A stretch of 32,000 nucleotides of DNA, taken from the NCBI RefSeq assembly GCF_000172995.2, contig NC_014732.1:1-32000 (forward strand), given 5' to 3'. The DNA is from Halogeometricum borinquense DSM 11551 (GTDB taxonomy: Archaea; Halobacteriota; Halobacteria; Halobacteriales; Haloferacaceae). The position numbers were made by a program, and so were the translations under genes. Positions 1 to 32,000 of this stretch are shown here, piece after piece. The notes under the pieces were generated by a model. That model did not search any database and was not told where the DNA came from. It worked only from the letters and a program-made list of their open reading frames with translations. Numbering within the stretch: the first letter of the stretch is position 1; each line of letters opens with the position of its first letter.

Positions 1-84
1 TCGATAGATGACGAGCGCATCCGATAGCCTCCGCACGACCGGTGGCCTTCGTACGACCTCCCAATCGACAGGCGGTGAACAACT

Positions 85-1197
85 GTGAGTCGAGCGACGT
101 TCGCCGCCAACGATGCTGAGCAGTCAGAGACAACACACGACGCTGGACGGGCTATCGACGTGTGGGTTGACCTCGCCAGTCCGTCCCACCCGTTTTTCTT
201 CAAGGCACTGACCGACTCGCTCACCAACGTCAAGACAACGGTGACCGTGCGAGAGAAAACCGAAACGGTTCCGCTCGCTCGACAGGTCGGCTACGAGTTT
301 CAGACACTCGGAAAGGACTACGAGAACCCACACCTCCGCAAGCTAGGGATACCGCTGCGAACCGCACAACTGGCTGTCAAAGCACCGAAGGCGGATGTCG
401 CGCTCTCCTCTCGGAACGCGATGTGCGTCCTCGCGGCGAAAGCGCGCGGAATGCCGTCGATCCACTTCACGGATAACGACATCTGCGCCTACGTGGACGG
501 ACTGAAGGCGGAGGAACTGTACCACAGACTAGAGGCGCAGGCGACGCATAACGTCGTCCCGGAAGCGTTCCAGTCCGAGGTACTCACAGAGCGAGGAGCG
601 GATCCGGACAGCGTCCACACGTACAGCGGGTACAAAGAGGACGTATACGTGGCCGCCTTCGATCCCGACCCCACGTTCCTCGACGAACTCCCGTTCGACA
701 GCGAGGAGTTCATCGTCGTTCGGCCCGAGGCCCTGTCTGCGACGTACGTAGACGCGAACGGGTCCCTCGTCCCCGACATTCTCGCTGGAGCCGTCGAACG
801 CGGTGTGAACGTGGTCTATCTCCCCCGCGAAGAGAACGACCGCTCGTTTGCCGACGGATTGCCAGCAGAGCGAATCTACATCCCCGACAACCCGCTCTCG
901 GGATTGGAACTTTCGTGGCACGCACGGTGCGTACTGACCGGATCGGGAACGATGGCGCGTGAAGCGGCCCGTATGGAAACACCCGCGGTATCGTTTTTCC
1001 CGAGTACGCGCATCTCCGTAGACCGGGCGCTGATCGACGCGGGCGAGATATTCCACTCGCGTGACGCCGAAGACATCCTCGACTACGTGACGTCCATCTC
1101 CGACCGTGACGCACATCCCGACCGAACCCGCGCTCGTCGCGTCCGACGCGAAGTTGCCGATCTGACTGCAGACTTGCTGAACGAGAGAGTCAACTGA
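85..1197 (+). CDS. DUF354-family protein (GT-B / UDP-GlcNAc 2-epimerase-like fold), glycan-cluster associated
   Basis: 370-aa ORF with GTG start at 85 and no in-frame ATG upstream of the conserved core. N-terminal 'IDVWVDLASPSHPFFFKAL' and 'GMPSIHFTDND' resemble the archaeal DUF354 signature as I remember it. Acidic composition. Confidence 0.7.
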   Translation: MSRATFAANDAEQSETTHDAGRAIDVWVDLASPSHPFFFKALTDSLTNVKTTVTVREKTETVPLARQVGYEFQTLGKDYENPHLRKLGIPLRTAQLAVKAPKADVALSSRNAMCVLAAKARGMPSIHFTDNDICAYVDGLKAEELYHRLEAQATHNVVPEAFQSEVLTERGADPDSVHTYSGYKEDVYVAAFDPDPTFLDELPFDSEEFIVVRPEALSATYVDANGSLVPDILAGAVERGVNVVYLPREENDRSFADGLPAERIYIPDNPLSGLELSWHARCVLTGSGTMAREAARMETPAVSFFPSTRISVDRALIDAGEIFHSRDAEDILDYVTSISDRDAHPDRTRARRVRREVADLTADLLNERVN

Positions 1198-1233
1198 GTC
1201 ACCCGTTTTCCCGCCACCGATCGCGCGGACCCG

Positions 1234-1242
1234 AAAAATTAT
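1234..1242 (+). promoter_or_regulatory. TATA-like box (cgAAAAATTATg) centred ~28 nt upstream of the ATG at 1267; implies a leaderless or very short-leader mRNA
   Basis: AT-rich octamer in an otherwise GC-rich spacer, at the spacing typical of haloarchaeal TATA-to-start distances. Confidence 0.4.
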
Positions 1243-1266
1243 GTGTATTAGTTGCTGATTTGATAC

Positions 1267-2061
1267 ATGGCTCGGACAGCCCTCCACATCACAGTCGCCG
1301 TATTAGTCCTCCTCGCAGGCTGTAACGGCGCGTTCGGTGAAATCGGTGCGCAGGAGCCTGAATCGACACCGACGCCAGACGAGTCAGTTTCGAACCCGCC
1401 CGGAGTCACTGATCATGGCGTCACAGACGCTATCGCGCTCGTCAGCGCACACCACACGCAAACGGCCAACAGCTCGTACGTATCGAACCACACCGTCACC
1501 GTCGAGTATCCCAACGGCAGTCACGCTCGGCAGGTGCGGACGACCCGGCACGGAACGGACAACAACCGGTACCACATGCTGCAACGCGTCCGCGGCCAGT
1601 CATCGAGACTGCTCTCGGGTACAGCGTACGAGATGTGGGCGAACAGTACGACTTCCGTGATCGTTGTCAGAGACGACGAAGAACAGCGGTTCTTCAGAGA
1701 GCAAGATAACTTCGTACGGGAGGTGACGCGATCACGGCTACTCGCCCTGTTTACGAAGATAGAGACGCGAACGACGGGAACGACGACGGATGGCCAGCCG
1801 CTCGTTCATCTGCTCGGAACGGGACCGGTCGAGACGAAACTGCGGCGCGTCGGTACCAAGAACATCTCGAACACATCGTTCACCGCTACCGTGACACCCC
1901 ACGGCGTCGTCCGGACGTACACACTCCGTTACGAGGGCACGCTTGACGGGACGAACGTCAAGGTAACCGAAACGTACCGGGTGCGATCCAACGAGTCAGT
2001 GACCGTTGAGCGACCGTCGTGGGTCCCAACTGCACTGGAGGAAACGAACCGTTCGGGCTGA
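1267..2061 (+). CDS. Secreted lipoprotein of unknown function, rich in N-glycosylation sequons
   Basis: N-terminus 'MARTALHITVAVLVLLAGCNG' is a signal peptide plus lipobox (LAGC). A Thr/Pro linker follows. Eight N-x-S/T sequons in 264 aa. A TATA-like box lies ~28 nt upstream of the ATG. Confidence 0.8.
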   Translation: MARTALHITVAVLVLLAGCNGAFGEIGAQEPESTPTPDESVSNPPGVTDHGVTDAIALVSAHHTQTANSSYVSNHTVTVEYPNGSHARQVRTTRHGTDNNRYHMLQRVRGQSSRLLSGTAYEMWANSTTSVIVVRDDEEQRFFREQDNFVREVTRSRLLALFTKIETRTTGTTTDGQPLVHLLGTGPVETKLRRVGTKNISNTSFTATVTPHGVVRTYTLRYEGTLDGTNVKVTETYRVRSNESVTVERPSWVPTALEETNRSG

Positions 2062-2083
2062 TCTGACTCCCGCAACGAGGTAG

Positions 2084-3349
2084 CTATCGCCCGACGAGGC
2101 CGACAAGTCGAGCGCGAATCGACCCCAGTCGCCCCCGCGTCGCCGTCGTTGCAGACTCATCCGTGGCGGCGCTTCGATCCATTGCCTCGGGATCGACTGT
2201 TTCCTCCTCGACCATCGATTCCAACGCGTTGTCCTCGACATCCAACGGCAGTTCGACGCGTCCGCGGCGACGCGAGGACTCCCACGCCGCGAAGATAAGT
2301 TCGTCCGCGGCGAGTGCGTCACGGCCATTCAACTCCGACTCCTCGCCGTCGCGTAACGCACGAATGAGCTCCTCGATGGCGCGTTCGGTGTACGTCGTAG
2401 AGTCGAGATGGCTGGCGAGGCGCGGGGAGATTCGGCGGGCGACAAGTCGGGTTCCGGCGCGGATCTTCCCCGGTTTCGGTCGGTAGCGGCCGTCAGTTCC
2501 GGTATCGACCGTCTTCCACGACTTCCCGTCGCGGCGGTACGCGAGCGTTCCGTCGTCGCGCACCTCGATGACGCCCTTCGTGCCGAGAAGACGGAACAGG
2601 GCGTCGCCACAAAACGCCTCTCCGCGACCCGTCGAAGCGAGTCCGTAGACCCCGTTCTCGTACCGCCACTGTGCGATAGCCTGATTCTCGTTGTGTGCTC
2701 CGAACAGCACGTTCTCGTTGGTGTAGTCGATCTGTGCGAGAACCCATTCGACGGGTTCGATGTCGTTGTAGAAGTTGGCGAGATCGAACGCGTGCGTTCC
2801 CGTATCGTATAGATGCTCCTCACGGAACTCGATACGCCGTAGCTCGCCGATCCTTCCGTCGTCCAAGAGCGCCTTCGCCCGCCGGTAGGGTTTCCCGAAG
2901 CGTTGCTGGTGGTTGATCGTGAGCGCAACACCCTCGGCCTCGCACTCTTCGACCATGCGCTTTGCATCGCCCCACGTCAGGGCCAGCGGCTTCTCGCAGT
3001 GGATGGCTTCCACAACGCCACTCTGGGCGATATCGACAACGATGTCAGCGTGAGTATCGGGCGGGACGCAGACGCTCACTACGTCCGGTTCCGTCTCAGA
3101 GAGCATCTCCTCGTATTTCTCGTAGACGTTAGCGTCGTCAATGTCGTACGCGGCCGCAAACGCGGCCGCGTTCTCGGGAACGATGTCCGCGCAAGCGACG
3201 GGTTCGCAGTCGTCGAGTCGTTCGTAGCCCGCAGCGTGGCGGTACGCCATGGCAAAGCCGTCACCGTCGGGGTCGCCGGTGCCGACGAATCCGATTCTAA
3301 ATGTCACACAGGAGCGTACGAGTGTCCGGTCGTTGAGTATACGCGTCAT
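2084..3349 (-). CDS. Gfo/Idh/MocA-family NAD(P)-dependent sugar oxidoreductase
   Basis: Rossmann start 'RIGFVGTGDP', then 'PDVVSVCVPPDTHADIV', 'AIHCEKPLALT' (EKP motif) and 'LTINHQQRF'. I place the start at the ATG at 3349 (MTRILND...). The upstream part of the 575-aa track ORF is basic, low-complexity and overlaps the divergent gene. Confidence 0.88.
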   Translation of the reverse strand: MTRILNDRTLVRSCVTFRIGFVGTGDPDGDGFAMAYRHAAGYERLDDCEPVACADIVPENAAAFAAAYDIDDANVYEKYEEMLSETEPDVVSVCVPPDTHADIVVDIAQSGVVEAIHCEKPLALTWGDAKRMVEECEAEGVALTINHQQRFGKPYRRAKALLDDGRIGELRRIEFREEHLYDTGTHAFDLANFYNDIEPVEWVLAQIDYTNENVLFGAHNENQAIAQWRYENGVYGLASTGRGEAFCGDALFRLLGTKGVIEVRDDGTLAYRRDGKSWKTVDTGTDGRYRPKPGKIRAGTRLVARRISPRLASHLDSTTYTERAIEELIRALRDGEESELNGRDALAADELIFAAWESSRRRGRVELPLDVEDNALESMVEEETVDPEAMDRSAATDESATTATRGRLGSIRARLVGLVGR

Positions 3350-3434
3350 AACGGTTGGCCACGCCGAACGATGGAGGGCGGAGACACAGTTCAGTGGTTG
3401 TGGTCGCGCTTGTGGCCTTAACAGATGCATTACA

Positions 3435-4415
3435 ATGACTCGAAGAGGACACCTCGGGAGTATGGAGCGTGCGCCACGTCCAGCGATACAGTTGTACAGC
3501 GTCCGGGAGCTACCCGAACCGCTCCCCGACGTGATTCGGCGCGTCTCGAACGCCGGGTTCGAAGGCGTCGAGTTCGCAAATCGGTTCTTCGAAGAAGACC
3601 CCGAAGCCGTTGCCGACGCACTCGCGGAGACGGGTGTCGTCCCGGTCGCCGCCCACGCCGACCTCTCAGCGGTGGAAGAAGCCGTCGAGGGAGCGAACGA
3701 CTTGCTTGAGCGCTTGGAGACGGTCGGTTGTGACCGAGTAATCGTTCCCCACATCTCGCCGCGGCACTTCCAGACGCGGTGGGCCGTTCGGTCGCTCTCG
3801 TACCGTCTCACGGATGTGGCCCACGAACTCGACGCACACGGCGTGCGCCTCGGTTACCATACGATGCGTCACGACCTGTATCCGATGTTCCCGGAAGCCG
3901 TCGGCACGGTGTTCGACCAAACACCGGTCCCGCAGGGCGTCGCCAACATCGGCGCACAGGCGCTCGCCCGTCTCCGCCGTGCGGACCCCCGCGCTGATCT
4001 CGCAGAGGTTCCGAGCGAATCCGGGTTTTGGAACCTCCTCGCCCGAACGACGCCGGAAGACGTGTGCTTCGAGGTGGACGTGGGTGAAGTCACCGCCGCC
4101 GGATTCGATCCTGCGGCGGCGGTCGAACTCGCCGCTGGACGGATTCCCTGCATCCACGTCCGCGATGTAGCAGCGACAGGTCGATTCGGAACGTACGACA
4201 ACGCCGACCCCGGAGAGGGCGACGTAGATTTCGACGCCGTCGCCCACGCGGCACGCAAAAGCGGCACCGAGTGGCTGGTCTACGAACACGACGACCCGGA
4301 CGACCCGCACCGGACTATCGACGACGGCGCGGCCCTGCTCGGTCGCCTCTGCGGAGACGATGACACAGACAGTGCAGAGTTGGCCGGGTCCGCGCGCATC
4401 GAGTCGCCGCGATAG
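3435..4415 (+). CDS. Sugar phosphate isomerase/epimerase (xylose isomerase-like TIM barrel)
   Basis: 'PAIQLYSVRE...VSNAGFEGVEFANRF', 'VAAHADL' and 'VGCDRVIVPH' are typical of the AP-endonuclease-2 / xylose-isomerase-like TIM-barrel family. Start is the ATG at 3435 (alternative ATG at 3462). Divergent from the oxidoreductase. Confidence 0.82.
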   Translation: MTRRGHLGSMERAPRPAIQLYSVRELPEPLPDVIRRVSNAGFEGVEFANRFFEEDPEAVADALAETGVVPVAAHADLSAVEEAVEGANDLLERLETVGCDRVIVPHISPRHFQTRWAVRSLSYRLTDVAHELDAHGVRLGYHTMRHDLYPMFPEAVGTVFDQTPVPQGVANIGAQALARLRRADPRADLAEVPSESGFWNLLARTTPEDVCFEVDVGEVTAAGFDPAAAVELAAGRIPCIHVRDVAATGRFGTYDNADPGEGDVDFDAVAHAARKSGTEWLVYEHDDPDDPHRTIDDGAALLGRLCGDDDTDSAELAGSARIESPR

Positions 4416-4481
4416 CCGGTACGATACCCGAAATCGGTTAATCGCACTATTACAATCCGGGTCTCGGGGGTCACTTGGTGT

Positions 4482-5621
4482 ATGGAACTTCAGCACCGTC
4501 GCCTCGACGATTCGCCACCGTGCGGTCGAATGAGTTTCTGCCTCACGACTGATCTGACGGGAAACGGTCGCCCAGACGTTCTCGTCGGCGCGCTCGGCGG
4601 CGAGTATCCCGTCACGCTGCCCGTCCTCGGCAAGGAGATAGACCTGCGCAAACTGCCGGGGACGCGCGAGGCGATTCATCGTCACGAGCGGAACGTGTTC
4701 TGGTACGAGAACCCCGGATGGGAACGACACGACGTGGCCCGCGCGCCGGACCTCTCGGTCGGCGGTGCCCTCGGGGACATCACGGGGACAGGGACGGTAG
4801 ACCTCGTCGCCGGACAGAACCTCAACCAGTACGACCTCTACTGGTTCGAGCAACCCGACGACCCGCGCGAGTCGTGGACGCGCCGCCTCGTCACCGACGA
4901 CTTCGAGAAGTACCACGACGTCGCCGTCGCGGACGTAGACGGCGACGGCGAGAGCGAAGTGATCGCGTTATCACAGGAAAGCGAAGTGATCTTCTACTAC
5001 GACGTGCCCGCAGATCCCCGGCGCGAACCGTGGCCGGTTGCCAACCGCCACGTCGTCGCCGACAACATCAACGTCGAGGGCGTCCAAGTCGGCGACATCG
5101 ACGGCGATGGGACCGTCGAAATTCTCGCCGGGCCGAACGTGTTCCACCGCGAAGACGACGGATCGTGGACGCGAGAGCGCATCGCCACCGGATGGGACTG
5201 GACGCGCGTCGTCGCCGCAGACGTTGACGGCGACGGCGAGAGCGAGGTGATCGTCACTGAGGGAGACCTCCCGTATCAGGGCGACAGACGCGCACGTCTC
5301 GGCGTGTTCGATCCGCCGGGGTGGACACCGACGATTCTGCATGACGACCTATCGAATCCTCACTCGCTCCAACTCGCGGATTTGGACGGCAACGGGAGCC
5401 CGGACGTGTACGTTGCCGAGATGGGCCTCGAATCGGGGCACAACCCGCGGCAGTTCGTCTTCTGGAACCGTGGGGACGGCACGTTCGAGGAGGAAGTGAT
5501 CGTCGAAGGCGTCCCGACGCACGAGGCGAAACTCGTGGATTTAGACGGTGATGGGCGACTCGACATCGTCGGAAAATCCTACGTCGAACCGAGTGTGGAC
5601 GCGTGGTTCAACGTGGCTTGA
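4482..5621 (+). CDS. FG-GAP/VCBS-repeat protein, predicted 7-bladed beta-propeller, no signal peptide
   Basis: Seven Ca-binding-type repeats: DLTGNGRPDVLV, GDITGTGTVDLVA, ADVDGDGESEVIA, GDIDGDGTVEILA, ADVDGDGESEVIV, ADLDGNGSPDVYV, VDLDGDGRLDIVG. No hydrophobic or Tat N-terminus. Alternative start at the ATG at 4530. Confidence 0.85.
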   Translation: MELQHRRLDDSPPCGRMSFCLTTDLTGNGRPDVLVGALGGEYPVTLPVLGKEIDLRKLPGTREAIHRHERNVFWYENPGWERHDVARAPDLSVGGALGDITGTGTVDLVAGQNLNQYDLYWFEQPDDPRESWTRRLVTDDFEKYHDVAVADVDGDGESEVIALSQESEVIFYYDVPADPRREPWPVANRHVVADNINVEGVQVGDIDGDGTVEILAGPNVFHREDDGSWTRERIATGWDWTRVVAADVDGDGESEVIVTEGDLPYQGDRRARLGVFDPPGWTPTILHDDLSNPHSLQLADLDGNGSPDVYVAEMGLESGHNPRQFVFWNRGDGTFEEEVIVEGVPTHEAKLVDLDGDGRLDIVGKSYVEPSVDAWFNVA

Positions 5622-5622
5622 G

Positions 5623-6489
5623 ATGTCTCTGACGCCCGACATCGGAATCCGTCCGCGCGTTCGGGAGAGTGCAAGCATGACGAAGGAGGCCGTCGTCAGC
5701 CGAGTTACCGGAACGGCGGTCGCTGACGCTGTCAGACTGCTCGGTTTCGACAGTGTGTTCTCTGACGTGATGAATCGCATGACAGGTCCGTTGCTTCCGG
5801 ACGAAGCGGTGTTTCGCATCAATGGCGAGGAGTGGCGCTTCCGCATCTCGACACGGTTCGAGTACGAGAGTTTGTCGAAGTACCGGACCGACCCCGACAG
5901 GCTGGTTCTCCAACACTTCGTACGGAGCCTCCGCGACGACGACGTGGTCTGGGATGTCGGCGCGCACGTCGGTGTGTTCAGCGTCCTGGCCGCGGGACAG
6001 GTCCCCGCAGGCACCGTCATCGCTATCGAACCCCTTCCCGAAAACGCCGAACAACTCCGAGAGAACCTCAAACGGAACGGGCGTGACGCGACAGTTCGAC
6101 AACTCGCTCTCGACGACGAGAGCAGACGAGCCGAACTCGGCGTCAACAGCCCGAGCGGCGCAGGTGCGTTCGGTACTCTCAACGGTCTCTCCAGCCGCCG
6201 ACGAACCACCGTACAGACTGACTGCGGTGACTCGCTGGTCACCGACGGTGTCCCGGCACCGACAGTGTTGAAAGTAGACGTACAAGGGGCCGAACTCAAC
6301 GTCCTGCGCGGGCTTCAACGCAGTCTCCTCGGTTGCCGTATCGTCTGTGTCAACGTCTACGAGAAGCACTTCACCCGCGGCGACGAGGGTGAGGAGATAC
6401 GGGACATCCTCGAATCGTCTGGATTGCACGTCGAGCGTCTCGCCGAGTGGGACGGTGGTCACTTCCTGTGGGGAACGCGAGAGTCGTAA
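5623..6489 (+). CDS. FkbM-family SAM-dependent methyltransferase
   Basis: 'VWDVGAHVGVFSV' (SAM-binding glycine motif), 'VIAIEPLPENAEQLRENL' and 'VLKVDVQGAELNVLRG' are hallmarks of FkbM-type methyltransferases. The ATG at 5623 lies 1 nt after the upstream stop (alternative ATG at 5677). Confidence 0.85.
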   Translation: MSLTPDIGIRPRVRESASMTKEAVVSRVTGTAVADAVRLLGFDSVFSDVMNRMTGPLLPDEAVFRINGEEWRFRISTRFEYESLSKYRTDPDRLVLQHFVRSLRDDDVVWDVGAHVGVFSVLAAGQVPAGTVIAIEPLPENAEQLRENLKRNGRDATVRQLALDDESRRAELGVNSPSGAGAFGTLNGLSSRRRTTVQTDCGDSLVTDGVPAPTVLKVDVQGAELNVLRGLQRSLLGCRIVCVNVYEKHFTRGDEGEEIRDILESSGLHVERLAEWDGGHFLWGTRES

Positions 6490-7347
6490 ATGACCGATGC
6501 CAGTCTGACGAGACGGCTTGCCCGTGCCGGATTCGAGGCGCTCGCTCGACTCGACGGTGCGACGAACGTCTCGCATCTGTACCCGGACGAGGCAAACGCC
6601 GTCCTTGCGTACCACGCTGTCGGTGAGCCTGCGGGTTACGGAAACATCTCCACCGACCGATTTCGTCGTGACCTCGACTACATTACCGAACACTTCACGG
6701 TAGGTGACCTGCCCGCAGTCCTCGACTCCTACGGTGGAAAACGCGTTGCACTCACGTTCGACGACGCGTACGACGACTTCTACGAGAACGTCCTCCCGCT
6801 ACTCCGCGAGTACAACGTCCCGGCGACGCTGTTCGTCCCAGTCGAGTTCGTCGGCGGTTGTCCCGACGACTACGCGTATCGATTCGCGCGGTCACCAATC
6901 GACCACGAATCGTTCAACGATCCGTCGTTATTCGACGGAGAGACCGTCCGCGGTCCGAGTATGATGTCGTGGGACCGGCTGAACGAGGTTGCGGCGGACC
7001 CGCTCGTCACCGTCGGCACCCACACGCGGACGCACCCGGACCTCGGCCGCATCCACGACCGGGAGACGCTGGAGTACGAAATCGTCGGTGCGAGAGACGT
7101 ACTCGAAGAGCGATTGGGCGTAGACGTTGACCGTTTCTGTTACCCGTACGGCCGGTACTCAGGCGAAGCGGTGTCAGTAGTGGAAGAATCACACAGATTG
7201 GCGGTTACCTCTCAGCACGGGGTCCTGATTGACATCGAAGCCGCTGACAGATATCGACTTCCTCGTGTGCGTGCGCATAAAGAGGAGCAGTACGTTCGAT
7301 GGGACCTCTCCGGACTCCGGTGGGAACTGACCGAGTTGGTCAGCTGA
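6490..7347 (+). CDS. Polysaccharide deacetylase (NodB homology domain, CE4)
   Basis: NodB motif 1 'ALTFDDAYDD', motif 2 'GTHTRTHPDL', and 'FCYPYGRY'. The ATG directly abuts the stop of the methyltransferase (taa|atg). Confidence 0.9.
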   Translation: MTDASLTRRLARAGFEALARLDGATNVSHLYPDEANAVLAYHAVGEPAGYGNISTDRFRRDLDYITEHFTVGDLPAVLDSYGGKRVALTFDDAYDDFYENVLPLLREYNVPATLFVPVEFVGGCPDDYAYRFARSPIDHESFNDPSLFDGETVRGPSMMSWDRLNEVAADPLVTVGTHTRTHPDLGRIHDRETLEYEIVGARDVLEERLGVDVDRFCYPYGRYSGEAVSVVEESHRLAVTSQHGVLIDIEAADRYRLPRVRAHKEEQYVRWDLSGLRWELTELVS

Positions 7348-7364
7348 TCGAAAAAGCAGCTCTG

Positions 7365-8378
7365 CTACCCGTTCAGGAACTGGCTGCGGATCGTGTCGCG
7401 TACCTCAACCGCCCGACAGCCGAGACGGATGACGCCGTCAAGTGCAAGATGGACGAGATGGTCGAGCGGAGACTTGTTTCTCGTGACATCGTCCGGCGGC
7501 GAGTACGTTCGGGCGAACTCGAACAGTTCGGGCCGTCGATTCGTGAGTCGCTTTCGGTACCGACGACTGACGATGCGTTTGCGGATGTAGCCGGAGAGAC
7601 TCGTCGCGTAGTCGTGATAGATAACGGCGTCCGGGCAGTAAACGATCTGGTCGCGGTCATACCCAGTACGGATGAGCCGATACGTGAGGTCGATACCCTC
7701 GTGTCCCGCACGTCCGCCGAGCTTCTCGTCGAATCCCGAAACCGAGCGGTACGCCTCGCGGTCGATGGAGGTGTTCCCCTCAATGTTCAGAAGATACGGA
7801 AGCGTCCGATCACCGAGGTCGTACCAGCGCTGAAGCCGGTTGTAGAACGTCTTCGATTGGGGAAAGATGCGACCGCGTACGGCGACAACGTCCGAATCGT
7901 CGTGTGCGCAGCGGTGCGCCGCAACGAAATTCTCCTCCGGAACGGCATCGTCATCAAGAAACAACAGGAGGTCGGAAAGGGCGAGTTCCGCACCGAGATT
8001 TCGCGCAATCGTGACGCCGCAGTTCCGGATGAGTTCGACGTACGCCGTCCCACAGTCAAGGTCGTGGAGTCTCGACTCGATATCCCAATCGACGCCGTTG
8101 TTCACCACGACAAGTTCGAACGCGTCGTCGGTCTGTGCTTCGATTGCGGTGAGGACGGAGTCGAACGCGTTCCTGCTAGTCTGAAACGTCACGACGACGA
8201 CCGAAATTGCCGGTTCGGTAGCCTGGACGCTGTCGAATCCCGTCTCGACTAAGTGCCGGTACACACCGGATAACCGTTCGGCTCTGCCGATGCAGGGCGT
8301 CTCGTCGGCGGGTGCTTCCGAGTTGTCCACCACGCTCTGCGGTTCGGAATCCGGTCCGGTGTCCGACTCGGACTGCAT
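7365..8378 (-). CDS. GT2-family glycosyltransferase with ~55-aa acidic N-terminal extension
   Basis: 'ISVVVVTFQTSRNAFDSVLTAIEAQT..FELVVVNNG' and DxD 'FLDDDAVPE'. The antisense 317-aa ORF (7299..8252) has no recognisable motifs. Confidence 0.9.
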   Translation of the reverse strand: MQSESDTGPDSEPQSVVDNSEAPADETPCIGRAERLSGVYRHLVETGFDSVQATEPAISVVVVTFQTSRNAFDSVLTAIEAQTDDAFELVVVNNGVDWDIESRLHDLDCGTAYVELIRNCGVTIARNLGAELALSDLLLFLDDDAVPEENFVAAHRCAHDDSDVVAVRGRIFPQSKTFYNRLQRWYDLGDRTLPYLLNIEGNTSIDREAYRSVSGFDEKLGGRAGHEGIDLTYRLIRTGYDRDQIVYCPDAVIYHDYATSLSGYIRKRIVSRRYRKRLTNRRPELFEFARTYSPPDDVTRNKSPLDHLVHLALDGVIRLGCRAVEVRDTIRSQFLNG

Positions 8379-8383
8379 GTCGA

Positions 8384-8722
8384 TTACTCGCCCGTCATCC
8401 CGTCCGGAGTAGAGAACGCGGAGGCGTCCGGCAAGGAGGCCACGTCCGTGTTCACACCGCGGGACGTTGCAGTTGAAACCGATTCGTCGAATGCGTCGTT
8501 AGCTGGAGTTGTGAGTGAGAGCGAGTCGATAGCTGGAGTTGCGGTTGAGAGCGCGTCGATAGCGGGGGTTGGGGGTGAAAGCGAGTCGGTGGGTGGATAC
8601 TCTCGAAGTGTGCGGACGTGGCTGTCCCCGGTCGTGAAGATGACTTCCATCGTCCCGTTTTTATAGCTGTCCTCGTCCCCTCGTTGCGGTAATCGACCGC
8701 GGTCGTATCCTTGCATGAACAC
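8384..8722 (-). CDS. Small acidic hypothetical protein with 10-aa tandem repeats (xTPAIDxLSx)
   Basis: 112-aa ORF (GTG at 8722; internal ATGs at 8716 and 8650). It ends 5 nt before the GT2 start, on the same strand. It contains 'PPTPAIDALS TATPAIDSLS LTTPANDAFD', encoded by the 30-bp DNA repeat. The opposite strand is also open (8448..8666), so coding status is uncertain. Confidence 0.3.
   Translation of the reverse strand: MFMQGYDRGRLPQRGDEDSYKNGTMEVIFTTGDSHVRTLREYPPTDSLSPPTPAIDALSTATPAIDSLSLTTPANDAFDESVSTATSRGVNTDVASLPDASAFSTPDGMTGE
8491..8597. repeat. 30-bp direct tandem repeat, ~3.5 copies (~77-80% identity between neighbours)
   Basis: Units at 8491-8520, 8521-8550 and 8551-8580, plus a partial unit at 8581-8597. 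Example unit: gcgagtcgatagctggagttgcggttgaga. Identity counted by hand. Confidence 0.85.
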
Positions 8723-9166
8723 TACTCAGACCGCATCTCGTTTCGACAGTCGGTCAGCGGCGGTCAACACGGACCCCTGTGCGACCGAACTCTGCGCCGC
8801 GACCCGTCGCGCCCGTACACATTACGGTGAACACTGGGGAAAGGTATGGTTATACGGGATGAAACACCCGCACAATGGAACGGGTGTCTGGTTAGCCGCC
8901 GAAACAATCATCATCACCCCAGCATCGGTGTGCCAGTAGAGATTCAGTTGTCTCTCGCTATCGTCGCGCCCGAAACGATAGCGACTCCCGAAACGAAGGC
9001 CACCGAACCGTACCACAGACCCATTCTACCGCCTCGGTGTGTTACACTGCTAATAACCAAAGATGTCTTCAACGTTCACACAAAGCGTGATGTTCGTTCT
9101 CCGAGCAGTCCGCACAGGACGCAAAGATAAACCAGCGCGGCAGTCGCAACCGGGGGGCTGACAACC

Positions 9167-11038
9167 GTGTCTCCCTCACAGAGCCAACACGCTGACTCGA
9201 CGTCCCCACGCTGGACGAGAGTACTCCTCGTCGTCGGATTCCTCGGCCTTGCCGGTGGCGTCCTTACAGCACGGGCGGACCCTGCGACCGGATACGAAGT
9301 GTCAGTGTACGCGGCGACGCCGCCCGCATTCTGGGTCGGTATCATTGGCGCAGCAACCATCGGTACTGTCGTGGCACTGTTCGACCGCGATCTCGGTCGA
9401 ATCACCGGTGTCAGCCTCACAGGCCTGAGTACGGTATCGTTCCTCGCACTCCCGCTTTTCCGAGGATACTACTTCTTCGGGTCGGGCGACGCACTGACAC
9501 ATCTCGGCTGGGCAAAGCAGATGCTCGGTCCCGAGTTCGGATTCTTCGACCTCATCTATCCCGGCGGGCACTCACTCGGTGTGTTCCTCTCACAGACGAT
9601 GGGCGTCCCGGTCAGGTGGGGAATGATGTACGCGATGCTTACGATGTCGGTGCTGACGTTGCTTTTCGTCCCCTTGGCCGTGTGGGTAGTCGTGCGTGAC
9701 TCACGTGCGGTCATCATCGCGGCGTTCACGGCCATGCTGATGCTGCCGATCAACAACATCAGTACACACTCGCACTTCCACACGTACACGCTGACGACGC
9801 TGTACTTCCCGTTTGTTCTCTACTTACTGTTCAAGCATCTCACTCGTGACGCAGAAGACGTATCGCTTCCGAGTTGGACCGCAGCAACCAGCCTCGTCTT
9901 ACCAATCGCGCTGGCGGCGAACGTGTTCTATCATCCGCAGGTAGCGGTGAACGTCCTCATATTCATGGGAACCGTACTCGCGGTCGGTGTCGCGTGGCGC
10001 CGTCGCGTCCGTGTAACGCAGCCAGCGGCGGCGGACGGCGGGCAACGCCATCGACTGATACTCGGACAGGTCATCTTCCTCACGGTCCTCCTCGGGGTGT
10101 GGGCGACGCAGTACCAGCAGACGTTCACGCTGCTGAACAACGTCTACCTGTCCGCACAGGCGTTTCTGACGACTGGAACCGGTGCAGGACAGGTCGCCGC
10201 AGAGCGCGGGGGTTCAGCACAAGCAATCGGTGTCAGCCTCGTCGAACTGTTCGTCAAACTGTTCGCAGTCAACGCGCTGTACATCGCCTTGGCGGCCGGT
10301 TTGGTGGCCGCGCTAGTGTTCGGGATGATCCAGAATCGATCCGACAGCGACATGGCCGTGACCTACATCGGCTTCTCTGCGCTGACGCTCGGACCGTTTT
10401 TCGCCGTGCAGTTCATCGGCGACGTGTCAGGGTACTTCTTCCGGCACCTCGGATTCGCCATGGTTCTCGTCGGTATCGTCGGCGCAATCGCGCTCTATCA
10501 CCTCTCTGATACGCTCCAAGACACAATTAGAGGACGGAGGAAGGCTATCGTCGCGGTACTCACCGTGGCTGTGCTGTGTCTCTCGCTCGCAGCGTACTTC
10601 CCCTCGCCGTACATCTACAACCCCTCGCCGCAAAGCCCCGAACAGCAGTTCGTCGGCTACGACACCACCTTCGAACACCGGGCGGAAGGGGCCGCCGTGG
10701 CGGGCATTCGATCAGGTCCGGGGCGCTTCAGCGACGCACTGAACGACGACTTCGACCCCCGTCTGATGTGGACGCTGTCTGGAGAGCAGTTCAACAGTGC
10801 AGAGAACGTGACGCAGTTCAGGCAGTACTCGTATTCGGAGCAGCCGTTTTACTATCTCGTGGTATCCGAAAAAGACAAAGACCGCGAGTTGGACGCGTTT
10901 CGGTCGCTTCGATACCAAGAAGCAGACTTCGAACGCATCACGGACGGGGGCGAATCCGCGAATCTCACAGATCCACACGAACGGTGGGTTCGACGCCTAC
11001 TACGTCAATCAGCGCGGGAACTCACTGGAACCGCCTGA
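9167..11038 (+). CDS. Polytopic membrane protein (~13-14 TM) with ~160-aa C-terminal soluble domain; family unknown (candidate GT-C-type transferase or Wzy-like polymerase)
   Basis: 623-aa ORF with GTG start. Many hydrophobic segments read by eye, for example WTRVLLVVGFLGLAGGVLTA, WGMMYAMLTMSVLTLLFVPLAVWVVV and FAVNALYIALAAGLVAALVFGMI. Loop 'RGYYFFGSGDALTHLGW'. The hydrophilic C-terminus starts at ~'YFPSPYIYNPSPQ'. No WWDXG motif. Confidence 0.85.
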   Translation: MSPSQSQHADSTSPRWTRVLLVVGFLGLAGGVLTARADPATGYEVSVYAATPPAFWVGIIGAATIGTVVALFDRDLGRITGVSLTGLSTVSFLALPLFRGYYFFGSGDALTHLGWAKQMLGPEFGFFDLIYPGGHSLGVFLSQTMGVPVRWGMMYAMLTMSVLTLLFVPLAVWVVVRDSRAVIIAAFTAMLMLPINNISTHSHFHTYTLTTLYFPFVLYLLFKHLTRDAEDVSLPSWTAATSLVLPIALAANVFYHPQVAVNVLIFMGTVLAVGVAWRRRVRVTQPAAADGGQRHRLILGQVIFLTVLLGVWATQYQQTFTLLNNVYLSAQAFLTTGTGAGQVAAERGGSAQAIGVSLVELFVKLFAVNALYIALAAGLVAALVFGMIQNRSDSDMAVTYIGFSALTLGPFFAVQFIGDVSGYFFRHLGFAMVLVGIVGAIALYHLSDTLQDTIRGRRKAIVAVLTVAVLCLSLAAYFPSPYIYNPSPQSPEQQFVGYDTTFEHRAEGAAVAGIRSGPGRFSDALNDDFDPRLMWTLSGEQFNSAENVTQFRQYSYSEQPFYYLVVSEKDKDRELDAFRSLRYQEADFERITDGGESANLTDPHERWVRRLLRQSARELTGTA

Positions 11039-11249
11039 GAAAACGACCAGTTAACTTGCTTTTAAACGGGGTGAGTCGTCTCCGTTTCACCTCTCGTAGG
11101 GTCTGCAACGGAGTATTTATTCGACGGCCATCGTCGTACACGCACCTCTGTGATGTCGTGCAGGCGCGACAGTAGCCGCAGTGAGTTTCAGCACAGTACC
11201 GTGTAACTGCCTCATTACTATATCTTCAAGAGACACCAGTTGGTCTATA

Positions 11250-12305
11250 ATGCGGGCGACAGACGTTCTGTTAGTTGGACCAGCCGGTACGACCGGTGGT
11301 ATCGCGCAGTATATCCAAGAGCAACGCCGTCGCCTCCCTCGGAGCGTCTCCGCTCGAACCTACGACGTTTCCGTCCCGACGAGCGACTCGATCCGAGCGT
11401 TTGCCGTGGCGATACTCCTCGCGTTCGTGCAGATACTTCGCTTCCCGTTCAGACGCCGACCGGACGTGGTTCACGTCCACTCCAGTCACTGGAACTCGTT
11501 CTACCAGTCGGGTCTGTACGTTCTCCTCGCGTCTACAATCTGGCGCGTCCCCGTCGTCCTCCATATCCACGGGTCGTCGTTCGACTCGTTCATGCAGACG
11601 GAGTCGAAGCCGGTTCGCCTCTTTCAGTCGGTCGTTTTCTCGCAGTGTGACAGAGTCATCGTCCTCTCGGACTACTGGCGAGACATCGTCGGCGTCCGGG
11701 CCGCAGAGGAGAAAATAACCGTCCTCCCGAACGCCGTCGATCCCGACGAGTACGACCCGCGATACGATGCGTCGCCGCCGCATCTCGTCTTTATTTCGAA
11801 CCATATCGAACGCAAGGGCATCAAAGAGCTCGTCGAGGCCGTAGACACGCTGATGCGGAACGACGAGAACTGCCGTGTCACTATCGGCGGGAGCGGTCCG
11901 CTGTCGCACCTCGCAGCAGATATCGCGGAGCGACACGAACGGGTGAGCTACGAAGGATACGTCTCCGAGGAGCGGAAACGTGAAATCTTGAACGATAGCT
12001 CAATGTTCGTGCTACCCACGTACGCCGAAAATCTCCCCATCGCACTGTTAGAGGCGATGGCGGGCGGGAACGTGCTCGTCTCGACGACGGTCGGTGCGAT
12101 CCCCAGCCTCATCAACGATGACAACGGCGTCCTCGTCGAACCGGGCAACGCGACGGCGCTGGCGGCGACGCTGTCAGACCTCGTTCACGACCCAGAGCGC
12201 GTCGAACAGATGGCACAGACGAGTCGGGAGCGAGTCGAACAAAACTATTCGTGGGCCGTCGCCACCGAGCGACTCGACGACCTCTACCGCGAACTCGCGC
12301 ACTGA
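11250..12305 (+). CDS. GT4-family (GT-B, Glycos_transf_1) glycosyltransferase
   Basis: 'VHVHSSHW...VVLHIHGS' in the N-domain. C-domain 'VLPTYAENLPIALLEAMAGGNVLVSTTVGAIP' carries the E-x7-E motif. I place the start at the ATG at 11250 (MRATDVLLVGPAG). A TATA-like 'ttactatat' sits at 11215-11223. Confidence 0.9.
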   Translation: MRATDVLLVGPAGTTGGIAQYIQEQRRRLPRSVSARTYDVSVPTSDSIRAFAVAILLAFVQILRFPFRRRPDVVHVHSSHWNSFYQSGLYVLLASTIWRVPVVLHIHGSSFDSFMQTESKPVRLFQSVVFSQCDRVIVLSDYWRDIVGVRAAEEKITVLPNAVDPDEYDPRYDASPPHLVFISNHIERKGIKELVEAVDTLMRNDENCRVTIGGSGPLSHLAADIAERHERVSYEGYVSEERKREILNDSSMFVLPTYAENLPIALLEAMAGGNVLVSTTVGAIPSLINDDNGVLVEPGNATALAATLSDLVHDPERVEQMAQTSRERVEQNYSWAVATERLDDLYRELAH

Positions 12306-12476
12306 CAGACGACGGCGACCGACGAGTGCGGCCTCGGATCAGCAATAACTATCTTGATTGGTCGGCCATAAACACCCTGACCGTAGACGTTCGAACGGCA
12401 GTGAAACCGGCGTGAAGCATACCCTAACCTGGAATACAGCCCATAACTAAGCGTTAACCGAGACGAGACAGACTCG

Positions 12477-14072
12477 GTGAACGATACGTATGATGAAACT
12501 CGCCGAGCGTTCGTCTTGGGCCTCGACGGAGTTCCGTGGGGACTCCTCGAACGCCTCGTGGACGACGGCGAGTTACCGAACTTCGAACGCCTCCTGAACG
12601 AGGGAGCGTCGGGCCCGCTCCGGAGTACGGTTCCCGCGAACACGCCCGTCGCATGGCCCTCCATCGCAACGGGGACGTGGCCCGACAAGCACGGACTGTA
12701 CGAGTTCATGAAACTCAATGCCGCGTACAAGCAGTCGCCGTACTCCAGCGCGGACATCGATCAACCACCGCTCTGGGAACTCGTCTCTCCGTCGGTTGTC
12801 GCCAACGTCCCGATGACGTATCCGACGAGCGACCCCGGCGAAGACAGCGGCATCGTCAGCGGTATGATGACACCGCAGATAGATGGTGCGGCCGTCAATC
12901 CAGACTCGCTTCGCTCGGAATTCGACCGTCGGCTCCCGGATTACGAGATCGACATCAAATGGCGCGACTACGCGGGACGCAAAGCGGAGTTCCTTCGGGA
13001 TCTCGAAAACGTCCTCGACGGTCGTCGGCAGTTGATGGAGATGCTCATGGAGAACGAAGCGTGGCGACTGTTCTTCTTCGTCTACGTCGCTCCCGATAGA
13101 CTCCAGCACCTCATTTGGGACGAGGAAACGCTCCGTGAGCACTACGGGAAACTCGACGAAATCCTCGGTGACGTAATGGCGTACTGTGAGGAGCGCGATT
13201 CGAATCTCTACGTGGTCTCCGATCACGGCTTTGCGCCCATCGAGAAAGTCATCAGTGTCAACCGGATTCTCGCGGACGAAGGGCTGTTAACCGTCAAAGA
13301 CAGCGACGGGACGCGCGGTGCGCTATCGAGTATCGGGCTGAACAAAGCGCGCGTGCAGAGTGCGCTAAAGAGCGTCGGAATCACGGACGAAAAGCTAGTC
13401 CGGAGCCTGCCAAAGTCCGTTGTGGACTTCTTCGCAGAACGCATCCCCGGCAGTCACGGACTGTACGACGTGGAGTTCGACCGGACGGACGCCTTCCTCC
13501 ACGGCCTCGGAAGCGTCTACATCAACGACACCGAGCGATTCGAACAGGGGACCGTCCCGCCGACGGCCGTCGAACGGACGAAGTGCGAGGTCATAGGCGT
13601 TCTCGAAGCGGCGACGGACCCCGAAACGGGAGACTCACTGCTCACCGTCCACGACGGGGACGAACTGTTCCCAAATGATCCAGAAGCGCCGGATATCGTG
13701 GTCGAAGCAAAGGACGGCTATCACGTCGAACCGAAACTCGGAGAGCGCGCAGTCGAACCTGCGACGGATATCGCCGCGTACCATCGGCCGGAAGGCATTT
13801 TCTTCGCGTGGGGTGACGACGTTCGCTCCGGTGCGACAGTCGAAGACGCCGAGGTCGTGGACGTGGCACCGACAGTTCTCCACTCGCTCGGACAGGAGAT
13901 CCCCGAGATGGCGGATGGTCGAGTTCTCGCAGAGATGTTCCGGTCCGACTCCGAACCGGCGACGACCGCCGTCCAGACGGGGCGGTACGCGAAACGCGAG
14001 GGTGCAAAAGCAACGGAGACGGACACCGAGACGGTCGAGGACCGGCTTCGCGGACTCGGGTATATGGAGTGA
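12477..14072 (+). CDS. Alkaline-phosphatase-superfamily type I phosphodiesterase / nucleotide pyrophosphatase-like enzyme, cytoplasmic
   Basis: 'AFVLGLDGVPWGLL', 'STVPANTPVAWPSIATGTWPDKHG' (Thr nucleophile context as in NPP/PF01663) and 'VVSDHGF'. GTG start at 12477. No signal peptide. C-terminal tail 'VEDRLRGLGYME'. Confidence 0.85.
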   Translation: MNDTYDETRRAFVLGLDGVPWGLLERLVDDGELPNFERLLNEGASGPLRSTVPANTPVAWPSIATGTWPDKHGLYEFMKLNAAYKQSPYSSADIDQPPLWELVSPSVVANVPMTYPTSDPGEDSGIVSGMMTPQIDGAAVNPDSLRSEFDRRLPDYEIDIKWRDYAGRKAEFLRDLENVLDGRRQLMEMLMENEAWRLFFFVYVAPDRLQHLIWDEETLREHYGKLDEILGDVMAYCEERDSNLYVVSDHGFAPIEKVISVNRILADEGLLTVKDSDGTRGALSSIGLNKARVQSALKSVGITDEKLVRSLPKSVVDFFAERIPGSHGLYDVEFDRTDAFLHGLGSVYINDTERFEQGTVPPTAVERTKCEVIGVLEAATDPETGDSLLTVHDGDELFPNDPEAPDIVVEAKDGYHVEPKLGERAVEPATDIAAYHRPEGIFFAWGDDVRSGATVEDAEVVDVAPTVLHSLGQEIPEMADGRVLAEMFRSDSEPATTAVQTGRYAKREGAKATETDTETVEDRLRGLGYME

Positions 14073-14092
14073 CCCACCGGGATCGATGGCGA

Positions 14093-15691
14093 ATGACACG
14101 CGACGACAGTCGGACGTTCACGCGTCGTCGTCTCCTCGGTCTCCTCGGAAGTGCGGGCGTCGCCTCCCTCGCAGGATGCGGCGGGCGTGACACGACGCCG
14201 ACAGCAACCCCGGAGAAACCCGGTCCATTCAAGCAAACGTCGGACAGTCCCGATGAAAATCCGAGGATGCGGGACGGAATCGGGTTCGACCGCGTAGTGA
14301 ACGCGGTCGATGACCTCAGCTGGGATCCGAGCGGTGAAGAAGCGATAGACGACTCATTAGATCAGACTCTCCGCGAAGGGACGCTTATCGAAGTTCCGCC
14401 GGGCACGTACCGCGTCAAGCGGCGGCACGACGTCGAAGGCGTCTCCAGATGGGGAATCGTCGGAATCGGAACGAACCGGCGGGCCGTGCAGTTTACGCCT
14501 CCAACAGGCCGATCGTTCCGCTGGCTAATGGTCGATGGCGGGAGTGACATCCTCATCAAGAACTTCACCATGCAACAGGGTCGCAAGTTCGACCGGTCCA
14601 TCGGGATGGGTTTTCTCGTCGACGATGGACTCAAACTGTACAACGTCGAGAAGGCCGGATCGAACCCGCGGGAGAACTCCGGGTCCGGCGCGGAGAACGG
14701 TATCGTCGTTCAGGTAACGAAGCCCGACGGCGTCGCCGTCGTCGATACGTTTGTCCGCAAAGGACCGCAGGACTTCGCACACTACCCCGGTAACGCCATC
14801 ACCGTATTCACCGGCCGCGGGCACCTCGGGACAGTGTACTATCGAAACCTCCACATCGAGAACGGCGGCGAACACGGTATCTACGCCTCGAAAGGACAAG
14901 GAAACGTCCGCGTCGAAGGCGGGTTGTTCAAGAACAACCTCGGGGACGGCGTCCGAATCGCCGGAGAGGGATCATGGGTGAAAGGTGCCACCGTCGTCAT
15001 CGACATGGACGACCGGACTCCCGGAAACCGGGGGAACTGGCACCAAGCAAGAGGAATCCACCTACAGTCGGGCGAGTACGGTTACACCGGCGGACTGGTC
15101 GAAGACTGTACGGTTATTGCACACGCGTCGCCGCGGACAGAAGCCCTCCTAAAGATAGAACACAGCCAAGGAGCTGCGACAGTCAGAAATTGTCGCTTCT
15201 TCAATAATACGGATTACCGTACAATCGTCGTAGACAAGCCGGCGACAGGCCCCCAACAGCCGAAAAAGCCGTGGGAGGTGACGTTCGAGAACATCGAAAT
15301 ATCCGGTCGTGCGTCGAACACCGTTGCGATGCTTCTCGAAGACCGCCCCGGTTCGAAGATTTCGAACGTGACGATTGACCTACCGAGTGTCGGCGTAGAC
15401 GGAATCGTCCTCAACAACTGCGAAGGGACCGTCATCGACAACATGAACGTCGTCACAGGGGGCTATCCCCTGCGAGTGTCGAGTAACAGCGACGGAGAGC
15501 AGTGTCTCGTGACACTCAAAAACCTCCGTCGTCTCAAGTCGTCGCTGCTGTCCGACGCTGATACGGAACAACTCGCAAGTTCGCTCTCGGGGTCCACTTG
15601 TCTGGATGGGAACGACACAGCGAAGCAAACGTTCGCCGTGATCGGCGCAAACGACGACCGCCTCTACGGGACGGTTCTCGACGAGCAGTAA
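14093..15691 (+). CDS. Tat-exported lipoprotein with right-handed parallel beta-helix (pectate-lyase-3-like) domain; paralog of the next gene
   Basis: 'MTRDDSRTFTRRRLLGLLGSAGVASLAGCGG' is a twin-arginine signal plus lipobox. N-terminal motif 'FDRVVNAVDDLSWDPSGEEAIDDSL...GTLIEVPPGTYRV'. PbH1-like repeats (IKNFTM, YRNLHIENGGEHGIY, FKNNLGDGVRI, VEDCTVI, VRNCRFFNN, LNNCEGTVIDNMNV). An alternative GTG at 14069 overlaps the upstream stop (GTGA). Confidence 0.85.
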   Translation: MTRDDSRTFTRRRLLGLLGSAGVASLAGCGGRDTTPTATPEKPGPFKQTSDSPDENPRMRDGIGFDRVVNAVDDLSWDPSGEEAIDDSLDQTLREGTLIEVPPGTYRVKRRHDVEGVSRWGIVGIGTNRRAVQFTPPTGRSFRWLMVDGGSDILIKNFTMQQGRKFDRSIGMGFLVDDGLKLYNVEKAGSNPRENSGSGAENGIVVQVTKPDGVAVVDTFVRKGPQDFAHYPGNAITVFTGRGHLGTVYYRNLHIENGGEHGIYASKGQGNVRVEGGLFKNNLGDGVRIAGEGSWVKGATVVIDMDDRTPGNRGNWHQARGIHLQSGEYGYTGGLVEDCTVIAHASPRTEALLKIEHSQGAATVRNCRFFNNTDYRTIVVDKPATGPQQPKKPWEVTFENIEISGRASNTVAMLLEDRPGSKISNVTIDLPSVGVDGIVLNNCEGTVIDNMNVVTGGYPLRVSSNSDGEQCLVTLKNLRRLKSSLLSDADTEQLASSLSGSTCLDGNDTAKQTFAVIGANDDRLYGTVLDEQ

Positions 15692-15874
15692 GACGCCGAC
15701 CGAACCGACAATTACAGTCGGCATATCTCTTCTGATCTGCAGTTAATGCTTGATTAACGCATTTTCAGACCGTCTACGCACACACCGTGCTGTTTGTCAC
15801 ACTATGCCAAATGTGCCGGGAGAAGCCGGAACAGGTAAGTAAACGCTCCGTTAGAATCGGTTATGTAGATGAAA

Positions 15875-15895
15875 ATTAGATATTCAAGATCTAAT
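15875..15895. promoter_or_regulatory. Inverted repeat ATTAGAT-n7-ATCTAAT in the AT-rich upstream region; candidate regulator binding site
   Basis: The 7-bp arms (15875-15881 and 15889-15895) are perfect reverse complements. Located ~100 nt upstream of the ATG at 15983. Confidence 0.35.
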
Positions 15896-15954
15896 GAAAG
15901 TCGCTATATTTTTGGTATTATTCCTAACTAATACGCCATGGAATAATCGATGCA

Positions 15955-15962
15955 TTTAATAT
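15955..15962 (+). promoter_or_regulatory. TATA-like box TTTAATAT ~25 nt upstream of the ATG at 15983 (leaderless-type promoter)
   Basis: It lies in a ~140-nt stretch (15841-15980) that I count at 44/140 = 31% G+C, against visibly GC-rich flanking coding sequence. Confidence 0.45.
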
Positions 15963-15982
15963 CTTAAGCTGAGTCTAAACAG

Positions 15983-18577
15983 ATGTCCATGGCAGAACAA
16001 CCTGCAAACAGCCCGAACGACGCGGGCGCTGAAAACACTGAGAACCAATCTGACGACACAAAACTGCTCGGCCGCCGTGACGCCCTGAAACTAGGTGCTG
16101 CGACTGCTGCTGTCGCCGCCGGTGCGGGCGCTGCAACCACAACGGCTACCGCTGCAATCGAACGCGAAGGCGTAACGTTCGACCGCGTGGTGAACGCGGT
16201 CGATGACCTCGGAATGGATCCCAACGGAAACGACCGGATCGACAGCAAACTCGAAGACGCACTCAGTCCGGGCACGCTCATCGAGTTCCCCGCGGGGACG
16301 TACAAGATAGCGAGCAAGCAAGTCCTTGAAGACCGTACGGGCATCGTCGGTATCGCCGACGACCGCTCGAAAGTTCGGTTCGTTCCCCCGCAGGGGAAGG
16401 GCATGCGCTGGATCAACTTCGGTAACGTCGCCGGTGCGGTTCTGAAGAACTTCACCATCGACCGACTGGACGACTATGACACCACGGTCGGGATGGGCGG
16501 GAACATCAAGCGCAACTTCGTCCTGAAGAACGTCGAGTACGACGGCTGGACCCCGACGGGTCCGCAGATGTTCGCGGCGAACGTCACCGACTCCGACGGG
16601 ACGGCAGTCGTAGACGGTCTCTACCGGACTGGTCCGACAGAGTTCCAACACTACCCCAAATCCTCACTAGACATCTGGTCGGGTCGCGGCCACGAAGGCC
16701 ACATGGTGCTGCGGAACATCGAGATTCACAACGGCTCCGAATCCGGAATCTACACCGGAAAGGGGAACGGAACCTACCTCATCGAGGACGGATACTTCAA
16801 GAACGTCGTCCACACGGCAGTTCGCGCCGCCGGCCGCGACTCGACGGTCCGAAACTGTACCATCGTGATGGACACGGAAGACTGGGACCCCCGCAACGAG
16901 AAAGTCGAGTCCACCTACGACGACGGCGAACCCATCCAGCTCAACCGGGCAATCTGGGCGCAGACGAACGACAAGCAGTTCTCCGGTCCCGTCATCGAGG
17001 ACTGTGACATCATCATCAAAAACACCACTTCGACGGCGCTCGCCGGGATCTATGTCAACTTCGATACCGGCGGCGCAAAGATTCGCAACACACGTATCCA
17101 GTGTGACTCCGGTCACGTCATCCCCATCTACGGACAGAGCCCGACCAACGAGGCGGGCGAACCGATCGAGATGGAACTCGACGGCGTGAGCGTCACTGGG
17201 TCCGCGTGGGACAAGGCCGCGATGTACTTCGAGGACCGTCCCAACTCGGTCATCCGCAACTGCTGTATCCAATCATCGAACAACAACGACGGCGTCCTGC
17301 TCGACAACTGTGACGGATCGACCGTCGAGAACACGAACATCAACGTCGGCGGTCGGGCAACGACGTTCAAGAACGGGAGCGTCTCCACCTCGTCCATCAC
17401 GTCGAGCGACAGTTGTCCGCTCCCTTCCCTGCCGAGTTCGACGCCGAGCGACGGCACGCCCTCGACCGGGGACGGATCCGGCGGATCGGACGATTCATCG
17501 AGCTACGACCTCCCGTACCGCTTCAAAGTCGAGAGTACGGGCGGCGGCAAGACGGAGTTCACCGTCTCGACCAGCGGGACGATGAAGCCCGCCTCTGACG
17601 CCGAAGGCGTCGTCGAGAACAACACGGTTTCCGACAGAGTCGGCCCGGAATCCGGCGTCGATAGCTACCTGTACGAAGGCTACGTCACGGACTTCTCGGT
17701 GACCGGCGGCGAGCATGCAAACTACTACATCGAAACGTCCGACGGGTCGAAGTCGGTGCAGGTGTCACCCGAACTCCTCTCGGCGAACAGGTTCGTCGTC
17801 AAGAGTACCGGCGGCGGCGTGGCGTCGTACGACGTGACTGTTGACGGCGAAATCGTCCGCGGAGCGTGCGGACTTGAGGATACGGTTGACGGCCAAACGG
17901 CTTCCGGCCGCGTCGGTCCCGACTCCGGAATAGACGCGTTCCACTACACCGGGAGCATCACCGACCTTACGTTCGACGGTGCCGAGTACGCGACGGTCAC
18001 GGTCAACGGCAAGGAAATCGACCCGAACCAGTACGGTGAGGGCGATTCGACCAGCGACCTGCCGAACTCGCTCACCATTTCCGGAACGGGGACCAATTCG
18101 ACGTACACGGTCACTGTCTCCGAAGATATCGATGTCTCTCCGGACGAGACGGACGACATCTCGGGTAACATCTCGACGAAGAGTGCGGAAGGTGCCGTCA
18201 CCGATGGCGAGGATAAGTACGTCTACGCCGGTGAAATTACGGACTTCACGCTGAACGGGGACGCGAAAGTCTTCGTCAACGGGAACGAAGTTGACCCCGC
18301 GACGCTCGGCAGCAGCAGTCTGCCGAACACGCTCGTCGTCGATGGGACTGGCAGTGACGCCGCGGGAACCTACACGGTCTACGTCTCCGGCGACATCGAG
18401 GCTGCCCCCGACCTGACCGTCGCGGGTGAGAGCAACTCACTCGACAGCGTCGAGGACAAGGTGTTCGACGGGAAAATCGCCGGTGTCGTCAAGACTGGGA
18501 AGGACGGATACCGCTTCTCCGGCGACATCACGAAGATGGAAATCAACGGTGACGCGGTGGTGAACCTCGGGCAGTAA
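15983..18577 (+). CDS. Tat-secreted right-handed beta-helix protein with Ser/Thr/Pro linker and four C-terminal tandem modules; no membrane anchor
   Basis: 'LLGRRDALKLGAATAAVAAGAGA' is a Tat signal without a lipobox Cys. Residues ~61-465 are colinear with the upstream paralog (FDRVVNAVDDL, GTLIEFPAGTYKI, LKNFTI, GRGHEG, RNIEIHNGSESGIY, FKN, IEDCDII, FEDRPNS, LDNCDGSTVENTNINVGG). Linker at 17378-17515. Four repeats run to the C-terminus, which ends ...VVNLGQ. Confidence 0.9.
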   Translation: MSMAEQPANSPNDAGAENTENQSDDTKLLGRRDALKLGAATAAVAAGAGAATTTATAAIEREGVTFDRVVNAVDDLGMDPNGNDRIDSKLEDALSPGTLIEFPAGTYKIASKQVLEDRTGIVGIADDRSKVRFVPPQGKGMRWINFGNVAGAVLKNFTIDRLDDYDTTVGMGGNIKRNFVLKNVEYDGWTPTGPQMFAANVTDSDGTAVVDGLYRTGPTEFQHYPKSSLDIWSGRGHEGHMVLRNIEIHNGSESGIYTGKGNGTYLIEDGYFKNVVHTAVRAAGRDSTVRNCTIVMDTEDWDPRNEKVESTYDDGEPIQLNRAIWAQTNDKQFSGPVIEDCDIIIKNTTSTALAGIYVNFDTGGAKIRNTRIQCDSGHVIPIYGQSPTNEAGEPIEMELDGVSVTGSAWDKAAMYFEDRPNSVIRNCCIQSSNNNDGVLLDNCDGSTVENTNINVGGRATTFKNGSVSTSSITSSDSCPLPSLPSSTPSDGTPSTGDGSGGSDDSSSYDLPYRFKVESTGGGKTEFTVSTSGTMKPASDAEGVVENNTVSDRVGPESGVDSYLYEGYVTDFSVTGGEHANYYIETSDGSKSVQVSPELLSANRFVVKSTGGGVASYDVTVDGEIVRGACGLEDTVDGQTASGRVGPDSGIDAFHYTGSITDLTFDGAEYATVTVNGKEIDPNQYGEGDSTSDLPNSLTISGTGTNSTYTVTVSEDIDVSPDETDDISGNISTKSAEGAVTDGEDKYVYAGEITDFTLNGDAKVFVNGNEVDPATLGSSSLPNTLVVDGTGSDAAGTYTVYVSGDIEAAPDLTVAGESNSLDSVEDKVFDGKIAGVVKTGKDGYRFSGDITKMEINGDAVVNLGQ
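17516..18574 (+). repeat. Four tandem protein-domain repeats (~83-93 aa each) within the secreted beta-helix CDS
   Basis: Modules start at nt 17516, 17786, 18065 and 18326. The opening strand recurs as 'xRF/LxVxS/GTGG..Y.VTV'. The closing motif is 'G.D.Y.Y.G.ITDF/L.x.G', seen as YLYEGYVTDFSVTGG, FHYTGSITDLTFDGA, YVYAGEITDFTLNGD and YRFSGDITKMEINGD. Confidence 0.85.
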
Positions 18578-18691
18578 CACCGCAGCCACGGACACCTACG
18601 CCCTACCCGCGTCGAGTTCCCGCACTCAGTCGGGATGATACGACTGAACTGAGAAACACGTTCGACGCCCCTTCACTATTTTGCGGACGCG

Positions 18692-18937
18692 TTATTCCAT
18701 GTAGCCGAGCGATTTGAGGCGACTCTCGACCTCCCGTTCGTCAACCGATTCGTACTCGTCGTCGCTCGCGTCTTCGACGCGCGCGAGAACCTCTTCGAGG
18801 ACGTAGGCAACGTACTCGTCGGACGTATCGAAGTTCGACCGGGGAAGGCGGCCCTCGATTCGGTCAAGGATGTGGACGGGAAGCGAAACCTCGCGGGTGT
18901 CGCTCTCGGAAAGAGAATCGCTCGTGTTCGTGTTCAT
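18692..18937 (-). CDS. Small acidic protein with putative ribbon-helix-helix (CopG-like) N-terminal half and LGYME C-terminal tail
   Basis: 81 aa from the ATG at 18937 (the track ORF starts at an upstream TTG). 'REVSLPVHILDRIEGRL..SDEYVAYVLEEVLARV' fits a strand-helix-helix pattern. An acidic linker follows, then 'EVESRLKSLGYME'. Divergent from the sulfatase-like gene. Confidence 0.55.
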   Translation of the reverse strand: MNTNTSDSLSESDTREVSLPVHILDRIEGRLPRSNFDTSDEYVAYVLEEVLARVEDASDDEYESVDEREVESRLKSLGYME

Positions 18938-19109
18938 ACTGACCAATGTAGCCGTTCGTTGGAGAACAGCGCGGTTTGTTATAGACCGGCTACGGGTACC
19001 GCGACCGGCAAATCAGTCGAGCAGCGCAACGACACTCACGCCCGGTTGCCAGACGGCCATCACGGGTACACGCGGCATAACAAAACCCCGAAAGCGGGTA
19101 CTGCGATGC

Positions 19110-20345
19110 ATGACTGACATGCGTGATGTCGTCCTCGTCACTATCGACAGCTTCCGCACCGACCGGTGCGGTTTCCTCGGTAGTGACGACGGACTCACAC
19201 CGGCGATGGATCGCCTCGCCGCGGATGGCCTCGTCTTCGAGAACGCCGTCGCACCCGCCGGAGCGACGAGCGGATCCTCCTCGACGTTCTTCACCGGGCG
19301 CTACCCAATCGAGCGTTCGACTGCGGAAGACCGCAAAGCGGTGATGCGACAGAATCTGAAAGCCGGCCGAACGCTGCCCCAGCAGTTCAAAGATATGGGC
19401 TACCGAACTGCCGGATTCACCGCGAATCCGTGGACCTCACGGTTCTTCGGCTATGATGCCGGATTCGACCACTTCGAGGACTTCATGGACGGTGATCTGA
19501 CCAGCGACACCATCGAAAAAGGCGACCGCGGCGGGACCTTCTCAGACCTCACCAGTCAGTTGCTCAACTGGTGGCAGGGACAGGACATGTACATGTCGTG
19601 GGACGCCTACTACGACCAGATACTCGACTGGTTGGACGAAGCGCGGGAGGGCGACGAACCGTTCTTCCTGTGGATATTCTTGGTTGACGTTCACATGCCG
19701 TATCTCCCGCCGAAAGGCTATCGGTCCCAGTCCTCCGCCGCCGCCTACGCCGCCAACGCGTGGTTGTTCGGCGGCGCAAAGCAGAATACTCCGTTGTCGG
19801 GACTACTTCACGACCGACTGCTTCGGGCCTACGACGACACGGTTCGCTTTACCGACGAGTTCGTGGACCGAATCGCGCGAGCGGTAGACGACGACACCGC
19901 CCTCTGCGTTCACGCCGACCACGGCGAGTCGTTCGGCGAGCGCGATGGACACTACGGCCACGGCTCCCTCTACGAGGAGACAGTTCGCGTCCCGCTCTTC
20001 GTGGCTAACCACCCCCAAGACCGAATCAAGCGACCGTTTTCTCTCGCCGGATTGCCAGCTCTCCTGACCCGGTTGGGTCGCGGTGAGACGGTCGACGACT
20101 CTATCGCTCACCCCATCGTCACCAGTCGGAACAACGACGGCTGGCGCGTCGCCCACGGTGGGTCGTGGCGCTACACCCGCCGACCCGAAGGCGAATCGGT
20201 CGAGACAGCCGATGGCGACCCGATAGACGACGAGGAACTGTACGATATCGGACAGTCGGTGATAGACCACGAAATCGAGGCCGAAGAAGAGCGACGGCGT
20301 GTGATCGATGCCGCCGTCGAAGTAACCGAATCCGGGCCGCTCTGA
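19110..20345 (+). CDS. Sulfatase-family (alkaline phosphatase superfamily, PF00884-like) hydrolase/transferase lacking the formylglycine motif; cytoplasmic
   Basis: 'VVLVTIDSFRTDRCG', 'ATSGSSSTFFTGRYP' (Thr in place of the C/S-x-P-x-R Cys), 'FLWIFLVDVHMPY', 'VHADHGESFGE' and 'YEETVRVPLF'. Start is the ATG at 19110 (alternative at 19119). No signal peptide. Confidence 0.85.
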   Translation: MTDMRDVVLVTIDSFRTDRCGFLGSDDGLTPAMDRLAADGLVFENAVAPAGATSGSSSTFFTGRYPIERSTAEDRKAVMRQNLKAGRTLPQQFKDMGYRTAGFTANPWTSRFFGYDAGFDHFEDFMDGDLTSDTIEKGDRGGTFSDLTSQLLNWWQGQDMYMSWDAYYDQILDWLDEAREGDEPFFLWIFLVDVHMPYLPPKGYRSQSSAAAYAANAWLFGGAKQNTPLSGLLHDRLLRAYDDTVRFTDEFVDRIARAVDDDTALCVHADHGESFGERDGHYGHGSLYEETVRVPLFVANHPQDRIKRPFSLAGLPALLTRLGRGETVDDSIAHPIVTSRNNDGWRVAHGGSWRYTRRPEGESVETADGDPIDDEELYDIGQSVIDHEIEAEEERRRVIDAAVEVTESGPL

Positions 20346-20396
20346 GACAGACAGCCGAGACCTCAATGCTCCGGGAGTCGGCTTTCAAACGAATCC

Positions 20397-21395
20397 TCAA
20401 ACGTTCGTTTCGTTCGTGTCAGACCGGAACTTTGTCCGGCCTCGGAAGCGTTCGAGGAAACGCTTTACATGTTGTACGGCTTTGACGGCCCGTTCACCAC
20501 CGAGAGCGACTGCGAGAGCGGGGAACGACTCGGCTTGTGAGGGGTCGTATCGAATACTCCGGAGGAGGAACCGAACAGCGTCGCGGTACTGACCGTTCAC
20601 CAGCGCAGCATGGGCAAGCGAACGCGACTGCGCCGCGACGAGGGCCTTTTCGTGTCGTCTGCCGTACTTGCGGGCCAGCGGTCGGTGTTTCTCCAAGAAC
20701 AGCGGGTACGAAACGTCTCGTTTCTGTTCGTAGTTGTCGCTGATCTGGCCGTGCGAATCGACTCGACGGACGGCGAGGGGTTCCGTAACGGTCTCGAAAG
20801 CGCACACTTCCGAGACCCGCAGGTACCACTCACGGTCCTGCCAACTCGGAAATCGCGTATCTAACAGGCCGACCTCGTCAATGACGGACCGACGCACCAT
20901 CACGGAGGAGAACGGACAGAGCGGTGCGCCGCGGAACAATTCGTGCGTCACCCACCCGCGCGTCTCGGGAACGCGATAGTTCGTCGTCGTTCCGTCGTCG
21001 GCGACGTTTTCCTGTCCGGTGTAGACGAAGCCGACTTCGTCGCTCGCGTTCTCGAACGCCCGTACCTGTTTTTCGACCTTCCGAGGCCGCCAGTAGTCGT
21101 CGTCGTCGAGGAAAGCGACGAACTCGCCGCGTGAGGCTTCGATACCGGTGTTGCGCGCGGCGTTCGCACCACGATTGACCTCGTGTCGGACGACGTGGAC
21201 GCGGTGGAGACTGTCTGTCTCGGCGTCCGCAACGATGGGTTCGATTGGGTCCGGCGAACAGTCGTCAACGACGACGAGTTCGATGGGGGCGTACGTCTGG
21301 TCGTTGACGCTCTCGACCGCGGCGTCGAGATACTCGGGCCGCCCGTACGCCGGAACGACTACCGAAACCAAACCGGACTCCGTGTCGTGACTCAT
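20397..21395 (-). CDS. GT2-family glycosyltransferase
   Basis: 'VSVVVPAYGRPEYLDAAVESVNDQTY..IELVVVDDCSPD', 'NRGANAARNTGIEASRGEFVAFLDDDDYW'. Confidence 0.92.
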   Translation of the reverse strand: MSHDTESGLVSVVVPAYGRPEYLDAAVESVNDQTYAPIELVVVDDCSPDPIEPIVADAETDSLHRVHVVRHEVNRGANAARNTGIEASRGEFVAFLDDDDYWRPRKVEKQVRAFENASDEVGFVYTGQENVADDGTTTNYRVPETRGWVTHELFRGAPLCPFSSVMVRRSVIDEVGLLDTRFPSWQDREWYLRVSEVCAFETVTEPLAVRRVDSHGQISDNYEQKRDVSYPLFLEKHRPLARKYGRRHEKALVAAQSRSLAHAALVNGQYRDAVRFLLRSIRYDPSQAESFPALAVALGGERAVKAVQHVKRFLERFRGRTKFRSDTNETNV

Positions 21396-21581
21396 TGATG
21401 CCGAGTTTGCCTCACGGGGTCTTTGTTCACCGCTTACTAATTATCCGAACCCAGCGCCGAACACGACGAGACGGGCGTCGGTACGGCAGACAGAAGCGGG
21501 CATTACCGGCGGCATAACGATAGGTTCGGGACCGCTCTCGTAGAGACGTATGGAATCTCGCGTGCGTTCGGAGGGTCGGCG

Positions 21582-23096
21582 GTGAGCCGACTCCGTGCCC
21601 TTCTCCGTCGTCTCGTTCCCAGCGGTGGGACTGCAGAACGCGTCGTCAAGAGCGCCATCTGGGCGATGGGACAGAACGCGTTCGGTCGCGTCCTCCAGTT
21701 GGCGATGCTCGTCGTCCTCGCGCGTCTCATCGGCCCGACGCAGATCGGCCTCGTTGGGGTCGCACTACTCGCACTGAGCGGAATTAAGAAGTTCACAAAC
21801 GTCGGATTGGACGCCGCGCTCGTCCAAGACGAAAACGAGGACGTGGACGAACACCTGAACACGGTGTGGATACTCGAAATCGCTCGCGGGGCGATCATCT
21901 CGGGGCTGTTGGTCCTCGCCGCGCCGTTCATCGCACAGATCCTCGGGGACGGCAACATCCAGAGTACGACGACACTGATTCAAGTTATCGCCCTGTCCCC
22001 GCTCCTTCTGGGCTTCAAGAATCCGGGGATGGTCTACTTTCAGAAAAATCTCGACTTCCACAAACGGTTCGTCTACCGAGTCAGCGGCGACGTGGTACAG
22101 GTGATTGTTGCTATCGCGTGGGCACTCGTCAGCCCCACGGCGATGTCGTTAGTCGCGGGGTACGTCGCCGCCGACTTCCTTCGTCTCGTCCTGTCGTACC
22201 TCCTCCACGACTTCCGGCCGAACCTCAGCTTCAGCCGGGAGTCCGCAAACGAACTCATCAACTACGGCAAGTGGATAACCGGGTCGTCGATTCTCTACTT
22301 CCTCTACAGCGAGGGTGACGACGCTTTCGTCGGCGCGTTCATCGGAGCCGCACCGCTGGCGTTCTATCAGTACGCGTACCGCTTTTCGAACGCGCCCGCG
22401 ACCGAGCTGACGAGCGTCATCTCAAGCGTCATGTTTCCGGCGTTCTCGAAACTACAGGATGACACCGAACAACTTCGTAACACGTTCAAGAAAACGCTCC
22501 GCGTGAATGCGTTCATCTCAGCGCCCGTTGCTTTCGGAATCGCTGTCGTCGCGCCGGACTTCGTGATGGTTGCCCTCGGCGAGGAGTGGATGACGATGGT
22601 TCTTCCGATGCAGATACTCGCCATCTACGGGTTCCTTCGCGCTCTCGGGCAGACGTTCGGTCCCATCTGGAAGGCGCTCGGTCGGCCGGATTTACTCACG
22701 AAACTGGGTACGCTCCGTGTCATCCTCATCGCACTCACGATCTATCCGGTGACGGTAACGTGGGGGTACGGCATCGCTGGCACCGCCGCGGTCGTCACGG
22801 CAATCTACGTCTTCCCGATGATGCCAATCGACATCTATCTCACCGCGAAGATGCTCGAAATACACCCGTTCGAAACGGTGCGCGAAATCGGCTTCCCCGT
22901 GCTGGCGAGTGCGATCATGGCGGGAGTGGTCTGGTACATCAACTCGATTGTCCAACTGCCCGCCATCGCAGAGTTAGTCATCGGCATCGTCGTCGGCGCG
23001 GCCACCTACTTCATGGTGGTGGCTCTCCTCGAACGCCAGTTCCGCTGGGGCATCGGCCAGAACATTCAAGGAATCGTCGCAAACGCCCGTCGCTGA
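21582..23096 (+). CDS. Oligosaccharide/polysaccharide flippase (Wzx/RfbX-like, MOP superfamily)
   Basis: 504 aa with GTG start. Multi-TM protein with N-terminal 'KSAIWAMGQNAFGRVLQLAMLVVLARLIGPTQIGLVGVALL', typical of polysaccharide biosynthesis (Wzx) proteins. Confidence 0.88.
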   Translation: MSRLRALLRRLVPSGGTAERVVKSAIWAMGQNAFGRVLQLAMLVVLARLIGPTQIGLVGVALLALSGIKKFTNVGLDAALVQDENEDVDEHLNTVWILEIARGAIISGLLVLAAPFIAQILGDGNIQSTTTLIQVIALSPLLLGFKNPGMVYFQKNLDFHKRFVYRVSGDVVQVIVAIAWALVSPTAMSLVAGYVAADFLRLVLSYLLHDFRPNLSFSRESANELINYGKWITGSSILYFLYSEGDDAFVGAFIGAAPLAFYQYAYRFSNAPATELTSVISSVMFPAFSKLQDDTEQLRNTFKKTLRVNAFISAPVAFGIAVVAPDFVMVALGEEWMTMVLPMQILAIYGFLRALGQTFGPIWKALGRPDLLTKLGTLRVILIALTIYPVTVTWGYGIAGTAAVVTAIYVFPMMPIDIYLTAKMLEIHPFETVREIGFPVLASAIMAGVVWYINSIVQLPAIAELVIGIVVGAATYFMVVALLERQFRWGIGQNIQGIVANARR

Positions 23097-23194
23097 GACG
23101 GCGACAAGCATCGGCTAATCCGACACGTTCGAGAACCGTTCGAGGTTAGTCGCTGACGAATTAATGCACCGGAGTGTCACCCATTCAGTAGCAA

Positions 23195-24589
23195 ATGCCA
23201 CGCGATATCGTCTGGATAACACTCGAAAGCGTTCGGCAGGACCACACGTCGCTGGATGGATACCGCCGCGACACAACACCGTTTTTGCAGTCGTTGGCCG
23301 ACCGGTCGGATGGTGCGACGTTCAAACACTGCTTCTCGCACGACGTGTGGACTCGCGCGTCGAGTGCGTCGATCCTCACCGGGCTTGCATCATCGTCACA
23401 CCGGACGTGGACGCAGGAAAATCGGCTGTCGAGTGACGTCCCGACGATTCCCGAGGCGCTTCAACGAACCGACTACCGAACAGCCTGTGTCTCGCCGAAT
23501 CCGCAGTTAAGCGAGGTAACGGGTCTCGCCCGCGGATTCGACCACTTCCATTACCTAGGTAAGGACACCCTTCTCGACGAGGCGGGCGTTTTGACTGTCC
23601 TCGGCTACCTGACGAAACTCAACCAGCACTCCGCAGGCTACACGACGGACACCGCAAAGCACTCCGTCGGGTACGTTAGCGACGCCATCGCGCGGCGGCA
23701 CATCCGCGAGGCGGCGCAAGCAGACGAGGACCTGTTTCTCTACGTCCATCTCGGCGACAGCCACCACCCGTACTATCCGCCGAAGCCGTACCAAGACCTG
23801 TTTGCGGATGGATTCGAGATGTCCGTCGGCGAATCGCTCGACCTCGTGCTGGAGATGTCCTCGAATCTGCACGGCTATATCGCTCGCGGCGTTCCGTTCA
23901 CCAATGATGAGTGGAACGCCCTGCAGGCGATGTATGACGCGACCATCCGCTACGTGGACGACACGGTTCGGAGCATCGTCGAGTGCGCTGAAAACCGATT
24001 GAATGACCCCATCGTAGTCGTCACGTCCGACCACGGCGAACTGTTCGGCGAACAGGAGATGCTCGCACACATGGTCGTCGCCGACGACGCCGTCTCGCAC
24101 GTCCCCCTCGTCGTCTGTGGAATCGAGGCTGTCGAGAGCCACAACGGCGTCGTCCAACACGCCGACGCGATGAAGACGGTCCTCAACGAAGTCGGCGTCG
24201 AGTTCGAGGTACCCATCGGCTACGACCTCCGCGAACAGGACCGCGAGTTCGCCGTCACGCAACGCAGCGGCGTCCGGTGTGCGAGCAAACTCGACATGAT
24301 TGGAGAGCGAGACGACGCCTTCGACGCCTCGTCTTATCATGTGGGTGACCTAACGAGTCTTCGAACGCTCGACCACCGTTACCAGCAAAGTGAGTCCGGC
24401 GAGGACCTGTTCGCCGTTCCCGATGGGGTGAGCGACGTGAGCGAGGAGCGATCCGACGTGTGCGCCGAGTTAGCCCAGAAATGCGAATCGTGGCTCGACA
24501 GCTACGGCCTGCCGGAGTCCGAACGGGAAGAACAAGCCGAGTTCGACGATTCGATGACCTCGCACCTCGAAGACCTCGGGTATCTCTGA
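23195..24589 (+). CDS. Sulfatase-family (alkaline phosphatase superfamily) hydrolase/transferase lacking the formylglycine motif; cytoplasmic; LGYL C-terminal tail
   Basis: 'IVWITLESVRQDH', 'VWTRASSASILTGL' (Thr at the Cys position), 'LFLYVHLGDSHHPY' and 'VVTSDHGELFGE'. No signal peptide. Ends '...DDSMTSHLEDLGYL'. Confidence 0.85.
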   Translation: MPRDIVWITLESVRQDHTSLDGYRRDTTPFLQSLADRSDGATFKHCFSHDVWTRASSASILTGLASSSHRTWTQENRLSSDVPTIPEALQRTDYRTACVSPNPQLSEVTGLARGFDHFHYLGKDTLLDEAGVLTVLGYLTKLNQHSAGYTTDTAKHSVGYVSDAIARRHIREAAQADEDLFLYVHLGDSHHPYYPPKPYQDLFADGFEMSVGESLDLVLEMSSNLHGYIARGVPFTNDEWNALQAMYDATIRYVDDTVRSIVECAENRLNDPIVVVTSDHGELFGEQEMLAHMVVADDAVSHVPLVVCGIEAVESHNGVVQHADAMKTVLNEVGVEFEVPIGYDLREQDREFAVTQRSGVRCASKLDMIGERDDAFDASSYHVGDLTSLRTLDHRYQQSESGEDLFAVPDGVSDVSEERSDVCAELAQKCESWLDSYGLPESEREEQAEFDDSMTSHLEDLGYL

Positions 24590-24660
24590 ACCGGCCAGCA
24601 CGAAACCTGACGGAACGACGAAACGAAACCTGTTTTCCGATCGCCTTCGTCGGATCGGTG

Positions 24661-25302
24661 ATGACCACAACCGTCTATTTCGACCTCGACGGAACGCTCC
24701 TCGACTACGAGACCCCATTCGATACGTGGTTCGAACGAACTGTCCCAGTGGAGGCAACGGCGGCAATAACCGAGACGTTCGGGTCGAATCTGACCGCTTC
24801 CCTCGATTCGTTCGAGCCAGACCCGTACGAACGGGCGTTTGAGGTGGTCTGCAACGAGTACGGGATCGACGCCGACCCGGAGGCGCTGGCGACAACGTTT
24901 GTCGATACCGAGGTGGCGGCGACGCGCGTCGCGCCGTCAGTCCGGCGGCTCGTTGCTTCCGTTGCCGAACGACACCAGTCAGGAATCCTCACGAACGGTA
25001 ACGAGACGGTCCAGCGGAGGAAAGTCGAGACGCACGGGTTGGACGAGTTGGTAGACGAAATCGTCGTGTCGGAAGAGGTGGGTGCACGAAAGCCCGACGC
25101 GGGGATATTCGAGACAGCGAAGGAGCGACTTCCCGCGGACGCGTTCGTCTTCGTCGGCGACTCCTACGAGACAGACATCGTCCCCGCCCAAGAGCACGGC
25201 TTTGAGACAGTGTACGTCGGGGACGATCACCGGCCGGATGCCACCGTCGCGGCCGCTAACACCGAGGCGTTGGCGTCGCTCCTTCGTCCACTGGTCGGGT
25301 GA
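24661..25302 (+). CDS. HAD-superfamily hydrolase (subfamily IA-like)
   Basis: Motif I 'YFDLDGTLLDY', motif II 'GILTNG', motif III/IV 'ARKPD...FVGDSYETDI'. Start is the ATG at 24661; the upstream part of the track ORF is basic junk. Confidence 0.9.
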   Translation: MTTTVYFDLDGTLLDYETPFDTWFERTVPVEATAAITETFGSNLTASLDSFEPDPYERAFEVVCNEYGIDADPEALATTFVDTEVAATRVAPSVRRLVASVAERHQSGILTNGNETVQRRKVETHGLDELVDEIVVSEEVGARKPDAGIFETAKERLPADAFVFVGDSYETDIVPAQEHGFETVYVGDDHRPDATVAAANTEALASLLRPLVG

Positions 25303-25318
25303 AAACGGGGAATCGTCG

Positions 25319-26362
25319 TTACTCGTCGCCGTCGTCGCCGCCGTCGTACGCGGGGACGTCCGTCTCGAAGCCTTTCTCCAGATGCTCGTTGGCGCGTCTA
25401 TCGAGAATGGTACCCGCAAGAAACACGAGGACGCTGACAACGAGACCGAAGAGTGACTTGCTCGTCGCAGCGTCGTTGCGGCGGCGGAGTACGCGGGAGA
25501 CGCTGCGAATCGCATGGAGTCCTCCAACGAACATTCCAACCATCCCGAGGACGTAGGCAGCGACAGCGGGTTGGTACGAGCGGTCGCTGGCGCGGTGTCC
25601 GAGCCGTCGGAGAAAGTTCTGGAACAGCAGTCCGGAGAGACTGGGAACGAACGTGCGATAGACGATACCGCTCTCTTCGTCGCCGTAAACTGCTTGGTGC
25701 GGTACGTTCACAACGCGGGCATCGTGTAGATTCAACGTCGTGAGCATGTCGTTGAGGAATCCGTACTGGTCGTATACCTCCACCAGAGGGATACGTTCGA
25801 GCACCTCGACGGAGATTGCAGTGTAGCCGTTCTGTGAATCGATGGTCTTCCAGTAGCCGCTAGAGAGGTTCGTGAGTCGCGTAAGCAGTTTGTTTCCGAA
25901 CAGTCGCCACGAACTCATCTCACCGACGTTCTCGCGGCGGCTGATTCGGTCACCCTTCGCGTAGTCGGCGCGGCCCTCCACGATTGGGTCCAGAAAGTGC
26001 GGGAGAACCGCGGGGTCCATCTGTGCATCGCCGTTCATCACGGCGACAACGTCCATCTCGTCGGCCATCGCACGATAGTAGCCGGTTTTGATGCCCGCGC
26101 CGACACCGCTATTCGTCTCGTGTCGGATGGGGACGACGTGCGGGCCCTCGTGATGACCCCCGTCGGGGGCGACCGGTTCGGCCCGGTCGTCATTCAGTCG
26201 CCGCGCTGTCTCCCGTATCTCTTGCCACGTGTCGTCCGTCGAACCGTCGTCAACGGCGTAGACACGGTCAACGTACGACGGAACGCTCTCAATCGTTCGC
26301 CCGACGAACCGCTCTTCGTTGTAGGCTGGTACGACGACTGCGACTCGGTTGCCTTTATACAT
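25319..26362 (-). CDS. GT2 glycosyltransferase, dolichyl-phosphate hexose synthase-like (AglD/AglJ/DPM1-like) with C-terminal TM helices
   Basis: 'VAVVVPAYNEERFVGRTIESVP..VYAVDDGSTDDT', 'MNGDAQMDP' and 'GDRISRRE'. Two C-terminal hydrophobic helices (AAYVLGMVGMFVGGLHAI, LFGLVVSVLVFLAGTIL). Confidence 0.85.
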   Translation of the reverse strand: MYKGNRVAVVVPAYNEERFVGRTIESVPSYVDRVYAVDDGSTDDTWQEIRETARRLNDDRAEPVAPDGGHHEGPHVVPIRHETNSGVGAGIKTGYYRAMADEMDVVAVMNGDAQMDPAVLPHFLDPIVEGRADYAKGDRISRRENVGEMSSWRLFGNKLLTRLTNLSSGYWKTIDSQNGYTAISVEVLERIPLVEVYDQYGFLNDMLTTLNLHDARVVNVPHQAVYGDEESGIVYRTFVPSLSGLLFQNFLRRLGHRASDRSYQPAVAAYVLGMVGMFVGGLHAIRSVSRVLRRRNDAATSKSLFGLVVSVLVFLAGTILDRRANEHLEKGFETDVPAYDGGDDGDE

Positions 26363-26714
26363 GGTTCTCCGGTGGCCGTCCCCGTCCGGCGCACCGAACG
26401 CCTCACTTGCGAGTGAAACAGTGAGGAACGTCGGTGCCGCTGATTCGGCCTTCGTCTACGTGTTCGCCGTGGGAGACTTTGTTATGCCCTCGTTGTCACC
26501 GGGATGCGTGCGTTACACACCAGAAAACCCGCCAAATCGGGATTCACGTCGCCGTTGAGGGCTGGCAACCCATGATACTGTCTCTGCGTGCTTCGAGCGA
26601 CAGTCTCCACGTACTTCGACAGTCACGGAGAATCCGGAGAACGCGATCAGTTATGCAGTCTGTAACGAGAAATGAATCGGTGCTACTTTCTTTACGGGCG
26701 ACGGTTCGTCACCA

Positions 26715-27590
26715 ATGTCCGTGAGAGACTCGTTGGACGAACCCCGAATCATCGACACCCACGCACACCAACCGACGGCGGAGTTCCTCGAAGATGCAGG
26801 CGGTGAGATGATGCAGGACGCCGCACGGAAGTTCGGCACCGAAACGGAAACGTGGGACTACGAAGCGATGCGCGAGGAGTACCACGAACAGGGAATCTCG
26901 AAGGCGATTCTCCTCGGCTGGGATGCCGAGACGAACACCGGCAACCCACCGGTACCGAACGACTACGTCGCGGAGATATGCGATGACTATCCCGACTTTT
27001 TCGTCGGCTTCGGCAGTGTAGACCCACTCAAGGACGACTGCGTGGAGGAGGCGATTCGGTGCGTCGAGGACTTGGACCTCTCGGGATTCAAGTTCCAGCA
27101 GATCGCGCAGGGATTCGACCCGAGCGACGAAGCGCACGCGGAACTGTTCGACACCATCGAGGACTTGGGCGTCCCCGTCGTCTTCCACGGCGGCAACTCC
27201 ACCCTCGGCGCGGGATCACCGGGTGGCCGCGGTCTGCGAATCAAGTACGGGAATCCGATGCTGATAGACGACGTGGCCGCAGAGCATCCACAGATGCCCA
27301 TACTCATCGCACACCCGGCGTTCCCGTGGGAGCGCGAGCAACTCGCAATCTGCCAGCAGAAGGGGAACGTCTACATGGACCTCTCGGGGTGGTTGCCGAA
27401 GTATATCGACGAACAGGTCGTCCACTACGCGAAGACCGTCCTGCAAGACAAGGTGATGTTCGGCACCGACTATCCGATGATTCGTCCCGAACAGTGGTTC
27501 GAGTCGTTCGATGAGGTGTTCGACGCGAGCGAGGAGATTCAACGGAAAATTCTGTGGGAGAACGCCGAGGAGTTCCTCGGACTGAACTGA
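26715..27590 (+). CDS. Amidohydrolase-2 family metal-dependent hydrolase/decarboxylase
   Basis: 'IIDTHAHQP' (HxH metal site), 'VVFHGG', 'ILIAHPAFPW' and 'MFGTDYPM' fit the TIM-barrel amidohydrolase (PF04909-like) pattern. Confidence 0.82.
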   Translation: MSVRDSLDEPRIIDTHAHQPTAEFLEDAGGEMMQDAARKFGTETETWDYEAMREEYHEQGISKAILLGWDAETNTGNPPVPNDYVAEICDDYPDFFVGFGSVDPLKDDCVEEAIRCVEDLDLSGFKFQQIAQGFDPSDEAHAELFDTIEDLGVPVVFHGGNSTLGAGSPGGRGLRIKYGNPMLIDDVAAEHPQMPILIAHPAFPWEREQLAICQQKGNVYMDLSGWLPKYIDEQVVHYAKTVLQDKVMFGTDYPMIRPEQWFESFDEVFDASEEIQRKILWENAEEFLGLN

Positions 27591-27605
27591 CCGAACGCGT
27601 ACTGA

Positions 27606-28370
27606 CTAGTCAAATTCGGGCGACCGGCCATCCAAGAACGCCGAGACACCTTCTTTGTGGGCGTCAGTGTCGTAGGCCATCGTCTGGGCCTGCGCCTCGC
27701 GTTCGAGTCCGTCGTGCCACGACCGACCGAGGTTCGCGTGGATCGCCTCCTTGGCGAGGGCGATACTCTCCGTCGGTTGCGACACCAGTTTCGCCACCAT
27801 CTCTGCGACTGTCGCGTCGAGTTCATCCGCGGGTACCACGTCGTTCACCAAGTCCAGTTCGTTCGCCCGTTCCGCAGAGATGAGGTCCCCCGTGAACGCC
27901 AGTTCTTTCGCGGCGCGGAGACCAACGAGGTGGGGGAGCGTCACCGTCCCGCCCGCATCGGGTACGAGTCCGACATTGACGAATGAGGCGGCAAATCGGG
28001 CGTCTTCTGCGGCGTAGGCGAAATCGCAGGCGGCGACGACCGACAGTCCCGCCCCCGCGGCGTCGCCGTTGACGCGGGCGATGACGGGTACCGGAGCCGT
28101 GAGAACGGATTCGGCGACGCGGCCCAGTGTGTCGCGGACACGCTGGTATGCTTCTCGTGCGGTCTCGTCGCGTTCGGCCATCGCTTGAATATCGCCGCCC
28201 GCGCTGAACGCGTCGCCCTCGCCCGTCAGGACGGCAGCGTCGTGCGTCTCAGCTGTGAGTTCGTCCAGTGCGTCGGCAAGTTCTCGCGCCACCTCCGCAG
28301 TAAACGCGTTCTTCACCTGCGGTCGGTCGAACGTGATTCGGCGGACTCCGTCGTCGTCTTCGACGCGCAT
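27606..28370 (-). CDS. Enoyl-CoA hydratase/isomerase (crotonase family), possibly the PaaF/PaaG-type step
   Basis: 'ITFDRPQVKNAF', 'LTGEGDAFSAGGDI' and 'NGDAAGAGLSVVAACDFAYA' are the crotonase oxyanion-hole motifs. Start is the ATG at 28370. Adjacent to the paa operon. Confidence 0.88.
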   Translation of the reverse strand: MRVEDDDGVRRITFDRPQVKNAFTAEVARELADALDELTAETHDAAVLTGEGDAFSAGGDIQAMAERDETAREAYQRVRDTLGRVAESVLTAPVPVIARVNGDAAGAGLSVVAACDFAYAAEDARFAASFVNVGLVPDAGGTVTLPHLVGLRAAKELAFTGDLISAERANELDLVNDVVPADELDATVAEMVAKLVSQPTESIALAKEAIHANLGRSWHDGLEREAQAQTMAYDTDAHKEGVSAFLDGRSPEFD

Positions 28371-28437
28371 GACGGCGGGTACGGCGAGGCGGTACAAAAC
28401 CTTGCCCGGAAACAGTCGAACGACAACCTGACCGGAC

Positions 28438-29076
28438 TCAACCAAACATCGTCCCGAACAGCGACCCCTGCGCCCGACGAAGGCGTTCGAGGAACGCAGT
28501 CTTGCTGATTCCGAGTTCGTCGGCCACCTCCACTGCGGTGACCGTCCGCGGCAGTTCGAAGTAGCCCATCTCGACGGCGACGCGGATACTCTCCTCCTGC
28601 GCCGGAGTGAGTTCGTATCCGCTCGCCACCGCTTCGTCGTCGTCAGTTCGGAGCGGATAGACCCGCTGAAGACTCACGCCGACGGTTCGACCGGCCGCCT
28701 CCATGACGCCGCGGAGAACGTCGTAGCCGACGACCGCGCCGCGCATCGTCGCGCCGCCGTTCTCGTAGCGCATCGACTCAACCAGAAAGCCAGCATTCAC
28801 GAGTTCGTGGACAACGCATGGATGCTTCGAGAGACAGCGGTAGTTAGACCGCCCATCGGTGTGCGAGACGTGAAGGTACCGGACCCGGTCGTCGGCGTCA
28901 AGCGTCTCGGAGAGTTCGTCACTCGGTTGCGCGGAGAACTGAATGAGAACGTTCCCGTCGGCGCGGAGCTGCGGCGGCCGAGCGTCGATGGCGGCGTCCG
29001 CGTTCGCCGTCGCCGTGGCGAGCGGGCAATCGTCGCCCTCAATTCTGAACTCTGCGACTAGACACTCCTCGATCAT
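28438..29076 (-). CDS. HTH_10 (bacterio-opsin activator-like) transcriptional regulator, divergent from paaA
   Basis: C-terminal 'LTPAQEESIRVAVEMGYFELPRTVTAVEVADELGISKTAFLERLRRAQGSLF' matches the haloarchaeal Bat-type HTH_10 domain. Start is the ATG at 29076 (MIEECLV...). Confidence 0.8.
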   Translation of the reverse strand: MIEECLVAEFRIEGDDCPLATATANADAAIDARPPQLRADGNVLIQFSAQPSDELSETLDADDRVRYLHVSHTDGRSNYRCLSKHPCVVHELVNAGFLVESMRYENGGATMRGAVVGYDVLRGVMEAAGRTVGVSLQRVYPLRTDDDEAVASGYELTPAQEESIRVAVEMGYFELPRTVTAVEVADELGISKTAFLERLRRAQGSLFGTMFG

Positions 29077-29109
29077 TACTAGCGTCAAGCACGCGCGTTA
29101 TAATAAAGG

Positions 29110-29130
29110 CAGTCTATAGACTGGTTAACC
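29110..29130. promoter_or_regulatory. Perfect 14-bp palindrome CAGTCTATAGACTG abutting the 8-bp palindrome GGTTAACC in the regulator/paaA divergent spacer; candidate operator overlapping a TATA-like core
   Basis: Read directly: 29110-29123 and 29123-29130 are self-complementary. The whole spacer is only 76 bp (29077-29152) and also contains 'ttataataaa' (29098-29107). Confidence 0.45.
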
Positions 29131-29152
29131 GGTAAGTGCTGTGCGATGAAAG

Positions 29153-30109
29153 ATGATGATAGAGATGGACCTCGAAACCGTCAAAGAGCGGGCAGGACCA
29201 CGGGAGTTCTCCCCGAAAGACGACATGCCGGAGGAGTACCGCAAGGCGGCGACGCGGATGATTCAGTTCCACGCGAACTCCGAGATAATGGGCGCGTACC
29301 TCGAACGCCCGTTCATCCGAAAGGCACCGAGTCTGGAGCGCAAACTCGCGTTCTCGGCGAAGGTACAGGACGAACTCGGCCACGGGCAACTTCTGTATCG
29401 GGCCGCCGAAAGCCTCGGCATCAAGACGCGCGAGGAGATGCTGGATGAACTCGCAGAAGGGAAAGGCAAGTTCCTGAACTGTTTCCACTACCCGATGGAG
29501 TCGTGGATCGAGACGCCGATGATCGGGTTCTTCGTTGACGGCGCGGCGATGCGCCGACAGGCGACGCTGAAATCCTCCAGTTGGGAACCGTACGCTCACG
29601 CCATGGACAAGGTGTGTTTCGAGGAAGGATTCCACGTCAAACACGGCGAGAGCATCCTCCGAGAACTCTCGCAGGGGACGAAAAAGCAACAAGAACAGTT
29701 GCAGGAGGCCTTCGAGATGTGGTGGCCGCGAATCATCCAGTTCTTCGGCCCGACGGACGACAAGTCCACGCACCACGACTTCGCGGCCGAAGTCGGCTTA
29801 AAGCAGAACACCAACGACGAACTCCGGAAGGCGTTCCTCAACATGTACCTGCCGAAGGTCGAAAAGTACGGTCTCGAACTGCCCGAGTATCCGCGCATCG
29901 AGTACGACGAGGACACGGGCGAGTACACGGTGAACGAGGACGACTTAGACTGGGACGAGTTCTTCCAGATTGCGAAGAACGAGTACGAACCCGGCGTGGG
30001 ACAGATCGATTCGCGCAAGCGTACCCAAGAGGCGGTCGCGTGGGTGCGCGAAACGATGGACGAGTACGAGGCAAACACCGGCGGCGTGACGCCCGCCACG
30101 GCGGACTAA
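29153..30109 (+). CDS. paaA: 1,2-phenylacetyl-CoA epoxidase, catalytic subunit A
   Basis: 'MPEEYRKAATRMIQFHANSEIMGA...RKAPSLERKLAFSAKVQDELGHGQLLYRAAESLG' is colinear with bacterial PaaA (di-iron ligand motif DE.GH). Alternative starts at 29156 and 29165. Confidence 0.93.
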   Translation: MMIEMDLETVKERAGPREFSPKDDMPEEYRKAATRMIQFHANSEIMGAYLERPFIRKAPSLERKLAFSAKVQDELGHGQLLYRAAESLGIKTREEMLDELAEGKGKFLNCFHYPMESWIETPMIGFFVDGAAMRRQATLKSSSWEPYAHAMDKVCFEEGFHVKHGESILRELSQGTKKQQEQLQEAFEMWWPRIIQFFGPTDDKSTHHDFAAEVGLKQNTNDELRKAFLNMYLPKVEKYGLELPEYPRIEYDEDTGEYTVNEDDLDWDEFFQIAKNEYEPGVGQIDSRKRTQEAVAWVRETMDEYEANTGGVTPATAD

Positions 30110-30113
30110 GACA

Positions 30114-30428
30114 ATGATCTGGGAAGTATTCCGACAGGAGAAAAAAGGCGACTATCACCAACACTGCGGGAACGTCCACGCGCCGGACCGCGAGATGGCA
30201 CTCCTGTTCGCGCAGGTGCAACACGCCCGACGCAAGCCGACGAACAGCCTGTGGGTCGTTCCGAAAGACGAGATTGGCGAAGTAGACGCCGAGCATGCGA
30301 AGTTCGGCGGGACGACTGACAAGTCCTACCGGTGGGCGATGACGTTCAACACCGGCTCCGTCGCCGAGGAAGTGGCCGACTCCGAACACGAACAGGCGGA
30401 AGCCGAGAAAGGACGAGGTGAGAGCTAA
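30114..30428 (+). CDS. paaB: 1,2-phenylacetyl-CoA epoxidase, subunit B
   Basis: 104 aa. 'WEVFRQEKKGDYHQHCGNVHAPDREMAL..A' matches PaaB. Sits 4 nt after paaA. Confidence 0.9.
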   Translation: MIWEVFRQEKKGDYHQHCGNVHAPDREMALLFAQVQHARRKPTNSLWVVPKDEIGEVDAEHAKFGGTTDKSYRWAMTFNTGSVAEEVADSEHEQAEAEKGRGES

Positions 30429-31297
30429 TGTCCGTCGAATCGCTCTCCGGGCCGGCGGACCTCACGGACAAAGAACAGGAGGCCATCGAACTCCTGCTTC
30501 GCCGCATGGCGGACGACGAGTTCGTCCTCGCGGAACGCTACACCGAGTGGCAGGTTCGCGCACCGACCATCGAGTCCGATATCTCCATCGCAAACATCGC
30601 ACAGGACGAACTCGGCCACGCGCGCCTGTGGTACGACCTGTTGGAGGACTTCGGCTACACCGAACCGGACCTGCTCTGGGAACGCGACCCGGAGACGTTC
30701 CGTCACTCGACCCTCGTTGAACTCCCGTTCGAGGAGGGAGACTGGGCGGACTGCATCGTCCGGTCGTACTTCTACGACGAAGCGGAGCATCTGCGCATGA
30801 CGGCCCTCGAGAAGTCGTCGTACCCGCGAATCCGTGACCGCGTAGAGAAAGTTCTCGGTGAGGAGGGCTATCACCGCGAACACTCGATGAACTGGCTTCG
30901 CCGCCTCGTCAGCAGCGACGAGGGCCGCCGTCGCGTCCAAGCGGCGACGGACCGCCTGTTCCCCTACGCGCTGACGTTCTTCGAACCCGCGGCCGACGCT
31001 CCCGAAGCGGAGGCGGCTATCGACGAACTCGGAGTTCGGACGCGAACGCTCGCAGACATGCGCGAAGAGTGGCTAGAGACAGTGACAGAGACGATGACCG
31101 AGATAGGAATCGACCTCCGCACACCCGAGATAGATGACGAGGGGAACGTCAGTGCTGACGCGCTTCCCGAACATCTCGGTCGCGACGGCGACCACACCGA
31201 TCACTGGCAGGTCCTGTTCGACGATTTCACCGAGGCGTACCGCGAGATGGGACTGCACGAGGCGACGCGACTCATGAAGGATCCCGACGATGAGTAG
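30428..31297 (+). CDS. paaC: 1,2-phenylacetyl-CoA epoxidase, subunit C
   Basis: 'LLRRMADDEFVLAERYTEWQVRAPTIESDISIANIAQDELGHARLWYDLL' matches PaaC. The start overlaps the paaB stop (TAATG). Confidence 0.9.
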   Translation: MSVESLSGPADLTDKEQEAIELLLRRMADDEFVLAERYTEWQVRAPTIESDISIANIAQDELGHARLWYDLLEDFGYTEPDLLWERDPETFRHSTLVELPFEEGDWADCIVRSYFYDEAEHLRMTALEKSSYPRIRDRVEKVLGEEGYHREHSMNWLRRLVSSDEGRRRVQAATDRLFPYALTFFEPAADAPEAEAAIDELGVRTRTLADMREEWLETVTETMTEIGIDLRTPEIDDEGNVSADALPEHLGRDGDHTDHWQVLFDDFTEAYREMGLHEATRLMKDPDDE

Positions 31298-31712
31298 TGA
31301 ATTCAACGACGACGGCGGGGCAAAATACTGCGCGTACACCGATTACTCGGAGGGGAAGAACGTAGACGGCTTCCCCGCGACGGGTGAGGGAGCAGACGGT
31401 ATCGAACGCGCCGTGTGGGACGCTCTCTACTCCGTCGAGGACCCGGAGATGCCCATCAGCATCGTCGATTTGGGGCTCATCTACGCCGTCGGCGTTGACG
31501 TCGAGGCGGGCGAAGCGCGAATCGACATGACGCTCACGTACACCGGATGTCCCGCGCGGGACATGCTCGAAGACGATATCCGTGAAGCCGTCCTCGCTGT
31601 CGAGGGAATCAAAGACGTGATGCTCAACCTTGTCTGGAGTCCTGCGTGGTCCGTCGAGATGGTGACCGAAGCGGGCAAACAAGACCTCCGAGAGTTCGGA
31701 CTGAGTATCTAA
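31290..31712 (+). CDS. paaD: Phenylacetate-CoA oxygenase subunit PaaD, DUF59/MIP18 domain only
   Basis: 'VWDALYSVEDPEMPISIVDLGLIY...MTLTYTGCPARDML' is the DUF59 Fe-S assembly-like domain found at the N-terminus of PaaD. Overlaps the paaC end by 8 nt. Confidence 0.85.
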   Translation: MSSEFNDDGGAKYCAYTDYSEGKNVDGFPATGEGADGIERAVWDALYSVEDPEMPISIVDLGLIYAVGVDVEAGEARIDMTLTYTGCPARDMLEDDIREAVLAVEGIKDVMLNLVWSPAWSVEMVTEAGKQDLREFGLSI

Positions 31713-31714
31713 CC

Positions 31715-31882
31715 ATGAGAGGACTCGACCCGAGCGTAAACACCAGTGGAAAGGATGAGACGGCCGAGTGTCCGTACTGCGGCGGGACGAACACTGAACG
31801 AGAACATCCGAAGGGACCCTCGCTCTGCCGGTCGATGCATTACTGCAACGACTGCGAAGAACCGTTCGAGAAGTTCGGCTAG
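31715..31882 (+). CDS. PaaD-like zinc-ribbon protein (separate C-terminal module of PaaD)
   Basis: 55 aa from the ATG at 31715, 2 nt after the paaD stop. 'CPYCGGTNTE...SLCRSMHYCNDCEEPFEKF' matches the Cys4 tail of bacterial PaaD as I recall it (CP.CGS..T....FG...CK..Y.C..C.EPF..FK). Confidence 0.7.
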   Translation: MRGLDPSVNTSGKDETAECPYCGGTNTEREHPKGPSLCRSMHYCNDCEEPFEKFG

Positions 31883-31918
31883 ATCCGGCGGACTCGTCCG
31901 GAGCAGTCCATCTCGCAC

Positions 31919-31928
31919 TTATTTTGTT
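31919..31928 (+). terminator. T-rich tract (ttattttgtt) ~37 nt after the paa operon stop, preceded by a short hairpin (tccgg-n9-ccgga at 31884-31902); candidate archaeal terminator
   Basis: Oligo-T runs are the usual haloarchaeal termination signal, but this one has only 4 consecutive T. Confidence 0.25.
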
Positions 31929-32000
31929 ACCCGCGCTGCTGTTAATACAGCCATAAACAGACAGATATTTGAAACAGTCAGATTCCGGAGCGGTATCTGT

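Follow-up and report, generated by a model that had tools for sequence, protein, structure and literature searches.

What does the same short peptide do at the very end of two large enzymes and of a protein of only 81 residues? The question is raised by the 32-kb window (the whole stretch of DNA that was analysed), in which a PF01663 phosphodiesterase, a PF00884 sulfatase-like enzyme (enzyme 2) and an 81-aa RHH-like protein end in ...ETVEDRLRGLGYME, ...DDSMTSHLEDLGYL and ...EVESRLKSLGYME*, respectively (Table 1).

The tail and its carriers in the window

Reading of the sequence confirmed the three near-identical C-termini of the original prediction, and also that sulfatase-like enzyme 1 lacks the tail. 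The coordinates given for the small-protein segment, 18695-18733, contain a slip: they span 13 residues and not the 15 that were quoted. A regex scan of the six-frame translation found L-x-x-L-G-Y four times in the window, and three of these occurrences sit 1-2 residues ahead of the stop in real ORFs. The internal background of the motif, measured on related loci, was 3.4e-5 per position. About 0.005 C-terminal motifs would be expected by chance among the ~28 genes of the window (an estimate from the internal rate), and the recurrence of the tail is far beyond chance. The three tail-coding stretches had just 11-14 of 21 nucleotides in common and differed in synonymous codons; therefore the tail is conserved as a peptide, and a DNA repeat or RNA element was ruled out as its origin.

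Table 1. Positions of the tail-bearing and related features in the window.
Feature	Position	Strand	Remark
NPP-type phosphodiesterase, PF01663	12477..14072	+	531 aa, no signal peptide, tail in cis
Variable linker, residues 489-519	13941..14033	+	between catalytic core and tail
Phosphodiesterase tail VEDRLRGLGYME	14034..14069	+	conservation and predicted helix
Small RHH-like tail protein	18692..18937	-	81 aa from ATG at 18937
Small-protein tail VESRLKSLGYME	18695..18730	-	most conserved family segment, in archaea and bacteria
Sulfatase-like enzyme 1, PF00884	19110..20345	+	tail-less, divergent from the small tail gene
Sulfatase-like enzyme 2, PF00884	23195..24589	+	464 aa, tail in cis
Sulfatase-like enzyme 2 tail SMTSHLEDLGYL	24551..24586	+	sequence, motif scan and homologues

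The consensus of the tail is h-[ST]-x-E-E-E-x-x-[VI]-x-x-R-L-[KR]-x-L-G-Y-h-[DE]-COOH. It is ~17-20 residues long, follows a flexible, variable and mostly acidic linker, and carries a net charge of -3 to -6 in haloarchaea. The Tyr was unchanged in 94 of 94 sequences and in 119 of 120 phosphodiesterase homologues, and Phe never substituted for it. This invariance, together with the family-specific x-x residues, suggests more than hydrophobic docking. A profile of the tail had no match at E≤10 among PDB sequences, and the databases and the literature on the motif yielded no family model, solved structure or publication that describes it.

The phosphodiesterase (12477-14069) matched PF01663 over residues 13-420 with E=2e-44 (Pfam), which places it in the alkaline-phosphatase (AP) superfamily as an NPP-type enzyme. 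Its AF2 model (pLDDT 89, core >90) was closest to solved NPP/ENPP folds, with E ~1e-16 and 14-16% identity. The linker was the most variable part of the PF01663 family alignment (entropy ~2-3 bits; pLDDT 50-73), and directly behind it V520, E521, R523, L524, G526, L527, G528 and Y529 were invariant or at least 96% conserved in 69 sequences. The tail was present in 119 of 120 homologues. AF2 predicted a detached helix at 514-526 and gave the last 30 residues a pLDDT of 50-59, so the tail is placed on its own enzyme without confidence. The hypervariable linker, the low pLDDT and the empty PDB profile search argue against the tail as an integral part of the fold; the earlier proposal of a portable short motif outside the AP fold was borne out.

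Both sulfatase-like enzymes belong to the sulfatase-type family PF00884 (Pfam), with E=1.6e-35 for enzyme 2 (23195-24586) and E=1.4e-41 for enzyme 1 (19110-20342). The three carriers had been described as otherwise unrelated, which needs correction, as the two enzymes share the AP superfamily. Over all loci the carriers are overwhelmingly AP-superfamily enzymes, with a dedicated family of small proteins and some APS kinases and CysD besides. Among the homologues of enzyme 2, 112 of 120 keep [QHR]L..LGY. At the formylglycine position enzyme 2 has Thr (WTRASSASILTG), neither Cys nor Ser; by sequence reading, the nucleophile regions are W-T-R-A-S-S-A-S-I-L-T-G in enzyme 2 and A-T-S-G-S-S-S-T-F-F-T-G in enzyme 1. 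The C/S-x-P-x-R signature ahead of ..LLTG is absent in both enzymes, with Thr instead and Pro and Arg missing, which excludes them from the formylglycine-dependent sulfatases. Their NCBIfam matches lean to phosphoethanolamine-transferase types (EptA-type).

The small gene (ORF 18692-18946, minus strand) has an alternative TTG start at 18946, which would give 84 aa. In its 19 homologues the tail residues R76-Y82 are invariant. AF2 predicted helices at 24-36, 42-60 and 70-80, and the family has its own conserved strand-helix-helix domain, which ruled out an enzyme fragment and upheld the view of a non-enzymatic protein that is no truncated AP enzyme. With the small protein itself, no Pfam or NCBIfam model reached threshold. 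Its relatives gave weak matches under the cutoff to RHH_1 (E=0.02) and, for a paralogue, to CopG_antitoxin (9e-5); a paralogue in DPANN (small-celled archaeal lineages) has an additional N-terminal segment with a sub-threshold CopG_antitoxin match. Fold similarity to RHH proteins (ParD, TCP) was weak (Foldseek E ~1), and a profile search of the PDB with the family found nothing. The small tail proteins are a family without an existing model. The divergent intergenic region 18947-19109 contains a repeated CGGGTAC and a paired TTTGTTAT/ATAACAAA; the CGGGTAC repeat is just partly kept in the closest relative.

Distribution and gene neighbourhood of the tail

The surroundings of 65 small-protein loci, 1.06 Mb in all, contained another 29 ORFs that end in the tail, where 0.57 would be expected. 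With so strong an enrichment, the refuting case named in the original prediction, a frequency no higher than chance, does not apply. Those of at least 150 aa belonged to PF01663, PF00884, a 311-aa AP-like family, CysD or CysC, with the sole exception of an unclassified 431-aa ORF in locus L065. A 32-column tail profile run against 1.84 billion representatives gave 36 matches at E≤0.001, mostly small proteins and PF01663 fragments, plus PG_binding_1 repeat proteins. So short a motif has little statistical power in a profile search, and DNA-pattern scans were therefore used.

The metagenome pattern was blind to protein family. It was restricted to CGN Arg codons, CTN Leu codons and [DE] as the last residue, and it therefore favours GC-rich organisms and misses ...GYL-stop. 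It gave at least 122 matches; among the matches listed, 120 run into a stop codon, and 114 form the end of a long ORF. The 70 ORFs of at least 150 aa among the matches listed gave Pfam hits to PF01663 (57), PF00884 (32) and APS kinase (2), and their remaining families were mostly AP-type (DUF229, Metalloenzyme, sulfatase C-terminal domains) or kinase-type, with no glycosyltransferase family. The other tail-ended ORFs listed were small RHH-like proteins. In a pattern scan of viral contigs, most of the matches (17 of 20) were due to chance. The tail occurs identically in bacteria and archaea, and about 6 of 43 tail-bearing enzymes are predicted to be secreted or lipoprotein-anchored. In haloarchaeal loci seeded on tail-bearing enzymes, tails were found on AP-type enzymes only, inside glycan clusters; the Haloferax loci examined are glycan clusters other than agl5-15.

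The genes of the small proteins adjoin tail-less PF01663 or PF00884 genes, or Sat, CysC or CysDN. An AP-superfamily or sulfate-activation gene lay within 300 bp at 44 of 63 loci and within 10 kb at 54 of 63. The metagenome matches listed replicated this: 23 of 27 small ORFs had an AP-superfamily or sulfate-activation gene no more than 3 kb away, in most cases at a distance of 25 bp or less. Some operons unite Sat, CysC and PF01663 with the small protein. This synteny points to sulfate activation. Tail-less orthologues of sulfatase-like enzyme 1 lie 0-240 bp from the small gene at no fewer than 10 haloarchaeal loci, which makes enzyme 1 a candidate user of the tail in trans.

Tails in cis and in trans are mutually exclusive. 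Beside a small gene 2 of 28 AP genes had the tail, versus 11 of 33 farther off (loci uncorrected for kinship). Among the metagenome matches listed, likewise uncorrected for kinship, none of 15 AP genes beside a small tail gene had the tail and none of 78 large tail-bearing ORFs had a small tail gene within 300 bp. This exclusivity points to the AP-type enzymes themselves as the functional partner of the tail. No AP-type gene was found within 10 kb of the Halanaerobiales loci (PHP-DUF218-Sat-CysC-small), so the AP domain cannot be the sole partner if these genomes do not have an AP gene at a more distant place. The window has neither Sat nor CysC, and the link to sulfate activation was absent from all the haloarchaeal loci examined, the window included. 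The secreted or lipoprotein carriers are a poor fit with a purely cytoplasmic sulfate-activation complex for PAPS (3'-phosphoadenosine 5'-phosphosulfate).

Possible roles of the tail

The explanation we propose, which we consider evenly balanced between right and wrong, is that the tail is a docking helix that AP-type enzymes require, in cis or in trans, within modules for sulfate activation and glycan modification. It would be a self-capped helix on a tether and an accessory element of AP-superfamily enzymes, with mostly cytoplasmic carriers: NPP-like PF01663, sulfatase-like PF00884 and a divergent form of ~311 aa. An AP-type enzyme either holds the tail in cis or adjoins the gene of an RHH-like small protein that would supply it in trans, and APS kinase and CysD are also carriers in some lineages. 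By our inference the helix binds to a site on the catalytic domain of AP-type enzymes, either the carrier's own or that of a partner protomer, and the window's own enzymes have a role in sulfation. Such docking may hold together or regulate the components of a module in which Sat or CysDN, and then CysC, would lead to activated sulfate and to surface-glycan modification. The small protein would be a stand-alone tail donor and probably a DNA-binding autoregulator too. In haloarchaea a membrane glycosylation complex, which the original prediction named among several partners, may be what the tail docks onto.

A tentative alternative, rather unlikely in our view, is that the invariant Tyr is chemically used, as a tethered acceptor, carrier or pseudosubstrate in the AP-type active site. 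It would be sulfated, adenylylated or phosphorylated, and sulfate might pass from PAPS through Tyr-O-sulfate to glycans, or the tail might act as an autoinhibitory plug. The strict exclusion of Phe fits this reading, and so do the long flexible linker that bears the tail, the operons that combine Sat, CysC, PF01663 and the small protein, and the supply to AP enzymes in cis or trans that is expected of a carrier or substrate. A crude motif scan of 1 Mb of neighbourhoods found only one candidate canonical sulfotransferase, and the Thr nucleophile and EptA-type NCBIfam matches of the window enzymes resemble transferases of the AP superfamily. CysD, which shares a fold family with PAPS reductase, ends in GY[FM], and PAPS reductase, with its ECGLH tail that swings at the C-terminus, offers a likeness. 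Against all this, L-G-Y is equally a plain Schellman helix cap, the pattern also occurs in PG_binding_1 domains, and the tail is also found on CysC and on putatively secreted enzymes. The specific version in which the Tyr is a covalent sulfuryl or adenylyl carrier, and the small RHH-like protein a free-standing carrier subunit, is decidedly unlikely; in this version APS or PAPS would charge the Tyr, AP-superfamily transferases with a Thr nucleophile would discharge it, and the tail would work as a protein-tethered aryl-sulfate shuttle.

It is also unlikely that the small protein is primarily an RHH transcription regulator of sulfate-activation and glycan genes, with its tail as an enzyme-binding sensor like that of antitoxins such as ParD or RelB. 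The enzymes' own tails would then compete for the site of the sensor and give feedback control. The strand-helix-helix architecture, the basic N-terminal strands in non-halophiles (KVTIKIPR) and the position of the small gene divergent from sulfatase-like enzyme 1 in haloarchaea are in line with a regulator, and source annotations name the protein a CopG or Arc/MetJ regulator. The RHH_1, CopG and ParD-like matches, that of the DPANN paralogue included, point the same way, but every RHH match was below threshold. The small gene is often the last of its operon or translationally coupled (gaps of 0-25 bp), which fits a subunit better, and a regulator would leave unexplained the enzyme tails where no small gene is nearby.

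We regard as very unlikely an amphipathic membrane-targeting helix of the MinD/FtsA type that brings soluble enzymes to lipid-linked glycans. The tail has an amphipathic pattern, the enzyme genes cluster with flippases and glycosyltransferases, and dolichol-phosphate-linked hexose is sulfated at the membrane (PMC3892788). However, membrane-targeting helices keep amphipathicity only, while R, L, L, G and Y of the tail are invariant across domains of life, and the exclusivity of cis and trans supply with a small RHH-like protein would be unexpected. Haloarchaeal membranes are strongly anionic and would repel tails as acidic as the haloarchaeal ones. A degron or docking motif for a general machine (proteasome/PAN in an HbYX-like manner, chaperone or tail-specific protease), as the original prediction had partly considered, is extremely improbable: the peptide is exposed, conserved and has its Tyr close to the carboxylate, but nothing points to a chaperone or degradation machine, the tails do not conform to the HbYX or PIP-box definitions, the carriers are confined to a few functionally linked families instead of a broad clientele, and bacteria and archaea share the identical tail despite different proteolytic machines.

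Sulfated glycans occur in haloarchaea and Thermoplasma, and the enzymes responsible for the sulfation are uncharacterised (PMC11625862, PMC3892788). Archaeal surface glycoproteins are known to bear such glycans; according to a 2024 review, the candidate archaeal sulfotransferases are still uncharacterised (PMC11625862), and Haloferax Agl7 (HVO_2046) is said merely to 'contribute to' sulfation (PMC3892788). The ending ...RL..LGY[LMIV][DE]-stop gives a sequence handle for a coherent and widespread protein set, made up of AP-type enzymes with the tail, those without it that pair with a small donor, and the Sat, CysC and CysDN of shared operons. With this handle the loose label 'sulfatase-like' becomes a two-component hypothesis that can be tested. 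Even as a docking helix and nothing more, the tail would be a new case of a pathway-specific C-terminal motif, interchangeable in cis and trans; if the Tyr were a carrier, the system would be a novel sulfotransferase system that could explain how surface glycans of archaea and of some bacteria are sulfated.

Comparison with known motifs and systems

The first helix of PG_binding_1, V..LQ.RL..LGY, has nearly the same pattern as the tail and was matched in proteins with 5-7 repeats. There the pattern opens a three-helix domain of ~60 residues in secreted proteins, whereas the tail-bearing proteins end 1-3 residues after the Tyr, or 0-4 residues past it in the membership comparison. Pfam reports no PG_binding_1 domain (PF01471) in the window proteins, and the resemblance is most likely convergent. 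The PG_binding_1 pattern indicates that h..RL..LGY is a helix with a Schellman-type cap. Two terminal or docking motifs were compared and rejected. The endings G-Y-M-E, G-Y-M-E and L-G-Y-L do not correspond to HbYX (hydrophobic-Tyr-X end), with the Tyr third from last in two of three and preceded by Gly in the other, and the tails have no in-register Gln or aromatic pair of a PIP box, Q-x-x-[LIM]-x-x-[FY]-[FY].

C-terminal docking peptides on acidic or disordered linkers are portable in bacterial SSB-Ct, the aP1 tail of the archaeal ribosomal stalk, the EEVD of Hsp70/90 and proteasomal HbYX. These hub-binding tails have another sequence, and the tail studied here sits on one enzyme superfamily and a small donor, in cis or in trans. 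MIM1 of ESCRT-III, (D/E)xxLxxRLxxL(K/R), is a C-terminal amphipathic helix as well. Its register is like E..h..RL..L of the tail, but MIM1 ends in K/R where the tail has G-Y-h, and the pathway is unrelated.

The C-terminus of CysD (PDB 1ZUN, ...SMEEKKRQGYF) is likewise terminal, has a G-Y-hydrophobic end and belongs to the sulfate-activation pathway; the DPANN CysD tail, ...MQKLRALGYM, can be matched to it position by position. In bacterial CysD both leucines and the arginine of the tail are missing, and the tail studied here is mostly found on AP-superfamily enzymes instead. Pfam detected no CysD domain in the three tail-bearing window proteins, and the CysD-type ending was seen only in the DPANN CysD of related loci. 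The small protein is like ParD, RelB and CopG/Arc/MetJ in its predicted strand-helix-helix N-domain, linker and C-terminal helix, and its gene is often coupled to that of its likely partner enzyme. It differs from these RHH antitoxins and regulators in that its partner would be of the AP type and not a toxin, and in that its tail is also fused to enzymes.

C-terminal tails in the surface-glycan island

The window is a surface-glycan biosynthesis island of Halogeometricum borinquense or a close relative, with best database matches at 96-100% identity. Its genes encode glycosyltransferases of the GT2 and GT4 families, a flippase of the Wzx type, a methyltransferase, a deacetylase, and two beta-helix proteins with Tat signals. 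The original prediction claimed that three proteins end almost identically in an L-x-x-L-G-Y tail and that sulfatase-like enzyme 1 lacks it; all three C-termini were present as quoted, and the absence was confirmed. A six-frame translation of the whole window gave just four occurrences of L..LGY, three of which lie one or two residues ahead of the stop of a real gene. The tail-coding DNA of the three genes has 11-14 of 21 bases in common and its synonymous codons differ, so the conservation is at the peptide level and a DNA repeat is ruled out as the origin of the tails.

Tail-bearing genes and other features of the window
Feature	Position	Strand	Description
PF01663 phosphodiesterase	12477-14072	+	C-terminus VEDRLRGLGYME
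Small (81-aa) RHH-like protein	18692-18937/18946	-	C-terminus VESRLKSLGYME
PF00884 sulfatase-like enzyme 2	23195-24589	+	C-terminus TSHLEDLGYL
PF00884 sulfatase-like enzyme 1	19110-20345		Without tail
First beta-helix protein	14069-15691		Tat-type RR N-terminus and lipobox; gene overlaps the phosphodiesterase stop by 4 bp (GTGA)
Second beta-helix protein	15983-18577		Tat-type RR N-terminus
Low-GC stretch	15001-16000		GC 0.52 vs ~0.60 elsewhere; takes in the end of the first beta-helix gene and the gap between the two genes
Polytopic membrane protein	9167-11038		623 aa, without Pfam match
Divergent intergenic region	18947-19109		Between the small gene and sulfatase-like 1; three CGGGTAC copies and the inverted pair TTTGTTAT/ATAACAAA

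The two beta-helix proteins are paralogues (37% identity), and clusters of Halorubrum, Halomarina, and Haloferax (L066, L068, L069, L073; L numbers denote the other loci examined) have homologues of them beside tail-bearing enzymes. Homologues of the polytopic membrane protein (29-36% identity over ~590 aa) occur in five haloarchaeal loci seeded on tail-bearing enzymes and in L001 and L015; in some cases, such as L069 (8115-10004), they show translational coupling to the tail enzyme. This protein may be a partner at the membrane, or a glycan transferase or polymerase that has gone unrecognised. Orthologous counterparts of the divergent intergenic region in other haloarchaea retain the inverted pair, which probably represents the two TATA-like boxes; in H. 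limi the CGGGTAC copies are conserved only in part.

The small protein consists of a conserved strand-helix-helix domain of its own, a linker, and the tail, and the tail is the best conserved segment of the family. It is not an enzyme fragment, an outcome that would have told against the original prediction. The domain reads ..TIKIPR.LY...I..TGF.SV.EFIVYVLRD.. in bacteria and ..VSLP..I..R...RLPRT.F....EYVAYVLEEVL.. in haloarchaea, and AlphaFold2 predicted helices at residues 24-36, 42-60, and 70-80. Similarity to RHH proteins was weak and sub-threshold throughout, and no Pfam or NCBIfam model covers the family. DPANN paralogues of 107-109 aa (L035, 6647-6976; L039, 6896-7225; L041, 4581-4904) have, before the family domain and tail, an additional N-terminal segment that matches CopG_antitoxin below threshold (E=9e-5), and lie directly upstream of a tail-bearing CysD.

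On the enzymes the tail behaves as a separate module. In 69 aligned phosphodiesterase homologues, residues 489-519 were the most variable stretch of the protein (entropy ~3 bits), and V520, E521, R523, L524, G526, L527, G528, and Y529 were invariant or nearly so. RL[RK]GLGY was kept in 119 of the 120 best phosphodiesterase homologues and [QHR]L..LGY in 112 of the 120 best homologues of sulfatase-like 2, including Halobacterium salinarum and Haloferax proteins. AlphaFold2 modelled the phosphodiesterase core confidently (mean pLDDT 89) and placed a detached helix at 514-526 within the last 30 residues (pLDDT 50-59). The closest solved folds are NPP/ENPP enzymes (~380 residues), and a tail profile gave no match among PDB sequences at E≤10. 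The variable linker, the detached low-pLDDT helix, and the lack of a PDB match count against a tail integral to the alkaline-phosphatase (AP) fold, and the proposal that it lies outside this fold stands.

Carriers of the tail and their neighbourhoods

Seeded on the small protein, a search through 185,579 species genomes gave 65 loci, from haloarchaea, Thermoplasmata, DPANN, and Methanosarcinales among archaea and from Patescibacteria, Halanaerobiales, Actinomycetes, Planctomycetia, and Omnitrophota among bacteria. The 1.06 Mb flanking these loci held 29 further tail-ending ORFs (0.57 expected). Those of at least 150 aa were all PF01663, PF00884, ~311-aa AP-like, CysD-type ATP sulfurylase, or APS kinase proteins, except for an unclassified 431-aa ORF in L065. 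The ~311-aa family with an SDHG motif (L069, 18855-19790; L072, 8912-9844; L073, 20406-21341; L008, 17863-18822; L033, 14522-15448) matches PF00884 below threshold (E=0.001) and also ends in a tail (..TERLKNLGYVE). Its members are divergent AP-like enzymes that lack annotation.

A DNA-pattern scan of metagenome contigs for R-L-x-x-L-G-Y-h-[DE]-stop, meant to remove the bias of small-protein seeding, gave at least 120 loci. Of the 122 matches listed, all but two have a stop codon at their end, and 114 lie at the end of a long ORF. Enrichment beyond chance, whose absence would have told against the original prediction, is clear. The 70 ORFs of at least 150 aa among these listed matches gave PF01663 (57), PF00884 (32, overlapping), and APS kinase (2); their remaining Pfam families were mostly AP-type (DUF229, Metalloenzyme, sulfatase C-terminal domains) or kinase-type, and none was a glycosyltransferase family. 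The other large class among the matches listed comprised 27 complete small proteins of the same RHH-like-plus-tail design. The motif is thus portable, as originally proposed, but its carriers are not otherwise unrelated, being restricted to a few families. The same approach on viral contigs gave 20 matches, 17 of which look like chance. A genuine phage contig (L088, with prohead protease and major capsid protein) encodes the one carrier found outside the usual families, a 167-aa CxxC-rich protein (8086-8589) ending ..EEEVEKTMERLRALGYIE that adjoins sugar-nucleotide genes.

With gene families labelled by Pfam scans of cluster representatives, an AP-superfamily or sulfate-activation gene was found within 300 bp of the small gene in 44 of 63 loci and within 10 kb in 54 of 63. 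The Thermoplasmata operon is small gene - PF01663 (tail-less) - CysC, and the DPANN operon is small paralogue - CysD (tail) - CysN - short PF01663 - small gene. Halanaerobiales show the fixed order PHP - DUF218 - Sat - CysC - small gene - DUF1232 (L045, L052, L055, L057-L062); in two of their loci (L050, L062) the APS kinase itself has gained a tail. In the independent metagenome sample, 23 of the 27 small genes listed lie within 3 kb of PF01663, Sat, CysC, CysD, or CysN, usually at 25 bp or less. In haloarchaea the small gene is transcribed divergently from a tail-less sulfatase-like gene. Neither Sat nor CysC was found in the window or in any haloarchaeal locus examined, and for the window itself the link to sulfate is extrapolated.

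Supply of the tail in cis or in trans

The best pointer to function is an either-or pattern: the tail comes in cis, on the enzyme, or in trans, on the small protein, and not both. AP-type genes had their own tail in 2 of 28 cases beside a small gene vs 11 of 33 further off (p=0.026, locus kinship ignored). Among the metagenome matches listed, none of 15 AP-type genes adjoining a small tail gene was tailed, and none of 78 large tail-bearing ORFs had a small tail gene within 300 bp. The gap from the end of a tail-less enzyme gene to the start of the small gene is typically 0-25 bp. Haloarchaeal glycan clusters seeded on tail-bearing enzymes contained 1-3 tailed AP-type enzymes each, with no other gene tailed and no small gene within 10 kb. 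An AP-type enzyme appears to need a tail, either built in or from a small protein dedicated to this. Two of the window's enzymes, the phosphodiesterase and sulfatase-like 2, are cis cases; sulfatase-like 1 adjoins the small gene and is the candidate for supply in trans. Tail-less sulfatase-like enzymes beside a small gene (sulfatase-like 1; cluster-2 members in L003-L016 and L056) have in common a conserved C-terminal motif of a different kind, approximately E-[RK]-x-R-[IV]-x-x-A-A-x-x-[VL]. It is a C-terminal helix of a second type, which might pair with the small protein.

Possible roles of the tail and known systems

On the best-supported reading, to which we give an even chance, AP-type enzymes have a site that binds the tail as a tethered helical ligand. 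Such binding would serve to assemble or regulate a module with ties to sulfate activation and glycan modification, with the small protein as a free-standing tail donor and probably an RHH-type regulator as well. Against this reading, no AP-type gene lies within 10 kb in the Halanaerobiales operons, about 6 of 43 carriers appear to be secreted or anchored as lipoproteins, and phenylalanine in no case takes the place of the tail tyrosine.

This last point hints at chemistry or a specific hydrogen bond, and feeds the main rival, which we consider unlikely: that the tyrosine serves as an acceptor of sulfuryl or adenylyl groups, as a carrier, or as a pseudosubstrate. Both PF00884 enzymes of the window have threonine at the formylglycine Cys/Ser position, and canonical sulfotransferases were almost absent from small-protein neighbourhoods in a crude motif scan. 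The enzymes sulfating archaeal glycans are also still uncharacterised (PMC11625862, PMC3892788); if true, this rival would mean a new kind of sulfotransferase system. A small protein that is a regulator only, a membrane-targeting tail, and a degron or HbYX tail are each less likely.

In the wider sample the extended consensus, h-[ST]-x-E-E-E-x-x-[VI]-x-x-R-L-[KR]-x-L-G-Y-h-[DE], can be read as a single helix that starts with an N-cap box and ends in a Schellman-type C-cap. The PG_binding_1 domain opens with the same h..RL..LGY pattern, and repeat proteins were matched by the tail profile; two secreted proteins (P0140, P0154) with 5-7 PG_binding_1 repeats have V..LQ.RL..LGY as helix 1 of the domain. 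The tail may be structurally equivalent to this capped helix, and the resemblance is taken as convergent. The C-terminus of the solved bacterial CysD 1ZUN (..MEEKKRQGYF) aligns with the DPANN CysD tail (..MQKLRALGYM). No description of the tail motif or the small-protein family was found in Pfam, NCBIfam, solved structures, or the literature searched. Conserved C-terminal docking tails are an already known kind of device; what is new here is the sequence of the tail, its confinement to proteins of the AP superfamily and of sulfate activation, and the interchangeability of cis and trans supply.

Follow-up and report, generated by a model that had tools for sequence, protein, structure and literature searches.

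Paired Tat-exported beta-helix proteins in a glycan locus of Halogeometricum borinquense, a proposed cell-surface processing arm of a Wzx-type pathway

Two adjacent same-strand genes of Halogeometricum borinquense DSM 11551, here called A and B, encode paralogous right-handed beta-helix proteins with twin-arginine (Tat) export signals. We consider it somewhat probable that the two form the cell-surface processing arm of a Wzx-type glycan pathway, binding and cleaving the cell's own glycan. If true, trimming of a cell's own surface polysaccharide would be a job so far undemonstrated in archaea. Both genes lie in a 32,000-nucleotide window (contig NC_014732.1, positions 1 to 32,000), which also encodes GT4, three GT2, a flippase, FkbM, a deacetylase, two sulfatases, and DUF354. 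Coordinates are given in Table 1.

Table 1. Positions of the genes and protein features discussed, numbered within the window
Feature	Coordinates (nt)	Strand	Basis
623-aa polytopic membrane protein, at least 10 predicted transmembrane (TM) helices and a soluble C-terminal domain	9167-11038	+	Hydropathy
Cytoplasmic PF01663 phosphodiesterase/alkaline-phosphatase-family protein, upstream operon partner	12477-14072	+	Pfam, E 2e-44
Gene A, 532-aa Tat lipoprotein with right-handed beta-helix	14093-15691	+	ORF call
A signal peptide	14093-14179	+	Twin-arginine TRRRLLG (R11-R13, nt 14123-14131) and lipobox LAGC (nt 14168-14179, Cys29)
A beta-helix body, residues ~58-470	14264-15502	+	PF13229, AF2 strands throughout, Foldseek, conservation
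A conserved core, Y264, N281, N282, R288, S294, D304	~14882-15004	+	Conservation across 215 sequences
A-B spacer, 291 nt, 41% GC	15692-15982	.	Sequence and composition
Gene B, 864-aa secreted Tat substrate (beta-helix, linker, four modules)	15983-18577	+	ORF call
B Tat signal peptide, GRRDALKLG (RR at nt 16073-16078), Ala-rich h-region, no lipobox	15983-16153	+	Sequence
B beta-helix body, residues 61-457, colinear with A	16163-17353	+	BLASTP, PF13229, sub-threshold PF12708
End of helix cap and Ser/Thr/Pro/Gly/Asp-rich linker, with SCP motif (nt 17411-17419)	17354-17503	+	Sequence
B module 1, ~residues 508-600, small beta-sandwich	17504-17782	+	AF2, self-alignment
B module 2, ~residues 601-686	17783-18040	+	AF2, self-alignment
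B module 3, ~residues 687-778	18041-18316	+	AF2, self-alignment
B module 4, ~residues 779-864	18317-18574	+	AF2, self-alignment; C-terminal family-wide motif DGYRFSGDITxxxxxGDA
Wzx-type flippase (Polysacc_synt_3)	21582-23096	+	Pfam, E 2.5e-74

Paralogy, fold, and export signals

Aligned with BLASTP, A and B share 37% identity and 54% positives over 408 aa (E 5e-80), a similarity far beyond chance, and by this comparison are paralogs, in line with the original prediction of colinearity over about 400 aa; the motif blocks listed there (FDRVVNAVDDL, GTY, KNFT, GRGH, GIY, FKN, EDC, and EDRP) occur in both proteins in the same order. The right-handed beta-helix proposed for both was likewise recovered. 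PF13229 is matched in A (30.8 bits; cutoff, 25.9) and B (25.9 bits), the AF2 model of A is a right-handed beta-helix (pLDDT 85.1; pTM 0.86; residues 1-50 disordered), and Foldseek matched this model at probability 1.0 to GH28, GH87, the lyases RbmB and FdlA, AlgE4, and phage tailspikes. These matches are generic (E ~1e-4 to 1e-6; TM-scores about 0.2-0.5) and include the non-enzymatic adhesin PfbA; in a viral library, the best were tailspikes (E 8e-7). The N-terminal block, expected to resemble the opening of pectate lyase 3, is a PF12708-type motif (sub-threshold in B at 17.8 bits; profile match to 7chu). Beyond this N-cap motif, neither protein had a significant sequence match to a CAZy-type Pfam family or PDB enzyme.

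A Tat signal with lipobox in A and a Tat signal only in B had been predicted; both motifs were found, and the split is conserved across the family, with RR plus [LVI]AGC in all A-type orthologs (and in 48 of 215 family members) and RR without a lipobox in B-type orthologs. Cleavage of B is predicted at ATA/A, after residue 57. Neither a TM segment nor, as claimed, a C-terminal anchor is predicted in B; its signal peptide contains no Cys, but the claim that B lacks Cys altogether fails, with 8 in the protein. Self-alignment and AF2 reproduced the expected Ser/Thr/Pro linker and four tandem modules; the model of residues 508-864 (pLDDT 88.3) contains four all-beta domains, each a beta-sandwich of ~85 aa, and “TSxxSCPxP” is conserved in B-type consensus sequences. 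An H. borinquense protein 100% identical to B (P0038) is annotated from Met3 (862 aa), and a 532-aa H. borinquense protein is 97% identical to the gene A product.

The original prediction coupled A translationally to the upstream alkaline-phosphatase-family gene by a GTGA overlap or a 20-nt gap, and both arrangements can be read from the DNA. An alternative GTG at 14069 would give a 540-aa product, overlapping the stop codon of the PF01663 gene (GTGA, 14069-14072); orthologs of A begin at the ATG position (MTRD.../MTDD..., a shared MT(R/D)D start), so the gap appears the likelier arrangement. The PF01663 protein has no TM segment or signal peptide, and in only 3 of 48 loci does its gene accompany a family member, which makes the linkage, as judged from these neighborhoods, a Halogeometricum feature that is not conserved and lies outside the system. 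Directly 3' of the A stop codon is a GCCGAC...GTCGGC hairpin, a putative terminator, and a TATA-like TTTAAT (15955-15960, 28 nt 5' of the B ATG) is a putative promoter. Given the length and composition of the spacer, A and B are probably transcribed separately.

Conservation of the pair and its neighborhood

The family comprises 603 clusters (E<=1e-30), all of its genome matches are Halobacteria, and no characterised member, enzymatic or genetic, was found in the literature. Loci that combine a short lipoprotein with a long module-bearing secreted form number ~17, come from six or more genera, and differ in gene order; usually they also encode glycosyltransferases, sulfatases, a flippase, and a 10-TM membrane protein that has no annotation. 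A belongs to a clade of 24 made up entirely of lipoproteins, and B to a separate clade of its own; on this comparative evidence, the pair is old and maintained. Linkage of homologs to glycan loci, another part of the original prediction, was borne out by a survey of 48 loci, in which the genes within 10 kb of a family member included GT4 (19/48), sulfatase (19/48), and flippase (18/48). The commonest co-occurring gene (26/48) encodes the 10-TM protein, represented here by the 623-aa product, for which Pfam, NCBIfam, and PDB searches gave no match and which may serve the glycan pathway as polymerase or ligase.

Signs of cleavage and competing readings

PF05426 Alginate_lyase domains are fused to three family members (E 1e-33, 2e-31, and 2e-16), and one family member carries Laminin_G_3 and PKD. 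A halovirus tail module also encodes relatives that have no signal peptide (E 1.8e-58 to A) and carry virion-attachment regions in its place; their genes follow that of the tape measure (phrog_28, E 5e-57), next to a BNR sialidase-like gene. The alginate-lyase fusions and the halovirus homologs give indirect support to polysaccharide cleavage by the family, and to this extent the predicted extracellular glycan remodelling or depolymerisation stands; the enzymatic activity itself is something we infer.

At 37-39% identity, the halovirus homologs are as similar to A as its paralog B is, and their clade nests beside the cellular members P0088 and P0094 (41-53% identity); haloarchaeal glyco-islands have moreover been considered virus-host arms-race hot spots (PMC4535781). 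Such observations would suit domesticated tailspike genes that trim or destroy a halovirus receptor glycan or act as decoys, with defence, not chain-length control, as their main role. We hold this to be very improbable, as the A and B clades are stably inherited across genera and keep their synteny with biosynthesis genes, unlike patchy defence genes, while a PHROGs scan returned no family for A or B and tblastn of A returned no match in sequenced phage records.

In a highly divergent alignment of 215 sequences (~25% mean identity), R288 and N281 are each conserved in 99% and D304 in 93%; at position 264, 191 sequences have Tyr and 24 have Arg. No His is conserved, and conserved acidic residues are scarce in the helix body. 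In beta-helix lyases, Lys or Arg serves as the base and Tyr or Arg as the acid (PMC12993940), and the conserved Arg, Tyr/Arg, Asn, and single Asp would be a better fit for a lyase than for GH28. The role of N281 and N282 may be structural, as part of an asparagine ladder. It is rather unlikely, in our view, that A and B are non-catalytic, that is, variable adhesins, matrix scaffolds, or beta-helix lectins that bind glycan without cutting it or mediate cell-cell or cell-surface attachment, placed in the glyco-island as its glycosylated cargo or binding partners. That reading draws on the scarcity of conserved acidic residues, the presence of PfbA among the top structural matches, the N-X-S/T sequons (4 in A, 11 in B), the interpretation of pectin-lyase-fold proteins of the Haloquadratum cell-wall island as variable surface proteins (PMC4535781), and the fact that the bacterial enzyme WceF also aggregates with its own polymer (PMC7949094). 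Near-invariance of R288, N281, and D304 across so divergent a set is, however, seen more typically in active sites than on lectin surfaces, and catalysis is also favored by the fusions to alginate-lyase catalytic domains and by the homologs in tail modules of viruses, a setting in which such domains usually act as depolymerases.

Proposed role and related systems

As a cleaving pair, A and B would fold in the cytoplasm and then be exported by Tat. A would be lipid-anchored via Cys29, holding its tailspike-like beta-helix at the membrane's outer face beside the export/polymerisation machinery; B would be cut by signal peptidase and released, its four beta-sandwich modules probably keeping it on the polymer or cell envelope. 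The pathway's glycan would be an exopolysaccharide or capsule-like polymer, and the beta-helix groove would bind and cleave it as an acidic, probably sulfated, uronate-containing substrate. Tyr/Arg264, Asn281, Arg288, Ser294, and Asp304, on three successive coils, would favor beta-elimination (lyase) over GH28-type hydrolysis. A may set chain length near the membrane, and B may remodel or release matrix further out. Uronic acids in the island's glycan are suggested by the lyase fusions elsewhere in the family and by Haloferax EPS composition, not by this locus.

The closest analogues appear to be bacterial WceF and RbmB. WceF of Pantoea stewartii is a Tat-exported, tailspike-like enzyme of the stewartan cluster that cuts stewartan, and the chains are longer in knockouts (PMC7949094). 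Like A and B, it has a Tat signal peptide, a right-handed beta-helix, and a phage-tailspike-like fold, and its gene lies inside a Wzx/Wzy-type EPS biosynthesis cluster; it acts on the polymer of its own cell, as is proposed for A and B. Unlike them, it is bacterial, single-gene, and trimeric, has tailspike-like N- and C-terminal domains, and is without a lipoprotein partner or tandem beta-sandwich modules. It has no detectable sequence similarity to A or B, and WceF (its structure is presumably PDB 6TGF) was absent from the best 50 Foldseek matches. Tat export is the default route in haloarchaea, so the common Tat signal carries less weight.

RbmB, the VPS lyase of Vibrio cholerae (PDB 9ozd/9ozl; PMC11637428, PMC12993940), is a right-handed beta-helix encoded in a matrix gene region, a setting like that of A and B, and ranked 5th among the Foldseek structural matches (E 1.4e-4). 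It cleaves the exopolysaccharide of its own cell by beta-elimination, using basic residues, not a carboxylate pair (PMC12993940). It differs in having ~370 aa, no modules, and Lys227 as its base, which Glu253 activates with the help of Ca2+; the A/B family, whose invariant basic residue is Arg288, conserves no Lys equivalent to it, and no sequence-level relationship to A or B was found.

The mannuronan C5-epimerases AlgG and AlgE resemble A and B in the beta-helix module (the AlgE4 A-module, PDB 2pyg/2pyh, had the best target-normalised TM-score among the top matches, 0.54), in having envelope-located and secreted forms, and in the tandem C-terminal modules of the secreted forms; in AlgG/AlgE, both forms act on one polymer. 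By this parallel, A and B could be polymer modifiers, the anchored A epimerising uronate C5 (or otherwise modifying) on the emerging chain and the secreted B doing the same in the matrix. The proton-abstraction step is common to lyases and epimerases (PMC12993940), and the conserved Arg and Tyr are compatible with such a role. We nonetheless regard epimerisation as improbable, given that the family has no DPH(D/E) motif and no conserved His, that the B modules are beta-sandwiches without GGxGxD and not Ca2+-binding RTX beta-rolls, that Pfam and NCBIfam scans gave no AlgG/AlgE-type family, and that the homologs in viral tails and the fusions to lyase domains speak for cleavage. The AlgE analogy drawn in the original prediction was accordingly kept for the beta-helix-plus-tandem-modules architecture and rejected beyond it.

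Phage and halovirus tailspike depolymerases, tail proteins of the pectate-lyase superfamily, share the PF12708-type N-cap motif with the cleaving pair proposed here, and the halovirus copies are true sequence homologs of A; A and B differ from the viral copies in being chromosomal, exported, and syntenic with biosynthesis genes. Compared by description, the pectin-lyase-fold proteins and halomucin-2 homologs of the Haloquadratum walsbyi cell-wall island (PMC4535781) are also haloarchaeal, extracellular, parallel beta-helix proteins of a glycosylation-associated island, but they are 1260-3072 aa long and carry other domains (PapD-like, peptidase, and invasin/Ig).

Gene pair and predicted export

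Genes A (532-aa Tat lipoprotein) and B (864-aa Tat-secreted form) lie in a window with a G+C content of ~61%, whose HTH_10 regulators and acidic proteins are typical of Halobacteria. H. borinquense database proteins were 100% identical to B and 97% identical to A. The original prediction had called A and B paralogs, which was borne out (BLASTP, 37% identity across 408 residues, E 5e-80), and every motif block that it quoted was found in both proteins, in identical order.

Coordinates of the features discussed, in the window and on the metagenomic contig L004
Feature	Sequence	Position (nt)	Strand	Remark
DUF7537 protein	window	1267-2061	+	
FG-GAP repeat protein	window	4482-5621	+	
10-TM protein	window	9167-11038	+	623 aa
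Phosphodiesterase (PF01663)	window	12477-14072		upstream of A
A ORF	window	14069/14093-15691	+	ORF call
A helix domain	window	14264-15502		
A position 264	window	14882-14884		
B ORF	window	15983-18577	+	ORF call
Sulfatase-family protein (PF00884), first	window	18870-20345	+	
Sulfatase-family protein (PF00884), second	window	23195-24589	+	
GT2 glycosyltransferase	window	25319-26362		
Genes past the glycan island	window	26400-32000		
Contig L004	Logan SRR32481257	1-19002		halovirus tail module
Family member, first	L004	7647-10061		
Family member, second	L004	14137-15918		

Orthologs of A start with MT(R/D)D..., which makes the ATG at 14093 the likely start of A and leaves a 20-nt gap behind the upstream gene; of the two junctions that had been suggested, the GTGA overlap is therefore the less likely. 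The spacer between A and B was 291 nt long (GC 41%), with a hairpin directly past the stop codon of A and, 28 nt 5' of the B ATG, the sequence TTTAAT; we infer that B has a promoter of its own and that a GT4-phosphodiesterase-A unit ends in A.

The N-terminus of A (TRRRLLGLLGSAGVASLAGC) carried the anticipated twin-arginine motif, hydrophobic stretch and lipobox with its Cys, and A is predicted from these residues to be lipidated as a Tat-dependent lipoprotein. This haloarchaeal pattern was also present in every A ortholog and in 48 of the 215 sampled family members; 107 others were Tat-secreted with C-terminal modules, 31 were Tat-secreted without them, and 29 had no signal peptide. B carried a twin-arginine motif (GRRDALKLG) followed by an Ala-rich stretch and ATA/A, with no lipobox Cys, as had been read from its sequence, and neither a membrane segment nor a C-terminal anchor was predicted in it. 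B had further been described as free of Cys, which is incorrect for the protein (eight Cys) and holds for its signal peptide.

Past its helix, B continued with a conserved "...SCP.P" cap, a Ser/Thr/Pro/Gly/Asp linker and four ~85-aa repeats. This predicted layout of linker and tandem modules was recovered by self-comparison and by AlphaFold2, which modeled the repeats as four separate beta-sandwich domains (pLDDT 88.3). Foldseek returned no significant PDB match for the four-module region (global scores are meaningless for such a multidomain query), and a Pfam scan of single modules gave no match. Hints from single domains were weak (CBM2 or chitin-binding domain, probability <=0.5), so a carbohydrate-binding label for the modules is a guess. 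Searches with the B modules also found a second, shorter haloarchaeal beta-helix type of ~300 aa (P0218, P0219, and P0221), which has the identical C-terminal ~85-aa module type and the A/B core motif VE..F..NN....FR[IL]G..GS.V.....V.D.

Predicted fold and comparison with known enzymes

A was modeled with AlphaFold2 (38-sequence alignment; pLDDT 85.1, pTM 0.86) as the right-handed beta-helix that had been proposed, with residues 1 to 50 disordered and a continuous all-beta body from ~58 to 529; B is assigned the same fold on its 37% identity to A over the whole domain. The sole Pfam model to reach threshold for the helix was the generic PF13229 (Beta_helix; gathering cutoff, 25.9 bits), at 30.8 bits for A and 25.9 bits, exactly at threshold, for B. 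Foldseek matched the A model to many beta-helix structures with probability 1.0 (E 1e-4 to 1e-3, TM-scores 0.2 to 0.5), including GH28 exopolygalacturonase, GH87 glucanase, the VPS lyase RbmB, the AlgE4 A-module, fucoidan lyase FdlA, phi29 gp12, the HK620 tailspike, and the adhesin PfbA. Against a viral library, tailspikes and "pectate lyase superfamily" tail proteins came out on top (best E 8e-7). Sequence searches of all PDB chains with A and B gave no relevant match, an NCBIfam scan gave no meaningful match, and the family profile found in the PDB only the N-cap motif of 7chu (putative pectin lyase, E 7e-4). On the models, the beta-helix fold is certain, yet no known family is close.

An alignment of 215 sequences showed few conserved polar residues in the helix body, namely, Tyr264, Asn281, Asn282, Arg288, Ser294, and Asp304 (A numbering), on three successive coils; R288 and N281 were each conserved at 99% and D304 at 93%. 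Position 264 was Tyr in 191 sequences and Arg in 24, with no other residue seen. The adhesin PfbA is among the structural matches, but given the near-invariance of R288, N281, and D304 we regard it as unlikely that A and B are noncatalytic adhesins or matrix proteins.

The N-cap block matched the pectate-lyase-3 opening motif, as originally noted, but membership in PF12708 (Pect-lyase_RHGA_epim, formerly Pectate_lyase_3; threshold, 27 bits) did not follow: B scored 17.8 bits, and A had no match at E<=0.1. Precomputed PF12708 matches exist for some orthologs, and kinship of A and B to this family appears marginal by sequence. GH28 enzymes have a catalytic Asp cluster in NTD, DD, GHG, and RIK motifs. 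Neither A nor B matched the GH28 profile (PF00295) at E<=0.1, and a GH28-type site is unlikely because D304 is the single conserved carboxylate in the helix body. The NCBI name of the ortholog P0040 ("glycosyl hydrolase family 28-related") is supported by neither the GH28 profile nor the Asp cluster.

The pair had also been likened to AlgE epimerases, with their A-module and R-modules. AlgE R-modules are RTX Ca2+-binding nonapeptide beta-rolls (GGxGxD), and the A-module reportedly combines a catalytic DPH(D/E) motif with Tyr, Asp, and His residues that are conserved (Rozeboom et al., 2008). The DPH motif was absent from A and B and no His was conserved across the family, so an AlgG/AlgE-type site is unlikely; GGxGxD was absent from B, whose modules are predicted beta-sandwiches, and the analogy was dropped. 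The AlgE4 A-module is one of the Foldseek matches; given the missing motifs, a role for A and B as polymer-modifying enzymes of the epimerase type is improbable.

A and B matched none of the polysaccharide-lyase (PL) Pfam families. The beta-helix lyases (PL1/3/6/9, RbmB, and FdlA) yield 4,5-unsaturated products from substrates with uronate. They use Lys or Arg as Bronsted base and Tyr, Arg, or water as acid, with the uronate carboxylate neutralized, in the PB1 groove (PMC12993940). The invariant Arg288 and Tyr/Arg264 would fit this base/acid scheme. The Tyr/Arg switch may mark a subfamily with changed chemistry or substrate; both residues are able to act as general acid in polysaccharide lyases.

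Family range, glycan islands and viral relatives

A word-indexed search returned only 37 to 49 relatives, and an exhaustive profile search returned 1,629 clusters at E<=1e-3, of which 603 passed E<=1e-30. A scan of one genome per species found 45 loci in ~20 genera, all Halobacteria; because it was seeded by two peptide patterns (12-sequence alignment), range and counts are lower bounds. The short lipoprotein and the long module-bearing secreted form occurred together at ~17 loci (Halogeometricum, Halogranum, Haloferax, Halorubrum, Natronomonas, and unclassified Haloferacaceae), adjacent as A then B, adjacent as B then A, or as B and A ~4 kb apart. In a neighbor-joining tree of the helix domain, A belonged to a clade of 24 sequences from several genera that consisted of lipoproteins only, and B grouped with its own orthologs. 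A was 44 to 45% identical to Halorubrum lipoproteins, versus 37% to its neighbor B; with the separate clades, this places the duplication before these genera, with both copies retained. A literature search found no characterized haloarchaeal family member. HVO_2081 of Hfx. volcanii ("pectin lyase domain protein") was considered as a characterized relative and rejected, as it has a Sec signal and its kinship lacked support.

The glycan island of the window encodes a GFO/IDH/MocA oxidoreductase, an FkbM methyltransferase, a polysaccharide deacetylase, a HAD hydrolase, two sulfatase-family proteins, a DUF354 protein, a DUF7537 lipoprotein, an FG-GAP protein, three GT2 and one GT4 glycosyltransferases, a Polysacc_synt_3 flippase, and the 10-TM protein. 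Island proteins were searched (tblastn) against 48 cellular loci with a family member, counting homologs within 10 kb. Out of these 48 loci, 26 had a homolog of the 10-TM protein, 19 each of the GT4 and sulfatase proteins, 18 of the flippase, 13 of the GT2 listed in the table, 9 of DUF354, and 3 of the phosphodiesterase. Precomputed Pfam labels at other loci, looked up independently, agreed. Linkage to glycan biosynthesis, proposed for this pair, is thus a property of the whole family; the coupling to an alkaline-phosphatase-family phosphodiesterase, read as part of the same system, is a local Halogeometricum feature.

The most consistent neighbor was the 10-TM protein, which combines 10 or more predicted TM helices with a soluble C-terminal domain of ~150 aa, and which had no match in Pfam, NCBIfam, or the PDB. 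It could be an archaeal polymerase of the Wzy type that has gone unrecognized, or else a ligase or GT-C enzyme.

Other island genes were noted. The DUF7537 protein (N-terminus MARTALHITVAVLVLLAGC) is a further predicted surface lipoprotein on the basis of its lipobox-type signal. The FG-GAP repeat protein had no obvious signal peptide and recurs beside family members at three other loci (L003, L005, and L023). Signal peptides were absent from both PF00884 proteins, which are therefore presumably cytoplasmic; they may be sulfatases or phospho-/sulfo-transfer enzymes, and the first probably starts at an internal MTDMRDVV..., ~80 codons in. The apparent end of the island lies near 26.4 kb, and the genes beyond it (an amidohydrolase, an enoyl-CoA hydratase, an HTH_10/BAT regulator, and two PaaA/PaaC-family phenylacetate catabolism genes) are unrelated to the pair.

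Fusions to other domains bear on function. Three metagenomic members (P0095, P0154, and P0047) had an Alginate_lyase domain (PF05426) behind the helix (E 1e-33, 2e-31, and 2e-16), and P0050 had Laminin_G_3 and PKD fused to the family helix. P0154 (1547 aa) also contained a different repeat of ~130 aa, in three copies, ahead of the usual modules.

Family members also occurred in a viral setting, a link based on one 19-kb metagenomic contig (L004) and related signal-less proteins. P0031 (804 aa, no signal peptide) matched A at E 1.8e-58. A tape-measure gene (phrog_28, E 5e-57) lies four genes upstream of the P0031 gene, which adjoins a BNR sialidase-like gene and another family member. The two copies on L004 were signal-less and 37 to 39% identical to A (tblastn), and in the tree the viral copies grouped with P0088 and P0094, which are cellular. 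A PHROGs scan matched neither A nor B nor the viral homologs, and none of 50,697 phage records was hit when searched with A by tblastn. The L004 virus may have up to three glycan-active tail proteins; the contig also encodes an HNH endonuclease. That the cellular A and B serve as virus-receptor editors or decoys, a reading that these tail homologs bring to mind, seems very improbable.

Proposed function

That a biosynthesis cluster encodes an exported beta-helix enzyme for its own product is known from bacteria, where alginate, Psl, Pel, VPS, and stewartan follow this rule. Tat is the default export route in haloarchaea, whose exopolysaccharides are acidic and often sulfated and whose surface glycans are elaborate; Haloferax EPS contains uronic acids and sulfate. 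To our knowledge, archaeal Wzx/Wzy-type pathways seem to be without the Wzz/Wzc-type chain-length regulators of bacteria. In Pantoea, the Tat-exported, tailspike-like WceF is encoded in the stewartan cluster and cleaves stewartan, whose chains are longer in wceF knockouts (PMC7949094); RbmB acts in matrix dispersal on the Vibrio polysaccharide (PMC11637428, PMC12993940). WceF and the A/B pair have in common an exported beta-helix encoded within a polysaccharide biosynthesis cluster, given the Tat signals, the island context, and the linkage elsewhere, whereas the WceF-like class comprises homotrimeric tailspikes with proven cleavage of self-EPS and A and B are known here as monomer models.

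The analysis established the fold, signals, modules, maintained pairing, synteny, fusions, and viral homologs. The substrate, chemistry, and physiological role that we infer are as follows. A and B would fold in the cytoplasm and exit via Tat. A would be lipidated and held on the outer side of the membrane beside the flippase and the 10-TM protein, a possible polymerase or ligase; B would be released, its modules keeping it on polymer or envelope. Both would bind the acidic glycan of the island along the groove of the helix and cut it, beta-elimination being the probable chemistry, with A setting chain length or freeing the chain and B remodeling or dispersing the matrix. Taken whole, we consider this depolymerase account slightly likelier to be right than wrong. 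A broader reading is possible but doubtful: that the family is a new, Halobacteria-specific polysaccharide-lyase/glycosidase family common to haloviruses and their hosts, that the anchored/released pair with the 10-TM protein is an archaeal counterpart of Wzx/Wzy chain-length control and matrix remodeling, and that the ~85-aa modules are a new carbohydrate- or envelope-binding domain.

New here are the archaeal setting, a helix family placed by its sequence in no described GH/PL family, an ancient and maintained pairing of lipid-anchored and secreted forms, a non-RTX ~85-aa module type, common ancestry with halovirus tail proteins, and a recurrent unannotated 10-TM partner. This large, uncharacterized family, which was seen in Halobacteria only and is linked to both glycan islands and virus tails, offers testable candidates for chain-length setting, matrix exit, and halovirus penetration of the matrix. 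If active, A and B would represent a new CAZy family working at saturating salt and the first archaeal case of a cluster encoding its own depolymerase, and would provide tools to tailor haloarchaeal EPS and to map halovirus receptors.

Exported haloarchaeal proteins are acidic as a rule, and the helix charge averaged -5 to -6 per 100 aa across the family. The A helix domain was near-neutral (-1.5 per 100 aa; Halogeometricum orthologs, -0.2 to -1.5). Near-neutral charge was rejected as a trait of the lipoprotein class, whose mean (-4.9 per 100 aa) resembles that of the secreted forms; only the Halogeometricum orthologs were near neutral. A possible cause is that the domain binds a strongly anionic polymer or the membrane surface.
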